This document shows, in pieces, positions 1 through 64,000 of a stretch of 64,000 nucleotides of DNA. Source of the stretch: an uncultured Methanosarcinales archaeon (GTDB taxonomy: Archaea > Nanobdellota > Nanobdellia > Woesearchaeales > JAGWAF01). Each line of letters starts with the position of its first letter. Position 1 is the first letter of the stretch. Made by a program: the position numbers and the translations under genes. The notes beneath the pieces were generated by a model. That model did not search any database. It was not told where the DNA came from and was given only the letters and a program-made list of their open reading frames with translations. Location of the stretch: the NCBI GenBank assembly GCA_964597775.1, contig CAZQZJ010000002.1, forward strand, positions 357 through 64,356, read 5' to 3'.

Positions 1-1679
1 AGTCGTGCAGAAGATTCAGTAAGTCGTATAAGCCCTTCAAGTTGTCGTGCAGAGATTGGGATTGTTTTTGCATGTCCTTCACCTTTTCCACTAGCCCGCA
101 TTTTGATATAGTAATCTTTTATTTCGTTAAGTGCTTCGTCATTAATACTAGGGAATATGTTTTGTTTGGCATATGCAATGTATTTGCGTAAGAATTTGGT
201 ATCAATTTGGGCTTCGTGTGAACTAACATTTTGGTGTAAGGAAAGGATAAATGATGCAAGTTTTTCATCAGTTGCAGGATCAGGGACGTCCTTAATAATA
301 AAGATTAGGTCAAATCGATTAATAAGTGTTACAGGAAGATTGATTTGTTCAGGAACAGTAAGATAAGGGTCAAAGCGGCCTAGTTTTGGGTTTGCAGCTG
401 CAACTACTGAGGTTTCACATCGTAGTGTAGCTTGGATGTTTGCTTTTGAGATGGACACGCTTTGTTGCTCAAGTGCTTCGTGCATAGATGAGCTATCTTC
501 TTTACTCATTTTATCAAGTTCATCAATAAGGCAAACTCCTTTGTGAGCTAGTACTAATGCTCCTGCCTCAAGACTCCAGCCTTGTAAAAATTCATCTTTG
601 ACAACAGAGGCTGCAAGTCCAGCTCCTGTTGATCCTCTTCCAGTTGTATATCTTGATTTTGGTGCAACTACAGCCAGTCGCTTGAGCATTTGTGATTTTG
701 CAGCACCAGGGTCTCCAATAAGAAGAATGTGTGTGTCTCCTCTTGTAATAACACCATCTGGGCGTTGTTTACGTACACCTCCAAAAAGTTGTAGAAGAAG
801 GCCTTCTTTGATCTTGTCATGGCCATAAATAGTAGGTGCAAGTGATTCTACCATTTTTTTCACGAGTTTAGGATCATTTGATAATGCAAGAACCTGTTCT
901 TTTTCTTCTTCACTAATAATAAGTTCGGTAAAATCTTCTTGTGTTGTTTGAATATGGTTTCCGTCAATGATAATATCATATTTTGTGCTTTGTCCGCCAG
1001 TGCGAAGAAGGGTTGGTACTTCTTTGACAAATCCGGTAATAATAATCTTTGTGCCAGGATTCGTCCTTTTTTCTGAGAGTGGGCTAACAAGATCGTTTTT
1101 GAGTATGGCATTAAGTCGTTTTGGTTGTTCTCCTCCTTCTAATTCTTCTGAGGCTTCTTCAAGAACAAGTCCTTGTGCATCAATAAGTTCTTTAGAAAGA
1201 AGTCTAAACCTTCCTTTGCGTCCACAGCTACATTTTGTTGGTTCTTTAAATTTTTTGTCAAGTTGGAGAATATTGATGACATTTCCGCATGCTGGGCACT
1301 CAAATTTTGCTGATGTTACATGTGGTCGTACTTCTCCTTTATTTCTTACTACACCTGTTGTCCAGATAAGTTTGCCTAAATGTGTGCTTCTAATTTCTCG
1401 CAGAAGGATTTTTTGGCTTCTGGGAAGGTTAAAGATTCTTACTTGGAATGGTTTCCGTTCACCAGGAAGATCCATTTGTCCAATTGCTATTTCAGCTGCT
1501 TTTAGCATTTCTTCTGGTTGGGTAATAAGAGTGTCTGCAATTTCAATGCTAAATTTGCTTAATGTGCTAAAATCAATATCAACCCAGTATTCTTGTTTGC
1601 GCGCATGTTCGAGAAGGTCTGCATAATAATTTTCTCTAAAAAATTCACCCCATGTTCGTATTTGTTCCATAACCTCCAT
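1..1679 (-). CDS. mcm: MCM replicative helicase (N-terminus complete; C-terminus runs off window start)
   Basis: Hand translation of minus strand from ATG at 1679: MEVMEQIRTWGEFF..., C4 zinc finger CPACG..CSCG, Walker A GDPGAAKSQ, Walker B CLIDELDKM, arginine-finger region; not in ORF track because it reaches the window edge. Confidence 0.9.
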   Translation of the reverse strand, partial: MEVMEQIRTWGEFFRENYYADLLEHARKQEYWVDIDFSTLSKFSIEIADTLITQPEEMLKAAEIAIGQMDLPGERKPFQVRIFNLPRSQKILLREIRSTHLGKLIWTTGVVRNKGEVRPHVTSAKFECPACGNVINILQLDKKFKEPTKCSCGRKGRFRLLSKELIDAQGLVLEEASEELEGGEQPKRLNAILKNDLVSPLSEKRTNPGTKIIITGFVKEVPTLLRTGGQSTKYDIIIDGNHIQTTQEDFTELIISEEEKEQVLALSNDPKLVKKMVESLAPTIYGHDKIKEGLLLQLFGGVRKQRPDGVITRGDTHILLIGDPGAAKSQMLKRLAVVAPKSRYTTGRGSTGAGLAASVVKDEFLQGWSLEAGALVLAHKGVCLIDELDKMSKEDSSSMHEALEQQSVSISKANIQATLRCETSVVAAANPKLGRFDPYLTVPEQINLPVTLINRFDLIFIIKDVPDPATDEKLASFILSLHQNVSSHEAQIDTKFLRKYIAYAKQNIFPSINDEALNEIKDYYIKMRASGKGEGHAKTIPISARQLEGLIRLTESSAR

Positions 1680-1703
1680 AGATAGTGGGAGTCTCTCATA
1701 CCT

Positions 1704-1712
1704 TTATATATG
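1704..1712 (-). promoter_or_regulatory. TATA-box-like element (minus-strand ATATATAAAGG) ~25-30 nt upstream of mcm ATG, consistent with a leaderless or short-leader transcript
   Basis: AT-rich TATA-like motif at archaeal promoter distance from the mcm start. Confidence 0.4.
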
Positions 1713-1797
1713 TTATATGTTGTCGACAATCGTCTGGTTATTTCAGAATTGGGTTCAATACTCCGCAGCTCTGCTACGGTTGCACAACACGATTCTG

Positions 1798-1916
1798 AAA
1801 TTATATCAAATCACTTTAATTATCAGATGTTTTACCATTATTAAAGTGATTTGATTATTAGGAAATAACCTTACTTTCGTTTGTGAAATATCCTAAAATT
1901 AAGGTTATTTCCTATA
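1798..1916. repeat. Double-hairpin intergenic repeat, copy 1 (stems tcaaatcactttaat/attaaagtgatttga and aggaaataacctta/taaggttatttcct)
   Basis: Near-identical copy at 27054-27172; both stems conserved while the first loop differs between copies. Confidence 0.6.
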
Positions 1917-2041
1917 GAAATTGACAGTCACAAAGCGAGAAAACTGACCAATAAATCGCAGCTTGCTGCGGAGTGAGTGAAGCGAAGGGTGGGATGGTCA
2001 GTTTTCAGGCAATTTCTTTATTTGTTCAGAAAAATATAGTA

Positions 2042-2626
2042 TCACATAACTTTCTTAAGATTTTTTATTAGTTTGTCTAGCACGCGATGAACATCTTCTT
2101 CTGTTTTAGTTCCAGTGCAAACGATTTTGCCATTTGAGAAAAGGAGAAATGTTGCTTTGTCATCAATAAGTTTGTAGACAAGGCCTGGGAATTGTTCAGG
2201 TTCGTACTCAGTATTGTCAAGTTTCATAGCTAAGGTATTGAGATTCAGATCCATGCCGATGCTTCCTGAGGCTACAATGTTTTGGATCTTAATAACAGGG
2301 TCAACTTTGATCTTAATGCCAATCTTTTCAAGTGATTTAATGATCTTTTTGATAGATTCATTAACCTCTTCCATTGTGCGGCCGCCAGTACAAACTACCT
2401 TTCCTGAACTAAAGATAAGTGCTGAGGTTTTTGGATCTTTAATTCTAATGACTAGTCCAGGGAATTGTTCTGGGTTATATTCTGTATTTGAGAGTGTGGC
2501 TGCCATTTTTTCAAGTGGGATGTCATGTTCTAGTGAAGTAGAAATAACAATATTGACAATTCTAATCTCACGTTTTCCTTCTTGTTTTGCTGGTTGTTTT
2601 TTTGCTGCTGGCATAGTTTCTTCCAA
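2042..2626 (-). CDS. tbp: TATA-box binding protein
   Basis: Two internal TBP repeats (EYNPEQFPGLVIRI / EYEPEQFPGLVYKL, NIVASG), 194 aa. Confidence 0.9.
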   Translation of the reverse strand: MEETMPAAKKQPAKQEGKREIRIVNIVISTSLEHDIPLEKMAATLSNTEYNPEQFPGLVIRIKDPKTSALIFSSGKVVCTGGRTMEEVNESIKKIIKSLEKIGIKIKVDPVIKIQNIVASGSIGMDLNLNTLAMKLDNTEYEPEQFPGLVYKLIDDKATFLLFSNGKIVCTGTKTEEDVHRVLDKLIKNLKKVM

Positions 2627-2725
2627 CCCCTAAGTTTTTTGTTTATAAATGTAGGTTGGTATTTAAATGTGTCTGTTTATAAAGCTCGACGATTGGTGTT
2701 TTGTCAAGAACCACTGCTAATTTCT

Positions 2726-3466
2726 TTAATAAACTTTCAGAACCTTTCGTAGTATCATTGAGAATAGGATAGAGAAGAGTATGTATGTTCCAAGCCATCC
2801 AATCTCCCAGCCAAAAATGTTTAGGAGTTTTAGCTCTGATTGTTCTGTATCAATGCGTTGGATTCCGTCAGCATTAATAGGTGTGCTCACTGGTTCATAT
2901 GAGCGATCTGTTGTTACAAGAATCTTTTTGTGAAAAGTGGTGTTTCCAATGCCTATTGTAATAATATGGTTGCCTGCTTCTGCTTTAAGTCCCCATCTTG
3001 CCTTGTTTGCAGTGATTTTTTTGGTTGGTTCATCAAGTAGGGTTATTCCAAGGGGAGGATAAAGAGTAGCATTGTTGCCATCAATTTCGCCATGTAAAAG
3101 AATAGCAAACTCCTGGCCTGGCTTGATAGGTTCATAGGCATAATGTGCTGAAAGCCATCCAAAGATGATAATAAGTGGGAGGAGGGTTAGAATGGTTGGT
3201 TTGAGGCTTTGCATCATATATTTCATGTTGGTTTCCATAACCTGTTTTTGTACGCTAAGTGCTTTTTGTGGATTATCTCTAAGTGTTTTCATCTCTGTTT
3301 GAAGTGTATTCATTTCATCTTTGAGTTGCTTCATCAGGTTCTGGTCAGTGACGTATTTATAGACGATAGTGATAAATAATGAAATCAGAAATGAGAGTAT
3401 TATAATGGAAATAAGTGGTGAGATGTGTAAGAATGGTAAGAGAATTGGATCAAGGAATGCATACAT
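2726..3466 (-). CDS. DUF106/EMC3-TMCO1-like (Oxa1 superfamily) membrane protein with extra C-terminal domain
   Basis: TM - coiled coil (MKQLKDEMNTLQTEMKTLRDNP) - TM architecture; position immediately after secY as in archaeal secY-(adk)-DUF106 clusters. Confidence 0.5.
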   Translation of the reverse strand: MYAFLDPILLPFLHISPLISIIILSFLISLFITIVYKYVTDQNLMKQLKDEMNTLQTEMKTLRDNPQKALSVQKQVMETNMKYMMQSLKPTILTLLPLIIIFGWLSAHYAYEPIKPGQEFAILLHGEIDGNNATLYPPLGITLLDEPTKKITANKARWGLKAEAGNHIITIGIGNTTFHKKILVTTDRSYEPVSTPINADGIQRIDTEQSELKLLNIFGWEIGWLGTYILFSILFSMILRKVLKVY

Positions 3467-3470
3467 CGTT

Positions 3471-4859
3471 TTATTCCATGAATCTTCGAAGCATGGGATT
3501 CATATCCATCATGTGTTGTTTAGCAATTTCTTCATATAGTTTGTAAATAATCATCACTGCTAAGAGTATTCCTGTTCCTCGTGATAGTGCGCCTGCAAGA
3601 TCAGCAAATGCAGCGATGATTCCTACTGTTACTGCTCCCATAATAGTTAGGGGGGTAATATATCTTTCTAATAATCGTTCAAGGATTCGTTCGTCTTTTC
3701 GAAATCCAGGCACCTGAAGTCCAGCCTTCATAATCTGTTTTGCTTGTGAAGCTGCGTCCATGCCTGATGTTTGGACCCAGAACCAGGCAAATATGACAGA
3801 ACCAATTGTCATAAATAGGATATGTGCAAGTGCTGCTCCTAAATCAATGCTGCTTACGCTTCCTGTGATAATCTTCCGCAGAAGATCTGGTGCATATAGC
3901 CATGCTACAAGGCCTGTTGCAGGTGTGTTTCCAGCAAAGGTGCCAAGAAGTGGATATCCCCAATTTTGAAGAAGTCGTGCCCAGAGTTGGATGTTTGCTT
4001 GGAGTGCTGCAACTAGGATGACTGGGATATTGGATGTGTAAATAAATTGAAGTGGCCAGCGGATGCCGTGTCCTCTCACGCGTCCAAATGAGAGTGGTAT
4101 TTCAACTTTCATACTCTCTGCATATACTGCAATGACAAACACAACAATTGTTGCAAGTAGTGATGAAAGCATGATGCCTGCAGTGGTGGCTTCGCCTACA
4201 GCAAGACTGCGGAAGAGTTCAGGAATTGCTCCAACAAATGCTTCTGGATTTTGTTCTGAATGTAGTGGTGAGAATGCTCGAATAAAGATCTCTTGTGCTA
4301 CTCCTGCTGCGATAAAGAGTGAGATTCCAGAGCCAAAGCCCCATTTGCTAACTACCTCGTCCATGAACATGATAAGAATGCCGCCAAGGATGAGTTGGAA
4401 AATTAGTATTCCTTGGAGATAGGCATAGCTGCTTGTTCCAATAAGGGCTGGGTCTGGGGCTAATCCTCCCATGATTACATAGATTATTGCTTCAAAAAGT
4501 ACAAAGAAGATTCCCATGATTTTTTGAATGCCTTGAAATCGTGCTTTTTCTTCCGGTTTGGTAAGGTCAAATTTCATAATTCCTGAGCCATTTAGAAGTT
4601 GGAGTACAATAGATCCTGTGACAAGTGGGCCTATTCCTAAAGAGATGAGGCTTCCAAAACTTGCTCCGAGGATGATGGATAGGAATTCAAATCGTTGAAG
4701 TTCGTTTTGTCCAAGTCCAAAAAGTGGGATAAGTCCGAGGAAGAAAAATAAGACTAAGGTGATTGATGTCCATTTGAGTTTTTCTTTAAATGGTAGTTTT
4801 TTCTGTGCAGGTCTTGATACTTCAGGTAAGTGTTCAATAATGGTGTTAAGAATGCTCAT
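3471..4859 (-). CDS. secY: Preprotein translocase SecY
   Basis: 462 aa, 10-TM profile, conserved N-terminal GLIPLFGLG and plug region; follows uL15. Confidence 0.95.
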   Translation of the reverse strand: MSILNTIIEHLPEVSRPAQKKLPFKEKLKWTSITLVLFFFLGLIPLFGLGQNELQRFEFLSIILGASFGSLISLGIGPLVTGSIVLQLLNGSGIMKFDLTKPEEKARFQGIQKIMGIFFVLFEAIIYVIMGGLAPDPALIGTSSYAYLQGILIFQLILGGILIMFMDEVVSKWGFGSGISLFIAAGVAQEIFIRAFSPLHSEQNPEAFVGAIPELFRSLAVGEATTAGIMLSSLLATIVVFVIAVYAESMKVEIPLSFGRVRGHGIRWPLQFIYTSNIPVILVAALQANIQLWARLLQNWGYPLLGTFAGNTPATGLVAWLYAPDLLRKIITGSVSSIDLGAALAHILFMTIGSVIFAWFWVQTSGMDAASQAKQIMKAGLQVPGFRKDERILERLLERYITPLTIMGAVTVGIIAAFADLAGALSRGTGILLAVMIIYKLYEEIAKQHMMDMNPMLRRFME

Positions 4860-5302
4860 TGTGATCCTTCAACACTGCCGCCAGCATGTTCGATTTTTGT
4901 GATGGCAGATTTCACAGCATGTGGAATTGTTATTTTCCACTTGCGTGTTGCTTTTCCAGTGCTCAAGAGTTTAGTATATCCAATCTTTTCAAGGTTAAGA
5001 AGTGATAGGTCTCCTTGGATTGTTATCTTTTTTTCTTGCTCCCACATTGTAGCGTGTTGTTCAATAGTTTTGATTGTAATTGGAAGATTTTCTTGTTTAT
5101 TATTTTTTTTCTTAAATCCGTGTTTGCCAAAATAGTTAAGATTTTTCCAGACTGATGGTCTTTTTGCATCACTGCGTGCTCCAGTGCTTGATTTTCCTCG
5201 TCCGCCACGATTTCCTGATCCTCTGTGTTTTTTCTTAGCACCCCATCCATGTGTGTGGCTTCCTCTGTGTCTTGAGGCTTTTGTTCTTTTGTTAATTGTC
5301 AT
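4856..5302 (-). CDS. rpl15: Ribosomal protein uL15
   Basis: Gly/Arg-rich N-terminus HRGSHTHGWGAKKKHRGSGNRGGRG; operon position. Confidence 0.9.
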   Translation of the reverse strand: MTINKRTKASRHRGSHTHGWGAKKKHRGSGNRGGRGKSSTGARSDAKRPSVWKNLNYFGKHGFKKKNNKQENLPITIKTIEQHATMWEQEKKITIQGDLSLLNLEKIGYTKLLSTGKATRKWKITIPHAVKSAITKIEHAGGSVEGSQ

Positions 5303-5314
5303 GTTGTAATGCTC

Positions 5315-5680
5315 CTATATCATTCTTTCAATAAGGGCGTTAATTGCCTCTCCTCTGTAGCCAAGTGCCCCGCCTGCATCATACGATTTCTTAATGCCTT
5401 TTCTCTCGAATCCTTTTGTTGGAGGTGCAAGTCTAAAGTAGGGTTTTGATTTGCCGTCACCTCTTTTTTTAATGAGGTTATTATAGGTTGTATCATCTAT
5501 TTCTCCCCATGTGATGTAATCTTTTAGTTTGTGAATCATGCCAATCATGCTTGGTACTGCAGGTACAACAGTGCAGTAATGTTTGCGATAAAGATGGAGT
5601 CCTTGGAATGTTCTTTTGATGGGTTCAGAGAGGTTAACTTCTCCACGTATTCTAATAACTGCCAGTTGTTTTGTGGTCAT
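5315..5680 (-). CDS. rpl30: Ribosomal protein uL30
   Basis: LAVIRIRG... ferredoxin-like L30 fold signature, operon position. Confidence 0.85.
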   Translation of the reverse strand: MTTKQLAVIRIRGEVNLSEPIKRTFQGLHLYRKHYCTVVPAVPSMIGMIHKLKDYITWGEIDDTTYNNLIKKRGDGKSKPYFRLAPPTKGFERKGIKKSYDAGGALGYRGEAINALIERMI

Positions 5681-5682
5681 GA

Positions 5683-6573
5683 TTATGCACTCCGGATAGG
5701 TCCTTCACAAATGCCAATTTGTTCGATATATTCTTCACGTAATTTTACTTTCATAAGTTTGTGGAGTGCATTTATGCAGGCTTCGATAAGGTTAACTTTT
5801 GTTCTGGTTTGTCCAAAGCTTTTACTCCAAACATCTTTAATTCCAGCTAATCGCAGAATCTTTGCACACTCACCATCAACAACTAATCCCTTACCTTTTG
5901 GAGCTGGCATAAGGATAATGGTTGTGCTTCCGCATTTTCCCATTACTTTAAATGGGATAGTGTGTGGTTCACGGCATCCACATTCCCAGGATCCACAGCC
6001 GCGGCTAATTTTAAAAATGCGTAGTTTTGCATTACGTAGTGATTTTTCTCTTGCAGGTACAGTTTCTCTGCTTTTGCCATATCCTGCGCCAACGTAGCCA
6101 TTAAGGTTTCCGACAATAGCAACTGTTGCAAAACTTGGTTTGTTACCTTCACTTGTTTTTCGTTGGGTTTGTCTAAACACGCGTCGCTGTCCTCCGCCAA
6201 ATTTTCCTTTGCTTTGTCCAATTAGGAGTAGGTCAGTTTCAAGATTTGGAAGTAGGGCATCAACTATTTGTTCTTCGAGAATAGGGATATTGTTGTCAAG
6301 TAGGTAGTCGATTTGGGTAATGTTTCCAGCCTTTACCTCTTTGCCAATAGTTGTTTTTGGTGTCCAGGAGCTAAGGTCAATTTTTGTTTTTCCTATGGCG
6401 GCAACAATCTCTTCTTCAAGAGGAATTTCTGTAATAACATCTCCCTTAGCTTCAATGCGTTCTTCCTCTCCTAAGCTTATGATAAGAGGTTCTGCATTTG
6501 TTGCTGGTGAAGTGTGTTCTTCTTTTATTTGTTGTTCTTCTTTGCTTTGTGTATTTTTTTTTCGTGTTGTCAT
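5683..6573 (-). CDS. rps5: Ribosomal protein uS5 with ~80-aa acidic N-terminal extension
   Basis: S5 dsRBD and C-terminal domains (GKFGGGQRR...VGNLNGYVGAGYGKS...GLVVDGE). Confidence 0.9.
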   Translation of the reverse strand: MTTRKKNTQSKEEQQIKEEHTSPATNAEPLIISLGEEERIEAKGDVITEIPLEEEIVAAIGKTKIDLSSWTPKTTIGKEVKAGNITQIDYLLDNNIPILEEQIVDALLPNLETDLLLIGQSKGKFGGGQRRVFRQTQRKTSEGNKPSFATVAIVGNLNGYVGAGYGKSRETVPAREKSLRNAKLRIFKISRGCGSWECGCREPHTIPFKVMGKCGSTTIILMPAPKGKGLVVDGECAKILRLAGIKDVWSKSFGQTRTKVNLIEACINALHKLMKVKLREEYIEQIGICEGPIRSA

Positions 6574-6574
6574 G

Positions 6575-7129
6575 TTATCGTGATTCCATAATTTTTTTCT
6601 TAACCATTTCTATTTCTGTAGAAAGATTTTTGCTTGGGTGTAAACTAAATTGGTTTTTGTTATGGCAGTCTGTTTGGGCATACTTGATTATATGGATTCC
6701 ACTAATACGTTCAGATGTTGGTAGGCTTGAGGGGTCATGAGGTATGCTAATTCCGCCATCAATTGTTCCTTTGAGTGCTGCATATATTTTTGAGCCTGAA
6801 ATTGAGGGGTATAACCCGCTGTCAAGGATTGCTTTGGTAATTTTAGCTTTCTTTGCTTTTTGTGCAAGAAGTAGTCCTGTAAGGTATGCTGCAGGTATAT
6901 TTTTTGGTGATCCAGTATATCCAAAAGTGGTGAGCTCTTTTGAGTGTGCGCTTGTTGATACGTGATCGCCTTGTTGGTTGTAAGTAATGAGTTGTGTACT
7001 AATGTATTTTAGTGTTTTTCGTACAACTAATCGTGGTGTTTTAGCTATTAGGAGTTTTAATCGTTTCTTGTAGTTTGTGATACGGTGCAGCTTGCGTCGC
7101 ATCAATATGGTTTGTTGTGTGGTTCTCAT
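6575..7129 (-). CDS. rpl18: Ribosomal protein uL18
   Basis: Operon position between uS5 and eL19; conserved L18 C-terminal block. Confidence 0.8.
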   Translation of the reverse strand: MRTTQQTILMRRKLHRITNYKKRLKLLIAKTPRLVVRKTLKYISTQLITYNQQGDHVSTSAHSKELTTFGYTGSPKNIPAAYLTGLLLAQKAKKAKITKAILDSGLYPSISGSKIYAALKGTIDGGISIPHDPSSLPTSERISGIHIIKYAQTDCHNKNQFSLHPSKNLSTEIEMVKKKIMESR

Positions 7130-7584
7130 GGTCTTAGAAATTTGTTTTCTTCAAGGTAAAGTTTGATATGGCGTTTACTTCGAAAAAATCCTCCTTTGGC
7201 TTTTTGGCAGATTGTGCGGAAATCTTTTGGAGAAAGTTTATTTTTATTTTTGAGATGTACAAGCAGTTTGCGTTGGAGTCTAATCCGTGCCATCCAGGCA
7301 TCCTTTGTATTTGTTCGCGCACTTGCAAGTCCTTTATGTGAGCCGTGTCCTCTTCTTCGTCCTTTTTGTTTTTGGAGATGTATGATGCGAGCATGACCTC
7401 GTGATGTGTTAACAAGTGGTGCACGGTGGATATATCCTTTTTTGATAAGTGTACGTAGGTCGAATTTTGTAATAGCTTCTTTGATATCTGTGAGGTGTTC
7501 AACATTAAATATTACGCGTGATTCTCCGCAATGGAGTAGTTGTGCACAGAGTCTTTTTTGGACTGATAGGTTCATGGTGTTCAA
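7126..7584 (-). CDS. rpl19e: Ribosomal protein eL19
   Basis: KRLCAQLLHCGESRV..., basic C-terminus; archaeal operon position. Confidence 0.85.
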   Translation of the reverse strand: MNTMNLSVQKRLCAQLLHCGESRVIFNVEHLTDIKEAITKFDLRTLIKKGYIHRAPLVNTSRGHARIIHLQKQKGRRRGHGSHKGLASARTNTKDAWMARIRLQRKLLVHLKNKNKLSPKDFRTICQKAKGGFFRSKRHIKLYLEENKFLRP

Positions 7585-8141
7585 CTTTTTTGTGTTAGGA
7601 TTTTATCCTTTTCTTTTTTCTCGTCTTCTCGTTTTGTTTCGATTGCTTGCTTAGCTTCTTTGGTTGTTTTGATTCTTGTTTTTGTTTTTTCTTGTGATAA
7701 TGCTAATCTCTCAGCTACTCTCTTTTTACGCTGCTCAAGCAAGTCCTTAACCATGGTAAGATAATTTGAGTTGTTCTTAAGGTTAAGGATGGTGAGTGTA
7801 CCTGCAGATTTAATGATTTCTGCTCGTTTACGCATACCAACTCCTGCAGCGATAATGATTCCTTGTGTTTTGGAATTAATGGTGAGAAGTTGGTTTTTGT
7901 TGCTAACAAGAACTGGTTCAAGTCCGCTAGGATCAAGTCCTCGTACTGCTGTTGGTGACTTGTATCCTATCTGGATTTTTTTGTTGTAACTCCATTTATT
8001 ATGTCTTATTTTGGAGTGAACTCCTCGTGGTCTGCGCCATGCAGATTCTACGCGTTTCTTTTTATGGTGGTCTTGTTTGTGAAATTCTGGTTTGCGTGCC
8101 TTTATCACTTTTCTGATGTTGAGAAGGTTCATGTCAGCCAT
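7581..8141 (-). CDS. rpl32e: Ribosomal protein eL32 with K/E-rich C-terminal tail (start set to internal Met MADMNLLNIRKV, because the longer ORF overlaps uL6)
   Basis: HKQDHHKKKRV.SWRRPRG..SKIR motif; the upstream 45 codons overlap the uL6 gene. Confidence 0.75.
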   Translation of the reverse strand: MADMNLLNIRKVIKARKPEFHKQDHHKKKRVESAWRRPRGVHSKIRHNKWSYNKKIQIGYKSPTAVRGLDPSGLEPVLVSNKNQLLTINSKTQGIIIAAGVGMRKRAEIIKSAGTLTILNLKNNSNYLTMVKDLLEQRKKRVAERLALSQEKTKTRIKTTKEAKQAIETKREDEKKEKDKILTQKS

Positions 8142-8142
8142 G

Positions 8143-8685
8143 CTATACAGCCTCTCCACATTTTTTGGTAATATAGATTCCATCCTGGAATATTCTGCGA
8201 TCTCTGTTGCTAATGCGACAAATTTGTTCAATATCACTTGCTGTTTTTCCTGCGCATTCAATGTCAATACTTTCAATGTTAATCTTATCTCCGGCTAGTG
8301 TTACCTTGACACCAGAGCTAATGGTCACTTTTCGTGGTATTTTTTCTCCAAGAAAATTTTTGACTAAGAGTACGTTTCCTTGGAGTGTTATGTTCATTGG
8401 AAAGTGTCCGTTACAAATCTTGAGTTCATATCTAAATAGGTCCTGGACTCCTTTAATCATATTTTTTATGTGTGCAAGAGTGCTGTATAGCATGGTTTTC
8501 TCTTTTTTAGTTCCTTGTTTCGTATAGATTTTTATTGTGGTGTCTTCAATGTTAAGGTGAATATTTGGTTTTGTGAAGATGCGTTTATTTTCTCCATGTA
8601 ATCCTTTAATACTAAGGAGTCCGTTTGTATAGGTTGCGCTAACACCGCTTGGAAGTGGTATTTGTTCAGTAATGTCGATTTTCAT
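8143..8685 (-). CDS. rpl6: Ribosomal protein uL6
   Basis: Two-domain L6 pattern, 180 aa, operon position. Confidence 0.9.
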   Translation of the reverse strand: MKIDITEQIPLPSGVSATYTNGLLSIKGLHGENKRIFTKPNIHLNIEDTTIKIYTKQGTKKEKTMLYSTLAHIKNMIKGVQDLFRYELKICNGHFPMNITLQGNVLLVKNFLGEKIPRKVTISSGVKVTLAGDKINIESIDIECAGKTASDIEQICRISNRDRRIFQDGIYITKKCGEAV

Positions 8686-8687
8686 GG

Positions 8688-9077
8688 TTAGTAGCAGTAG
8701 GCAAGCAGTTTGCCGCCTACATGTTGTTTTTTTGCTTCGATGTGGGTCATAATTCCTTTTGGTGTGCTTACAAGGAGTACTCCCATATCTTGTGCAGGGA
8801 GAAATCTTTTTTCAAATTTTTCAAATTCGTTGACTGAAACTGCGAATCTTGGTTTGATAACTCCTATATTATTGATTGTGCCAAGTAAGTTGATGCGAAG
8901 ATAGCCTCCTTTTGCTGGTGTTATTTCTTCATAGCTTCCAACATAGCGGTGTTTGGAAAGGGTGGTGAGTACGCGTTTGAGAAGGCTGCTTGCTGGATGA
9001 ATAAGGCATTCTTTTTTCCCTGTTTGTTCATTGTTAAGAACATTTGATAATGCATTTGCAAGTGGGTCGTTGAGCAT
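8688..9077 (-). CDS. rps8: Ribosomal protein uS8
   Basis: MLNDPLANALSNV...N-terminus typical of S8; 129 aa. Confidence 0.9.
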   Translation of the reverse strand: MLNDPLANALSNVLNNEQTGKKECLIHPASSLLKRVLTTLSKHRYVGSYEEITPAKGGYLRINLLGTINNIGVIKPRFAVSVNEFEKFEKRFLPAQDMGVLLVSTPKGIMTHIEAKKQHVGGKLLAYCY

Positions 9078-9086
9078 TGTTTCACC

Positions 9087-9317
9087 TTAGCTATACTTTT
9101 TAAATCCTATTTTGAGTGCGATTTCGCGAAAGCAGTGTCTGCATAAATCCAGTTTGTACTTTCTAATGTGTCCGCCTAAACGCCAGCAACGTCGGCAGTG
9201 ATATAAGTTTATGCCTGTTGCTCTTTTTTTTGGGGCGTTATGTTTGATATACTTTTGCATGATATTCGGTTTTGTTTTGAGTTGTTTGAATGCTTTGCGG
9301 TAATCACTTGTTGTCAT
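9087..9317 (-). CDS. rps14: Ribosomal protein uS14 (zinc-binding type Z)
   Basis: CRRC...CRHC zinc ribbon, 76 aa. Confidence 0.85.
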
Positions 9318-9325
9318 AATTCCAC

Positions 9326-9835
9326 CTATTCAATTATTGTTCCGAATGTTTTGCTCAAGTATGTAAGTGCTTCTTGTTTGCTTATTTGTTGGCGTTTTCC
9401 AATACTAGCTCGTTTGATTTTGCGTTTTTTTATATGAAATCCAGCCTTTTGAAGTGTGATCGCAACATCAAGTCCTAGAATGCCAATTTGTGGGTTATAT
9501 TTAGCTCCTTGTATGTCGATATATTCAGGAATTCCAAATGAAAGATTGCCTTGTTCATCAAAGTTATCTGTCTTTAATTTATTGTCTTTTGAATGTAGCA
9601 ATCTCTTAAGGATGTTACTTGCGTCTTCTCTTCGTAAGGTTACTTTGCATCCGATAGGAAGTCCTGGTCTAAGGCCCCAGGTTGGGATACGTTTGTGAGT
9701 AACAGTTTTAACAGGGTTTTTTCCAGTAATTTCTTTGAGTAAAACAAGAGCCTTGTCAAGTCTAGACTGTTCTTTTCCTGCCCCAATATTAAGGGTTATT
9801 TTCTCAATCCGAATATCGTGTTGAAGGTTGCTCAT
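9326..9835 (-). CDS. rpl5: Ribosomal protein uL5
   Basis: ITLNIGAGK...KRASIGKRQ, operon position. Confidence 0.9.
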
Positions 9836-10512
9836 GGTAGTGTAATGCTTGCAGGTTTTCCTAGTGCAAGTGCATAGGTTCGTGATGTTGTAGTAATTTT
9901 GCCTGTTGTAGTCTTGTAGGTGATGGTGTTGCCTTCAATATGTTCGACAAAGCCGTGATCTCCAACATGTTTGCCATCAGTAAGGTAAATACAGGTTCCT
10001 TTTTCCAGTTTGATATATGTAATCATTTTTTGTGATGGTATCTCAATAAGTATTGTGTCACCAACACAAGTCTTTTTTTCCTTGGTAAGAATGGTGCGGC
10101 CATCTGAGAGCCCAAGTTGATATATATCTGTGGCATGGGCTTTTTTGTTGATAATTTTAAGTGGTTTGGTCTTACTTTCGTCATCACTTATTTTAATTGG
10201 TGTCAGTCTTTTATTTTTATCAATAAATAATCTGTAGTTGCCAAGATCTGGTAAGCTGATTACATCAAGGATTCCGATGCTATGTTTATATGTTTTGATT
10301 CTCTTACCATCTACAATAATCTGTTTTTTTTGAAGTAGGCGTTTTACTTCAGTTGTTGTGTTAGCTACATGAAGAACGTGTTTAAGAATGCTTGAAGCTG
10401 CCATGCCATGTTCTAGAGTGTGTTTTCCTGGAAGAGGTACGGCAATAAATTTCTCTTCTTTGCGCAGTAAGTTCCACGAAGCTGGTGCTGCTAATCTTTT
10501 TATGTGGCTCAT
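9832..10512 (-). CDS. rps4e: Ribosomal protein eS4
   Basis: MSHIKRLAAPASW... S4e N-terminus and KOW-like region. Confidence 0.9.
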   Translation of the reverse strand: MSHIKRLAAPASWNLLRKEEKFIAVPLPGKHTLEHGMAASSILKHVLHVANTTTEVKRLLQKKQIIVDGKRIKTYKHSIGILDVISLPDLGNYRLFIDKNKRLTPIKISDDESKTKPLKIINKKAHATDIYQLGLSDGRTILTKEKKTCVGDTILIEIPSQKMITYIKLEKGTCIYLTDGKHVGDHGFVEHIEGNTITYKTTTGKITTTSRTYALALGKPASITLP

Positions 10513-10886
10513 GGTATAGCCCCTATTTTTTTAAATCGTCTTTTATCTTCTGTTAATGCAGTAATAAGCACATTACTTGTAATGGTGGGAATAAATGATT
10601 TTGATCCATCTCTTTTTGTCATTTCTATGCCATTAATGTATGCAACAAATCGTTTTGTATTAACACGTTCAACAACACCGCTTTTTCCTTTGTGATTACC
10701 GCGCATAATCTTAACTGTATCTCCCTTTCTTATGGGAAGTGATCTGTGTTTGTGTAGTATACGAAGCTCTTTTGAGAGGTGTGCACTAAGGAATGTATGT
10801 TTAATATGGTGTGGTGATTGTGCTTTGTACTTTCTTTGTTTTCCAGGATCCTTGCTGCTTTTCCATGATTTACTAAATTTTTTCAT
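10509..10886 (-). CDS. rpl24: Ribosomal protein uL24
   Basis: KOW motif KGDTVKIMRGNHKGKSGVV. Confidence 0.9.
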   Translation of the reverse strand: MKKFSKSWKSSKDPGKQRKYKAQSPHHIKHTFLSAHLSKELRILHKHRSLPIRKGDTVKIMRGNHKGKSGVVERVNTKRFVAYINGIEMTKRDGSKSFIPTITSNVLITALTEDKRRFKKIGAIP

Positions 10887-11284
10887 ACAATAATCCTCCC
10901 TAATTTAATGACCATTGGCCAGCGATCTCCTATCTCTTTTGCCATTGGACCTTTGAAAAGTGTTCCTTTTGGATTTCCTTGTTCATCTTTGAGAACCACA
11001 ACTGCATTTTCTTCAAAGCTAACACGTATGCCGTCTCTTCTTCGGTAAGGGCGTTTTTGTCGTACGATAACTACAGGAACAACGGTTTTTCTCATATCAG
11101 GTTTGCCTTTAACAACGCTTGCATAGCACATATCTCCAATTCCAGCACTTGGTTTTCTTCCATGTACTCCTTTGTAATTTACCACGCTGATAAGTTTCAC
11201 GAGTTTTGCTCCTGAGTTATCAGCAGCCTCAATGCGTGCTCCTAATGGCAGTCCTCTGGTGATACGTGCTTTAATACCTTTCAT
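10883..11284 (-). CDS. rpl14: Ribosomal protein uL14
   Basis: ADNSGAK...VVIVRQKRPYRRRDG conserved L14 blocks. Confidence 0.95.
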   Translation of the reverse strand: MKGIKARITRGLPLGARIEAADNSGAKLVKLISVVNYKGVHGRKPSAGIGDMCYASVVKGKPDMRKTVVPVVIVRQKRPYRRRDGIRVSFEENAVVVLKDEQGNPKGTLFKGPMAKEIGDRWPMVIKLGRIIV

Positions 11285-11658
11285 GCTTCTTCCTCTGTGT
11301 TACGTTTTCCTTTGCCTTCATATTTTTTCGTCTTTTCTTCTTTCTCGATTGTTTCTAGTGCAATTCCTGTTTTTTTGAGAATGCAAAATGCCTTTGTTTT
11401 GGATATCTTGCGTATTTCAGCAATCTCAACCACGTCTCCTGGTTTGGCGTCAATGCATTCAGGATTATGTGCATGAACTCTGCTCCTTCTCACTTCATAT
11501 CGTTCGAATTTTGGGATATACATTCTTCGTGTCCATTCAACTGTGGCGGTTTTTTGTGATTTTGATTCAAGAACAACTCCATTAAAGAGTCTGCCTCGTA
11601 TCATGATATGGTTGTGTGTTCCACAATGTGGATCTGTGCATGGTTGTTGTGTTGTCAT
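11281..11658 (-). CDS. rps17: Ribosomal protein uS17
   Basis: OB-fold S17 motifs (GDVVEIAEIRKISKTK), operon position. Confidence 0.9.
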   Translation of the reverse strand: MTTQQPCTDPHCGTHNHIMIRGRLFNGVVLESKSQKTATVEWTRRMYIPKFERYEVRRSRVHAHNPECIDAKPGDVVEIAEIRKISKTKAFCILKKTGIALETIEKEEKTKKYEGKGKRNTEEEA

Positions 11659-11891
11659 TCTTTGTTTCCTTTTATTCGTTCATGGGGTTTGTGTGCCAAG
11701 TTTTTGCCTTGTATGGTTATGTCTCCATTAGGTGTTTTGAGATTGAATATGTGTCCTTTTTTTTGGATCAAGCGTTCACCTTGTGTTGTTTTGATTGTAA
11801 TTGTGTATTCTGTTTCGTCAATAATTGTGCCACTTATTTTGCTATGGGTAACGCTTATTGGCATGCCAATAAGTTCTCCTGTATATGTCAT
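11655..11891 (-). CDS. rnp1: RNase P protein subunit Rpp29/Pop4-like (small, 78 aa)
   Basis: Sm-like small beta protein in the L29-SUI1-Rpp29-S17 position that is conserved in archaeal ribosomal superoperons. Confidence 0.55.
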   Translation of the reverse strand: MTYTGELIGMPISVTHSKISGTIIDETEYTITIKTTQGERLIQKKGHIFNLKTPNGDITIQGKNLAHKPHERIKGNKE

Positions 11892-12196
11892 GTTACAATG
11901 ATGGTTTCTTGTAAAAACCCTAGTTTGATAAGCGTGTCGCGGACAGCTGTTTTGTGATCACCTTGTAGTTCTATCTTTCCCTCTTTTATTGTTCCTCCGC
12001 ATGCAAGTTTTGCTTTGAGGTCTCGTATAAGGTCTTTGGTGTTGATTTCTTTTTCATCAATGCCTTCAATTATTGTGTACTTTCTACCAAATTTTTTCTT
12101 TTCAATATAGACACTGATTTTTTGGCTCTCTTTTGCGATTGTTTCGCAAACACATAGTTCTTTTGGTAATCCGCAAGTGTCACAAATTTCGCTCAT
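11888..12196 (-). CDS. Translation initiation factor aSUI1/eIF1
   Basis: SUI1 fold: N-terminal CxxC..C pattern and KLACGGTIKEG motif. Confidence 0.85.
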   Translation of the reverse strand: MSEICDTCGLPKELCVCETIAKESQKISVYIEKKKFGRKYTIIEGIDEKEINTKDLIRDLKAKLACGGTIKEGKIELQGDHKTAVRDTLIKLGFLQETIIVT

Positions 12197-12387
12197 TCAG
12201 CCTCCACTAAACGTAGGATTGTTTTAATCCGCGCTAAGGTTTTTTTGGTGTTATTGATTTTGCCTGGACTTTTTGGTATTGTCCCAGTGGCAACTTGTGC
12301 ATAATCTTTGATAAGTTCGGTGCAAAGTTCTGCGTGTTTTGCCTCTAGTTCAATTTTTGCAAGTCCTTTAATTTCTTTGAATTTCAT
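12193..12387 (-). CDS. rpl29: Ribosomal protein uL29
   Basis: 64-aa helical protein in L29 position. Confidence 0.8.
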   Translation of the reverse strand: MKFKEIKGLAKIELEAKHAELCTELIKDYAQVATGTIPKSPGKINNTKKTLARIKTILRLVEAE

Positions 12388-13106
12388 GTTTCACTTTCCT
12401 TTGTTTTCTGTTTTCGTGTGCGTTTTGGTTTTTGTGTTGTACTATCTCTTCTCTTTGTTTTTTCAGGTGTTTTTTCTGGAGTAGGTGTTTGTGGTGGTGA
12501 ATTATCTTCTTCTTTCTTGAAGCGTACATCATCAGGAAGGCGAAGATCAGGTGGCATAATACGTACCTTAACTCCGATGGTTCCTGTTTTAAGTTGGGCA
12601 TAGGCATATGCAATTCTGACGCCATGCATTGCAGTGTCTCCGCATTTTTTAAGATATCCTCTGTAGAATCTCCATGATTTTGCTCGTGCGCCAGGTATCT
12701 TGCCGCTAATATTAATCTCAACTCCTCTGGCTCCAGCACTCATTACTTCTTCCATTGTTTTATGGCCAATGCCTTTAAATCGATCACTGCCAAACCTCTC
12801 TAAGGTGCTTGCTATTTTTTCTGCAATAATTTGTGGTTCTAATCCTATAATTTCTACTTCAGCAATTTCTATTTGTGGATTTTCAAGGTTAAATCTTTTT
12901 TTGAGTGTGCTTGTCAATTTTTTGATATTTTCACCTTTGCGTCCAACAATAAGGCCTGGTCTTGAAGCATAAATAACAATTTTTTCTCCAAGAGGTGTGC
13001 GTTGCATCTTGGTGTGTGAGTGTCCTACATTTTTGAGTGTACTTGAGATGTATTCTCCAATCTCAAACTCTTTGATGTTTTCTGCTATAAATTTGCGTTC
13101 AATCAT
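12384..13106 (-). CDS. rps3: Ribosomal protein uS3 with K/T/P-rich C-terminal tail
   Basis: KH domain (GRKGENIKKL) and S3 C-terminal domain. Confidence 0.95.
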   Translation of the reverse strand: MIERKFIAENIKEFEIGEYISSTLKNVGHSHTKMQRTPLGEKIVIYASRPGLIVGRKGENIKKLTSTLKKRFNLENPQIEIAEVEIIGLEPQIIAEKIASTLERFGSDRFKGIGHKTMEEVMSAGARGVEINISGKIPGARAKSWRFYRGYLKKCGDTAMHGVRIAYAYAQLKTGTIGVKVRIMPPDLRLPDDVRFKKEEDNSPPQTPTPEKTPEKTKRRDSTTQKPKRTRKQKTKESET

Positions 13107-13585
13107 TGTGTCACACTTGGTTTGGTTAGTTGTTTAATTGGTTTAATCTTTTTAGGTTCGTCTTTTCCTGCTACAAGCACAACCTCAATATGGGTTCGTT
13201 TTGCATGGTGTCCCATGCGTCGAAGCACTTTTGGTCCTTCTTGTGCAATAATGTGTTTGATAATAAGGTTGCTGCCAAGGCCGTTATGTGCAGCATTAGT
13301 TTCTGCTGATGTAAGGATGGTGCGTATTTCCTTGCATGCAAGGATTGGATAGCGTCCAGGACCAATTTTTCCTTTTCTGTGTCCAACATTGGTGTAGTGG
13401 TGTTTAAATGGAATCGCTTCTTTAAGGTTCATAGTTTTAGATAAGAGTTCTTTTGCTTTGGTTACTGGCATTCCTCGCAAAACTCTGCAAATCTCTTGTG
13501 ATTGTTTTGGTGAGATAGATAGTGATCTGCCAAGTGCCTTTGCATGTGGTTCTTGTGGTTTATAACTAAATCTGTAGTCGCTCAT
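13103..13585 (-). CDS. rpl22: Ribosomal protein uL22
   Basis: L22 fold; operon position. Confidence 0.9.
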   Translation of the reverse strand: MSDYRFSYKPQEPHAKALGRSLSISPKQSQEICRVLRGMPVTKAKELLSKTMNLKEAIPFKHHYTNVGHRKGKIGPGRYPILACKEIRTILTSAETNAAHNGLGSNLIIKHIIAQEGPKVLRRMGHHAKRTHIEVVLVAGKDEPKKIKPIKQLTKPSVTQ

Positions 13586-13586
13586 A

Positions 13587-13970
13587 TTACTTCACGCTCG
13601 CTGATGCACTTGATCTGCTTGCTCCTATTCCTGGCGAGCCATGTGAAACTCTTCGGCGTGTAAGTGCAAATTCTCCTAAATAGTGGCCAAGCATATCTTC
13701 AGTAATCTCAACTGGAACAAACTCTTTTCCTGTATGAACTTTGATAAGGTGTCCAAACATTGTAGGAAGTATAATCATGCTTCTGCAGTGTGTTTCAATA
13801 TTCTTTTTGTTTTTTTTGATATTTACAAGAATCTTTTTTTCAGCTTCAGTAAATCCACGTTTGATCTTTCGTCGAGCACGTGCACCAAGTAAAGGTGATA
13901 ATTCAGTAAGACTCATCTGCATGAGTTCAGGCGTGTTTTTTCCTCTATAACAAAATTCCTTTCGTGCCAT
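13587..13970 (-). CDS. rps19: Ribosomal protein uS19
   Basis: GHYLGEF...RRVSHGSPG conserved S19 C-terminus. Confidence 0.9.
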
Positions 13971-13981
13971 TTTTTTTTTAA

Positions 13982-14695
13982 TTACCTCTTATAACCAACT
14001 CTTCTTGGTCTTAGTTTACCTACATTACGTCCTGGTGGGGCATTGTGTGGTGCTTGTGTTGGTCTTCCTTTCTTTGCTGATCGTGACTTTCCAAAAGGAT
14101 GGTCTACAGCATTTTGTGATGTTCCTGATATTTTAGGGTAGAGTTTGTTCTTTGCTCTGTGTTTATGGTATGCAACACCTGCTTTAAGAATTGGTTTTTC
14201 TGTTCTACCTCCTCCTGCAATGATTCCAATGGTTGCGCGGCAAGTTGATCCAACTGCTTTCTGTTTTTTGCTTGGAAGTAGAACAAGTACTTTGTTGTCG
14301 TTGCGTGCAATAATCTTGGCAAATGTGCCTGAGGCGCGGCAAAACTTTCCTCCATCACCTGGTCTGTTTTCAATGTTAAATATAAGAGTGCCTTCAGGGA
14401 TTTGTGAGATAGGTAAGGTATTTCCTGGTTTTATTTCTGCATTTGGTCCAAACTCAACACTTTGTCCTTCTCGAATCCCTTCTGCTGCACTTGTGAGTGT
14501 ATGAATGCCATCCTGATATGCAGTATGGATAAGTGGTGCAGAGTGTCCTGGGCATTTGATGATCTCTTTAACACATCCCAAAATAGTCTGGTCTGTAAGT
14601 GGGTAAAGTTTGATTTCTCCTGCATATCTAAAGCTTGGTGAACGATATGTTGGTCCGCCCTTGCCTCGTGCTTGTTGAATAAGGTTTTTTCCCAT
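13982..14695 (-). CDS. rpl2: Ribosomal protein uL2
   Basis: [12 protein letters not shown]..., GGGRTEKP conserved L2 blocks. Confidence 0.95.
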
Positions 14696-14697
14696 TG

Positions 14698-14994
14698 TTA
14701 CATCATTCCTAGATTTGTTGCAATATTAATTGCTGGTGTTTGTGTGCTAAATGTGATATATGCGCGTTTTTCTCCATATTGAATAAATGTGTTTACTTGA
14801 GTTATTTTTGCAGAATAAAGGGATTCGATGGCTGTTTTAATTTGGTGTTTTGTTGCTTTAATATGGACTACAAAGAGTAGTTTGTTTTCAGCTTCCATGA
14901 GTCTAATGCCTTTTTCAGTAGAAAGAGGATACTTGATAATCTGGTATGTATTTAGAGTTCTATTTTTTTTGGTTTCTGTGTTGTGCTGTGCCAT
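14698..14994 (-). CDS. rpl23: Ribosomal protein uL23
   Basis: KYPLSTEK...KNKLLFVV; operon position. Confidence 0.9.
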
Positions 14995-14996
14995 AG

Positions 14997-15800
14997 TTAG
15001 ATGAATAATCTTTCTTTATTAAGCTTGTCGATTGCTGCCTCTGTGTAGAGTGTTAGGCGTCCAGGATGTCCTCCTGGTGCAAGGATGTGTGCATTTAGTT
15101 TGTTAATGGTAATAACATTCATGCCAGGGATATTTCCTACTGCTTGTATAACAGGGCAAGGGTCGCTTACAACAAGGAGTGGTCCAACTGCTTGTTTGTA
15201 TGGTCTGCCTCGTGTTTTTCCTCTTCCTGCTCGTATTGTTCGTTTTGCTGCTCGCATAAGTTCAGCTTCAAGACCACTGAGTTTAAGAATGTCAAGAACA
15301 TCTTGGGTTTTAGTGATAGTTTGAATATCTGATGATATAAGAAAGGGGTATGTTGGTGGTATGATATGGCCTCTTGTAGTAGTAAAGATTTTGTCAAGGC
15401 TTGCTGCCATGGCAGATCGTGTTGCTTTACGATGTTCTGTTTTGTTTATTTTTTGATCCCAGATCTTCCATGATTTTGGAGGGTGAGCCTCACGTCCACC
15501 TACTGTTCCTGGAGCAACTGCTCCTACCCAGGTCATTCGTTCTCCGCGTCTATTAAGTGTTTTTCTTGGAACACGGGAGATGCCGTGGCTGTATGCTCCT
15601 TTGTATTTTCTTCTTCTGCGGCTTAATTTTCCCACGTATCGTTGTCCTGCACCGATTTTTGCGCCGTATGCTTGTCTTAAGTGTGATTGGATAGCGAGCA
15701 TTGCTCGTTTAATTAGATCTGGGCGTATTGGTTCATTAAACTGTTGAGGAAGTTTCTTTGTTCCTGTTGTTTTTCCTTGCGAAAGTATTGTTAGTTCCAT
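14997..15800 (-). CDS. rpl4: Ribosomal protein uL4
   Basis: Archaeal L4/L1e pattern, 267 aa. Confidence 0.9.
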
Positions 15801-15802
15801 GA

Positions 15803-16762
15803 TTAAAGTACCAATTCATCTATTTTTGGTGCATCTTTAGGTAGAATCTTGTGAGGGCGTATGGCTGGTGTGAGTCTGATTAGTCGTTTTGTACTGCCGC
15901 CTACTGATCCTTTGACAAGCATGTACTGGTTCTTGATTATGCCATAATGTGGTATGCCGCCAGGTCGTGTTACGTCGCTGCCTTTATCACCTATTTGAAT
16001 GATAAGTGAGTTATGTTGAAATCGTTGATGATATCCATCCTGTCCTGCGTGTGAAACTGTCCAACTTCTATTTCCTGCCCATGGTCCAACATTTCCAGGT
16101 CCACGTTTTGTTTTTTCTGATTTGTGTGAGCGCAGTCCTATGCCAAAGCGTTTTACAGGTCCTTGAATTCCATGACCTCTTGTAATAGCATGGATATCAA
16201 CCTGGTTTCCTTCTGTAAATATATCACGAACACTAATCTCCTTTCCAAGAAGTTGTTGTGCTGCACTCAGTTTGTCCTGGATTGTTTTTCCTCCAATGGC
16301 AAGTTCAAAAATTTCTGGTTTTTTCTTAAGTTGTGCTAGTTTTGGTTGTGTGTGGACAAGTAGTCTTATTTCACTAATATCTGTTGGCATTGTTTTTGTT
16401 TGCGTTTTTTTTGGGAGGATAATTGTGCGTCCAAGATCCTTGTCCATTTTTTCTGCGTTGATCTGTCCTATTTTAGTAAGCCCATATGGTGTAGAATAAT
16501 ATAGGATAATGCTTGCAACGCGTAGTGGAGGGCATTCGAGAATAGTGAATGGGATAGCAATCTTTTGTTTGTTTGTTGGAGAATTAGGTCGATTGTCAGT
16601 AACCATTGCATGTCCCATACCAGCCTTGTATCCAGCAAATCCTAATGGTTTTGGGTCAGGATGTGCAAATATGTAGCTACGCACACGTGCATAGGCTCGT
16701 TTAGCTCTGGCGCGATGCCAGAATTGCATGCTTCCTTTTCTTGGGTTTCTGACGGTTGGCAT
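15803..16762 (-). CDS. rpl3: Ribosomal protein uL3 (start set to internal MPTVRNPRKGSMQFW, the canonical archaeal L3 N-terminus; longer ORF to 16921 possible)
   Basis: MPTVRNPRKGSMQFWHRARA..., FAGYKAGMGH conserved blocks. Confidence 0.9.
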   Translation of the reverse strand: MPTVRNPRKGSMQFWHRARAKRAYARVRSYIFAHPDPKPLGFAGYKAGMGHAMVTDNRPNSPTNKQKIAIPFTILECPPLRVASIILYYSTPYGLTKIGQINAEKMDKDLGRTIILPKKTQTKTMPTDISEIRLLVHTQPKLAQLKKKPEIFELAIGGKTIQDKLSAAQQLLGKEISVRDIFTEGNQVDIHAITRGHGIQGPVKRFGIGLRSHKSEKTKRGPGNVGPWAGNRSWTVSHAGQDGYHQRFQHNSLIIQIGDKGSDVTRPGGIPHYGIIKNQYMLVKGSVGGSTKRLIRLTPAIRPHKILPKDAPKIDELVL

Positions 16763-17221
16763 ATTCGGTAAAAAGGAATTGTTCCTTTTTTCGGGCACGG
16801 TTGTATTATCAGAGCCGTGTCTCCCTTTCTTGGGAATCGAGGTGAGAACAGGTTCGTTTATAAATGTATGGGTGGAATTTTGACTTGTTGTTTTATTGAT
16901 CTGTACCAACTTTTTAAACAAACCATATAAGTATCTATTGATTCAGCAATGGCTTGTCTCGATCTGTATAAAGAGGCCAACCCAAAAGGCAATCTGGTGA
17001 TCAACGTCAAGCCAGCATCATTTCCATTGTAAATCTCCAACCAGGGTTGACTAAGAAGGAGATATCTAAACAGGTTGGAATTCCTTGCAAAAAATACCTT
17101 ACAACCCTTTATCAAAGAGGAGTTTTATTTGTTGAGGGTCAAGGAATAGGGTATGATGCATTCAAATAATATATAATGCGCACTATTCCATTAGATAAAT
17201 GATATCCAATTGTTTTTGGTT

Positions 17222-18643
17222 TTAATTTGTTTCAACAAGACCAAGATTATTCTTGTTTTCCTTTTGATTCACTTCTCGCTTCATGCGAATCCGCAGATGT
17301 GCATAATTAGCAGGGTTCTTAATTCTCTTACAAAGAGAATCTGGCATGCAAATGCCTAGATCTTTGTAATATGGCTGGTTGTCACAATTTGGTGGAAGTA
17401 TAGTGCCTTGTGTTTTAAAATGGTGGTTCAGGTGTCCTTTGATAATAACTTCTCTAAGCGGATCTGGGTTTTTCTTATTCCAGTTTTCAATAAGTAGTTC
17501 TATCTGTGCCTGACTCCAACCTGTTGAGCTAAGGAAATTAGTAAGAATAAAGAGTGCTCTTTTTTTACCATCTTGCATGCCTCCTAAGATGTTCATGATG
17601 CATGGTGGAAAATGTTCAAGAGGGATTGCTTCTTGTGGTGTGTCAAAAGCTTTTTTGATTCCGTCAATTCTTTCTTTATCAGGTGGAAGTTTGTAATCAA
17701 ATGCATTGACAAGTAATCGTCTTGCTTCTCCTTGTGCTACTTTAGTACGATCAAGAAATTTTTCTTTTCCAAGATTAATTGATTCTGGTGTTGCCATTGT
17801 CTTATCAAAAGTGATGATTTGAGATGGGTTAATTGGAATTGAAACCAGTCCACTTTTTTCATTAAGCGAGTATGGCATGCGGTAGAGGTGTCTAGAGGAG
17901 ATAAGGACTGTGTCAATAATAAGGACTTTGAATGGATCAAATTCTTTATTTGTCATTAGATCTTCAGGTTTTTTGTTAAGGATTCCACAGATAGTTGATA
18001 GTTGTTGAAATTCAAGAAGTGCTTGTGCAAGTGGTTCACGAATCATTTCACTAAGATATGCAGCAATACGTCTAGGTCCTTGAGGAAACAGGTGTTGTGT
18101 TGGAATGCTATTAATTTCAGATGGAAATGCCTCAAATGGTACAGCAATGTGGAATCCGTGATTTCCTGAGAATTTGATTGTTGTAGAATTAATGCCGTGA
18201 TAAATAAGGACATTATAAAGGATTTGTGCTGCAATTTGTGAATAAGAAAGGATTGGGCAGTCAATGTCTAAGATAAGATCCCAGCCAATGCGAAGGGTGT
18301 CAAGTTCTTGGCGATGCATTTGTGTGGTGAGGTACATAGGGTTTGTCCATAGTTCTTCTGAGCAATGAAATGATGTGGCGCCTTGTTGAACAAGGGTGAT
18401 CACATCGTTTGCAAATTGTAGGGTGTCTGGTCTTTTTCCATAGTTTCCATCTTTGTATCGGATTGCGATTTCCTTTCCATAGGCAAAATCTACAATTATT
18501 TTTTGTATTTCTGGTCTTTTGTAATATTTGAGAATTGTAGAGGTGCTAAGATCCATAAGCCTAGTAGTGTAGATAATCTTCTTAATTCTTGTGATAAGCA
18601 AAGGCGAGCAGTCGGTTTCAAAAGTGGCGTTCTCCTTTGTCAT
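17222..18643 (-). CDS. Fused DNA primase: PriS catalytic domain + PriL C-terminal 4-Cys (Fe-S) domain
   Basis: PriS motifs LILDIDCPI and FSGNHGFHIAV; C-terminal region with 4 spaced Cys (PPCIMN, PNCDN, GICMP, SLCKR) resembling PriL-CTD. Confidence 0.7.
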   Translation of the reverse strand: MTKENATFETDCSPLLITRIKKIIYTTRLMDLSTSTILKYYKRPEIQKIIVDFAYGKEIAIRYKDGNYGKRPDTLQFANDVITLVQQGATSFHCSEELWTNPMYLTTQMHRQELDTLRIGWDLILDIDCPILSYSQIAAQILYNVLIYHGINSTTIKFSGNHGFHIAVPFEAFPSEINSIPTQHLFPQGPRRIAAYLSEMIREPLAQALLEFQQLSTICGILNKKPEDLMTNKEFDPFKVLIIDTVLISSRHLYRMPYSLNEKSGLVSIPINPSQIITFDKTMATPESINLGKEKFLDRTKVAQGEARRLLVNAFDYKLPPDKERIDGIKKAFDTPQEAIPLEHFPPCIMNILGGMQDGKKRALFILTNFLSSTGWSQAQIELLIENWNKKNPDPLREVIIKGHLNHHFKTQGTILPPNCDNQPYYKDLGICMPDSLCKRIKNPANYAHLRIRMKREVNQKENKNNLGLVETN

Positions 18644-18646
18644 CTC

Positions 18647-18850
18647 GTACTTGTTAAGCCAGGTGTTATACAGAGGCGCTGGCGTGGGACGTCAAGATGC
18701 GAGCACTATTATGAAGTTCTACGCAAACCCGAGGAGGTTCCAGATAGGAGGGTTTCTTTGAATAGTTCTGTGAAGTGCGAGCGACGTCCCATTTTTGCGC
18801 AAGCAAAAATAAGCCAGTGCCTCTGCAATAGGTGTGGGCTTAACAAGTAC
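18647..18850 (+). ncRNA. Structured repeat element E, copy 1: 14-bp terminal helix gtacttgttaagcc/ggcttaacaagtac plus internal helices. Candidate ncRNA or MITE-like element
   Basis: Second copy at 35380-35638 with conserved core and compensatory stem change (cagaggcgctggc pairs gccagTgcctctg here and gccagCgcctctg in copy 2). Confidence 0.45.
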
Positions 18851-18867
18851 GTCATCTCCAAACCTTT

Positions 18868-18882
18868 AAATAATATATAGCA
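18868..18882 (+). promoter_or_regulatory. BRE/TATA-like motif CCAAACCTTTAAATA upstream of the P-type ATPase gene
   Basis: Same 15-mer recurs at 50398-50412; archaeal TATA consensus TTTAAATA. Confidence 0.45.
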
Positions 18883-18894
18883 TGGTTCTCTTGT

Positions 18895-21516
18895 ATGGTT
18901 GAGGTGTATCAGTACTCTATTAATGATATTCTTACCATCTTCAAAACCCAAAGAAATGGACTAAATGATAGTGAAGTTCAGGCAAGACTTGTTATATATG
19001 GAAAGAATCTTATTGAGCGTACACACATAATTAATCCATGGGTAATCCTTTTTATGCAATTTGCAAATCCTGTGGTATGGGTGCTTTTTGGAGCAGGTTT
19101 GATTACAGCAGTGCTTAAAGAGTATATTGATAGTATAGTAATTGGGATTGTGATTTTTGTTAACACTATTTTTGGTTTTGTGCAAGAATATCATGCTGAA
19201 AAGTCAATTGAGGCATTGCGTAAAACATTGGGTTTACAGGCTCGCGTGTTTCGTAATGGTAATGTTGTAGTAATTGATGCTACTAATCTGGTGCCTGGTG
19301 ATATTGTTTTGTTAGATACTGGGGATAAGATTCCGGCAGATTGCAGGCTTATTGAATGTGTGAATCTTAAAATTCAGGAAGCGAGTTTGACTGGTGAAAG
19401 TATGCCTGTGAAAAAAACTCTTGAAGCACTCAAGTTTGTTACTGGCGTTGCAAATCAGCAAAATATGGTTTTTGCAAGTACTGTTGTGGTTATGGGTAGG
19501 GGTGTTGGTGTGGTTACTTCAACAGGATTCTCAACCCAGGTTGGTAAGATTGCACATCTTATTGAGGAAGCATTGCCAAATCTAACTCCACTTCAGAAGC
19601 GTCTTAAAGCATTAAGTGTACATGTAACAATTGGTACTATCTTGGTCTGTTTAGTAGTTTTTGTTACTGGTGTGTTTTATAATCAAAATTTGTTCGATGT
19701 TTTTTTGCAATCAGTTTCTCTTGCTGTTGCTGCAATTCCTGAGGGTTTGCCAGCAGTTGTGACAATAACATTAGCATTAGGAGTGCGTATTATGGCTGCA
19801 AATAAGGCTCTTGTTAGAAAACTACCAAGTGTCGAAACCCTTGGTGCATGTACTGTTATTTGTTCTGATAAAACTGGAACTCTTACTCATAATGAAATGA
19901 CTGTGCAGCATCTGTATGTAGATCAGAAGATAATTCATGTAAGCGGAACAGGATACAGATCACAAGGTACACTCTCCTCTCACCCAAAAGAGGTTGATCT
20001 GCTTGTAACCATAGGAGCATTATGCAATAATGCACGATTGGAAAAGAAAGAAAAATTAGGGGTTATTGGAGATCCTACTGAGGCTGCCCTTTTAGTAAGC
20101 AGTGAAAAAGCCGGATTGAATCTAGATATATTGCAAAAACAGTATCCTCGTGTAGATGAAATCTCTTTTTCTAGTGAACGAAAATGTATGACCACAATTC
20201 ATGGCAAAAACGGAAGGTACACATCGTTTATGAAAGGTGCCTCTGAGATTGTGCTTGCGTGTTGCACACATGTTCTTGAGCATGGAACAAAGCAGGTTTT
20301 AAGTGTACAGATGCGTAAGAATATTTTGTCAGTGAATGAGGCTTTTGCCAATCAGGGTTTGCGTGTTCTAGGTTTTGCATACAAAAACATGGCAACAAAG
20401 GCTCATCCTGAAGAAGGGCTTGTATTTGTGGGATTACAAGCTATGATAGATCCTCCAAGGCCAGAGGTAAGAGAAGCAATCAAGATGTGTCATAAAGCAG
20501 GGATTAAGGTTGTTATGATTACAGGTGATCATATAAGCACTGCAGTTGCTATTAGTAAGGAGATTGGAATTTTAGGTAAAGCTGTGAGTGGTGATGAATT
20601 AAGCACATTAAATTTGGATTGTATCATTGATGAAGTTGGGGTATATGCTAGAGTTGATCCAGTGCATAAATTGCGTATTGTTGAGGCACTTAAGAAAAAA
20701 GGGCATGTTGTAGCTATGACTGGTGATGGTGTTAATGATGCGCCGGCGCTTAAATCAGCAGATATTGGTATTGCAATGGGAATGACTGGGACTGATGTTG
20801 CAAAGGAAGCAAGTGTTATGGTTCTTGCTGATGATAATTTTGCCACAATTGTTTCAGCGATAAAACAAGGTCGTAAGATCTATGATAATATTAAGAAGTT
20901 TGTTGTGTATTTGTTAAGTTCAAATATGGGAGAGGTATTAACAGTTTTTGTAGGAGCACTGCTTGGTTTGCCGCTGATCTTGATTGCACGCCAGATCTTG
21001 TGGGTGAATCTCGTGACAGATTTATTGCCAGCACTTGCATTAGGGCAAGAACCAGAAGAGCCTTCACTTATGGAGCGACCACCTCAAAAAGCATCAGATG
21101 AAATACTCTCTTCTAAACAAGGAGTCATCTTAGGTAGTATAGGATTATATATTATGGCAGGTACGCTCCTCGCATTCATGTTAGGTGAACCGTCTACAAA
21201 TCTTCTTAAATCACAGACATTGGCATTTACCACTCTTGTCTTTTTCCAGCTTTTTAATGTATTTTTATTGCGAAGTCAACACCATCATATTTGGGAATTA
21301 AAGATAAATTGGATGTTAATTTTTGGAGTTGGATTAAGTGTGGTACTCCAAATTGCAGTAGTTATGATACCATCATTTTCAGTTATATTTGGTACAACAT
21401 CACTTAATGCATTTGAATGGTTATTTGTTTTAGCATGTTCAAGCAGTTTATTTATTGTAGGAGAATTGTCAAAAGGATTCATTAATCATTGGCAAGCAAG
21501 ATCTCAGGTTCTTTGA
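18895..21516 (+). CDS. P2-type cation-transporting ATPase (SERCA/PMCA-like)
   Basis: DKTGTLT phosphorylation motif, PEGLP in M4, MTGDGVNDAPAL, 873 aa with 10 TM. Confidence 0.9.
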   Translation: MVEVYQYSINDILTIFKTQRNGLNDSEVQARLVIYGKNLIERTHIINPWVILFMQFANPVVWVLFGAGLITAVLKEYIDSIVIGIVIFVNTIFGFVQEYHAEKSIEALRKTLGLQARVFRNGNVVVIDATNLVPGDIVLLDTGDKIPADCRLIECVNLKIQEASLTGESMPVKKTLEALKFVTGVANQQNMVFASTVVVMGRGVGVVTSTGFSTQVGKIAHLIEEALPNLTPLQKRLKALSVHVTIGTILVCLVVFVTGVFYNQNLFDVFLQSVSLAVAAIPEGLPAVVTITLALGVRIMAANKALVRKLPSVETLGACTVICSDKTGTLTHNEMTVQHLYVDQKIIHVSGTGYRSQGTLSSHPKEVDLLVTIGALCNNARLEKKEKLGVIGDPTEAALLVSSEKAGLNLDILQKQYPRVDEISFSSERKCMTTIHGKNGRYTSFMKGASEIVLACCTHVLEHGTKQVLSVQMRKNILSVNEAFANQGLRVLGFAYKNMATKAHPEEGLVFVGLQAMIDPPRPEVREAIKMCHKAGIKVVMITGDHISTAVAISKEIGILGKAVSGDELSTLNLDCIIDEVGVYARVDPVHKLRIVEALKKKGHVVAMTGDGVNDAPALKSADIGIAMGMTGTDVAKEASVMVLADDNFATIVSAIKQGRKIYDNIKKFVVYLLSSNMGEVLTVFVGALLGLPLILIARQILWVNLVTDLLPALALGQEPEEPSLMERPPQKASDEILSSKQGVILGSIGLYIMAGTLLAFMLGEPSTNLLKSQTLAFTTLVFFQLFNVFLLRSQHHHIWELKINWMLIFGVGLSVVLQIAVVMIPSFSVIFGTTSLNAFEWLFVLACSSSLFIVGELSKGFINHWQARSQVL

Positions 21517-21592
21517 GTAGACATTCTAATAATCTTGGTTTTACAATTGTTTAATGCATAATCTTTAAAAATTGGGTGAATATTAGGTTATT

Positions 21593-22432
21593 ATGATCCA
21601 CAATCAACTCAAAACTGTTCTGTTGCTAGGTGCACTTACAGCATTGTTAATGGTAGTTGGTGGCATCTTGGGTGGTTCTGGTGGGTTATTATTAGGGTTA
21701 ATAATGGCTTTTTTGATGAATATTCTAACCTTCTGGTTTTCTGATAAGATTGTGTTGTGGATGTATGGTGCAAAAGAAGTAAATCCAAAAAATGCGCCTC
21801 GTTTGCATAAATTAGTTGATAAGGCAGTGCATGCAGTAGGAATTCCTAAGCCAAAGGTTTATATGATACATTCTCAAGCCCCAAATGCCTTTGCTACTGG
21901 ACGATCTCCAAGTCATGCAGCTATTGCAGCAACAGAGGGAATCTTAATGCTTCTTGATGATGAGGAATTGGTTGGTGTGCTTGCGCATGAGGCATCGCAT
22001 ATTAGGAATAGGGATACCTTGGTAGCAACTATTGCAGCCTGTATTGCAGGGCTTATTTTATATGTTGGTTCAATAGTGAGGTGGACTGCTTTGTTTGGTT
22101 CAGATCGTGATGATAAGGGAAGTGGTTTGGAATTGTTGGTTCTTGGAATTCTTACTCCCTTGCTTGCATTACTCTTGCAGTTGGCAATCTCAAGAAGTAG
22201 GGAGTATCTTGCTGATGAAACTGGTGCAAGGGCTATTAAGAATCCTAAGGCGCTTGCTCATGCTCTTCAAAAGTTGCATAAGGGTGTTGCAATGGTTCCG
22301 TGGATGGGAAATAGTACTGCAGCATCACTTTTTATTGTTAATCCATTTAGTGGTCAAGCATTGCTAAGCTTATTGTCTACTCATCCACCAATGGAGAAGC
22401 GCATTGCGCGTCTTAATGAGATAAAATTTTAG
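21593..22432 (+). CDS. htpX: M48 zinc metalloprotease HtpX
   Basis: HEASH (HExxH) motif, N-terminal TM helices, HtpX-like size. Confidence 0.85.
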   Translation: MIHNQLKTVLLLGALTALLMVVGGILGGSGGLLLGLIMAFLMNILTFWFSDKIVLWMYGAKEVNPKNAPRLHKLVDKAVHAVGIPKPKVYMIHSQAPNAFATGRSPSHAAIAATEGILMLLDDEELVGVLAHEASHIRNRDTLVATIAACIAGLILYVGSIVRWTALFGSDRDDKGSGLELLVLGILTPLLALLLQLAISRSREYLADETGARAIKNPKALAHALQKLHKGVAMVPWMGNSTAASLFIVNPFSGQALLSLLSTHPPMEKRIARLNEIKF

Positions 22433-22461
22433 TGTGGGTTCAAAAGGGCTGCACCCTTTTT

Positions 22462-24666
22462 TCATTCATGCCATTCCTCTTCAATAATGCGTTTAATCAT
22501 TGTTGCTTTGGTATCGCCAATATGTTCGATTTCTTTAAGTTCGTTAATACTTGCATGTGTAATAGCCTGTATTGTTTTGAATTTTCGTAGTAAAGGTTTG
22601 GCTAGTTGCATTCCAATTCCTGGAAATGCAGAGAGGATGTATTCTTGTGCTTCTTTGATTGTTTGTGCCTTTCGTTCACCATGCGGATTAAAAGTGTCTG
22701 ATAAAGATTCTTGTTCTCGTTTAGCAAGTGCAAGAATAATGTGTGCAGTCTCAGTACTATTTGCTGTCATAATTAAGGGAATGTTGAATCCAGCAGTTAT
22801 TGTTGCGATCATTCCATTGATTGCAGAGGCATGAACCTTGCGTATTTCATAAAGACTTTGTTTTCCTTCGATTATAAGAATAGGTCTCCAGTAGTTTCTT
22901 TTTAGTTCGCGTAGTTGTGAGATAAGTCTTCCATCAACAATAGAGTTAACAAAATCATCGCATGTTTTGTATTCGATAACTACACGCTCTGATACAGCAA
23001 AATCGCCAATCTGCAGTTGTTTAAGTTGTAGGTCAATGTCCATCTCAAGTAGGGATTTGATAACATTGCTTCCTTTTTCTCGAAAATCAGCATATATACA
23101 AATGCGTTTTGTACCTGTCTCTTCTTTAAATGATGTGAGTGAACGTTGTGTAGAATCAGGTACTTGGTTAAGGATGATGTTTTTCTTAAAGTGTTTAAGT
23201 AGTTGGTGCATGCGTTTTTCTTTATAGTGTGCACTCCATCTGTAGGCTTCATCGCGTGTTTGTCTTGTTAGTAGCATAATTACATTGCCTTGTTCTGATC
23301 TGCCAGTGCGGCCGCGTCTCTGAATTGAACGAATTGCTGATGGGATTGGTTCATAAAAGATAACACTATCAACTGAGGGGATATCAAGGCCTTCTTCAGC
23401 AACTGATGTAGCTACAAGTGTTGAGAATGCTCTGTTTCGAAAGTCATTAAGTGTTTGAATCTGGACTTTCTGGCTCATCCCTGTTTCGCCTTTTTTTGCC
23501 TGTCCTACAAAGAGTGTAGCACGTATTCCTTTATTTTCTATGGCATTAACAATGGTTGTTCCTGTTTCACGAAATTGTGTAAAAATAATAATCTTAGCAA
23601 GTGGCTTTTTTTTGATAATATCTTCTACTAAGTTTACTATTTTAGGAAGTTTTGGATGGATAATCCCATTGTTAACACAGATACGAGTTTTGGTAAGTGC
23701 TTCTCGAAAAAGAGGGTCGCTAACTAGGTTTTTTACTGCTTTTATTTTGGTGGTATGTGATTCATCATCAAGTCTTTGAAAGTAAGTGAGAAGTTGTGTT
23801 AATCCTTGAGTTTCAAGAAGTTCTAGGCCATGTTGGATCTTAAGTGCTTGAGCAAGAGTTGATATCGCACTAAGTTTGTCTGGTTCTTTGTTGGTTGCAA
23901 TCTCTGCAAACAGGTGTTTTTGTAGTGCAATAAGTTCGCCTTTATGCAGTTGTGTAGTATTGGTATATCCTAATTCCTTGATTTGTTTGAGTTTTGTGTG
24001 GCAGCACTCTTCAAGCAGAACTTTGATTTCTATAATTTGTGGTGGAAGGTCAACAAATTCCCAGTTTATTTCGACATGGTGTAGGTATGGTTTGACATCA
24101 GGGTCAGTTGTAGTTCTGAGTTCAACATTCTCAATTCCAAGGTTTTGGCATACCTCATTAAGAGTCTCTATCTTTTCTCCTGGTGATGCAGTAAGGGCAA
24201 GGATTCGTGGCCAGGTGGCTGTTTTTATATACTCTTTTGCTAAGTATACATAGGCATAATTTCCTACAGCTCGGTGTGCTTCATCAATAATAAGTAAGCT
24301 CACGGTATTAAGAGATATAGCTTTATTGATGATGTCATTTTCTAATCCTTGTGGTGTAGAAATAATGATCTGGCTTTTATTCCAGTCTTCTGCACGTTTT
24401 TGTGGTTTGATATTGCCAGTAAAAAGGCTGTAGCTCATCTGTGGAAGATGGTGTTGAAAGGTTTGGTAATGTTGTTCTGCAAGTGGTTTGGTTGGCGTAA
24501 CCATAAGTACTTTAGAGTTTGGATGCAGTGTAATTCTGTGTGCAGCAAGCATAATAGCGATAAGTGTTTTTCCCATACCAGTTGGTAATACAACAATGGT
24601 GTTTTTAGTAGAGGCTGTTGCAAGTATGGTTTCTTGGTAAATCCTTGGTGAGATCCCAACTAGCAT
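22462..24666 (-). CDS. hef: Hef-like helicase/nuclease (SF2 helicase + ERCC4/XPF nuclease + HhH2)
   Basis: Walker A PTGMGKT, DEAH box IIDEAHRA, C-terminal ERCC4 motif (GDF..SERV..ERK-like) and HhH region. Confidence 0.85.
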   Translation of the reverse strand: MLVGISPRIYQETILATASTKNTIVVLPTGMGKTLIAIMLAAHRITLHPNSKVLMVTPTKPLAEQHYQTFQHHLPQMSYSLFTGNIKPQKRAEDWNKSQIIISTPQGLENDIINKAISLNTVSLLIIDEAHRAVGNYAYVYLAKEYIKTATWPRILALTASPGEKIETLNEVCQNLGIENVELRTTTDPDVKPYLHHVEINWEFVDLPPQIIEIKVLLEECCHTKLKQIKELGYTNTTQLHKGELIALQKHLFAEIATNKEPDKLSAISTLAQALKIQHGLELLETQGLTQLLTYFQRLDDESHTTKIKAVKNLVSDPLFREALTKTRICVNNGIIHPKLPKIVNLVEDIIKKKPLAKIIIFTQFRETGTTIVNAIENKGIRATLFVGQAKKGETGMSQKVQIQTLNDFRNRAFSTLVATSVAEEGLDIPSVDSVIFYEPIPSAIRSIQRRGRTGRSEQGNVIMLLTRQTRDEAYRWSAHYKEKRMHQLLKHFKKNIILNQVPDSTQRSLTSFKEETGTKRICIYADFREKGSNVIKSLLEMDIDLQLKQLQIGDFAVSERVVIEYKTCDDFVNSIVDGRLISQLRELKRNYWRPILIIEGKQSLYEIRKVHASAINGMIATITAGFNIPLIMTANSTETAHIILALAKREQESLSDTFNPHGERKAQTIKEAQEYILSAFPGIGMQLAKPLLRKFKTIQAITHASINELKEIEHIGDTKATMIKRIIEEEWHE

Positions 24667-24865
24667 ATGCTAAGTATCGTGGTTCAGTTTTTAATCATTA
24701 TGCCTATCTGACGTGTGTGGGAAGTGCAGAACATTGTGGTAATTAGTGTAATATGTCATCCTCATTCCTCAAAGCAACATGCAAGAGCAGTTTCAAGAGC
24801 CTTCTTGATCTTTGATTCGCCTATCTTTTCTTTGAGTTCTTCAAGTAGCATATGTAATCACCAGT

Positions 24866-25069
24866 TTAATGACATGGATGATCCTTCTTCTTATCAGATT
24901 TGTGAGTGTCGTGGTGACTCTTTCCCATATGTAACAAGTGCATAAGTGGGCATGCTAATATAATAATCCACCAAATCCAAGAGCTTGTGATACCAAATAT
25001 GGAGATGAACGCTAGCAAAGCAATGGGTATAGCCATGCAGGCAATCATCTTCCAATTGTTTTGGTTCAT
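24866..25069 (-). CDS. Small membrane protein with His-rich C-terminus (HHDTHKSD..HPCH)
   Basis: 1-2 TM then His/Cys-rich tail; ATGA overlap with upstream gene. Confidence 0.3.
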   Translation of the reverse strand: MNQNNWKMIACMAIPIALLAFISIFGITSSWIWWIIILACPLMHLLHMGKSHHDTHKSDKKKDHPCH

Positions 25070-25386
25070 TGTTTAGGGTGGTGGCTCTCATGTTCAGTTT
25101 GAGACATACCATTAGCAGTTCCACTATCAGACAATCCTGAGTTAGGCATCATTCCATTCATCATAGATCCCATATTGTCCATCATAGAAGTCATACCATT
25201 CATCATTTTTTCGCAGTTCTCCATCATTGTAGTCATCATATCTTGAGTAGCTATTGCCTTTTTTTCAGCTGTATCTGCTGTTGATCGTACTTTACCAACT
25301 TCGTCTACTAATGCAATCGCAAAACTTACAGTTGCGACAATGGCCAATGCGATTACCATAATTAATGTTATTTTCTTTTGTTTCAT
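25066..25386 (-). CDS. Membrane-anchored Met-rich protein (MxxM/MM repeats), putative Cu(I)-binding
   Basis: N-terminal TM anchor; MMTTMMENCEKMMNGMTSMMDNMGSMMNGMMP Met-rich region. Confidence 0.5.
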   Translation of the reverse strand: MKQKKITLIMVIALAIVATVSFAIALVDEVGKVRSTADTAEKKAIATQDMMTTMMENCEKMMNGMTSMMDNMGSMMNGMMPNSGLSDSGTANGMSQTEHESHHPKQ

Positions 25387-25778
25387 GTCTTTGCCTCCGC
25401 AGCATGTGCTGCATCTTTGTTTTCTTTAGGTATATCTTGTAAAAGCCAGAACAAGCTGTACAAGTCAAAGCCGGCCTTTTCCAATTCCTGAGCAGTTGCC
25501 AGATCTGTTTCCAGATATTTAGTTGCTGTTTCCATCATTCGCATGCAGGCAGCAAGAAGGTGTTTGCTAATACACCAAACCTCTCCTTCAGAATCAACAA
25601 CAAGTCTCTTCAGTAGTTTGATACGAAGTTTGCGCACTGCAGCAAGAATATGTAGGTATTTTGGATTGTCTGTCTTTACTGATGTCATGGCTAGATGTTC
25701 TTCAATGCTTACAATGTTCATGATTGCAAAACTCAAGTCCTCCTTATTGGTGAGATCAGCTGAATTTGTCAAGTTCAT
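25383..25778 (-). CDS. Hypothetical helical protein
   Basis: ORF in 5-gene overlapping operon; no recognisable motif. Confidence 0.35.
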   Translation of the reverse strand: MNLTNSADLTNKEDLSFAIMNIVSIEEHLAMTSVKTDNPKYLHILAAVRKLRIKLLKRLVVDSEGEVWCISKHLLAACMRMMETATKYLETDLATAQELEKAGFDLYSLFWLLQDIPKENKDAAHAAEAKT

Positions 25779-26272
25779 ACAAATCCCCCAATAATTAGCA
25801 CAGTGCTGGCTAATAATAAAGATCCTATTAAGATGCTAGTGCCCTGTAGACTAATAAAATTCTTGCCATTGTTCTTTGCTCTTAGTAATCCATGTACTCT
25901 GTGTCCTGTGGTTGACACAAATATGCCAATAACCATTCCACTTAACAATCGAGGAAGACCAAAGAGTAGGCTGTTTGTTTCAAACAATCCACTAATCTTA
26001 AATCCAATAATAGTGATTACTGTAGCAAGTAGGATAAATACTATATCCTGGTTGTACACAAAGTTTTTGTCTTGTTTCTTAAGTGTATTGTCAGCCCATA
26101 AAGCTGTGGAGACTATGAATCCGCCTATGAGTACACCTACTAAGGAATCATCTACACCATACCAGCGTGCAACACTAACAGCAGCACCTGCAGCTGCTGT
26201 GCAGACTGGACAGTGAGCCATTACAGATGGCACTATTCCAAGACTTGTACCAATACCAACAGGCCATCGCAT
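25775..26272 (-). CDS. Integral membrane protein with intramembrane CPVC motif (start at MRWPVGIG; longer ORF rejected because it crosses repeat X1)
   Basis: Multi-TM, CPxC motif typical of metal-translocating sites. Confidence 0.45.
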   Translation of the reverse strand: MRWPVGIGTSLGIVPSVMAHCPVCTAAAGAAVSVARWYGVDDSLVGVLIGGFIVSTALWADNTLKKQDKNFVYNQDIVFILLATVITIIGFKISGLFETNSLLFGLPRLLSGMVIGIFVSTTGHRVHGLLRAKNNGKNFISLQGTSILIGSLLLASTVLIIGGFV

Positions 26273-26281
26273 CCATTGATG

Positions 26282-26380
26282 TCTCAAATGGGTTCTATCC
26301 CGATGCTCTGCATCGGATATATTTGCCAATTTGAGATTAAAAAATACTCCTGGGCTCTTCCCAGGTTGGGATTTTTTATT
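26282..26380. repeat. Intergenic module X, copy 1: TATA-like GGATATATTT(minus AAATATATCC) + A6-hairpin(cctgggc/gcccagg)-T6
   Basis: ~90% identical copy at 43521-43621 immediately upstream of tRNA-Leu; partial copy at 31806-31900. Confidence 0.6.
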
Positions 26381-26384
26381 CATC

Positions 26385-26957
26385 TTAGCACGCTCCAGTT
26401 GCACTCTGCGTTCCTTGTGGGTAGAAAATCTTTTTCCACAACTCAAGTTCTTGCTGGATCTGACTTGAGTTGTAGCCCTTTGTAGTCATGAGTTTAGCCA
26501 AACCAAACATTGCTACATGGTGGCCGCATTCGCAATTATCTTTTGCTTGTAGCTGTTTAACTCCGCAACAAGGCAATTCTACATCAAGGCCAACAAATAT
26601 CCTTTCTTGAGCCAAGGTAGGAATAATTTCTTTTGCATCTTTGAGCAGTTGATCATATCCTGCAGTATCCATTGTTATGCCGTATTCAGTCATCTCGCCT
26701 GTGGCTTTAGCATCATCTATCCCTCCACAGCCAGGGCCGTCCATTTCTGATAATTTTGGATGATGTGTTTTCATCATCTCTTCATTAGAACTAAATCCTT
26801 CGGTTGACATGTCCCCAGCATTTCCTTGTTGTGTCTTAAGAACTACTGCGTCACTTGCTTCCTGGCGACCTGCCCATATCACTGTGAAGATTAGGCTTCC
26901 AACCAGGAATAGTAATACAACAATACCGATTATCTTCTTGTTTTCCATGATAACCAC
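26385..26957 (-). CDS. Membrane-anchored Cys-rich protein (GPGCGG, PCCG, CECGHH motifs)
   Basis: N-terminal TM, multiple Cys/His clusters, first gene of putative metal-handling operon. Confidence 0.45.
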   Translation of the reverse strand: MVIMENKKIIGIVVLLFLVGSLIFTVIWAGRQEASDAVVLKTQQGNAGDMSTEGFSSNEEMMKTHHPKLSEMDGPGCGGIDDAKATGEMTEYGITMDTAGYDQLLKDAKEIIPTLAQERIFVGLDVELPCCGVKQLQAKDNCECGHHVAMFGLAKLMTTKGYNSSQIQQELELWKKIFYPQGTQSATGAC

Positions 26958-27053
26958 TTATCCGCAGCAAGCATGTCCTTGTGTTTTGGCATCTTTATTT
27001 TTGCGTTTGTTTCTTTTTTCCATATAATGACCTCCATTGGTTTATACAAATAT

Positions 27054-27172
27054 AATTATATCAAATCACTTTAATTATAGGATATTTTTCCCAGATTAAA
27101 GTGATTTGATTATTAGGAAATAACCTTACTTTCATTTTTGAAATATCCTAAAATTAAGGCTATTTCCTATAG
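27054..27172. repeat. Double-hairpin intergenic repeat, copy 2
   Basis: Matches 1798-1916; stems identical, loop 1 differs. Confidence 0.6.
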
Positions 27173-27324
27173 GTAGGAATATGAAACATCATAAAACAAT
27201 GATTGTGAAACTAGTTACAAGAGAATAAACAAATTCACATCAAAGCAGATACGCTGACCCCAGCACAGATAGTCGAGTAAGAAAGGAAGAAGATGGTTTA
27301 AACAGGGCTCTTAGTCCTTTTTTC

Positions 27325-27819
27325 TCATTTGAGTATAACTGCATTTGTCATGCCGCGTCTTCTGCGTTCAATAAGGTTTTTTCCTTCAAGTTTATCCAGG
27401 ATGCGCGTGATCTTAACCTTGGAAAGTGCTGTCTTGGTTACCAAGTCGCTTTGAAATATCATACCTTCAGATTGGCGCAGGATGTCAAATATCAATGCTT
27501 CCTCGCCATCTAAACTTTTGGTAGTAACAGCAGCTTTCTCACGTATCTTCTCTTGCGGCTGTTTCTTAAGATATAGTAAAAGTCCTACAATAAACAAGAA
27601 GGTAATCACTCCCAAGCCGATAAATTTAGGCAATGCCAATCTGTTGAGTTCTTGATATGGGCAAGTTAATCCTTGTTGGTGAACACATTCACCCTCTGGT
27701 CCAGTGTCATGGCCAGCAAGTAAGGCTTTTTCAGCAGAGTTAATATAGTTAAAACCAATAATAAGTAATATAGTAGCGATTGTCATGTTTGCAATTCCAA
27801 AAAAGCGGAGAGTTTCCAT
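27325..27819 (-). CDS. Membrane-anchored winged-helix (MarR/TrmB-like) transcription regulator
   Basis: Two TM segments followed by C-terminal wHTH (LVTKTALSKVKITRILDKLEGKNLIERRRRG). Confidence 0.5.
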   Translation of the reverse strand: METLRFFGIANMTIATILLIIGFNYINSAEKALLAGHDTGPEGECVHQQGLTCPYQELNRLALPKFIGLGVITFLFIVGLLLYLKKQPQEKIREKAAVTTKSLDGEEALIFDILRQSEGMIFQSDLVTKTALSKVKITRILDKLEGKNLIERRRRGMTNAVILK

Positions 27820-27874
27820 TATAATATTGTAAAATGTATGCCTTATTATAGGTTATGAAATGTGTGCAATATTT

Positions 27875-28180
27875 TTACAAGTATCCTTTTTGATGTGATA
27901 CTAGCATGCTTATATATCCTATAATATAAAAAAATATAGAGAGTTTAAGTCTGTCAAAATCTGTTCCAAGCATGTATCCTAGGAGAAAGGAGAAACTCAT
28001 CAAAATTAGTGGCCATGATGCTGTTTTTTTATGAAGCCACCATAGGTGTGCAAAAAGGCATCCAGCAATAAACACAGTAAATAAAGAAAGCCATAATGCT
28101 TGTGTGTTGATTGCAAGAAGTCCTCCTAGTAGAATAAGGATAAGGGAGAGGAGTTCTGGCCAGGAATGAAAAAGATTCAT
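27875..28180 (-). CDS. Small integral membrane protein (start at MNLFHSWPELL)
   Basis: 3 TM, TAATG overlap with upstream gene. Confidence 0.35.
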   Translation of the reverse strand: MNLFHSWPELLSLILILLGGLLAINTQALWLSLFTVFIAGCLFAHLWWLHKKTASWPLILMSFSFLLGYMLGTDFDRLKLSIFFYIIGYISMLVSHQKGYL

Positions 28181-28917
28181 TACGTAGCCTCCCAGAATGT
28201 GTAAAAAAGCCACCATGCAACGCATCCTGTGATAATTGAGAGAATAATACTGCCTGCAATTTGTATGCCAGAAAGCGACCATAATACATAGCCAAGCAAC
28301 ATTCCAAAGACAAAGATATAGGTAAGTCGTGAATAGAAAAAGTATATAAGTCCATCCAATGTAGGAAGGGGAAGGAAACTCATGATTGCAAATGCAAATG
28401 AGAATCGTGCAAGAGTCCCTAAAATAGGTATGTTTGGCAGGAGTTGAGCAAGGCCATAAGCAAAGCCGCCAAGCAAGAGGCTTGCAATAGGGCCGGCAAT
28501 TGCCACTGCCGCAAGGTCATCACCACTTTCATGATATCTAAAGTGCCCAAGTCTATGTGCTGAAAGGATTTTAATACTAAAATATTCTCCAAAGTAGAGT
28601 TTGATGTTTCCTTTGGAAATAATTGCTATAAGAAGTGAGAAGAATATCCAGTAATAATTAATGCTAATCTCTGGTTTGAGTCGTCGCTTAAGTGCAACAA
28701 TTCTATGTGCTGCATCATGTATAAAAAGCGAGATAGCGATAATGATGCTAGCAGATCCAAAATTAAGAATGCCTTGGCTAAATGAAAATATTTCAGTTCC
28801 CCATTGGTCAAAGGAGAGAATAAATGCAAAGATAAGAATAAGTGTTAATAGGTGATAGCATTCACGTCTGGTAATATAATAGTGTTTGAAAAGATCATTC
28901 CATTCTTTATTTATCAT
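28180..28917 (-). CDS. M50/site-2-protease-like intramembrane metalloprotease with HDxxH variant of HExxH
   Basis: FIHDAAHRIV in a TM helix plus downstream FLPLPTLDGL (M50 LDG motif). Confidence 0.45.
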   Translation of the reverse strand: MINKEWNDLFKHYYITRRECYHLLTLILIFAFILSFDQWGTEIFSFSQGILNFGSASIIIAISLFIHDAAHRIVALKRRLKPEISINYYWIFFSLLIAIISKGNIKLYFGEYFSIKILSAHRLGHFRYHESGDDLAAVAIAGPIASLLLGGFAYGLAQLLPNIPILGTLARFSFAFAIMSFLPLPTLDGLIYFFYSRLTYIFVFGMLLGYVLWSLSGIQIAGSIILSIITGCVAWWLFYTFWEAT

Positions 28918-29618
28918 AGTACCTTTGGTGTTACTATCCTATTTAAATGCTGGTGATATTTTTTTAATAGGTTTATAACTTCTTTTTTGTGTCCTGCACC
29001 TATAATTGCAAGGATATATTTTTCAGGGTGTTTGTGTGTAAGGTGAGCAAGGCGTTGTGCCATTATCTGGTTTCGTTCAACAATAAGTACTTGGTAAACA
29101 TTAGGGTATCTTGTTTTGAGTTGGGTTATTAGTTTTTGTATAAGATGTTGTGGTGGGACTTTGTTTAGGTCAAAAGAGGCAATGGAATTCTTGAATTTTG
29201 ATGCAAAAAGGATGTCATATAAAAAATGGAATTTTTCTTTCCAGGTAAGTGTGTTTGAAAATCGTTTAAGAGTGATAGTGATATCCTGGTCAATAAGTGC
29301 AATAGGAATATGATATTTGTGTGCAAGTTCAATTGCATACTTCATTTCTAAGCCAGGGTTTACCCCAATGCTCTTTCCCATTTTTTCCTCTGCCCATGCG
29401 CCAATTCGTGCAAAAAGATACCCTTTGATGCCTACAGTGCGTATATCAGATAATCTAATTTTATGCTTAGTCGGGTTCAGAAGTGCATGAAATCGGTTGC
29501 TGTCAAGTTCAAGACCTATAATATCAGGTTTATTCTTTTCTATGCTTTTTTGAATAGTATGGATACTTTCTTTAGCAATATGGGATGTACCAAGAATGGT
29601 AATATTTGGGTAGTTCAT
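28914..29618 (-). CDS. TraB/GumN family protein
   Basis: ITILGTSHIAKESI N-terminal motif and ~230-aa size typical of TraB family. Confidence 0.6.
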   Translation of the reverse strand: MNYPNITILGTSHIAKESIHTIQKSIEKNKPDIIGLELDSNRFHALLNPTKHKIRLSDIRTVGIKGYLFARIGAWAEEKMGKSIGVNPGLEMKYAIELAHKYHIPIALIDQDITITLKRFSNTLTWKEKFHFLYDILFASKFKNSIASFDLNKVPPQHLIQKLITQLKTRYPNVYQVLIVERNQIMAQRLAHLTHKHPEKYILAIIGAGHKKEVINLLKKYHQHLNRIVTPKVL

Positions 29619-29694
29619 GATTTAACTACCCTTTGGTTTACAACAAGATTTATATAGATATGCTATGTAGTCAAATCTGTGGAGGAATGTACTC

Positions 29695-29967
29695 ATGCTT
29701 AAACTCAAAAAAGTTTCTGAATGTTATGATATGAAAGTATTTACAGATGCAGGGGAATATTTTGGTGATGTTGAAGAAGCACTTCTTACACAAACCAAAG
29801 TGTCAGGCTGGCGTGTTAGGGCAACAAAGAATTCTATGCTTATCAAATATCTAGGTTCTGCAAAAGGAGTGATTGTGCCGCATCAGCTTGTAAAGAGTAT
29901 AGGAGATATCTTTATAATTAGTAAGGCTGCAGTTCCTAATTATTCAGGAGAATCGGAAGCTGAGTAA
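29695..29967 (+). CDS. PRC-barrel domain protein
   Basis: Short beta-barrel with G.V..G..IG.V.D signature (FGDVEEALL...GWRVR). Confidence 0.5.
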   Translation: MLKLKKVSECYDMKVFTDAGEYFGDVEEALLTQTKVSGWRVRATKNSMLIKYLGSAKGVIVPHQLVKSIGDIFIISKAAVPNYSGESEAE

Positions 29968-30360
29968 ATGAACGCTTTTCTTATCTCTGTTTTTTTTGCG
30001 TGGTTCTTAGCACAGGTTGTAGGAAAGATTATTGCAGCAAGTATTGTAAGACGCAAGTTTTATCTTCGTGCTGCTCTGTTTCAAGCTGGTATGCCTTCAG
30101 CACATGCAGCCTTAGTAAGCGCAGTTTCTGTGGCAACAGGATTTGATCAAGGATTTTATTCAACTCTTTTTTATATTTCATTAGTTTTTGCTATCTTGAT
30201 TATTTATGATGTTTTATTTGTTCGTGCCATGTTTATTCGTAACTCAAATCATACTCTTGTTGATGAGATGTTTCATATTGGTCATCGTCCTGCTGAAGTT
30301 GCTGTTGGAATCCTTATTGGTATACTGACTGTGATACTCATGCAACCATTTTTAACATGA
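29968..30360 (+). CDS. Divergent PAP2 (DUF212/YuiD-like) membrane protein
   Basis: GMPSAHAA motif and 3-4 TM. Confidence 0.55.
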   Translation: MNAFLISVFFAWFLAQVVGKIIAASIVRRKFYLRAALFQAGMPSAHAALVSAVSVATGFDQGFYSTLFYISLVFAILIIYDVLFVRAMFIRNSNHTLVDEMFHIGHRPAEVAVGILIGILTVILMQPFLT

Positions 30361-30364
30361 GTTT

Positions 30365-30943
30365 TTAAGCCTTTTTTTCTTCAGATTTTGGTGCAGGTTC
30401 TTCAGTGATCCAGCGCATGAAAAGAATAATACCAATAATAAGGATTAGTGATGCAACAGCTGTACTTGACCACTGTTTTGCAAGATAGTCTAGTCCGTAC
30501 TCAAGCCAGCTTTCCCGTGTGCCTTCAAATTTGATGGCGTTGAGGAAAATAAGAACAACTCCAATAAACATAATCCATACAAATGCTGTGCGCCAGCCTC
30601 CTTGGAGTGCAACGTCTTCTCCTTCTTTGTAAAAGCTGCCAATAAGAAGTAGGAACAAAATTGAGAGCATAAGCAGGATAACTACTTGTGAGGATACTGT
30701 TGTAATAATCTCAACAAGTTGTGCAGATGCAATAACTAAGAATGAGATAACAAATGCAGTCATACTGTTAAGGTTTTTGTTAGGATATTTTTCTCCTTTG
30801 ACACTTACTGTTCCAAGAATCCTAGTTTTTTCAAGGATAGCAAAAACAATGGTAAAAACAAGGAGGAATGGAAGCACGACATCATATATTCCTATTTTAA
30901 TAAAAAAATCAATAATTCCTCCAAAAACAGATTCGCGCACCAT
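30365..30943 (-). CDS. Integral membrane protein, hypothetical
   Basis: 5-6 TM ORF, 192 aa. Confidence 0.35.
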   Translation of the reverse strand: MVRESVFGGIIDFFIKIGIYDVVLPFLLVFTIVFAILEKTRILGTVSVKGEKYPNKNLNSMTAFVISFLVIASAQLVEIITTVSSQVVILLMLSILFLLLIGSFYKEGEDVALQGGWRTAFVWIMFIGVVLIFLNAIKFEGTRESWLEYGLDYLAKQWSSTAVASLILIIGIILFMRWITEEPAPKSEEKKA

Positions 30944-30996
30944 CTCTAATCTCTGCCTAGTGCTCTATATAAATCTTTTCGCAACTGCGTTAAGAT

Positions 30997-31395
30997 ATGG
31001 GCTTTATTTTGGGTTTTGCGAAAGCAAAAATCATGGGAACATTTAAATATGTAATTATAGGGGATTCAGGTATGGTATTAACATTGTATGATTGGGCATA
31101 TGGTATTGGGCAACTTTCTGCAGTCTTTTTATCAATTATTGCTGGTCTTATTGCTATTTCTATGTTTCGTCTCGCGCGCAGACAACCTTTGTTACGTGGT
31201 TGGAAGTTTTTAATCTGGTCACTAGTGCTCTTTGCAGTTGAGGAAGTTGTTGGGGCTCTGCGAACCTTTGGTGTGTCTTGGTATTTTTCTGATTCTCCTT
31301 GGCTTACGCATGTTATTCCAACCTTTGTATTAGCGCTTCTTATTGTTGCATTATCAAATCAAATTAATATTAACAAAGGGTGGTATCATGAGTGA
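30997..31395 (+). CDS. Small integral membrane protein, hypothetical (paralog of next gene)
   Basis: 4 TM; ATGAGTGA overlap with downstream paralog. Confidence 0.35.
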   Translation: MGFILGFAKAKIMGTFKYVIIGDSGMVLTLYDWAYGIGQLSAVFLSIIAGLIAISMFRLARRQPLLRGWKFLIWSLVLFAVEEVVGALRTFGVSWYFSDSPWLTHVIPTFVLALLIVALSNQININKGWYHE

Positions 31396-31786
31396 TATTG
31401 GCGTTGCTCTAGGAATGACAGCACCGTATTATAATCTTGGCTTTGTTATTGTGGTAGTATATCTTTTTATTGAATTATTTAGGACAGCGCAGGAGAATGA
31501 GAATGTGTATATTGCGCCATGGGTGTATTTATTTGGTGCTGTTATTACTTTTGTAATAGAAGAGGCACTTACTGTGTTACGTGCTGTTGGTGGAGTGCAA
31601 ATAGGACGGCAGATTAATGGATTCTTTGAATTAGTGATAATTATACTATTCTTGTATGCTCTTATGTTGCAGCATCAATATGTTAAGAATGTGTTTACGC
31701 ATCCGTCAGTAAATGCCTCAAGTGTATTAACTTCATCACCAGTTAACAGTTCAAAAACTGTTAAGGCAAAATCATCAAGCCGATAA
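31388..31786 (+). CDS. Small integral membrane protein, hypothetical (paralog of previous gene)
   Basis: 4 TM, shared EE(A/V)..LR motif. Confidence 0.35.
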   Translation: MSDIGVALGMTAPYYNLGFVIVVVYLFIELFRTAQENENVYIAPWVYLFGAVITFVIEEALTVLRAVGGVQIGRQINGFFELVIIILFLYALMLQHQYVKNVFTHPSVNASSVLTSSPVNSSKTVKAKSSSR

Positions 31787-31805
31787 TCTTCGGTGATTGC
31801 TTATG

Positions 31806-31900
31806 TTCTGCATTGGATATATTTACCAATTTCGGGTTTAAAAAATAAGAATTATGCTCCCTAAATGTGAGCAGATCTGTTGCGGTTCTAATTTTTTATT
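31806..31900. repeat. Intergenic module X, degenerate copy 3 (TATA-like part conserved, hairpin diverged), in convergent gap
   Basis: ttctgcattggatatatttaccaattt...tttaaaaaata...aattttttatt aligns to X1/X2. Confidence 0.4.
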
Positions 31901-32187
31901 CGTGTGTATTTTTTGCAGGAAAAGCATGTTATAATAACTGTTCCTTTTCTGGTTCTGATTCTTGCATTAATCCCGCTAATAAGATAGTGATAGCAATGTT
32001 TGCAAAATCTTCGTTTGTATAGTGCTGGAATACGTACATTGAATCGTGTGGAAATGTTGCGTGCAAGTTGAACATATCTATTGGCAAGATCAATTCTATT
32101 TGATGATATCACTGCTGCTTCTTCAAATAATGTATGGATTCGTTCTCGTGCAATAGCACGTTCTTTTGATTTTTGTTGTGGTTTCAT
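31888..32187 (-). CDS. rnp4: RNase P protein subunit Rpp21/Rpr2 (zinc ribbon)
   Basis: RYVQLARNISTRFNVRIPALYKRRFCKHC...ITCFSCKKY matches Rpr2 family pattern. Confidence 0.75.
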   Translation of the reverse strand: MKPQQKSKERAIARERIHTLFEEAAVISSNRIDLANRYVQLARNISTRFNVRIPALYKRRFCKHCYHYLISGINARIRTRKGTVIITCFSCKKYTRIKN

Positions 32188-33314
32188 CTTTGTAGTGCAG
32201 TGATTCCAGGGAGTTTTTTCCCCTCTAAGTATTCAATACTTGCGCCGCCTCCTGTTGAGATGTATGTGATGTTATTCTCAAGTCCTAGTTTGTATAATAT
32301 TGTTGCAGAATCTCCTCCTCCCACAATAGTTGTTGCAGGTGATTGTGCAAGTGCTTGTGCAATTCTTTGTGTTCCAGTAAGAAATGCTTTGTGTTCATAT
32401 GCTCCAAGAGGTCCTGCCCAGAGAATGGTTTTTGTTTTTTTAATTATCTTTTTTAGTAAAGAAACAGTTGCTGGTCCAATATCAAGGATTTTTTCTTTTG
32501 GTTTAATCTCATTGATATAACATGTTCTTGGTATTGCATTTATATTTGTAGCAACTACAGCATCAATAGGGAGAATAATGCGTTGGTCGTGTGCAAAATG
32601 TTTAGCAAGAGAGATTGCTTGTAGATCTATTGTAGATGATCCTATTTGTTTACCGCGTGCTGCAAGAAGTATGTTTCCAAGTATTCCTCCAACAAATATC
32701 CAGTCAGCCTTATTTAAAAGTCCTTTGAGCAAAGAAATTTTGTCTGGCTTTCCACCGCCAATGATGGCAAGGTATGGTTTTTTTGGATGAATTGCAATAG
32801 AGAGGTTATCCATTTCTTTTTTAAGAAGAAGTCCTGCAAAGCTTGGTATGTATTTAGTGATTGCATAGATGCTTGCATGTGGTCTATGGCAACTGCCAAA
32901 GGCGTCGTTGACATATATATCTGCAAGTGATGCAAGTTGTTTTGCAAATTGTTTATTATTTTGTTCTTCTTCTGGGTAGAATCTAAGATTTTCAAGTAAC
33001 ACTACTGGTTTTGTACTAATCTTGATTCCAATGCAACTGGGTGCAGCATAAACTTTTTGGTGAAGGAGTCTTGTGAGTTGTGTTGCAATGGGTTTCATCC
33101 GTAGGTTGTTTCTTATTTTTCCATCTGGTCTGCCAAGGTGGCTCATTATAATAAGTTGTTTTGGTTTTTTAGAAAGAATGTATTTGAGTGTTGGTAGTGC
33201 AGCTCTTATGCGTGAATTGTTTAGGATGTGTTGGTTTTGTATAGGGACATTAAAATCTGTGCGAACAAGAACTCGTTTTCCTTTGATTGGTGCTTTGAGA
33301 ATACTGTGTATCAT
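32184..33314 (-). CDS. pgk: Phosphoglycerate kinase
   Basis: N-terminal RVDFNVP, C-terminal GGGDS and STGGGASIEYLEGKKLPGI motifs. Confidence 0.9.
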   Translation of the reverse strand: MIHSILKAPIKGKRVLVRTDFNVPIQNQHILNNSRIRAALPTLKYILSKKPKQLIIMSHLGRPDGKIRNNLRMKPIATQLTRLLHQKVYAAPSCIGIKISTKPVVLLENLRFYPEEEQNNKQFAKQLASLADIYVNDAFGSCHRPHASIYAITKYIPSFAGLLLKKEMDNLSIAIHPKKPYLAIIGGGKPDKISLLKGLLNKADWIFVGGILGNILLAARGKQIGSSTIDLQAISLAKHFAHDQRIILPIDAVVATNINAIPRTCYINEIKPKEKILDIGPATVSLLKKIIKKTKTILWAGPLGAYEHKAFLTGTQRIAQALAQSPATTIVGGGDSATILYKLGLENNITYISTGGGASIEYLEGKKLPGITALQR

Positions 33315-33359
33315 ATGAGAAATGATTAGGGATAGTGATATATCTGTGTTTCGTAAGTT

Positions 33360-34577
33360 CTAGGTATCATTCTCTTGTTTATCTTTAACCTTGTATATAG
33401 CAGTTGTGTCGTCATGATAAACTAGTTCAAATCCTTTAATAGTACGTAATGTGTTCATCTGATTAAGCAGTGGGTCTTCAGAGGTTTGGGCAAGTAGTTC
33501 ATAAAGAGGTATAGTGTGGATATCGCTTATTGTTACAAGTACGTATGATACATTTTTTTCTAGGAGAGTCTGTGCAGCAGTGTTTGGATCAGATGTAGTA
33601 AAAAAACTAGCAATAAGTGTTCCTGTGTGTTGAGATGATTGTGGTCCATATCTTTCTTCATCCCAGTATGGTTTATCTTGGATAGTATAGTCACCTAATG
33701 AAAACACTGTTTTATTATCTGCATCATCTGGTTGAATATTTATAGGGACTGTTGTTGCAACAACATTTCTTTTAGTTGTGGCGCGGATTATGTGTCCAAG
33801 TTCCCAATTGGTGATAAATACATCGTTTGGCAGTGTGTGTTTGGTAATCCAGGAAAATGCTTGATCAAGATCTGGTCTGCGTAGGATCCAAGAATATGTG
33901 TGTTCTTCTGTTGTATAGGATATTGTTGGAGCAAATATAAGGTCACAGGCACCAGGAAGATCGGTTTGGTAACAGCGTGTACTATCATTTGTTGTAATAC
34001 CTTGGCATATGCTTTGAAGAGAATAATTTGAAAATGCACAATCCTTAGTGTTCATCTTGTGTGTTGTTCTGCATGGATAATTTGTGGCAATACAGTCAAT
34101 GGTCCTATCAAGAAATCCATAAAGGCAAATGTCTTTGAGTTCAGGATTCTGTATAGAATTACATTGGGTAATATCATCATAAGTAAATGATAAATAAATC
34201 TTGCAATGATCACTAATACTGGTGTTGCTTATCAGGTTGCAGGTATGAGTGTCTGTCTGTTTTGATTCATGACATCCAAATCCTTGGTTGTCCTGAATGC
34301 ATGAGGCATAGTTTCTATTTCTTTGGCAAAGGTTGTTTTTTTCAATACAAGTATTGGTTTGAATTGTGTTATTGACAACCTGTTCAAACAAGCATAGCTG
34401 TTTTTGTGATTCTGTGAGATTATCACAAGAAGGTGTGGGAAATGTTAAAATAGTTTTAGAATCTTGTAGATTCCCTAATAGAATCGTTGGTTCTGATTTA
34501 GTTGCTGCTTGTTCAGATGTACATGCTGCTATAAATATGAGTAGTATACTTATTGTGATAGTAATATAATGTGGCAT
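33360..34577 (-). CDS. Secreted/lipoprotein-like Cys-rich protein, hypothetical
   Basis: Signal peptide with FIAACTS lipobox-like site; >20 Cys. Confidence 0.4.
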   Translation of the reverse strand: MPHYITITISILLIFIAACTSEQAATKSEPTILLGNLQDSKTILTFPTPSCDNLTESQKQLCLFEQVVNNTIQTNTCIEKNNLCQRNRNYASCIQDNQGFGCHESKQTDTHTCNLISNTSISDHCKIYLSFTYDDITQCNSIQNPELKDICLYGFLDRTIDCIATNYPCRTTHKMNTKDCAFSNYSLQSICQGITTNDSTRCYQTDLPGACDLIFAPTISYTTEEHTYSWILRRPDLDQAFSWITKHTLPNDVFITNWELGHIIRATTKRNVVATTVPINIQPDDADNKTVFSLGDYTIQDKPYWDEERYGPQSSQHTGTLIASFFTTSDPNTAAQTLLEKNVSYVLVTISDIHTIPLYELLAQTSEDPLLNQMNTLRTIKGFELVYHDDTTAIYKVKDKQENDT

Positions 34578-34587
34578 GGTAGGTTAT

Positions 34588-35331
34588 TTAGTCATCTTCT
34601 ACTCTTGGTGCGAGAATAAATGCAAGTAATACACGGTCAACAACCTTATAATCAAGTCTAAGAGGGTAATCTTGGTTAAAACTGATTTCGACTGTTTCAG
34701 CAAGTTTGCTGCCGTTCATCATTTTTTTGAGGTATTCAATAGAATATCTGGCACGTAATCTTTCATGTGATGTAGTAATGATTGTATCTTTTGATGCAGG
34801 AATATCAACATTTGCTTTGGATAGGTCTCCTTCAGCGCGAATAACTAGTTTGTCTGGATGTGCAGTAAAGGCAACGCTTTCAGCTACTATTCCAACATCC
34901 TCGATAGCATCATTAAGTGTGTTGCATAGCATTTTGATACTAACAGGAAGATCAAGTTGTGGCACACGTTGTTCTCTTTTATCCATTTCAATGATTGGTA
35001 CAGAGAATGTTCGTGTTGAGCTTGATGCGAGAATGATGTGAAGCATGTTATCCTCTTCTAAGGAGAGTGTAAGTTGGTCGCTTGGTTTTACCCTGCGCAG
35101 AATTTGTTTAAGATTATTAAGATCAATGCAGATTTCAGTATCCTTTTCAAGTGTGTATTCAGAGAAGCAGGATGCAAGAAGTTTAAATACAACCATGGCA
35201 ACATTGGCAGGATCCATAGCAACAAGTTCAATGCTATTTTTCGTGATTTTAAAGCGTGCTTCATTAACAAGTTCTGAGATAACTGCTATGCTATCTTTAA
35301 GATATGCTGGATCAATAAGTGTAAGTTTCAT
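34588..35331 (-). CDS. pcn: DNA polymerase sliding clamp PCNA
   Basis: 247 aa, two-domain PCNA pattern, C-terminal acidic tail. Confidence 0.9.
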   Translation of the reverse strand: MKLTLIDPAYLKDSIAVISELVNEARFKITKNSIELVAMDPANVAMVVFKLLASCFSEYTLEKDTEICIDLNNLKQILRRVKPSDQLTLSLEEDNMLHIILASSSTRTFSVPIIEMDKREQRVPQLDLPVSIKMLCNTLNDAIEDVGIVAESVAFTAHPDKLVIRAEGDLSKANVDIPASKDTIITTSHERLRARYSIEYLKKMMNGSKLAETVEISFNQDYPLRLDYKVVDRVLLAFILAPRVEDD

Positions 35332-35379
35332 GCTTATACCGCGGGATTATTAGTTATTATTTAAAATCTTCGTTCAGGT

Positions 35380-35638
35380 GTACTTGTTAAGTCTGGTGTT
35401 ATGCAGAGGCGCTGGCGTGGAACGCAACAATGTCGCATTTCTACCTTGTGCACAGCGAAAGCCGAAGGACTCGATTGTGCCAAGATGCGAGCACTATTAT
35501 GAATTTCTACGCAAACCTAAGGAGGTTCCAGATACAAGGGTTTCTTTGAATAGTTCTGTGAAGTGCGAGCGGCGTTGTGTGTTTGCGAGTGCAAAAACAA
35601 GCCAGCGCCTCTGCAATCGATGGGGGTCTAACAAGTAC
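35380..35638 (+). ncRNA. Structured repeat element E, copy 2 (with ~50-nt internal insertion relative to copy 1)
   Basis: Terminal helix gtacttgtta.../...taacaagtac, conserved 90-nt core, compensatory stem change vs copy 1. Confidence 0.45.
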
Positions 35639-35640
35639 GT

Positions 35641-37026
35641 TCAGGTGAGGCGTAGTGTTTCTCCATTATTCATTGGGTGTATTGTTTGGTCTATATGGTA
35701 TCCTAGTTCGTCACTAAGTTTGTGGAATGAATCCATCATGATATGTCCTCCATGTGAAGGGATTAGGTGTTGTGGTTTGAGGTATTTGAGAAGGTCGCGA
35801 AGATCCTCTTTGCTTGCATGTCCTGATACATGAACATCCTTAAAAATGCGTACACCAAATTTTTTAAGATCTGCTTCAAGTTCAGCTCTATTTTGTTCAT
35901 TAATTTGTGTTGGGATTACTTTGCAAGAAAAGATGATGTGGTCTTCTGTTTTAAAAGTGAATGGTAACACTCCATGTGTCATTCTGTGTAGTACAGATTT
36001 TGGTTCTCCTTGGTGGCCAGTAGCAACAATGACGTATTTGTCTCGTTTTTTATTAATTTTAGTAAGAATTTGTGCAACATGTTTTGGATATTTGACAATT
36101 TCAACAGTATCAAAATGTATAAGTCCGCAGGCTATTGCAGCTTCCACATATTTTGAAAGTGAGCGTCCAAGAAAAACAACCTTGCGATTAAGTTTTCGTG
36201 AAAATTCCACAATTGATTTAAGTCTGGCAATATGGCTTGAGAATGTGGTAACAATGATTGCCTTGCCTTTACTATTTACAGAAAGCATAACTTCTTGTAG
36301 CATTTGTCGTGCTACACTTTCTGATGGCGTTTTTCCTTCTAATGGTGCATAAAGGCATTCTGAAATAAGTAAAGCAACGCCTTTGTTTCCAATAGATTCA
36401 AGTAGTTGATATGGTGGTTTTTTGCCTATGATAGGTGTATTATCAAGTTTGAAATCATTTGCATATACAATTGCGCCGTATGGTGTGTGAAGTACAACAA
36501 GGCATGAGTGTGGGGTTGAATGTGTGATTTCTATTAATTGTATTGCAAGAGTAGTTGTGAGTTGAATAAGTTTATTCATATCAGTTACAATCAATTCATT
36601 AGGAAGATGAATATGTTCGTCAGATAATATGCGTTTTATGACTTCTAGTGTGAATGGTGATGCTATAATTGGTGCATTGTATTTAGCAGCAAGGTATGGA
36701 ATAGCTCCAATATGGTCAAGATGTGCATGAGAAGGAATAATCGCGCGTACCTGATTCTTCCAATCAGCAATAATTGAGTCATCTGGTATTGCTTGGGCAT
36801 TAATAAGTTGTTGAGTAGAGATTTTAACAAGATCCTCTTCTTCAGTAATATTGATATAGTTGGGAAGATGAATCCCCATATCAATAATGATTACATCATT
36901 ATCAATCTTAATAGCAGTCATATTTTTGCCAATTTCACCATATCCTCCAATTGCACGCACTTCAATTCCCATAGAATACTGTTGAAAAGTCAGCTTAATA
37001 ATCCTATCGTTCAAAGAAAAAATCAT
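35641..37026 (-). CDS. Archaeal RNase J-like beta-CASP metallo-beta-lactamase ribonuclease
   Basis: HxHxDH motif (PSHAHLDHIGA), beta-CASP region, ~460 aa. Confidence 0.75.
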   Translation of the reverse strand: MIFSLNDRIIKLTFQQYSMGIEVRAIGGYGEIGKNMTAIKIDNDVIIIDMGIHLPNYINITEEEDLVKISTQQLINAQAIPDDSIIADWKNQVRAIIPSHAHLDHIGAIPYLAAKYNAPIIASPFTLEVIKRILSDEHIHLPNELIVTDMNKLIQLTTTLAIQLIEITHSTPHSCLVVLHTPYGAIVYANDFKLDNTPIIGKKPPYQLLESIGNKGVALLISECLYAPLEGKTPSESVARQMLQEVMLSVNSKGKAIIVTTFSSHIARLKSIVEFSRKLNRKVVFLGRSLSKYVEAAIACGLIHFDTVEIVKYPKHVAQILTKINKKRDKYVIVATGHQGEPKSVLHRMTHGVLPFTFKTEDHIIFSCKVIPTQINEQNRAELEADLKKFGVRIFKDVHVSGHASKEDLRDLLKYLKPQHLIPSHGGHIMMDSFHKLSDELGYHIDQTIHPMNNGETLRLT

Positions 37027-37079
37027 TCTCAGATAATATCGGTGGTAATGAGAATGGGAATAATGATAGTAAGATGTGG

Positions 37080-40067
37080 TTAAGCAATTTTAACATATTG
37101 TTTGTTTACAAAAGCTGTGTCACTTCCATATCGTATTTGATACCAATCTCCAGATTCACCTACAATAGAAACTTGTGTATCACGGTTCAATGCGCCAATT
37201 CTATTGTTCCCTATCTTAGCTGAACTTCTCACATTCAGTCTACCACCTTGTGTTGTAACTACACCTAAATAAGGTGTCAAAACTGGAAGATTAATATGCT
37301 CTGTTTGGGATTGTGATGCCAATTCTTCCTTTTCAGCTTGTTTTGTGTTTGGAAACCATCTTCGTATTTGATATTCACCATTCCTAATGCCTTGGTTTAG
37401 TTTTGCAGTGCTGATAAGGTTGGTATATCTTCTGGGTACAATGGCAGGATCTGAGCCTGCAAATCTATCAACAAATCTTTTTCCATTAATCTCAATGACT
37501 CCCAAAACACCTTCTGTATGGCCATATCCTTGTTTATTAGGCTTTTTTAGTATGACATCTCCAGATTGAATATCCTCTGCATTTTTGATAAGTGGAAGAT
37601 CTCGGGATGACATCTTCCACAGAGAGCCTGTTGCAAAAGACGCATAAGTTCCTCTTAAATATTCTGTGAAATCCTCTTCAGAGTTTGGTGTCCAGGTAGG
37701 TTTGTATCCTGGAAGTGCTATCTTATCTCTTCCTCCTTTTTTTATCTCTGATTTTTGGAACTCAGTATAACATCTTATCTGAACATCTGAACAGGTTTCA
37801 CTTCCTGAAATAATAGTATAGGCATTATTATCAAATCCTCCGATATTGTATTGTGTTCCCTCTCCAGGGTTGTAAAGTGGGATATCAAACCTTCTTCCGC
37901 TTACAGTGTTTGAGAGTTCAGATGAATGTATTTGTAATGCTGTTTCATATGGTTGCGTTTTGACTCCTGGAACCCTGTGAAGACCAAGGTTTTCTATATA
38001 ATTTGCAAAGGCATTTGTTCCCTGTGGTGTTGTTATTCTTTCTCCGAAATATCCTACTACGTTCTGGCCTGCATCTAACATAAGCAGCTCTCCAGCATTG
38101 TTTATTTCATTCTCAAGAATTTCTAATTCACTTCTCAATCGTACAGCTGGGTGTTGCTGTTTCAAATTCCCAATTTGATTTTCTGTTATTCTTATTTGTT
38201 GGTCTAAATCTTCAACTTTTTTTCGAAAAGTGGTTTCTCTTTGTTGAATTTGACGATTGTTTTCTGATGTTTGAGTCAAGACACTTCTTGCTCTCTCTAA
38301 TTCCTTTTCTGCTTTTTCTTTTGATTTTTTAAGATCCTTTAATATACTGAGTTGTTGTTCATAATTTGTTAGATAAGAGGATAATTGACGGTCAGTAGAA
38401 GTCATATGTGAAATCTGGGCTCTTTTTTGTTGTACAAGCTCTGTTTTCTGTGCTATTTGAGAACGTAGTTCTGAGATTTTCTCAGCAGGAATTCTAGAGT
38501 CATAGAATATATTTGTATTATATTCATATTTTCTGGTTTTTCCATCATCTGTTTTGTAGTCAAGCATCATGTCTGTGCCAGCGTATGTTGGAAGAGTTCC
38601 AAATATCTTAGAAAGCAAAGATGGGGTTTTGAAAGGAGTGAGCAGAATCTCTTTACCATTGGTCACAGTTTCCCAATTACCATTTTTTATCCTCAATCTA
38701 CCTTCTGCTGTAGCATGTATTGTTTGGGGTGTTCCTTCTTCTGACCCAGGTTCAAGTATGACTTTTCCTCCTTCAAGATTAATAGATAATCTTGTAGGAA
38801 TGTTTTCTTCAGGACGATCAGGTGATAATTGGTGCATATCTTTAAATCCAGAAAATACTAAATTTCTTTGTTTAAGTTCTGATGTAAAACCTGTTCCAGA
38901 GGCGATAACAATGTCAGAACCCTGCATGAAATAGTTTGCATGTACAGGTAGGTGTTGTTGTGAGATAAATGAGTGGTATATTTCATTCCTTTCTGATCTA
39001 TATCTTCTCTGAATTTCTGCAATCTTATCACGAAGGAAAAACTCATTATCCCTTAACCTTGAAGCTTTCTCCAACAAATCTCTCGCTTCTATTTTAAGAT
39101 CTGATTCCTTAGCTGGATTAAGCTCTCTTTCCATTTCCTGTTCTTTCTCTTTAGCTTGTGTTATCATTTGTGAAGCTTGTTCTCTATTTTTTTTTGCCTT
39201 TGTGTACTGGAGTAACAGCGGTTCTAATATTTCTTTTTCTCTTTGCACAGAAGCCATTATCTGATTATTAGAGATATATCTAATATAAAGTGGATTATCT
39301 GTTGTTGTGTGATGCCAATAACTTACCAATGCATCAGAGTATGGGTCAAGTAGTGTGGGAATTCCTTGTGTAAATCGAATTGATCCCTTGTTGAGGATAT
39401 CTCCTTTTGGAAGATTTATCCTCTCCCCTTTGATAGTGATATCTCTATCAATCTTTGAAATTGTTGTGTCGCTGACAAGTAAGACATTTTCTGTTCTATC
39501 ATAATGAGCTTCTGTTGGTTTATCAAAAGTCACTCCATTGATGGAAGTAAATATTCCATAGATTTTCCCATTCTCAAAAGATAATTCTGTTCCACGTATC
39601 AGAACTCCGTCAATTGATGTTTCTTTATTTTCATCTGCAAAAAGTTCAAATCCAGAACTAGTAGATATCAATTCTCCAGAAAACGAATGGGGATTGTTAT
39701 TATTATCTATAATGTGGAGGTGTCCTGATTCGTCTATTTTAAAAGAAAAGAGGTGTTTTGTATCATAGATGTTAATACGATATTTATCTGATGTGATCCA
39801 TCCCCGTGTATCGAATCTAAAGTCAAACTGTGCATTGCCTGATTGGGATATTTTGACACCTTCTTCGTTAAGCATCTTGATAAATATGTCATTATGTTCA
39901 TTCATATGTTGTGGGTCTTTTGCAAAGAATTTCTTTAAAGCTTCTCTATGATTTTCATTGGTATAATCAATTTCATTCAGATTAAGCTCGATAGATTCTT
40001 CTTGTGCCTGGACTATTCTAAGGAGGAGGATAATCACTAAAATTGTGACAAAGCTACCTTGTTTCAT
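37080..40067 (-). CDS. Large secreted protein: signal peptide, two coiled-coil regions, NlpC/P60-like papain-fold domain, C-terminal SH3b domain
   Basis: SH3b signature (RLNVRSSAKIGNNRIGALNRDTQVSIVGESGDWYQIRYGSDTAFV); Cys...GDVIL...GHTEGVLGV pattern. Confidence 0.6.
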   Translation of the reverse strand: MKQGSFVTILVIILLLRIVQAQEESIELNLNEIDYTNENHREALKKFFAKDPQHMNEHNDIFIKMLNEEGVKISQSGNAQFDFRFDTRGWITSDKYRINIYDTKHLFSFKIDESGHLHIIDNNNNPHSFSGELISTSSGFELFADENKETSIDGVLIRGTELSFENGKIYGIFTSINGVTFDKPTEAHYDRTENVLLVSDTTISKIDRDITIKGERINLPKGDILNKGSIRFTQGIPTLLDPYSDALVSYWHHTTTDNPLYIRYISNNQIMASVQREKEILEPLLLQYTKAKKNREQASQMITQAKEKEQEMERELNPAKESDLKIEARDLLEKASRLRDNEFFLRDKIAEIQRRYRSERNEIYHSFISQQHLPVHANYFMQGSDIVIASGTGFTSELKQRNLVFSGFKDMHQLSPDRPEENIPTRLSINLEGGKVILEPGSEEGTPQTIHATAEGRLRIKNGNWETVTNGKEILLTPFKTPSLLSKIFGTLPTYAGTDMMLDYKTDDGKTRKYEYNTNIFYDSRIPAEKISELRSQIAQKTELVQQKRAQISHMTSTDRQLSSYLTNYEQQLSILKDLKKSKEKAEKELERARSVLTQTSENNRQIQQRETTFRKKVEDLDQQIRITENQIGNLKQQHPAVRLRSELEILENEINNAGELLMLDAGQNVVGYFGERITTPQGTNAFANYIENLGLHRVPGVKTQPYETALQIHSSELSNTVSGRRFDIPLYNPGEGTQYNIGGFDNNAYTIISGSETCSDVQIRCYTEFQKSEIKKGGRDKIALPGYKPTWTPNSEEDFTEYLRGTYASFATGSLWKMSSRDLPLIKNAEDIQSGDVILKKPNKQGYGHTEGVLGVIEINGKRFVDRFAGSDPAIVPRRYTNLISTAKLNQGIRNGEYQIRRWFPNTKQAEKEELASQSQTEHINLPVLTPYLGVVTTQGGRLNVRSSAKIGNNRIGALNRDTQVSIVGESGDWYQIRYGSDTAFVNKQYVKIA

Positions 40068-40609
40068 ATATTGCCAACCTCTTCTGGTATTGCTATGGCA
40101 AATCTTAAGGAGTTATTGTATGTAGTACTGAGATCCTGGATTGAGATAAGGTAATAGTAACTTCCTTCGTCTGAGAGATAAGGTGTTGTGGTAATCCTGG
40201 TAAGATTGTCTGCAAGATCGTCAAGACAGCTTAGGCAGAGATAACCAGGCATTGTGTCATATTTGTCTACGATTTTTGATGCTATTGATAGGAACTTTTG
40301 TAAGTGAGATCTTATTCTAATGTCAAAAGACGAGATTCGCTCTTCTTTTCCTTGGCTCTTGATTGAGATGGGATATGAGAGCATAATAATGACATCAGGG
40401 TCTGTTATCATAACCTCTGCTGCAGGTTTGCCTACATTTGCAATAAGGTATTTATCTGGAAATGTCTCTTGTACAGCATCTACACATCGTGGAACTGTAT
40501 TAATAATACCACGTCGTATCTCATCTGCTATAAGGTCTATGCTTGGTAGAAATGCTCTATTTCTCCAATAAACAGGTAAGGTTAGGGTGGACAGTTCAAG
40601 GCCATCCAT
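40064..40609 (-). CDS. Hypothetical protein, co-operonic with large secreted protein (ATGA overlap)
   Basis: 181-aa ORF, no motif recognised. Confidence 0.35.
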   Translation of the reverse strand: MDGLELSTLTLPVYWRNRAFLPSIDLIADEIRRGIINTVPRCVDAVQETFPDKYLIANVGKPAAEVMITDPDVIIMLSYPISIKSQGKEERISSFDIRIRSHLQKFLSIASKIVDKYDTMPGYLCLSCLDDLADNLTRITTTPYLSDEGSYYYLISIQDLSTTYNNSLRFAIAIPEEVGNI

Positions 40610-40633
40610 AGGGATTCCATCATAAAATCCTCC

Positions 40634-40831
40634 TTACCATCCAACAAAAGCAATTGTTTCAGATGCTGCATATTCAAAGCATGTATCAAGGAATGTGTAA
40701 ACTTCAGTGGATGTGTCAGGATCTGTGTTCAGAATCTTTCTTGTTATAGGAGATTCTGTATAAAAAATAAGCATCAAAATAATGATAAAGCATGTTCCAA
40801 AGATAAGATAGATAGAAATCTGCCCTTTCAT
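40634..40831 (-). CDS. Small membrane protein, hypothetical
   Basis: 65 aa with N-terminal TM; first ORF of the minus-strand gene string. Confidence 0.3.
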   Translation of the reverse strand: MKGQISIYLIFGTCFIIILMLIFYTESPITRKILNTDPDTSTEVYTFLDTCFEYAASETIAFVGW

Positions 40832-40963
40832 ATTTAAAATTGTAGTTTCAGGAAGTTTTAAATGTTGTCAAAACAACACACACAACTTCTAACAATTAAA
40901 TATAACTACTATCAAGTTACAAAATAAGCAACATTTAAAAGGCAAGACATATTTGTATGATAA

Positions 40964-41803
40964 ATGTTTCCCAAAAAGTCACCTTGCTCAAAGATGTTGC
41001 AGTATTTATTGTTTGCTGTAGCATCACTTTCAGGTTGTTCACAAGGAAATGTTGGAGAGGTGTACAGGGTAAAGGAGTTCTATCATAATGATAGGCAGTA
41101 TGTGGTGCATATTCCTAATAAGGGGTTTGAAGAGAAAGATGTATTGATCTGGTCTCTTTTTGGAAGAGAGCGCATAACAACAAGCCAGCATGTGGATAAA
41201 AGAAAGACCACGTACACAGGAAGGCGTGATCCGTATAACACAGAAAGAGAGGAAAATGAAGATAGATACAATCTTCCGAATCCAGTTGTCCATATTGAAT
41301 TATTTGATGATAATCATAATCAAATTCCTGAAAAAATGATCTATAGAAACCCATACCCTTTTGTATTGAATTGGGGATCTGAGGATAATACAGTAGGTTA
41401 TGTATGCATCAAAGGAAGGGTTGTTGAGGGTAGTAACAATCATCAAGATATTGATCCAAGCAAGGCATTTGTTCTCAATCACAAAACAGATCAATCCTTT
41501 TCAGTTGTATGTAGTGATACTAGCGCATTTGGTTTGGCTCAAATCATGACGACATGTTATGGCTTTACAGGCACAAATCTTTTTCCTGGAATAAAGATAT
41601 CTACTCCAGAGGAAGGTTCAGACATTCCTAAATTTGAGGATGGGTCATCCTTGCGTGACAGGGCAAAGAGTGGCTTTGAAAGATCTTATCCTAATCAGGA
41701 AGCAAAAATGCGTGTTTTAGAGGATACTGTTAATTTGATGGCACGTCAGGGATGCAAGACCCTTAATTATATTGGTGGAGTAGAAACAGCAGTAAAAGAC
41801 TGA
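40964..41803 (+). CDS. Lipoprotein, hypothetical
   Basis: Signal peptide with SLSGC lipobox-like site. Confidence 0.45.
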   Translation: MFPKKSPCSKMLQYLLFAVASLSGCSQGNVGEVYRVKEFYHNDRQYVVHIPNKGFEEKDVLIWSLFGRERITTSQHVDKRKTTYTGRRDPYNTEREENEDRYNLPNPVVHIELFDDNHNQIPEKMIYRNPYPFVLNWGSEDNTVGYVCIKGRVVEGSNNHQDIDPSKAFVLNHKTDQSFSVVCSDTSAFGLAQIMTTCYGFTGTNLFPGIKISTPEEGSDIPKFEDGSSLRDRAKSGFERSYPNQEAKMRVLEDTVNLMARQGCKTLNYIGGVETAVKD

Positions 41804-41807
41804 TAAC

Positions 41808-43166
41808 ATGAAACAAATATTCTATGCATTGATTCTTGCTGTTGCAGGATGTGGTATTCAGGATAGATTGGTTGATAAGAAAGAGTATAGAAAACCTGTT
41901 ATTAAAGACAGTATAATATATTCCATTGATAAAAATAGTGATAGATCATTCACTCCTCTTGAAATCAGGATTATTGCAGCTAGCAAAAATAAAACAAAAT
42001 TGTTAAAACCCCCTATTCTTTCACAGATTACAGATCCTGTGACAATGTATGCTGTTCTCAGAGCAAGAACTGGTTCAGGGGAATTGATTATCGCTGATAA
42101 TGATATATTTTCTCTGATGGCACAGGAAGGTGGTGTCTCAGCTAATGATGAAAATCTTCCATGGGATTCAATGCTTGAAGAATGTCTTACATGGTACAAA
42201 GTAGAACCAAGATCATACAATTTTAGTAATACTGGTTCAAGTAGAGAATTCAAGGGTTTTGTGAACATGCCTTTTACAGAAACCATCTGTCGTTCAAGAG
42301 CATCTGAATACCAGGCAGATTCAAATCCTACAAACATCTATCTTTCTGTTATTCCCTCTCTTGTGCCAAGAGAGATCCAACAAGGATTTGGAACAATGAG
42401 GTATAAGGTAGAATTTAATGATGGGAGGAGATGTGTCAAGACAGCTGGTGCAGATGATATGCATCCAACAACGGGTTATGATAATGTTTTCAGAATATCA
42501 AGTGCAATAACAAATATGCATCCTTTGATAAACGCAGCAACATTATGGGGAAATGTGCCTTATTGTTACGGTTCTGCAAGTCCTGTTCATGATGTTAAAC
42601 ACGGAAAAGATGAAAAACTCTGTAAAGAATGTAGCAATCATCAGAGTGAGAATTTTTATTCTGCAGACTGTGCAGATATGGTTAGCGCTGCATTGCGAAA
42701 AAGAGGAATAAAAATTGGATATGATGGAACAGGGTTCTTTGATCCGGCAAGAGGCAACACCTTCCTTATTGCATCAATTCGTCAACAGAGGATAACAGGG
42801 GAGTATCTTGATGTAAACAACCGAATTATTAGATTTGGGCAGGAGGGGGTAAGAGAAGGTGATCTTGTGTTGTGGGATAAGCATATTGGTATCCTTGCAC
42901 TTGACAGCAGTCATATACAGGTTCTTCCTGAGAAAAATAATTTAGAGAGAGATGGTTTATACAACTTTTTTAGTCAATATATCTTAGATTATTTCCTATC
43001 AAGAAAGCAGAAGGTGGCTAAGATTAATAGGCCACTTCCAAATAATGTGCTTGATACGTCAGATATTGTTTATCATCATTTAGCAAAAAATCCATGTTTT
43101 GAATATCTAGGTTCTGCATTCTCTAATATATTTAGGGTTGTAAGAATAAAAGAAAGACGTATATGA
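41808..43166 (+). CDS. Lipoprotein with C-terminal NlpC/P60-like cysteine peptidase domain
   Basis: LAVAGC lipobox; SADCADMVSAAL (Cys nucleophile context) and GDLVLWDKHIGILALDSSHIQV (His motifs) in NlpC/P60 order. Confidence 0.5.
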   Translation: MKQIFYALILAVAGCGIQDRLVDKKEYRKPVIKDSIIYSIDKNSDRSFTPLEIRIIAASKNKTKLLKPPILSQITDPVTMYAVLRARTGSGELIIADNDIFSLMAQEGGVSANDENLPWDSMLEECLTWYKVEPRSYNFSNTGSSREFKGFVNMPFTETICRSRASEYQADSNPTNIYLSVIPSLVPREIQQGFGTMRYKVEFNDGRRCVKTAGADDMHPTTGYDNVFRISSAITNMHPLINAATLWGNVPYCYGSASPVHDVKHGKDEKLCKECSNHQSENFYSADCADMVSAALRKRGIKIGYDGTGFFDPARGNTFLIASIRQQRITGEYLDVNNRIIRFGQEGVREGDLVLWDKHIGILALDSSHIQVLPEKNNLERDGLYNFFSQYILDYFLSRKQKVAKINRPLPNNVLDTSDIVYHHLAKNPCFEYLGSAFSNIFRVVRIKERRI

Positions 43167-43430
43167 TCTTTGAATCAACGATAAGTATGTGATAAATATG
43201 TGGTCCTAATATAGTTTAATATTTCAATTACCTTTCCAGGATTTCCTCTTCCAACAGGGAAATAACAAGGAATTACAAGGTATTCCATCCCAAAAATAGG
43301 TTTGCGTTAAAAATATCTTCCAAATCTCTTTTGTTCCAACAAATGGGAATCTTACTCAGTTATATTCTAGAGATGAGGTGGTTAAATCACTCATTAAACC
43401 CTCTAAGTGTAACTTATTCAATAGGTTTAG

Positions 43431-43514
43431 TGCAAGGAGCAGGATTCGAACCTGCGAACGCACTAAGCGAACAGCTCTTGAGGCTGCCCCGTTTGACCAC
43501 TCCGGAATCCTTGC
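43431..43514 (-). tRNA. tRNA-Leu (anticodon CAA), class II with long variable arm
   Basis: Hand-folded: acceptor GCAAGGA/UCCUUGC, anticodon loop CUCAAGA, 15-nt variable arm, T-arm GCAGGUUCGAAUCCUGC; CCA not encoded. Confidence 0.85.
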
Positions 43515-43520
43515 ATGGTT

Positions 43521-43621
43521 TCTCAAATGGGTTCATACCCCATATGCTCTGCATAGGATATATTTACCCATTTGAGATTAAAAAATACCCCTGGGCTCTG
43601 CCCAGGTTGGGATTTTTTATT
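43521..43621. repeat. Intergenic module X, copy 2, immediately upstream of tRNA-Leu; contains the probable tRNA promoter TATA
   Basis: ~90% identity to 26282-26380 including the A6-hairpin-T6 structure. Confidence 0.6.
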
Positions 43622-43732
43622 TCTGGTGTTGAAGTATGGATATGGATTTATAAAACTAGAGATTGTGTGTGTAAAAATACACTCATAAAAAACAGCATCG
43701 TTACAGTTAGAATAGTGCTATTTAAATAATGT

Positions 43733-44101
43733 TTACTCTAATCCTTTGAGTTCAGCCTCAATCTTTGCAAGTTCTGTTTCAAGCACTGTGACTTTATCAG
43801 GTTCTGTTTTTTGTTGTGCAGTTGCTCTTCGATCTTCAATGATTTTTTTTACCTGTGTTGCAGGAGCTGCTTTAAGTGGGGCTTTTGGCATAGCATTTTT
43901 AAGGCGTTTGTTAAGAACAATGATCTCTTCTGCTATGCGTTTGTATTCATTAGTAAGTTCATGTTTTTCTTGGCGTAGTAATCCAATCTGGTCATATGAT
44001 TTAAGTGATCCAATAATCTCTTTGATTGAGAGAAGAATTTCTCTTCTAATAAGTGATGGATTAGGTACACCTACATAGAGTGGGTTTTGTTCCTGTGCCA
44101 T
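43733..44101 (-). CDS. Small coiled-coil protein, member of a tandem paralog trio
   Basis: N-terminal LYVGVPNPSLIRREILLSIKEI block similar to the N-terminal/C-terminal blocks of the next two genes. Confidence 0.35.
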   Translation of the reverse strand: MAQEQNPLYVGVPNPSLIRREILLSIKEIIGSLKSYDQIGLLRQEKHELTNEYKRIAEEIIVLNKRLKNAMPKAPLKAAPATQVKKIIEDRRATAQQKTEPDKVTVLETELAKIEAELKGLE

Positions 44102-44322
44102 TATTCTTCAAAGAGTTTTTTGTCAATAAGTTTGATTCTCTCTTCTACAGCTTCAAGATCTCTTTTCCATGATGCAACAGCAGCATCTTCCTGGTTTTTG
44201 AGGTCGTTGATACGTTCTAAAATCTGGTGTGCTCGTTTAATTTTGTCTTTGGTAAGATTAAGGATGTCAACAATATCTGTGCAATCCTCAATTTTCACAA
44301 AAACAGGCATTGCTTTATCCAT
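44101..44322 (-). CDS. Small coiled-coil protein, paralog (start at MDKAMPVFVKIED)
   Basis: VFVKIEDCTDIVDILNLTKDKIKR block; the longer ORF overlaps the upstream gene. Confidence 0.35.
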   Translation of the reverse strand: MDKAMPVFVKIEDCTDIVDILNLTKDKIKRAHQILERINDLKNQEDAAVASWKRDLEAVEERIKLIDKKLFEE

Positions 44323-44326
44323 AGAT

Positions 44327-44851
44327 TCACTCTCCGCTAAATATAACTGTGTCGATGTAATTGAGTTTTTTTTCCATGTCTGATAATTGGATTTTCCAAT
44401 CTGAAAAAATACGATCTTGTGCTGTTTTAATTTCTCCAAGTCTGATAATGGTGTTTTCGCTATCAGCTAGTGTAGTGCGCATAGCTTGAATACTGCTAAG
44501 AATAAGGTTATAGTCATGAGCACTGACAAAGACAGGTGTTGTGACTGGTGGGCGTGGTACAAGTTCTTCTTGAACCTGGATTGTTCTATCAGCCACATGT
44601 TTAGATGTTTCAATTGGTTGTTCTCGGAGTGTTGGCGTGCTTGGTGATGGTGTTTGAAGATCTGCAGCAGTGATTGTTGGGATTTCTGGTTGTTGTTCTA
44701 AAGATGCTGGTATCTTGAGTTCAGAAGAGATCTCCTCAAACCTAAGTGGTGGTGGAGGAGGTGGTAGTTCTGATGCAGACTTTTCCTTCTTGAATAAGTT
44801 TAATATTCCCACAACATCACCCCAAATGTAGTATATCTTCAGCAAGAACAC
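44327..44851 (-). CDS. Pro-rich linker protein with C-terminal paralog domain (start uncertain)
   Basis: PPPPPP linker, then VFVSAHDYNLILSSIQAMR block homologous to neighbours. Confidence 0.35.
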   Translation of the reverse strand: MFLLKIYYIWGDVVGILNLFKKEKSASELPPPPPPLRFEEISSELKIPASLEQQPEIPTITAADLQTPSPSTPTLREQPIETSKHVADRTIQVQEELVPRPPVTTPVFVSAHDYNLILSSIQAMRTTLADSENTIIRLGEIKTAQDRIFSDWKIQLSDMEKKLNYIDTVIFSGE

Positions 44852-44939
44852 CTTTTAAATCTTATTTACCACTAAAAAAGGGTCACAAAAGATCATAAGA
44901 TTCAGATACCTTTAAAATAAGCTACCACCAATCAATGTT

Positions 44940-45494
44940 ATGGCTCTGATAACACGTTCTATTATTGAGATGCTAGGAAAACCTAAAGAGCATATAGAAG
45001 AGACACTGCACAATTATGTAAATAAGCTCAAGCAAGAAAAGCTCAAGATCTTGCATGAGGAATATGCTGATGCAAAAGAACAAGGTCTTTTTTTCTCTGT
45101 TTTTGTAGAACTAGAAATCGAATTTGATTCGATAACTGACTTAATCAATTTTTGTATAGACTCATTGCCCTCATCTGTTGAAATAATCGAACCAGAGTCA
45201 GTTACTATTGAAGCTGCAAATCTCACAGCTGCACTTACAGATTTACAAGGGCATTTGCATGAACTTGATATGGTTATCAAGGAATTGCATGCAAAGACAG
45301 ATTTAATTGATAGAAATGCAGTGGCTTTGTTCCGTAATATCATTGTACATCTTCTGCACCAAAAACCTTATTCAAAAGAAGAGCTTTCAGCGATCTTAGG
45401 CATTAAAGCAAACGAATTGGAGCCATTTCTTGATAGAATGGTTGAAATGAATCTTATTATCCCTAAAGATAATCTTTATACATCTGTTAGTTAA
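44940..45494 (+). CDS. Hypothetical protein with C-terminal winged-helix-like region (possible kleisin/ScpA-like partner; speculative)
   Basis: Immediately upstream of scpB; TATA CCTTTAAAATA ~25 nt upstream. Confidence 0.35.
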   Translation: MALITRSIIEMLGKPKEHIEETLHNYVNKLKQEKLKILHEEYADAKEQGLFFSVFVELEIEFDSITDLINFCIDSLPSSVEIIEPESVTIEAANLTAALTDLQGHLHELDMVIKELHAKTDLIDRNAVALFRNIIVHLLHQKPYSKEELSAILGIKANELEPFLDRMVEMNLIIPKDNLYTSVS

Positions 45495-45541
45495 AGAAAC
45501 AATTACAGAAACAATGTATTTAATATAACCTTATGTTTTAA

Positions 45542-46684
45542 ATGGTAATTATGATAGATAATGAACTCAAAAAAAAAGTAGAATCCATACTATTCACATC
45601 AGGTAAAAAACTTAGATTAGATGACATTGCCAAGCTTCTTGGCATGCGCGAACATGAACATCTTCTGATTATTCTCAAAGAATTACAAGGAGAATATGAA
45701 TCTGGAGATCATGCCTTTACTTTATTACAAGATGGTGAATCTTGGAAATTAAGTGTTCGTGATAGGTATGCGCCAGTTGTTTCCAAAATGATGATACAAA
45801 CAGAGCTTACAAAAACAGTGATGGAGACCCTTGCTGTGATTGCATACAAAGCACCAATGTTGCAGTCAGATCTTATTAAGATTCGAACAAATAAGGCTTA
45901 TGATCATCTTCTAGAGCTTGAAAAGTTTGGTTATATTATTCGAAAGAAGAAAGGCAGGACAAAAGAGATAGGTCTTGCAGGAAAATTCTTTGAGTATTTT
46001 GATGTGCCTGCAGAACGTCTCAAAGAAAGATTTCGTTCTGTCGAGGAACTTGAAACTGCTGTCAAGCAACAAGAGATTAAAGCAGCACAAATTCGAAAAG
46101 AGATTGCATCAACACTCTCACAAACAAGGATAAATGAAGAAGAGCACAAACAAGCAGTGCAACAAGAGATACAACTAATTGAAGATCATATAGAAAATAT
46201 TCCTGTTATAGAACTTATTGATAATAAAGGGCATGTGCATCCTCTTGTTATAGTTGATGAGGTTGAATCATACAAACAAGAACCTCTTGGAACAACTCAA
46301 TTAAAGATTTTTAAAGAAGAGCTTGCAGGTCTTGAAGTTGTCCAAACTACAACAAAGCCTGAACAAGGAGAGCCACAATTTTTAGGTGAGATGCAAGTGT
46401 ATGAGAGAAAAGTAAGAAAGAAGAAAACTGTTAAACAAGATCAAGAAGCCAAAACAATTTCTCCAGAATTTGAAGAGTCTATAGAATCTACTACAGAAAG
46501 TACACATCCCTCAATAACTCAGGAAGCACCTCTTTTGTTTGGTGAGAAACCATCAAAAGAGATTGCGCAGATTATTGAGCGTCGTGCGAATGAACTAATG
46601 ACAAAGGTAGAATCTTTTGAAGAAGAAGCAATCAATGAAAAGAGAGTGGATAAAGGCATATCAGATAAATCAGCAGGGGAATAA
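45542..46684 (+). CDS. scpB: ScpB-like segregation/condensation protein with ~200-aa acidic C-terminal extension
   Basis: Tandem winged helices: ESILFTSGKKLRLDDIAKLLG... and METLAVIAYKAPMLQSDLIKIRTNKAYDHLLELEKFGYI. Confidence 0.65.
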   Translation: MVIMIDNELKKKVESILFTSGKKLRLDDIAKLLGMREHEHLLIILKELQGEYESGDHAFTLLQDGESWKLSVRDRYAPVVSKMMIQTELTKTVMETLAVIAYKAPMLQSDLIKIRTNKAYDHLLELEKFGYIIRKKKGRTKEIGLAGKFFEYFDVPAERLKERFRSVEELETAVKQQEIKAAQIRKEIASTLSQTRINEEEHKQAVQQEIQLIEDHIENIPVIELIDNKGHVHPLVIVDEVESYKQEPLGTTQLKIFKEELAGLEVVQTTTKPEQGEPQFLGEMQVYERKVRKKKTVKQDQEAKTISPEFEESIESTTESTHPSITQEAPLLFGEKPSKEIAQIIERRANELMTKVESFEEEAINEKRVDKGISDKSAGE

Positions 46685-46773
46685 ACATGCGCTTGTTTGT
46701 GTTGTTTTATCGTCTATAAGATCAACCCACAATCCTTATAAAGCATCTGCCTTTGTAGTCTATCGCGAATCTC

Positions 46774-49239
46774 ATGGCACAAACACAGTCAGAAAACAGG
46801 GTTGTTGCACGTCTTATTGAAGAGGAGATGCAGGTCTCTTATCTCAATTATTCAATGAGTGTGATTGTAGGTAGAGCTCTGCCTGATGTGCGTGACGGTC
46901 TCAAGCCTGTTCATCGTCGGGTCTTGTATACTATGTTTGAAACAGGCTTGTTGCATAATAAACAAACTAAGAAATCAGCCAATGTTGTAGGTAATTGTAT
47001 GGCAAGGTATCATCCGCATGGTGATACTGCGATTTATGATACCTTAGTTCGTCTTGCTCAAGACTTTTCAATGAGATATCCACTTATTATTGGTCAAGGA
47101 AACTTTGGTTCAATTGATGGCGACGCAGCTGCTGCCATGAGATATACTGAAGCAAAATTACATGCTCTTGCTGAAGAACTTATTGAAGATATTGATAAAG
47201 AAACAGTTTTGTTTACACCTAATTTTGATGGGTCAGCAAAGGAACCAACAGTGTTTCCTTCAAAGGTTCCTAATCTTCTTGTTAATGGTTCATCAGGTAT
47301 TGCTGTAGGTATGGCTACAAATATGCCGCCGCATAATCTCAAAGAGGTTTGTGCAGCTATCATAAAGCGAATTGAGAATCCGAATAACACGATACAGGAG
47401 TTGATGGATATCATTATTGCACCAGATTTTCCTACTGGTGGAATTATCTGTAGCAGAGCAGGAATTATAGAAGCATACAATACTGGTAAAGGTAAATTAT
47501 TATTACGAGCAAAAACACATGCTGAAGAAGTTAAAAATAATCGTCAGGATCTGATTGTTGATGAAATACCCTATCAAGTAAACAAGACGCAGCTTATTGA
47601 AGATATCGCTGTACTGGTTCGGGATAAGGTAGTGCAAGGTATTACTGACATACGTGATGAATCAGATCGTGATGGAATGCGTATTGTTTTCGAATTAAAA
47701 AATGGTGCTAATCCTGACGTTGTGCTCAACCAGCTATTTAAGCATTCGCGGTTGCAAACAACCTTTGGTATTATCAATTTGGCTTTGGTTGATAATCAGC
47801 CAAAAATACTGAGCCTACCCCAATTATTAGATTATCATATTGAGCATCGTGTGGCAATCGTCAGAAAACGTTCTGAATTTGGTCTTGTAAAAGCAAAGGA
47901 ACGTCTCCACATCCTTAACGGTTTTATTGTGGCATTAGATGATATCGACAGCGTGGTAAAAATAATTAAGGCAGCAAAGAGTCCGCAACAAGCTGCTCAG
48001 TATCTTATGGAACAATTTAGGTTAAGTGAGATCCAAGCCCAATCCATTCTTGATATGAAATTGCAGCGTATTACAAGTTTAGAACAAGATAAGATTCGTG
48101 AGGAGCAAAAAAATGTTACTATAAGAATCAGCGAGTTAGAGATTCTGCTTTCTTCTCGCAAGAATATTCTTGATGTTATCTGTATTGAGGTTGTGGATTT
48201 GGCACAGCGATTTGGTGATGCTAGAAAAACTCAGGTAATTGAGAGCGAAGGCGATCTTGAGGTTGAAGATCTTATAAAACCTGAGGATGTTGTTGTTACA
48301 TTTACTCATTCAGGATATGTTAAGCGCTTGCCTATTGATACGTATAAACAGCAGCGTCGTGGTGGGAGAGGGGTCATTGCTGCTGAAGCAACAGAAGAGG
48401 ACTTCTTAGATCATCTTTTTGTAGCAAATACGCATTCCTGGTTGCTTGTCTTTACTGATACAGGTAAAGTTCATTGGTTAAAGGTGTATCAGATTCCAGC
48501 TGCATCCAGAACAGCGCGGGGTACATCAATTGTAAACCTGGTTGAAATGCAATCTGCTGAAAAGGTAACTGCAGTGCTTCCAGTCAAAACATTTAGTGAT
48601 GAGCAGCTTGTCTTTTTAGGAACACAGGATGGAACAGTCAAGAAATTATCGCTTAGCCATTTTTCAAATCCTCGTCGTGGTGGTATTGTTGCAATGAAAC
48701 TCGAGGATGGTGATCGTTTAGTTAATGCCCTAATTACCAATGGAGATAAGGATATTATTGTTGGTACAAAAAAAGGTCTTGCGATCAGGTTCCACGAATC
48801 TAATGTTCGAGAGATGGGAAGAACTGCAATTGGTGTAAGGGGTGTTAAACTAAGGCAAACTGATGCAGTTATTGGGGTAGAAATTGCAGATAATGCAAAA
48901 TATCTTCTTACTATTTCAAGAAATGGAATTGGGAAGAAAACACAGATGGGAGAGTATAATCGCACTAATAGGGGTGGCATTGGTGTAATTAATATGAAAG
49001 TCACTGATAAGTCAGGTGAAGTTGTAGCTGTTCTGTCTGTGGATGATGAGGATGAAATCATGTTTATCTCAAAGATGGGGATTGCTATTAGGATTCCAGT
49101 TTCTGGAGTATCAAGTATTGGCAGAAACACCCAAGGTGTAAGAGTGATGAAGCTTGAAAATAATGATGAGGTTGTTGCTGCTGCAAAGATTGCAAAGAGC
49201 AAGGCTAATGGTTCTGATGAAAGCAATAGCAGTCTGTAA
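46774..49239 (+). CDS. gyrA: DNA gyrase subunit A
   Basis: HPHGD, active-site AAMRYTEAKL, GyrA-box-like region and C-terminal beta-pinwheel repeats; 821 aa. Confidence 0.9.
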   Translation: MAQTQSENRVVARLIEEEMQVSYLNYSMSVIVGRALPDVRDGLKPVHRRVLYTMFETGLLHNKQTKKSANVVGNCMARYHPHGDTAIYDTLVRLAQDFSMRYPLIIGQGNFGSIDGDAAAAMRYTEAKLHALAEELIEDIDKETVLFTPNFDGSAKEPTVFPSKVPNLLVNGSSGIAVGMATNMPPHNLKEVCAAIIKRIENPNNTIQELMDIIIAPDFPTGGIICSRAGIIEAYNTGKGKLLLRAKTHAEEVKNNRQDLIVDEIPYQVNKTQLIEDIAVLVRDKVVQGITDIRDESDRDGMRIVFELKNGANPDVVLNQLFKHSRLQTTFGIINLALVDNQPKILSLPQLLDYHIEHRVAIVRKRSEFGLVKAKERLHILNGFIVALDDIDSVVKIIKAAKSPQQAAQYLMEQFRLSEIQAQSILDMKLQRITSLEQDKIREEQKNVTIRISELEILLSSRKNILDVICIEVVDLAQRFGDARKTQVIESEGDLEVEDLIKPEDVVVTFTHSGYVKRLPIDTYKQQRRGGRGVIAAEATEEDFLDHLFVANTHSWLLVFTDTGKVHWLKVYQIPAASRTARGTSIVNLVEMQSAEKVTAVLPVKTFSDEQLVFLGTQDGTVKKLSLSHFSNPRRGGIVAMKLEDGDRLVNALITNGDKDIIVGTKKGLAIRFHESNVREMGRTAIGVRGVKLRQTDAVIGVEIADNAKYLLTISRNGIGKKTQMGEYNRTNRGGIGVINMKVTDKSGEVVAVLSVDDEDEIMFISKMGIAIRIPVSGVSSIGRNTQGVRVMKLENNDEVVAAAKIAKSKANGSDESNSSL

Positions 49240-50362
49240 TAAAGGTCTTGAGGCATATTGTGCTCAAGAATTAAAAGCGATTCTTCATACAAAACTAAGT
49301 ATGTTGGATCGAATTATTCTTTTTGAATCTGATCTTGTATCAATTGCATTGTATGCGTATCGATCTCAGGTTGCTAAAAGAGTACTTCTACTTTTAGGTC
49401 ATATAGGGCATCACGGTAATCTTGAAGAGGCTCTTGAAAATCTTATTAAGAATATAGATTTCTCGCCTTATTTTATAAATGGAGTAACCTTTTGTGTTCG
49501 CACTGACAAGCTTGATTATAAAATATATCCAAGTCAAGAAATAGAGCAGCTTGCAGGTGAATTAATTTTTACTAAAACACAGGCAACAGTTTCGCTTAAG
49601 GATCCAGGTCTTCTTATACGAATTATTGTTACACCAGGCGATATTTTTATCACTCTTGACACTGCAAAAGAAGAGCTTACTAAAAGAGATTACAAGATAT
49701 TTGCAGGATCAGATCCATTCAATGCTTCCACCTCTGCAGCCTTTGCCTTATTTTCAGGATTTAATGCAAAGAAATCATGTCTTGATATTTCATGTGGTGC
49801 TGGTCTGCTTGTTATAGAGTCTGCTCTTATAGCAACAAATCGTTCACCGCATTATTTTCGCAAGGAGAAGTTTCTCTTTCCGCAATGGACCTGGTCAGGT
49901 GTTGATTGGAATAAAAAGTTTGAGCTGTGGGATAAAAAGATTAATAGTGCCAAGCCTAAATTGCAGGCAATTGATACTCAGAATGTTCATGTTGAGGCAA
50001 CTAAGAAAAATGCAAAAATTGCTGGGGTAATCAAATCACTAATTATTGCCAGAATCGATATAGAATGGCTTGATACTAAATTCAACAAATCAAGTATTGA
50101 TCTTGTTATGTCAATGCTCCACTTTCCTGCTACTTCGCTAAATAAGATTGAAGCATGGATTTCTAAGTCTTCTCATCAAGCTGCATATATTCTTAAGCCA
50201 GGGGGAATAATAACTCTTCTTACAAAATATCCATCCCAAGCTAAATTACTTGTTTCAAAACAAGGGTTTAAGCTTTGTAATGAAGTCCAATTCTTTCAAG
50301 GCGATGATTGTTGGACTGCGCTTGCATGGGAAAACACAAAAAGTGATTATAAAAACGCTTAA
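49217..50362 (+). CDS. THUMP-domain SAM-dependent RNA methyltransferase (Trm14/RlmL/COG0116-like), motif IV degenerate
   Basis: N-terminal ferredoxin-like+THUMP architecture, motif I DISCGAGLLVIESAL; HFPA in place of DPPY. Confidence 0.55.
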   Translation: MKAIAVCNKGLEAYCAQELKAILHTKLSMLDRIILFESDLVSIALYAYRSQVAKRVLLLLGHIGHHGNLEEALENLIKNIDFSPYFINGVTFCVRTDKLDYKIYPSQEIEQLAGELIFTKTQATVSLKDPGLLIRIIVTPGDIFITLDTAKEELTKRDYKIFAGSDPFNASTSAAFALFSGFNAKKSCLDISCGAGLLVIESALIATNRSPHYFRKEKFLFPQWTWSGVDWNKKFELWDKKINSAKPKLQAIDTQNVHVEATKKNAKIAGVIKSLIIARIDIEWLDTKFNKSSIDLVMSMLHFPATSLNKIEAWISKSSHQAAYILKPGGIITLLTKYPSQAKLLVSKQGFKLCNEVQFFQGDDCWTALAWENTKSDYKNA

Positions 50363-50402
50363 AATGGGGTTTAAAAGGGGCAACCACTTTTCTCATGCCA
50401 AA

Positions 50403-50412
50403 CCTTTAAATA
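50403..50412 (+). promoter_or_regulatory. TATA box CCTTTAAATA (with CCAAA BRE-like) upstream of candidate RNase P RNA
   Basis: Same 15-mer as the ATPase promoter. Confidence 0.4.
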
Positions 50413-50439
50413 TGATCTAACTCTTACTGTCTTATCCAG

Positions 50440-50800
50440 GGTGCAGACGAAGCCAACGGTAACATCATATTGTTTGGTGTCTCTGAGGAAAGTCTGCCCA
50501 CATCCAGGATCTTTAGTTCAAATCTAAAGATTCTGCAGACAAGCGGTACCTATCCAAACAATAGGATCCAGTAATGGATGGCAACATCACCGAAACGACA
50601 CGGCCATATGCAGATGAGAATGACGCAGTGAAGTCCTTGGTAACAGGGATGAGTTAACCTGTAGAATGATGCATAATGGATGCGATGAAACGGATAGCCC
50701 TATCGTGTGCAAGGCAAACAAGATGCAAGTAGTTCATAAAAACATGTCTGCGTGCTCTTCACATGCCGCTTAGTTGAATGCTTCGGCAGATCATCGGAAG
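50440..50800 (+). ncRNA. rnpB: Candidate RNase P RNA
   Basis: Non-coding 480-bp gap with TATA; CR-I-like GAGGAAAGUCUGCCC at 50485-50499; distal GGCAGAU (50785-50791) can pair with GUCUGCC to form a P4-like helix. Confidence 0.35.
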
Positions 50801-50877
50801 GATGTTATAATCTTTCTTTGGGTCTGACAAAAGGCAGCTTATATGCGCCCTGGATCTTTTTTAAGGTGAGGAAGAGT

Positions 50878-51051
50878 ATGGCACAAGATAGGATCACACT
50901 ACCATCAAGTACAGCTGGTTTGACAAGATTTAATGAGGCATCTCTATCCAAAATAGAGTTTTCACCAGGTGGTGTGATTGTCTTAACACTGATCATTGTT
51001 CTTATTATTGTGATACTGCACTCTTTTGGCAATGCGTGGTTTGGATTATGA
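50878..51051 (+). CDS. Sec61-beta/SecG-like translocon subunit (57 aa)
   Basis: SSTAGLTRFNEAS...single C-terminal TM; characteristic GL.RF motif. Confidence 0.7.
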   Translation: MAQDRITLPSSTAGLTRFNEASLSKIEFSPGGVIVLTLIIVLIIVILHSFGNAWFGL

Positions 51052-51392
51052 TGCCCAAAGTAAATCCTCGTCAAATGCAGCAGATGATGCAGAAAATGGG
51101 AATATCACAAAATGAGATTCCAGCAACACAAGTTATTATTCGTTGTGAGGATAAGGATCTTATTGTTGAGAATCCTACTGTTCTTATTATTGATATGATG
51201 GGGCAAAAGATGTTCCAAATCTCTGGCGCGATCAGCGAGCAAAGGCGTGAGGTTGAGTTAAGTAAGGAGGATATTGAAACAGTAATGGATCAAACAGGTG
51301 TAGATAGAGCAGTAGCAATCAATGCTATTACAGAGGCTCATTATGATCTTGCAAAAGCTATTCTTAATCTTAAAAAAATTTTTAGCCCATAA
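51048..51392 (+). CDS. nac: Nascent polypeptide-associated complex protein (NAC alpha)
   Basis: MMPKVNPRQMQQMMQKMGI NAC-domain start and C-terminal UBA-like helix bundle. Confidence 0.8.
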   Translation: MMPKVNPRQMQQMMQKMGISQNEIPATQVIIRCEDKDLIVENPTVLIIDMMGQKMFQISGAISEQRREVELSKEDIETVMDQTGVDRAVAINAITEAHYDLAKAILNLKKIFSP

Positions 51393-51498
51393 CCTATTTA
51401 TACCAGCCTTATATACTATCTTTGAGGAGTAAAGACTATAGACAATGATATTACTAACAGCCATAAGTAGACCATTTGCTCTAATAGGGGATTTCTAA

Positions 51499-51960
51499 AT
51501 GGTGTGGGAAGAGTTTTTAGAAGATGCAAAAGAAGAGCTTAAACGTGCTGATCATCTTATGTATGTCTCGTTAAAATACACGCGAACTGTTGATGTTATC
51601 AAATCCATTGTTGAACGCTTGATTAACACGTATGATTTTGCAATGCAGGCAATGCTCTGTCTTAAAGATATAAAGAATATTCCTAAGATTCCGCGTTTGC
51701 AAGTAGAAGCTATCAAAAAAGAGTATTCGTCTCATCCTGATAATGAGCGTATAAAGACATATCTTAATCTATATCTGCTCCTACGTTCTATTGATAAAGC
51801 AAGTTTTGAGCGGTCATTAGAATTTCGTAGGCACGTAACTATGACAGCACATTTGGATGATAAAGACATTGAAGTATCAATTGATATTATTGAGGATTAT
51901 TTTAATAAGGCCAAAGAGTTTTTAAACTTTGTTGAGCAGCTAACTGTTCAGAATGAGTAA
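51499..51960 (+). CDS. Hypothetical protein
   Basis: 153-aa ORF overlapping minD-like start by 8 nt. Confidence 0.35.
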   Translation: MVWEEFLEDAKEELKRADHLMYVSLKYTRTVDVIKSIVERLINTYDFAMQAMLCLKDIKNIPKIPRLQVEAIKKEYSSHPDNERIKTYLNLYLLLRSIDKASFERSLEFRRHVTMTAHLDDKDIEVSIDIIEDYFNKAKEFLNFVEQLTVQNE

Positions 51961-52660
51961 ACTTATTGGTATTATTGGAGCAAAAGGAGGTGTAGGTAAA
52001 ACCACATTAGCGCTCAATCTAGGATGTTCCTTTACCCAGGCTGGTCGTTCTGTAGTTATTGTAGATGGAGATCTGCACACGCCGCATATATCTTTATATT
52101 TGGGTTATATGCATCCACCACGCTCAATTCATGATGTGTTATCTTGTAAATCCCAGCTCAAAGAAGCTTTGTATATTCACGCATCTGGGGTTAGGGTAAT
52201 TCCAGGTTCTATTTCCTATGATGCTATTACTCGTGTTTCTTATACAGAATTTGGTATGCTTCTTACTCAGCTCAAGGAGGTAGGGGAGTTGATCCTTGTT
52301 GATACTTCATCAGGGTTTGGTCCCCAATTAGACGCAGTTCTTAAGGGTGTAGATGCTGTTATTGTAGTTACAACCCCTGATCTTGTGTCTCAAGCTGATG
52401 CACTCAAATCAGTACTTCACGCAAAACAGATGGGAAAAGAGATTCTTGGGTTAGTGGTTAATAGAACAAAATCATCAACAGATCTCAAGAGTTGTGCAGC
52501 CTTTATCGGAGTTCCAGTACTAGGGGAAATTCCAGATGATCCGCTTATGGAAAACGCTGTAGCTGTATATCATCCTCTTATTTTTGCTTATCCAGAAGCA
52601 CCAGCCTCAAAGTCATTTAGTCTTATCGCATCACGTCTTAGGGGGGTTTATTATGGTTGA
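51953..52660 (+). CDS. MinD/ParA-family P-loop ATPase
   Basis: Deviant Walker A GAKGGVGKTT, 235 aa. Confidence 0.8.
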   Translation: MSKLIGIIGAKGGVGKTTLALNLGCSFTQAGRSVVIVDGDLHTPHISLYLGYMHPPRSIHDVLSCKSQLKEALYIHASGVRVIPGSISYDAITRVSYTEFGMLLTQLKEVGELILVDTSSGFGPQLDAVLKGVDAVIVVTTPDLVSQADALKSVLHAKQMGKEILGLVVNRTKSSTDLKSCAAFIGVPVLGEIPDDPLMENAVAVYHPLIFAYPEAPASKSFSLIASRLRGVYYG

Positions 52661-53171
52661 AAATTTAATTGAAAAATTAAGATCAAAAGGTTGGACTCCT
52701 GATGAAATTGCACAGGCACTGCGAGTCATGACTGAAGCTCAATCACAGAAGACAGATCTTGTTCGTTTTATGGACCGTATTGTGTATTGGGCACTGCTTT
52801 TTGCAATCTTAGTTGGTAATTTTGTGATTTCTATTATGATTATTCCATTTATTGTTTTTGCACCGCAAATCTTCTTGTATCCAATGGTGTTTCTTATTGC
52901 AGCAACCTTTGGTGCATTATATGATTTGATTCTTTTTGATATTAACAAGATTGAAGGAGTCAAACAGTTTATGTCTGGATTATTATTGCCATCACTAGCA
53001 TTAATTAATATTATTATTTCTATTCGATTAGCATATATCTTGGCATCAATAATTGGTATACAGTTAAATGTTTATATGCCTGTACTTATTGGTGTTGTTT
53101 ATGTTAGTGGTTTTATGGCGCCGTTTTGGTTTACACAGCGAACCAATTTTTGGGAAAGGGTTTTTAAATAA
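52653..53171 (+). CDS. Integral membrane protein co-transcribed with MinD-like ATPase (start MVENLIEK)
   Basis: ATGGTTGA overlap with upstream stop; 4 TM. Confidence 0.4.
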   Translation: MVENLIEKLRSKGWTPDEIAQALRVMTEAQSQKTDLVRFMDRIVYWALLFAILVGNFVISIMIIPFIVFAPQIFLYPMVFLIAATFGALYDLILFDINKIEGVKQFMSGLLLPSLALINIIISIRLAYILASIIGIQLNVYMPVLIGVVYVSGFMAPFWFTQRTNFWERVFK

Positions 53172-53193
53172 AGCTAATCTTCTCCGTCGATAT

Positions 53194-53265
53194 GGCGGCT
53201 GTAGTATAATGGTAGTATTCGGGACTGTGGATCCCGAGAACCGGGTTCGATCCCCGGCAGTCGCC
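53194..53265 (+). tRNA. tRNA-His (anticodon GUG) with genome-encoded G-1 pairing C73
   Basis: Hand-folded: G-1 + GCGGCUG/CAGUCGC acceptor, anticodon loop CUGUGGA, T-arm CCGGGUUCGAUCCCCGG, followed by T7. Confidence 0.85.
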
Positions 53266-53276
53266 TTTTTTTAGGG

Positions 53277-54596
53277 CTAAAGTTTTTGAAAATATGCTTG
53301 AAGTTCTTCTTGTTGTGGGGAATCGTACAAAAGTGCTTCTGCAATAATCTCTCGTGCACGATCATTCTTGCCTTGTTTTTCAAAAACAACTGCCAAATTT
53401 GAAAGCGCCCAAATATCATCTGATTTTTTGTAAATCATATCTTGGAGATATAGTTCTGCTGCTCCATATTTGTGGTCTGCAATAAGTTCTGCAAGATGTA
53501 TTTGTGCAGGGTATCTTTTGTGAAGTGAAGCAAGTACTGCCTTAAAATTAGCAAGTTCTGTGCTTCGGTATGCACGACGAGCAGCAAAGAAAAGTCTTTG
53601 GATGTTTTTGGTTCTAGTAAGGGATGCAACGATGTTGGTATGAGCTGCAGCATTATGTGGGTTGATGCGCAGTGCTGCTTCAAAACATTCAATTGCTGTT
53701 GCATAATCTTGACGTTTGATAAAGATAAGCCCTTTGTTAATAAATGCATTTTCATTGTATGGTTTGAGTTGTATTGCGCGGTCATATGCTTTTATTGCAT
53801 CAGCATCTTGTCCTAACTTTACTAAAACATCTCCAAGATTTGTATAAACAAGTTTATAAAAAGGGTCTAGGCTTGCTGCGTGCGTGAGCATCTGAAGTGC
53901 TTGAGGAAATCGTCCTAATGTTTTGTAAATTTTTCCAACTTCATAGTATCCTTTTGGATTATTAGGTCTTTCTTGCATATCCTTGATTCCAAGTTCAAGA
54001 TAAAGATCACGTTTTTTGCTAAGAATATCCTCTCCTTTAAGATAGCCATAGTGGTGAATAGGGATATGTCCTAATCCAATGCTTCCTCCAATAGATGTGA
54101 TTGCAGTATCAATCTCTTCATGAACTTTGTTAATAAATCTGATTCTTTTGTCATTGCGAAAAAGTCTGGTAATTGGAGAAATAAAGAACCCTTTTGCTCG
54201 GCATTCAGGATATGTATCGCATGGTTGCCAGCTGTAATAGGTTGTGTTATCAGTATAATTGCGTTGGTCAAGAATCCAGCCCATCATTGTTTGGTGGTTT
54301 GTGAGTTGTTTAATTTTCTCAAAATCTTGTGGTGAAATTACTTCATCTGCATCAATATAAAGAATCCAATCTCCTGTTGCATGTTTGATTGCTTCGTTCC
54401 TTGCTGATGAAAAGTCATTTGTCCAAGGAATCTGGAATATTTGTGCTCCTTTTTTTGCTGCAAGATTCATGGTGTTATCAGTACTTCCTGTATCAACAAG
54501 AATGATCTCAGAAACAAGGGATTTTACAGAGTCTATGGCAGTTTCAATTCTATCTGCCTCATTCTTTGCAATCATACATAATGAGATTGTTGTCAT
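53277..54596 (-). CDS. Family-2 glycosyltransferase with C-terminal TPR repeats
   Basis: N-terminal GT-A fold motifs (SLCMIAKNEADRI..., DAD), then multiple 34-aa TPR-like repeats. Confidence 0.7.
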   Translation of the reverse strand: MTTISLCMIAKNEADRIETAIDSVKSLVSEIILVDTGSTDNTMNLAAKKGAQIFQIPWTNDFSSARNEAIKHATGDWILYIDADEVISPQDFEKIKQLTNHQTMMGWILDQRNYTDNTTYYSWQPCDTYPECRAKGFFISPITRLFRNDKRIRFINKVHEEIDTAITSIGGSIGLGHIPIHHYGYLKGEDILSKKRDLYLELGIKDMQERPNNPKGYYEVGKIYKTLGRFPQALQMLTHAASLDPFYKLVYTNLGDVLVKLGQDADAIKAYDRAIQLKPYNENAFINKGLIFIKRQDYATAIECFEAALRINPHNAAAHTNIVASLTRTKNIQRLFFAARRAYRSTELANFKAVLASLHKRYPAQIHLAELIADHKYGAAELYLQDMIYKKSDDIWALSNLAVVFEKQGKNDRAREIIAEALLYDSPQQEELQAYFQKL

Positions 54597-54748
54597 ATCT
54601 AGGTAAAAAGAGCAAGCCTTTTTAAGTGTTACACCAGAAAAGGAGAATCACGTTAAAGCCAGTCATGTCACACCACAGGATTTTGAAAAAAAGAGGTCGC
54701 AACCGGCTTTTTCAAAATCCTTAATAGATAATCCTTAAAAAGCATCTG

Positions 54749-55471
54749 GTGTTATTCTCGCGAATGATAGGTATTTCCATTGTCATTCCTGCATATAATG
54801 AGGAAGCCCGTATCATATCTACATTGAATAGAATAGATTCATATTGTAAATCAAACCAATTTGATTATGAGATTATTGTTGTGGATGATGGCAGCACAGA
54901 CAAAACCAGAGAGGTGGTTATGAAATTACATAATCCTAAAGTTTCTATTATTTCCTATGGTGAAAATAAGGGTAAGGGTTTTGCTGTGCGCACAGGAGTG
55001 CTTACTGCAAAAAAATCGCATATACTATTCTCAGATGCTGATTTATCAACACCTATTGAAGAGTTAAGTAAGTTCTTATCTGAATCTGCTGATATTGTCA
55101 TTGGTTCACGAAATCTACAAGATTCAAAAATTACAGTAAAACAGCCATATATACGTCAATCCTTAGGTAAAGCGTTTCCGATTATTGTGGAGTGGATTCT
55201 GCTCTTGCACATTAAAGACACACAATGTGGGTTTAAGCTTTTTACAAAGAAGGCTGCTCATACCATTTTTAGAAGGCAATATACTAACGGTTTTGGTTTT
55301 GATGTAGAGGTGCTTTTCCTTGCGCGTAAAAAAGGTTATGTGGTTAAGGAGGTTCCTGTAGAATGGAGAAATGCTGTTGGTTCAAAGGTAAGGTTATTTC
55401 GAGATGTGCCTCGAATGCTTATGGACGTATTATGGATTCGTTGGAGGGATTTTTGTGGATGTTACAACTAA
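54749..55471 (+). CDS. Dolichol/polyprenol-phosphate mannosyl(glycosyl)transferase, Dpm1-like GT2
   Basis: ISIVIPAYNEE...VVDDGSTD...DADLS GT2 motifs, 240 aa. Confidence 0.75.
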   Translation: MLFSRMIGISIVIPAYNEEARIISTLNRIDSYCKSNQFDYEIIVVDDGSTDKTREVVMKLHNPKVSIISYGENKGKGFAVRTGVLTAKKSHILFSDADLSTPIEELSKFLSESADIVIGSRNLQDSKITVKQPYIRQSLGKAFPIIVEWILLLHIKDTQCGFKLFTKKAAHTIFRRQYTNGFGFDVEVLFLARKKGYVVKEVPVEWRNAVGSKVRLFRDVPRMLMDVLWIRWRDFCGCYN

Positions 55472-57128
55472 ATCAGTATATGCTGCCTTGTTATTATTTA
55501 GTATATTTTTTGTAGTCATATCACTCTCTGCAGTTTCGCAAAAAGGGCTAACCAATGATGAAATTGTGCATATTACTGCTGGATATTCTTATTGGAAAAC
55601 CTTTGATTTTAGGTTAAACACTGAACATCCTCCTCTTATCAAGTTGATAGCATCAGTTCCTTTATTAGTGTTAAGTCCTTTTTTTGATATGGCTAATAGT
55701 GCATGGAAGAATAATAAGGAATGGGAGTTAGCATCAAATTTTTTCTTTGTGCAGAATCAAAATGCTGATCAGATCCTTTGGTGGTCACGCATTCCAATGG
55801 TATTTGTTGCACTCCTTGGTTTATTGTATATTTTTTGGTGGTCGCAGGAATTATATGGAAATAAGGCAGCTGTGTTTGCAGCGTTTTTATTTGCTGTCTC
55901 TCCAAGTATGCTTGCACATGCTCCTTTGGTAACAACAGATATTGGTTTAATGGTTTTTGTTTTAATGACCTGTTATTATGTTAGGAGGTTTTGTGAGCAT
56001 AAGTATAAACAGTGGTTATATGCAGCAGGAATATCTGCAGGGCTTGCACTTGCATCTAAATTTTCTTCCCTTTATCTTATTCCTACTTTGATAGGATTAG
56101 CAGCAGCGTATGAGTATAGTGTACGGGAAAATAAAAAGTTTTGGACATTGGTAAGTTTTTGGAAGTTGTGCGTGTGGATTGGTGTTATTCTGGCTATTGG
56201 TCTTGTTGTTGTTGTTTTGGTTTATGGTGTAGGTGGTTCGCCGATGTTTATAACTGGTTTGTTTAGGGTATTGCTTCATGGAGAATTGGGTCATCGTGCA
56301 TTCTTATTAGGTGAGCATAGTGAAAATGGTTGGTGGTGGTATTTTATTATTGCATTTTTGGTTAAGGAACCAATTGCATTGCTTATCCTGCTCAGTATTG
56401 GGGTGTATTCTGTATACGTGCAGAGGAATAGATTGCAATTAGTTGATGAGCTCTTTTTGTTGATTCCTGCCATTATTTTTATTCTTGCTTTTTCTGTTGG
56501 TAAGATTGATATTGGTATTCGTCATATTTTCCCAGCATATCCTTTTCTTATGATCTGGGTATCTAAGGTAGTTAATCTTAATTGGAATACAATCCTTAAA
56601 AAAGGGTTCTTTAGTATATTGATTCTCTGGTATGTTTATGCAGCTTTTGCTTCGTATCCTAATTATCTTGCTTATTTTAATGAATTTGTCGGTCCAGAAA
56701 ATGGTTATAATGTGCTTATGGACTCAAATCTTGATTGGGGTCAAGATCTTAAGTCACTTAGTAAGTATCTTCATGAGCAAGGTAATCCTATAGTAAAACT
56801 TGCTTATTTTGGAACAGATAACAAGGATTATAGAAATATTACTCATGAAGAACTTAAGTGTGGTCCACAAACTGGGTTGCTTGCTATCTCAGTAAATATG
56901 TTGAATGGTTTTACTGATTTGGATGCAGGATGCAGTCGTTGGTTAAAAAGTCATGATCCAATTGCTAAAATTGGATATTCTATCTTTGTGTATAATATTA
57001 CAGATAGTGATATTGTAAATGATCGTGAGATCTATTGCAAAGATAAATGTAGGGACAATTGTAAGCAAAAGAATCTTATCTTTGCAAAGAGTTCTTTTAA
57101 TAAGACATGCAGATGCAGGTGTGCATAA
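55404..57128 (+). CDS. GT39/PMT- or ArnT-like lipid-carrier-dependent membrane glycosyltransferase (alternative GTG start at 55455)
   Basis: 12+ TM; N-terminal loop with DE motif (LTNDEIVHITAGY) and EHPPL block typical of PMT/ArnT family. Confidence 0.65.
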   Translation: MCLECLWTYYGFVGGIFVDVTTKSVYAALLLFSIFFVVISLSAVSQKGLTNDEIVHITAGYSYWKTFDFRLNTEHPPLIKLIASVPLLVLSPFFDMANSAWKNNKEWELASNFFFVQNQNADQILWWSRIPMVFVALLGLLYIFWWSQELYGNKAAVFAAFLFAVSPSMLAHAPLVTTDIGLMVFVLMTCYYVRRFCEHKYKQWLYAAGISAGLALASKFSSLYLIPTLIGLAAAYEYSVRENKKFWTLVSFWKLCVWIGVILAIGLVVVVLVYGVGGSPMFITGLFRVLLHGELGHRAFLLGEHSENGWWWYFIIAFLVKEPIALLILLSIGVYSVYVQRNRLQLVDELFLLIPAIIFILAFSVGKIDIGIRHIFPAYPFLMIWVSKVVNLNWNTILKKGFFSILILWYVYAAFASYPNYLAYFNEFVGPENGYNVLMDSNLDWGQDLKSLSKYLHEQGNPIVKLAYFGTDNKDYRNITHEELKCGPQTGLLAISVNMLNGFTDLDAGCSRWLKSHDPIAKIGYSIFVYNITDSDIVNDREIYCKDKCRDNCKQKNLIFAKSSFNKTCRCRCA

Positions 57129-57317
57129 TCTAGATGTTAAAATATCTTGCAGTATCTGTCAAAAGTTCGCACCAACCACAGGTGATAGTACTGCTGCCTC
57201 TCAACACCAATGGCATGCTTGTTCTGCTGGACTCGGGGTGCTCACAAGCGAACTTTTGACTCCCGAATAAAACAGGTGTCCGAACCACAGGTGAGGACAC
57301 CGGTGGAATAAGTGCAT

Positions 57318-57668
57318 TTAACGACCAAGATTTAATTCTATACATTTATATCTACAATATTTGCATTCTGGATCTGAATACCAAGAAGGACGATTTGGTT
57401 CATGAGCATTTATTTCTGTTACTTCACTGCACTGGTTATTACGGCATTTAAGTTTTTTAAATAAAATTTCAGATCCTCCATAAAGAGAATCAAATTCAGT
57501 AGCAATGCAACGATATTCTATTTGTGCTACATATCCTCTAGGTACTCTAGTCGATCTGGCAACCTCTGCTCCATTTAGACTAGGAGATAAGGCAAACATG
57601 CTTAAACCAAAAACTGCAACAATGCCTAGAACTGCCATAATAAGGATGTGATGTATGTCATTATCCAT
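57318..57668 (-). CDS. Small secreted Cys-containing protein, hypothetical
   Basis: N-terminal hydrophobic signal; 8 Cys. Confidence 0.3.
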   Translation of the reverse strand: MDNDIHHILIMAVLGIVAVFGLSMFALSPSLNGAEVARSTRVPRGYVAQIEYRCIATEFDSLYGGSEILFKKLKCRNNQCSEVTEINAHEPNRPSWYSDPECKYCRYKCIELNLGR

Positions 57669-57744
57669 GTGATCTAATCTTTATTTCATGTACATAAAAT
57701 TTTCTATCCAATAAGGATAATTTTCCATTTTTTTATAATTTTAA

Positions 57745-58776
57745 TTATATAAGTATGTCTAGAAGTGGGTTGTTTGGATGCATTTCCTGTGCAAGGCTAA
57801 GTAGTCTTTTTGCTTCATCTTTTTTCCCAAGTTTGATGTAGGTGTCTATTAGTGCTTTAAAGAGTCGTGGATCTTTTCTGTCGATACTTAGGGCTTGTTG
57901 ATAGATCTGTTCTGCTCGCTGATATTTGCCACTCATGAAGAAAACTGCAGCAAGGTTGTTGAGTGCCATAAGATCCTTAGGATTATCCTTTAATGCACTA
58001 AGAAATGTTTGTGCTGCTCCTTTTAGGTCTCCTATATTAAGTTTGCAAACACCCAAGTTTGTGAGTGTGTTGCGATATAGTGCATGATATTTGGAGAGGT
58101 GAGTAAGAATCTGATGCGCTTCCTGCCATTGTTTATGGTGGATAAGTGTTAGTGCATAGTTATATGATATTTTAATATCAGAGGGTTTTTGGATATAATG
58201 ATCTCGAAGAATTTCAATGTTAAGAGGTTCTATAGTATACTTGTAGATTTTGACATCATTGATATGTTTTATCTCTATTTTCCTGTTCTGATCTGTAATC
58301 TCTATTTTAGGGTATGGCGAATCTACAAATCTGTATAAGTTATTATGTTTCCAGATCCTAATTCCATCATAGCTTGTGTAACCAGTGTATCCTGCAACAG
58401 CATGTGATGGTTTCCATCCACTAAGGTTGTAAGTATTTGTAAATGTGTGAATAGAAATGCTAAATCCATGCGTTGTGGTAGTAGCAAGCAGTGTTTTGAG
58501 TTTGGTAAGTTTTGGTTGGTATATAACTTCATCGCTGTTAAGGAAAATAATCCATTCAGAACTTACACACTCAAGTGCGTTATTAAGGCTTGATAAAGGG
58601 TTTTTTAGGTCACCAGGTAATAGTAAACACTTTTCTTGATAAGCACTATTACCAACCTCTTGTTTATTTGTTAGATTAACACAAATAATCTGGTTAACCA
58701 TCAAGTGTAGTGGTGTAAGGCAGCGAATAAGATCATCTATGTTATGGACAAGAATTATTGCAGTAATACTGGTCAT
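57745..58776 (-). CDS. Degenerate GT2-like domain + C-terminal TPR repeats
   Basis: N-terminal ITAIILVHN..., NSDE in place of DxD; TPR repeats in C-terminal half. Confidence 0.5.
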   Translation of the reverse strand: MTSITAIILVHNIDDLIRCLTPLHLMVNQIICVNLTNKQEVGNSAYQEKCLLLPGDLKNPLSSLNNALECVSSEWIIFLNSDEVIYQPKLTKLKTLLATTTTHGFSISIHTFTNTYNLSGWKPSHAVAGYTGYTSYDGIRIWKHNNLYRFVDSPYPKIEITDQNRKIEIKHINDVKIYKYTIEPLNIEILRDHYIQKPSDIKISYNYALTLIHHKQWQEAHQILTHLSKYHALYRNTLTNLGVCKLNIGDLKGAAQTFLSALKDNPKDLMALNNLAAVFFMSGKYQRAEQIYQQALSIDRKDPRLFKALIDTYIKLGKKDEAKRLLSLAQEMHPNNPLLDILI

Positions 58777-58803
58777 GGGGTTAGAGGCATTAGATCTACT
58801 TTA

Positions 58804-59604
58804 TTAATTTGTAAGATTTGTTGGCTCGTTAAAGCTTACAACATCTCTTTTATTACAATCTCCTCCTGTTTCTTTAATAGGGCTTAAAATCATTCCTATT
58901 TCTTTATCAACTTCCTTTTTATTGCCAGGAGTGATGGAATAAATGTTATTTCCTACTGCTACTTGTGCATTTGTTGTGTAATTATATTTCATGACCAGAA
59001 CATCATAAATCTTGTTATCTGTCTCAACAGTTTTGCTTCGTCCTTCATCATAGTATTTACAAGATTTTTTGTTTGAACTAAAAAGACATATTTCTGATGA
59101 TGTTACAGTGGCGCTGCAGCGATTTTCAGAGCCCCTGCCGCAATCAAATGCTGTGCAACAGTGATCATTAGGGATACATTTATTTTGTAGATTGCAGAAT
59201 CGATACTTTGATGGGCATGTGCATCCTTTGAAATCTTCTTCACATACCTTATTTGATGGGCAAATAACACTTTTGCAGCTAAAGACACAAGTTCCGCTTA
59301 TACAATTTTCATTCTGGTTACAATCTAAGTTTGTGCAACAATCTTTTTTATTAATACATAAATTATTACAATTCTTTTTGTTAGGTTCACAACTACATAC
59401 TCCATTTACACAAATCTTATCTGATTCGCATACAACACCTGTACATGGATTAGAGAGGTTTTGGGAGTTAGATAGGTTTGATCTATTCTGGGTATGGTTT
59501 GGTAAAGGAGGTTCTTCAATTGGTTCAGAGAGACTGACTCGCTGTGTACAGGCAGTAAGAAGAATAGTAACAAAGAGTAGTATACTTAGGGTAATCTTGT
59601 TCAT
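58804..59604 (-). CDS. Cys-rich lipoprotein with tandem EGF-like/Cys-knot-like repeats
   Basis: LLTAC lipobox; repeated C..x..C.NG.C.C patterns. Confidence 0.4.
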   Translation of the reverse strand: MNKITLSILLFVTILLTACTQRVSLSEPIEEPPLPNHTQNRSNLSNSQNLSNPCTGVVCESDKICVNGVCSCEPNKKNCNNLCINKKDCCTNLDCNQNENCISGTCVFSCKSVICPSNKVCEEDFKGCTCPSKYRFCNLQNKCIPNDHCCTAFDCGRGSENRCSATVTSSEICLFSSNKKSCKYYDEGRSKTVETDNKIYDVLVMKYNYTTNAQVAVGNNIYSITPGNKKEVDKEIGMILSPIKETGGDCNKRDVVSFNEPTNLTN

Positions 59605-59640
59605 GTGGTAATCACGTAGCTACTAGCTAGGGGTTAGTCC

Positions 59641-60243
59641 TTATAAATTTGAGCCTTGGATAGCGCAATAAACAGCATATCCATCTTTTCTCCCTACAAC
59701 ACAAACAGATCCAATTCGCTCTTCCATACGCTTGCACAGGGTTTTGCCACCCTTAGATGGTCGTGCAACTACATAAAAACATCCTCCACTATAAAGGTGT
59801 GATGATGCTTGATCAATCATAGCAAAGCAGATGGTTTTTCCTGCTGTCTGTGGTGGGTTAAGTAAGATTACATCAAATCTTTCTGGTGTTGTATCATACA
59901 GGTTTCCCTGGCGTACATCAATTTCAACACAATTAACCTCAGCGTTTTTCTTTGTGAGTTCTACAGCACGTTCATTAATATCTACTGCAACAATGTTGCA
60001 TTTTAGAAATGCTTTTTTAACTGCAATTCCAACAATGCCGTATCCGCATCCAAGGTCAAGAATATGCATTCCATCCCTAATGCTGCATCTTTGTGCAAGG
60101 AGTCTGCTGCCTTGATCAATATGTTGTTTGGAAAAAATACTAGAACTGGTGTAGAATATCAGTTTGTTTCCACGAACTGTATCTTTAATAAGATAATCCT
60201 TCTTTTTTGAGATAGGATGTTGGGTAAAATAGTGTTCTATCAT
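59641..60243 (-). CDS. Class I SAM-dependent methyltransferase (RsmC/METTL5-like, NPPQ motif)
   Basis: Motif I ILDLGCGYGIVG and motif IV LLNPPQTAG. Confidence 0.7.
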   Translation of the reverse strand: MIEHYFTQHPISKKKDYLIKDTVRGNKLIFYTSSSIFSKQHIDQGSRLLAQRCSIRDGMHILDLGCGYGIVGIAVKKAFLKCNIVAVDINERAVELTKKNAEVNCVEIDVRQGNLYDTTPERFDVILLNPPQTAGKTICFAMIDQASSHLYSGGCFYVVARPSKGGKTLCKRMEERIGSVCVVGRKDGYAVYCAIQGSNL

Positions 60244-60246
60244 ATA

Positions 60247-60855
60247 TCATCTTACTGATGTTACTGGCATTATATTGTACCATGCATATAAGAGTCGATC
60301 TACTGATTTGAGTAACTCCAGTCCTTCGCCAAGCAGGATAATACACGTTCCTCTTGCTGCAATGCCGCTTTCTCCTTGTCCTAGAAGATAGATAACTGAT
60401 TTGTTTGTATCTCCACATTTAATAATTGGTCGTTCTGTGCAGATATCTGTTATATTGGTTGCGCATGCAGCAATAGGTGTTATGCCAATAGCCTGAACCA
60501 TATTGATAGAGAGTTCAGCTGCAGCAAGGCTCATTGTTGTAAAATTACCAGCTTCTGGATCAAAGGTGATATAAATAGTTGGTTTGTTAAAACCTGGATC
60601 AAAGATACCACTTACACTTACATTTTTAACATCATATGGGTTAAAGCGAAGTCTAATATTAAAAATAGTATTGCCTTTTTGCCATTCTGTGTTCCACAAT
60701 CCTCCAGCTTTAATAAAATCAAAGTGGTTATAGCTTACTGTCTGATATCTATTTGGTTTGTAGGTTTGGAAAAGGGTGTAGAATCCAAGAATAATAAGGA
60801 TGATAAGAATTCCTGACCATATCAATGCATTGTGGTACCAGCATTTTTCATTCAT
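60247..60855 (-). CDS. Membrane-anchored extracytoplasmic protein, paralog A
   Basis: N-terminal TM; shares ITFDP / C.N.T...I.C / LxYAWYNI blocks with the next gene. Confidence 0.4.
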   Translation of the reverse strand: MNEKCWYHNALIWSGILIILIILGFYTLFQTYKPNRYQTVSYNHFDFIKAGGLWNTEWQKGNTIFNIRLRFNPYDVKNVSVSGIFDPGFNKPTIYITFDPEAGNFTTMSLAAAELSINMVQAIGITPIAACATNITDICTERPIIKCGDTNKSVIYLLGQGESGIAARGTCIILLGEGLELLKSVDRLLYAWYNIMPVTSVR

Positions 60856-61484
60856 TGCATAACTCCTAATATAGAGTACATGAGTCTTTCATTAAGCTTA
60901 AGAAAATCTTCATCATTAGCTGCGCTGATGATGATACAACTTTTATCAATATTTAAATTAGTTTCATTTGCTTGCATAAACATCAGTACAGGTTCTGTTA
61001 CTGTTGCATTTCCACAATTGATCTGTGGTAGATCAGGATACTCGCTATTATTAAGAAGTGCACGTTGCACATACATCTGTTTGCCAAGTTTTAAGAGGTC
61101 ATCATTGGTATATTGTATTCCTCCAAGAAGATCACTAAATTCTGAATAAGGGTCATAGGTAATCCAGAACACACGTGTACTTTGCAGGATTTGTATAGCA
61201 TCTAAGCTTATATTGGTATGTTCAAGCTGTTCTGGTAAGTATGTAAATGTAAGGTCATTTCCATTAATCTCTGTTTTCCACTTGTTCTGAGCTGGAGTAA
61301 ATGTATAATTTCCATAGGTTGATGTGGCAACATTTTGTGTTGATTTATAATCAAGAACAAAGGCAAAACTAGATAACAGCATAAGTCCAATCATGAATAA
61401 TCCAAACCAAACAGCAAGTTTAATTCTTGGTTTAGGGTGATTTCTTGGTAATATATGGCCTATACTGCTCATTGACAGGTTCAA
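60852..61484 (-). CDS. Membrane-anchored extracytoplasmic protein, paralog B
   Basis: ATGA overlap with paralog A; conserved blocks as above. Confidence 0.4.
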   Translation of the reverse strand: MNLSMSSIGHILPRNHPKPRIKLAVWFGLFMIGLMLLSSFAFVLDYKSTQNVATSTYGNYTFTPAQNKWKTEINGNDLTFTYLPEQLEHTNISLDAIQILQSTRVFWITYDPYSEFSDLLGGIQYTNDDLLKLGKQMYVQRALLNNSEYPDLPQINCGNATVTEPVLMFMQANETNLNIDKSCIIISAANDEDFLKLNERLMYSILGVMQ

Positions 61485-61621
61485 AATTAACTGAATTTAA
61501 AAGTCTTCTGTATTAATAGGTTGCATCCAAATAATGGGTCGCCAGCAGCCTCAGGTCGAGCGTTGTGATGAATCTATCAAAAGCGACAAGTGGGTTCAAA
61601 ATGGGTGCTCCCCTTTTTTCA

Positions 61622-62101
61622 TTAAACAAGTTGGATAAGGTGGTCTTCCATCTTCTTAATATTGGTAAGAACCTCTCCAAGTTTAACAAAATCAATCTCT
61701 TCATGTTGATTATATAAGATATCTGCATTATGTGCTTCAGAAAGTGCGTGAAGTAGTGTTCGTACATCTCCAATCTGTTTTTTGATAAGTAAAACCTGCT
61801 CACGAAGTAATGAAACAAACTCCTTACGTAGTATAAGGTTCTGAGAATTGTATTCTTCATTGTTTAGGAGTTTATCAAAATCGTTTTGTAATCGATTAAG
61901 AAGATTCATTAGGATTTCTTCTTTTGCTACAACCTTGCGATGCTTAGCTTGCCATACCACTTCTTCACGCCAAGCAAGATGCACAAGATCCTTTGTTTTT
62001 TTAATTTCTTGTATAATCTGCGCAACTCTGATCTTTTGTGCAGGTTCCATACTTCTTTTCCGTTGTATCTTCCTTTTATACGTTATGGCTTCAAAACGCA
62101 T
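61622..62101 (-). CDS. Hypothetical coiled-coil protein
   Basis: 159-aa ORF with heptad-like basic/acidic pattern; overlapping alternative-frame ORF 61513-61860 considered less likely. Confidence 0.3.
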   Translation of the reverse strand: MRFEAITYKRKIQRKRSMEPAQKIRVAQIIQEIKKTKDLVHLAWREEVVWQAKHRKVVAKEEILMNLLNRLQNDFDKLLNNEEYNSQNLILRKEFVSLLREQVLLIKKQIGDVRTLLHALSEAHNADILYNQHEEIDFVKLGEVLTNIKKMEDHLIQLV

Positions 62102-62128
62102 AAATAGTACTGTGTACAGTAACGAGCA

Positions 62129-63286
62129 ATGGTGCAGGATATTCGATCATATATTAGAAGAAGTCTTAGGTCAGGATACACTCCACAATTAATTCGTGCA
62201 GTATTAGCTCAGAACTATCAATCAGAGGATATTGAACGAATCTTGCGTGAAGAAATAAATTTATTACAGGGAGAACAGCCACAGTTTCCTATTCAATGGA
62301 TAATTCTTATTAGTGCAATCTTTCTTGCAATATTATTAATTTCCTTAGCATTTCGAACATATAAACTTGAACAAGCACAGATTGTGCAATCCCAAAAATC
62401 TTCTCAGAAACCAGCACTTCAAACTATTCCTAATCAAACCCTGCAAAAGATTCCAGCATCAGTCTCCTCAGGTGCACTTAGTTGTGATGAATACTGTGGA
62501 AAAATTCAAGCTGCGTGTAAGAATAATATCCAATATGATTCTGAGTTGGAATGTATTAGATATTGTGAACAATCTGGTGTATTTCATTTAGGGAGTAGAG
62601 GAGAAACATCAGGAAACACTCTTGCTTGTCGAATCTATCATGCAGAGGTTGCTGCAGCAACAAATCCAGATCTTCACTGCATTCACGCAGGTACTTCTGG
62701 TGGAAATGTCTGTGGAACCTACTGTGATAATTACTGTGCATTGGCACTTAATAATTGTAAAGACAAGCTTTTTTCTTCATTTCAGGAGTGTGAAACTGCA
62801 TGCAAACAGCTTTCAACACAAGGTATTCCTGGTGATACATTAGGAGACAGCGTGCAATGTCGTTTGTATCATCTTGGAGTTGCTGGTTCACAGCCTCCGC
62901 TTTCTCAAAATATACATTGTCCGCATGGATCTATACACAATAGTAAGGTTTGTGTAAGCAATACTCTAGCAACAACGCAACAGTCTCCATCACTCCAAGT
63001 ACAGGTTATACCTTCTAAATTAAATATATTAAATATATCTATCAGTTCATTTGCATTTGTTCCTAATACAATCAACCTTTCTGTTGGAAGCACTCTTGTC
63101 TGGACAAATGAAGATACAGTACCACATACTGTAGTAAGTACTGATGGCGAACTAAACTCTTCAGTGTTATCATTAGGACAAAGCTTTGAACACACATTTA
63201 CCAAACCAGGAACATATACCTATGCATGTGGTATTCATCCAGAAATGATAGGAACTATTGTTGTGACTCAAGTTGTGACTCAATAA
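62129..63286 (+). CDS. Membrane-anchored protein with three Cys-rich repeats and C-terminal type-1 copper (cupredoxin) domain
   Basis: Cupredoxin ligands PHT(V)...YACGIHPEM; three repeats of C..YC...C...C..CR(I/L)YH..VA. Confidence 0.65.
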   Translation: MVQDIRSYIRRSLRSGYTPQLIRAVLAQNYQSEDIERILREEINLLQGEQPQFPIQWIILISAIFLAILLISLAFRTYKLEQAQIVQSQKSSQKPALQTIPNQTLQKIPASVSSGALSCDEYCGKIQAACKNNIQYDSELECIRYCEQSGVFHLGSRGETSGNTLACRIYHAEVAAATNPDLHCIHAGTSGGNVCGTYCDNYCALALNNCKDKLFSSFQECETACKQLSTQGIPGDTLGDSVQCRLYHLGVAGSQPPLSQNIHCPHGSIHNSKVCVSNTLATTQQSPSLQVQVIPSKLNILNISISSFAFVPNTINLSVGSTLVWTNEDTVPHTVVSTDGELNSSVLSLGQSFEHTFTKPGTYTYACGIHPEMIGTIVVTQVVTQ

Positions 63287-63542
63287 GCTTTAAAAGCATG
63301 ATCTGTTTAGATACTCTTATGATCTCCCAACCCAATCCAGAACTAACGCATATTCCCGATTCTGTAAAAGGCACTGTATGTGAAAATTGTACATCATTTA
63401 GGCGATTTGGAGAAAAATGTTGGTTTTTTTGGAAAAGCAAGAAAGCATGCACTCAGTTTGTGCGTTCTGAATTTGCTGAACCTGAGTATGTAGAGCTTTA
63501 TACCTGGCCAAAGTTATTATATTAAAAAGATGGTTGTGTCCT

Positions 63543-64000
63543 GTGAAATCAGTTATATTATCTGAAAGGGAGATTCGATTTTGGGGTTTTACTCCACAAA
63601 AGATCTCTTCAGCAATGCCGCTGTTCTATAATCCAGCTATGATAACAAATCGTGATATTGCAATTCTTTTTTTGAAGGCATGGGGTAAGAAAAACCTTCA
63701 GATCTGTGATCCTCTTGCAGGAACAGGGGTTCGCTCATTGCGATTTCTTAAAGAAGCTGGAGAGTATAGTAAAATAGTGTATGCCAATGATAAGTCTCAT
63801 TTTTTTATTAGATCGATGAAGAAGAATCTTCTTTTGAATAATATTCCATCAACAAAACTTTCTCTTTCGCATAAAGAAGCCTCGGTGTGGATGTTAGAAT
63901 CCTCAGGATTTGATTATATTGATATTGATCCTTTTGGTTCTCCAAACCCATTTTTGGATGCATCCATACGGCGCTTGAGTCGTCGTGGTATCCTAGCTGT
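63543..64000 (+). CDS. trm1: tRNA (guanine26-N2)-dimethyltransferase Trm1 (5' part; runs off window end; GTG start inferred)
   Basis: VFYNP-like PLFYNPAMITNRDIAIL, DPLAGTGVRSLRFLKE, DIDPFGSPNPFLDASIRRL match Trm1. Confidence 0.8.
   Translation, partial: MKSVILSEREIRFWGFTPQKISSAMPLFYNPAMITNRDIAILFLKAWGKKNLQICDPLAGTGVRSLRFLKEAGEYSKIVYANDKSHFFIRSMKKNLLLNNIPSTKLSLSHKEASVWMLESSGFDYIDIDPFGSPNPFLDASIRRLSRRGILA

Follow-up and report, generated by a model that had tools for sequence, protein, structure and literature searches.

What is an archaeal cell likely to do with a cluster in which a lipid-sugar synthase and a membrane glycosyltransferase lie between two genes for proteins that join a GT2 glycosyltransferase domain to TPR repeats? 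The cluster lies in a stretch of 64,000 nucleotides (the window), whose host is a tiny groundwater archaeon (an archaeal RNase P RNA was detected). A sequence-only reading had taken it for a single lipid-linked mannosylation route onto proteins, by analogy with PMT/Dpm1 O-mannosylation. Our analysis points to a conserved two-module glycosylation cluster of DPANN (Nanoarchaeota/Woesearchaeota-type) archaea, most likely decorating surface proteins, a reading that we hold with moderate confidence.

Layout and conservation of the cluster

The coordinates and strands of the five ORFs agree with those first proposed, and a separate gene prediction for the source contig gave the same genes (Table 1). 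The locus had also been called an island. Its GC content is the same as that of its surroundings, which does not bear out foreign DNA.

Table 1. Features of the locus and its immediate neighbours, with positions in the window
Feature	Coordinates	Strand	Remarks
GT2-TPR A	53277..54596	-	439 aa; Pfam GT2 and TPR matches
Divergent intergenic region, GT2-TPR A / Alg5-like gene	54597..54763		167 bp; from sequence
Alg5-like GT2	54764..55471	+	235 aa; predicted dolichyl-phosphate hexose synthase
GT-C membrane glycosyltransferase, PMT_2 superfamily	55455..57128	+	557 aa; Pfam PF13231
Orphan small Cys protein	57318..57668	-	116 aa; N-terminal anchor, 6 Cys
GT2-TPR B, catalytically degenerate paralogue of A	57745..58776	-	343 aa
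Cys-rich lipoprotein	58804..59604	-	266 aa, 27 Cys, lipobox LTAC
Pair of paralogues, each with an N-terminal anchor; no assigned function	60247..61484	-	202 and 210 aa

The region between the divergent GT2-TPR A and Alg5-like genes is presumed to be a shared promoter region, and this divergent layout is also kept in the related loci L004, L085, L086 and L087. The full order GT2-TPR (-), Alg5-like gene (+), GT-C gene (+), GT2-TPR (-) recurs in L004 (61% GT-C identity) and in L085 and L086 (44%). Across the DPANN relatives that have the cluster, GT-C identity is 41-61% and the flanking genes are different; the left flanks of L004, L085 and L086 differ. Because the four-gene order recurs where the flanking genes differ, the arrangement is more than chance. 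L089 has its GT-C gene directly abutting a GT2-TPR gene. A GT2-TPR gene lies within 6.2 kb in 8 of the 9 GT-C relatives that score at least about 390 bits and have usable flanks, and near the GT-C gene in none of about 155 more distant, mostly bacterial loci. Tandem arrays of three to four different GT2-TPR paralogues are present in L171 and L172; the GT2-TPR relatives in L173 and L174 stand alone, with no GT-C or S-layer gene nearby.

We think it very unlikely that two or three independent glycosyltransferase genes are held together only by inherited order within a small clade, with GT2-TPR B a decaying duplicate. Such an explanation would fit the wider synteny common to several loci (L005, L089, L091 and L171 have radical-SAM and GINS markers in common; L085, L086 and L170 are close relatives), the rarity of B-type orthologues and the fast evolution of the GT half of B. 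However, the four-gene order outlives a change of both flanks between L085/L086 and the window, and L087 encodes, beside its Alg5-like and GT-C genes, a single 844-aa protein in which two GT2-TPR modules, both intact, are fused. Since the conservation of the neighbourhood is partly residual synteny, the independent observations are few, about four to five.

Seven of the related loci (L005, L006, L087, L089, L091, L171 and L172) have a homologous S-layer protein gene (PF05124) within 8 kb, and its arrangement takes at least four different forms. No homologue of it was found in the 64-kb window. These S-layer genes, together with a conserved Cys-rich lipoprotein neighbour, make the surface-protein target of the sequence-only reading plausible.

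A lipid-sugar synthase coupled to a membrane transferase

The synthase ORF (54749-55471, likely start ATG at 54764) matches the GT2 family with 86 bits. Over its full length it is 37% identical to Alg5 of S. cerevisiae (NP_015097.1; E 7e-46) and 27% identical to yeast Dpm1 (E 2e-11), both query sequences having been checked as exact database entries. It carries the motifs DAD, GSR, DTQCGFK and FDVE. Its full-length similarity and the motifs DTQCGFK, FDVE and W..GSK make it a member of the Alg5-type dolichyl-phosphate hexosyltransferases, and its nearest solved relatives are PfDPMS (5mlz, 1.4e-16), GtrB (5ekp, 1.7e-12) and ArnC (1.3e-11). It has no TM anchor, the N-terminal one of Alg5 being absent. 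Dol-P-Man synthases have a DADxQHPP donor/metal motif (PMC12992685), where the window protein reads DADLSTPIEE; together with its weak similarity to Dpm1 relative to Alg5, this led us to reject the Dpm1-like, Dol-P-Man synthase identity first assigned to it. Mannosylation is therefore unfounded. The Alg5 clade mixes enzymes that transfer Glc and Man, with AglD (Man) and WsfH (Glc) in or near it (PMC4973528), so the sugar is not to be read from the family.

The downstream ORF (55404-57128; called start GTG at 55455, giving a 17-nt overlap with the synthase gene) belongs to the PMT_2/GT-C superfamily: PF13231 scores 57.9 bits against a cut-off of 26.1, the fold is multi-TM, and an invariant acidic motif, D35-E36-x-x-H39, stands where the first outside loop begins. 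Within its C-terminal extracytoplasmic alpha/beta domain (residues about 400-557) lie the DSN[IL]DWGQD motif of the family and a tail rich in Cys. The model, of high confidence, is structurally equidistant from ArnT, PMT (Pmt4), ALG12 and AglB, so we place the protein in neither GT39 nor GT83. The GT39 profile PF02366 is marginal, at 22.4 bits against a cut-off of 22.7. In eukaryotic PMTs a MIR domain faces the lumen between TM7 and TM8; no MIR domain was matched by Pfam in the window protein, and the model has only a short loop at that position. ArnT identity is rejected by the archaeal host, by the lack of a match to any ArnT NCBIfam model and by a structure no closer to ArnT than to Pmt4 or ALG12. 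The sole NCBIfam match was TIGR03663 (Agl23), at 25 bits against 126. The original description of a 12-TM, PMT/ArnT-like transferase thus holds for the GT-C fold and the PMT_2 family; we count about 11 TM helices, and the assignment to GT39/PMT has to be given up.

The synthase and GT-C genes share 14-23 nt of sequence in the window and in L004, L085 and L086, and the stop-to-stop ORFs of the pair also overlap in loci from Elusimicrobia, Syntrophobacteraceae and Omnitrophota. The two form a translationally coupled pair whose coupling is kept from archaea to bacteria. Such a pairing is the classic module of lipid-linked glycosylation outside the cell, in agreement with the earlier view of a polyprenol-phosphate-sugar synthase and a membrane transferase in a lipid-linked route.

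Several known pairs resemble this one. PMT (GT39) and Dpm1 of eukaryotes and actinobacteria share with it the GT-C fold, the D-E after TM1, a lipid-phosphate-hexose donor and possibly a Ser/Thr acceptor; they differ in that the window GT-C has the DSN[IL]DWGQD domain, no MIR and 13-17% identity to Pmt4, and that its partner is Alg5-like rather than Dpm1-like. ArnC/ArnT (GT2 and GT83) likewise pair a lipid-sugar synthase with a GT-C that has a C-terminal periplasmic domain, but lipid A is absent in archaea, no ArnT model was matched and GT-C identity is 12-14%. In streptococci, two such pairs of a GT2 and a GT-C, GtrB with PgtC2 and PgfS with PgfM1, place O-linked sugars outside the cell on stretches rich in Ser/Thr in membrane proteins and lipoproteins (PMC12041528). 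The likeness here is a GT2-made polyprenol-phosphate-monosaccharide and a GT-C with an acidic outer-loop motif; the streptococcal systems differ in being bacterial, in using undecaprenol and in having no GT2-TPR partners and no pseudoenzyme. PgfS is the best NCBIfam match of the window synthase, at 66 bits against a cut-off of 500, and because such scores are far below the cut-offs we do not regard the two as orthologues.

Could the GT-C instead modify something other than a protein, for instance a membrane glycolipid, a lipoglycan or an exopolysaccharide, in the manner of ArnT, Rgt or Emb, with the GT2-TPR genes serving an unrelated process? Many characterised PMT_2 relatives act on lipids or polysaccharides, and ArnT is a joint best structural match. 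Moreover, most members of the GT-C family are found in bacteria, with no GT2-TPR gene beside them; most members, hundreds of bacterial species included, have neither partner close by, which weighs on the two-module reading too. We nevertheless judge this highly improbable: archaea lack lipid A, ArnT NCBIfam models found no match, and the DPANN GT-C repeatedly adjoins GT2-TPR and S-layer genes. In addition, many GT-C homologues carry C-terminal, presumably extracytoplasmic, TPR fusions that resemble the TPR-bearing architecture of the TMTC protein O-mannosyltransferases.

The two GT2-TPR proteins

GT2-TPR A (MEK6874983.1, recorded at NCBI under Nanoarchaeota archaeon) consists of a SunS/GmaR-like GT-A domain (residues about 1-205; PF00535 Glycos_transf_2 at 5-119, 81 bits) and, behind it, a TPR region of about 230 aa, with strong Pfam matches at about 210-430. 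In the alignment the motifs KNE, DTGSTD, NDFSxARN, DADE, VHE and HHYGY are all intact. A search of PDB sequences put GmaR (22ao, E 6e-28) and SunS (7msn, 8e-19) far ahead of any other solved GT2; ThuS (7msk) matched at 1e-13. The protein is cytoplasmic, since it has neither a TM segment nor a signal peptide (maximum KD19 hydrophobicity 1.04). By architecture, with its GT-A motifs and C-terminal TPR, it belongs to the SunS/GmaR-like GT2-TPR lineage. It scores 90.4 bits with TIGR04195, the SunS-family peptide S-glycosyltransferase model, against an equivalog cut-off of 350, and no glycocin neighbours (precursor peptide, C39/ABC exporter, thiol-disulfide enzymes) were found around the locus. It shares the lineage and architecture of SunS and is not a SunS orthologue.

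GmaR O-GlcNAcylates flagellin, and its TPR has been proposed to recognise the substrate (PMC9638930). By analogy with such relatives, GT2-TPR A may glycosylate a protein or peptide with a nucleotide sugar as its direct donor. The two GT2-TPR proteins had been read as accessories of the lipid route. Both are of the SunS/GmaR type, and the characterised members cited for that type modify peptides or proteins with nucleotide sugars as direct donors; we therefore see two mechanistically different modules in the locus. SunS, ThuS and Listeria GmaR are the best matches of A and B by sequence and/or structure; the shared build is an N-terminal GT-A domain carrying one motif set, with TPR or TPR-like helices behind it. 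Unlike their loci, the window has no glycocin precursor, C39 peptidase/ABC exporter, flagellin context or GmaR antirepressor domain; neither a conserved dead paralogue nor linkage to a GT-C is known in those families.

GT2-TPR B is a full-length paralogue of A (22% identity, E 3e-16) in which Pfam matches TPR and gives GT2 a sub-threshold 19.1 bits against 23.3. Its FLNSDEVI aligns with YIDADEVI of A, as had been noticed in the sequence (NSDE in place of DxD), and KNE, DTGSTD and the His of VHE are lost as well. All six B orthologues have [N/S]xD for DxD, lack the metal-binding His and retain the TPR domain; in the L004 copy the nucleotide-binding segment is deleted. The AF2 model (pLDDT 89) finds SunS and ThuS as its top structural matches (TM 0.58-0.63). 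Since fold and TPR are retained and every catalytic motif is lost, B is very probably a conserved, non-catalytic pseudoenzyme of the SunS/GmaR-like lineage, in keeping with the suggestion already made for it. Between the window and L004, identity is 38% in the GT-like half of B and 64.7% in the GT half of A; the TPR half of B, at 58.5%, is as highly conserved as the TPR of A. B-type genes are rare: a search of 5.8 billion proteins found four besides the window's own fragment, and the L004 copy came from its locus. The ORF is intact in six genomes from two sub-lineages, and this, with the well-conserved TPR half, argues for selection and not decay.

A second possibility, which we consider doubtful, is that the cluster assembles or decorates a glycan and does not O-glycosylate proteins directly. 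The GT2-TPR proteins would then extend a dolichol-linked oligosaccharide at the cytoplasmic face, like AglJ, AglG, AglI and AglE, and the Alg5-like/GT-C pair would add the final hexose after flipping or after transfer to Asn. AglD/AglS of Haloferax is one precedent, an archaeal GT2-type Dol-P-Man synthase near the Alg5 clade paired with a GT-C, a Dol-P-Man:glycan mannosyltransferase, that finishes a surface-protein glycan outside the cell; WsfH of Paenibacillus alvei, which reportedly works with a PMT-like enzyme, is another. In Haloferax an N-glycan intermediate receives mannose from Dol-P-Man at the outer surface of the cell, the GT2-TPR arrays of L171 and L172 resemble multi-GT glycan-assembly loci, and neighbouring lipoprotein linkers bear NxS/T sequons in the window and in L004. 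Both AglD and WsfH also fall in or close to the Alg5 clade (PMC4973528). AglD/AglS differs from the window system in that its acceptor is an N-glycan and in that it has no GT2-TPR partners. Against this possibility, the GT domain of A is far nearer to GmaR and SunS than to GT2s that act on lipids, AglJ (E 5e-8) among them, and fusion of TPR to a glycosyltransferase is a hallmark of protein-directed enzymes (OGT, SPINDLY, GmaR, SunS). AglB/STT3, an initiating phosphosugar transferase and a flippase were all not found in the window.

A possible pathway and its candidate substrates

In the two-module glycosylation that we favour, the first module would begin at the cytoplasmic face, where the soluble Alg5-like enzyme would take a hexose, most simply glucose but possibly mannose or another, from its nucleotide-sugar donor and attach it to dolichyl phosphate. 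A flippase, for which no gene was found in the cluster, would move the lipid-sugar across the membrane, and the coupled GT-C would then transfer the hexose outside the cell, via the D-E motif in its first outer loop, to Ser/Thr of a surface protein or to a sugar already on one. The second module would act inside the cell, where the TPR domain of GT2-TPR A may capture a protein substrate that is glycosylated before export, with the dead paralogue B serving as an adaptor or partner, for instance as one half of an A:B heterodimer. It tells against this reading that, to our knowledge, no characterised system joins a cytoplasmic protein glycosyltransferase to an extracytoplasmic GT-C.

It is tempting to go further and see in the cluster all or part of an archaeal protein O-glycosylation machinery in two compartments, in which A and the pseudoenzyme would prime S-layer proteins or Cys-rich lipoproteins before Sec export and the GT-C would add or extend with hexose from Dol-P-hexose outside. 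We regard this as unlikely. Since the enzyme has SunS ancestry and one neighbour is 10% Cys, Cys residues might be targeted as well as Ser/Thr. The cluster does supply candidate genes for archaeal O-glycosylation.

The small Cys protein, with its N-terminal hydrophobic segment, had been counted as part of the cluster. It is missing from the nearest relative, L004, whose GT-C and B genes lie directly side by side, and tblastn found no match to it in any related locus. Among 1.84 billion representatives it matched only itself and one marginal sequence (E 8e-4). An orphan and a lineage-specific insertion, it probably stands outside the system. The neighbouring Cys-rich lipoprotein is a candidate substrate: homologues are conserved near the cluster in L004, L085, L086 and L170, and an Asn/Ser/Thr-rich linker with NxS/T sequons, which are also present in L004, follows its lipid-anchor Cys. 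It has no Pfam or NCBIfam match. The 202- and 210-aa paralogues, also with no family match, have phmmer matches in L004, L085 and L086 with order and strand rearranged, and in both sub-lineages with a GT2-TPR B gene they have stayed close to the cluster; they might, with uncertainty, be accessory parts or substrates. Composition confirms that secreted Cys-rich proteins and lipoproteins are abundant in the window, others lying at 33360-34577 and 62129-63286, and lipobox proteins are found at 40964 and 41808.

Conservation and setting of the gene cluster

One DPANN clade has conserved the GT2-TPR/Alg5-like/GT-C/GT2-TPR gene cluster, in many cases next to an S-layer gene. The genes for the lipid-sugar synthase (the Alg5-like GT2) and the membrane enzyme GT-C overlap by 17 nt and are translationally coupled, and the pair is flanked by an intact GT2-TPR protein (A) and its dead paralogue (B). 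All five ORFs of the sequence-only reading are present where it placed them, in agreement with an independent annotation. The longer ORF start of A is correct, since the shorter database call begins downstream of the conserved first strand 'ISLCMI'.

The window is archaeal; RNase P RNA, NAC and further housekeeping genes in it are of archaeal type. One ORF of 473 aa (17222-18643, minus strand) matches the small as well as the large DNA primase subunit, a PriS + PriL fusion. Its contig derives from Hainich groundwater metagenomes (ENA ERZ1292634); the NCBI bin label is 'Nanoarchaeota archaeon', and the closest relative carries the label Candidatus Woesearchaeota. A horizontally acquired island was rejected: GC content stays at 0.36-0.38, and conservation of the cluster is vertical. 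No integrase or repeats marking an integration site were found beside the tRNA-His gene that abuts the cluster.

Coordinates and properties of features in the window and in related loci
Feature	Locus	Coordinates	Strand	Details
Cys-rich lipoprotein	window	33360-34577	-	405 aa, 17 Cys, 8 sequons
Secreted protein	window	37080-40067	-	995 aa, C-terminal bacterial SH3 domain
Archaeal RNase P RNA	window	50439-50850	+	96.7 bits
tRNA-His	window	53194-53266	+	ends 10 nt before 3' end of GT2-TPR A gene
GT2-TPR A	window	53277-54596	-	439 aa
Alg5-like GT2	window	54764-55471	+	start most likely ATG at 54764, giving 235 aa
GT-C	window	55455-57128	+	start most likely GTG at 55455, giving 557 aa
Spacer	window	57129-57317		GC-rich, about 190 nt, between convergent GT-C and 116-aa genes
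Cys protein	window	57318-57668	-	116 aa
GT2-TPR B	window	57745-58776	-	343 aa
Cys-rich lipoprotein	window	58804-59604	-	266 aa, 27 Cys (10%), four NxS/T sequons in post-lipobox linker
N-terminally anchored paralogues	window	60247-60855, 60852-61484	-	202 and 210 aa; homologues near cluster in L004, L085, L086
Cys-rich protein	window	62129-63286	+	385 aa, C-terminal cupredoxin/plastocyanin-like domain; precomputed annotation also BfoA_C
GT2-TPR double-module fusion	L087	4659-7193	-	844 aa
Tandem GT2-TPR genes, then S-layer gene	L171	8001-16056		three to four GT2-TPR genes
GT2-TPR genes around S-layer gene	L172	3216-10195		three GT2-TPR genes
LAGLIDADG-like ORF	L005	10231-10911		motif 'IIGDG'
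LAGLIDADG-like ORF	L006	4549-5252		motif 'IIGDG'; split in two
ORF with similar 'IIGDG' string	L089	11297-12451		unrelated to the LAGLIDADG-like ORFs

The four-gene order, with both GT2-TPR genes on the minus and the central pair on the plus strand, recurs in the related locus L004 (GT-C identity 61%). The same order is found in L085 and L086 (44%), where the left flank is Nop/fibrillarin/NFACT as opposed to NAC/MinD in the window. In L087 two motif-intact GT2-TPR modules are fused head-to-tail in a single protein that precedes the Alg5-like and GT-C genes, a hint that such modules act in pairs. A GT2-TPR gene directly abuts GT-C in L089 and lies 1.4-6.2 kb from it in L005, L006 and L091. Overall, GT2-TPR genes occur nearby in eight of the nine GT-C relatives that have usable flanks and a score of at least about 390 bits, and in none of about 155 more distant, mostly bacterial GT-C loci, so that the association is specific to a DPANN clade. 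That gene adjacency here is meaningless is, in our view, highly improbable. An Alg5-like GT2 was found within 8 kb of GT-C in 16 of the distant loci, adjacent and often overlapping in 10, which marks the pairing of Alg5-like and GT-C genes as old and widespread.

The 116-aa Cys protein, which the sequence-only reading had included in the island, is not conserved and is probably not a cluster component. It is an orphan: a search of 1.84 billion representatives returned the protein itself and one marginal match (E 8e-4). L004 lacks it, the GT-C and B genes abutting there, and it was not found in the other related loci. Proteins of 116/117 aa near the cluster in L085, L086 and L170 are unrelated and cytoplasmic. 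The adjoining spacer, which holds two copies of the direct repeat AACCACAGGTGA, is also missing from L004; spacer and orphan gene thus resemble an insertion specific to this lineage. As to a structured RNA in the spacer, the plus strand has a modest fold signal, folding better than shuffled sequences (z -3.1), the minus strand does not (z -0.9), and there is no Rfam match.

A TPR-only ORF upstream of the L005 Alg5-like gene proved to be an artefact, a masked N-run fused to a ribosomal-protein-like (zinc-ribbon) tail. Homologous LAGLIDADG-like ORFs adjoin GT2-TPR genes in L005 and L006, and the ORF with a similar string in L089 also lies beside a GT2-TPR gene.

The lipid-sugar synthase and the membrane enzyme

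The nearest solved relatives of the 235-aa GT2 are the Pyrococcus Dol-P-Man synthase (1.4e-16), GtrB (1.7e-12) and ArnC (1.3e-11), and it is therefore a member of the polyprenol-phosphate monosaccharide synthases. No hydrophobic segment was found in it. This enzyme had been read as Dpm1-like, but it is Alg5-like instead: identity to yeast Alg5 is 37% over the whole length (E 7e-46), with DTQCGFK, FDVE and W..GSK in common, as against only 27% to yeast Dpm1 (E 2e-11). The yeast references were NP_015097.1 (Alg5) and DPM1_YEAST, both exact database matches. The proposed mannosylation is likewise unsupported. Where Dol-P-Man synthases carry the motif DADxQHPP (PMC12992685), the window protein reads DADLSTP. 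In a published phylogeny the Alg5 clade includes the Glc-transferring WsfH, and AglD, which transfers Man, lies near it (PMC4973528); the sugar is therefore not assignable by sequence.

GT-C has a clear Pfam PMT_2 match (57.9 bits), falls just below the cut-off of PMT (PF02366; 22.4 against 22.7), has no match to the NCBIfam ArnT model, and finds no meaningful sequence match in the PDB. Its AlphaFold model, built from 32 homologues, is confident (pLDDT 93, pTM 0.92). Foldseek ranks ArnT (5e-8) and Chaetomium Pmt4 (1.4e-7) highest, both with a TM of 0.50, and the enzyme thus stands at equal distance from the main GT-C classes. Membership in GT39 or GT83 was rejected on these grounds. The protein has about 11 TM helices, an invariant T-x-D35-E36-x-x-H39 opening the first outer loop, and no MIR domain. 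The family motif DSN[IL]DWGQD lies in a C-terminal extracytoplasmic alpha/beta domain, which also has a Cys-rich tail. An acceptor other than protein has, we estimate, only a slim chance.

This very large, uncharacterised family has its own C-terminal domain and gave 2,560 scored matches among 8,000 candidates examined. It is contained in at least 590 species-level genomes, from DPANN, CPR/Patescibacteria, Omnitrophota, Elusimicrobia, Acidobacteriota, Deltaproteobacteria and others. Many bacterial homologues (P0035, P0045, P0053, others) carry a C-terminal TPR extension, an architecture similar to that of the eukaryotic TMTC protein O-mannosyltransferases.

The GT2-TPR enzyme and its degenerate paralogue

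SunS and ThuS, the glycocin S-glycosyltransferases, act in peptide glycosylation. The N-terminal 200 aa of GT2-TPR A match both (8e-19 and 1e-13) and, most strongly, Listeria GmaR in its glycosyltransferase domain (E 6e-28); the next solved GT2 reaches only about 1e-4. Its best NCBIfam match is the SunS family, at 90 bits against an equivalog cut-off of 350. GmaR adds GlcNAc to flagellin, and substrate recognition has been proposed for its TPR (PMC9638930). A retains all lineage motifs (KNE, DTGSTD, NDFSxARN, DADE, VHE, HHYGY), and no TM segment or signal peptide was found in it. By homology, the GT2-TPR proteins are predicted to be cytoplasmic, nucleotide-sugar-dependent, protein-directed glycosyltransferases of the SunS/GmaR type, and not members of the lipid-linked route to which they had been assigned. 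The main rival keeps them on lipid: they would build a lipid-linked glycan to which GT-C adds the last sugar. We regard this as unlikely. A glycocin cluster with the 116-aa protein as precursor was rejected, as that protein is an orphan, is missing from L004 and has an N-terminal membrane anchor, not a leader; no C39/ABC exporter is present.

B is paralogous to A over its full length (343 aa, E 3e-16), with HNI in place of KNE, NLTNKQ in place of DTGSTD, NPLSSLNN in place of NDFSSARN, NSDE in place of DADE and PYP in place of VHE. In all six B orthologues (window, L004, L085/P0242, L086/P0241, L170/P0243 and P0244) the first Asp of DxD is replaced by N or S and the His is missing; in the L004 protein the whole nucleotide-binding segment is deleted. 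Every other GT2-TPR examined in relatives retains DxDE. The suggestion that B is a non-catalytic scaffold is thus well supported at the sequence level. A dedicated search for B-type pseudoenzymes found only four orthologues besides the window's own, a thin basis for statistics. In its AlphaFold model (pLDDT 89) B retains the GT-A sheet and the TPR, and the structures it matches best over the whole chain are SunS and ThuS (TM 0.58-0.63). Comparison of the window with L004 gives an identity of 38% for the GT-like half of B, 58.5% for its TPR half and 64.7% for the GT half of A; the catalytic half of B is under relaxed constraint, with the TPR maintained. B is very probably a long-lived pseudo-glycosyltransferase, a putative partner kept in one lineage.

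A candidate surface glycosylation route and its substrates

We hold with moderate confidence that the cluster combines a lipid-linked GT-C module with a cytoplasmic GT2-TPR module, both acting on surface proteins. The Alg5-like enzyme would make Dol-P-hexose on the cytoplasmic side, a putative separate protein would flip it outward, and GT-C, by analogy with known systems, would then add the hexose, on the outer side, to a surface protein or its glycan. GT2-TPR A would glycosylate the same or related proteins while they are still in the cytoplasm, ahead of export, and B would be its TPR-bearing partner. In streptococci, GtrB/PgtC2 and PgfS/PgfM1 carry out lipid-linked sugar transfer outside, on Ser/Thr-rich regions (PMC12041528). 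Haloferax AglD/AglS likewise transfer a lipid-linked hexose outside, onto an N-glycan. Cytoplasmic glycosylation of Sec substrates is known from HMW1C/HMW1, autotransporter heptosyltransferases and serine-rich repeat adhesins. The components are all of known kinds (polyprenol-P-sugar synthase, GT-C transferase, TPR-guided GT-A protein glycosyltransferase), and assignment to GT39, GT83, Dpm1 or the SunS equivalog failed. The literature searched yielded no conserved coupling of SunS/GmaR-like GT2-TPR genes with an Alg5-like/GT-C pair, no dedicated pseudo-glycosyltransferase paralogue of GT2-TPR, and no recurrent GT2-TPR arrays beside DPANN S-layer genes.

O-glycosylation of archaeal S-layer glycoproteins has been known for decades, and its pathway has been termed still elusive (PMC8241124). 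The cluster offers a concrete, conserved candidate gene set for it, and many DPANN archaea have TPR-guided protein glycosyltransferases of the SunS/GmaR type, often as multiple genes next to an S-layer gene. DPANN archaea presumably depend largely on hosts, and their surface glycans are therefore likely to have a part in host attachment.

L005, L006, L087, L089 and L091 each have a homologous S-layer gene (PF05124, about 820-970 aa) no more than 8 kb away. An independent test of this link was seeded with GT2-TPR homologues. GT2-TPR genes accompany an S-layer gene without GT-C in two other DPANN genomes (L171 and L172); neither an S-layer gene nor GT-C is near GT2-TPR in L173 and L174. Radical-SAM and/or GINS markers are common to L005, L089, L091 and L171, which limits the independence of the set. 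The arrangements still number at least four, but few of the observations are phylogenetically independent.

The 64-kb window has no S-layer homologue at E <= 1e-3. In the two B-carrying sub-lineages the conserved neighbours are, instead of an S-layer gene, a Cys-rich lipoprotein and two anchored proteins, whose homologues stand in rearranged order in L085, L086 and L170. The L004 lipoprotein orthologue has three sequons in an otherwise divergent linker. Sequons in both linkers hint at N-glycosylation of this segment. Neither Pfam nor NCBIfam gives a match for the two anchored paralogues, which may serve the cluster as accessory parts or be its substrates. The 995-aa secreted protein and the 405-aa Cys-rich lipoprotein are candidates for further surface (glyco)proteins. 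The S-layer protein near the L087 fusion has 846 aa, and its C-terminal region ends in ...EEEEEEEETTTTTTVPEDEE.
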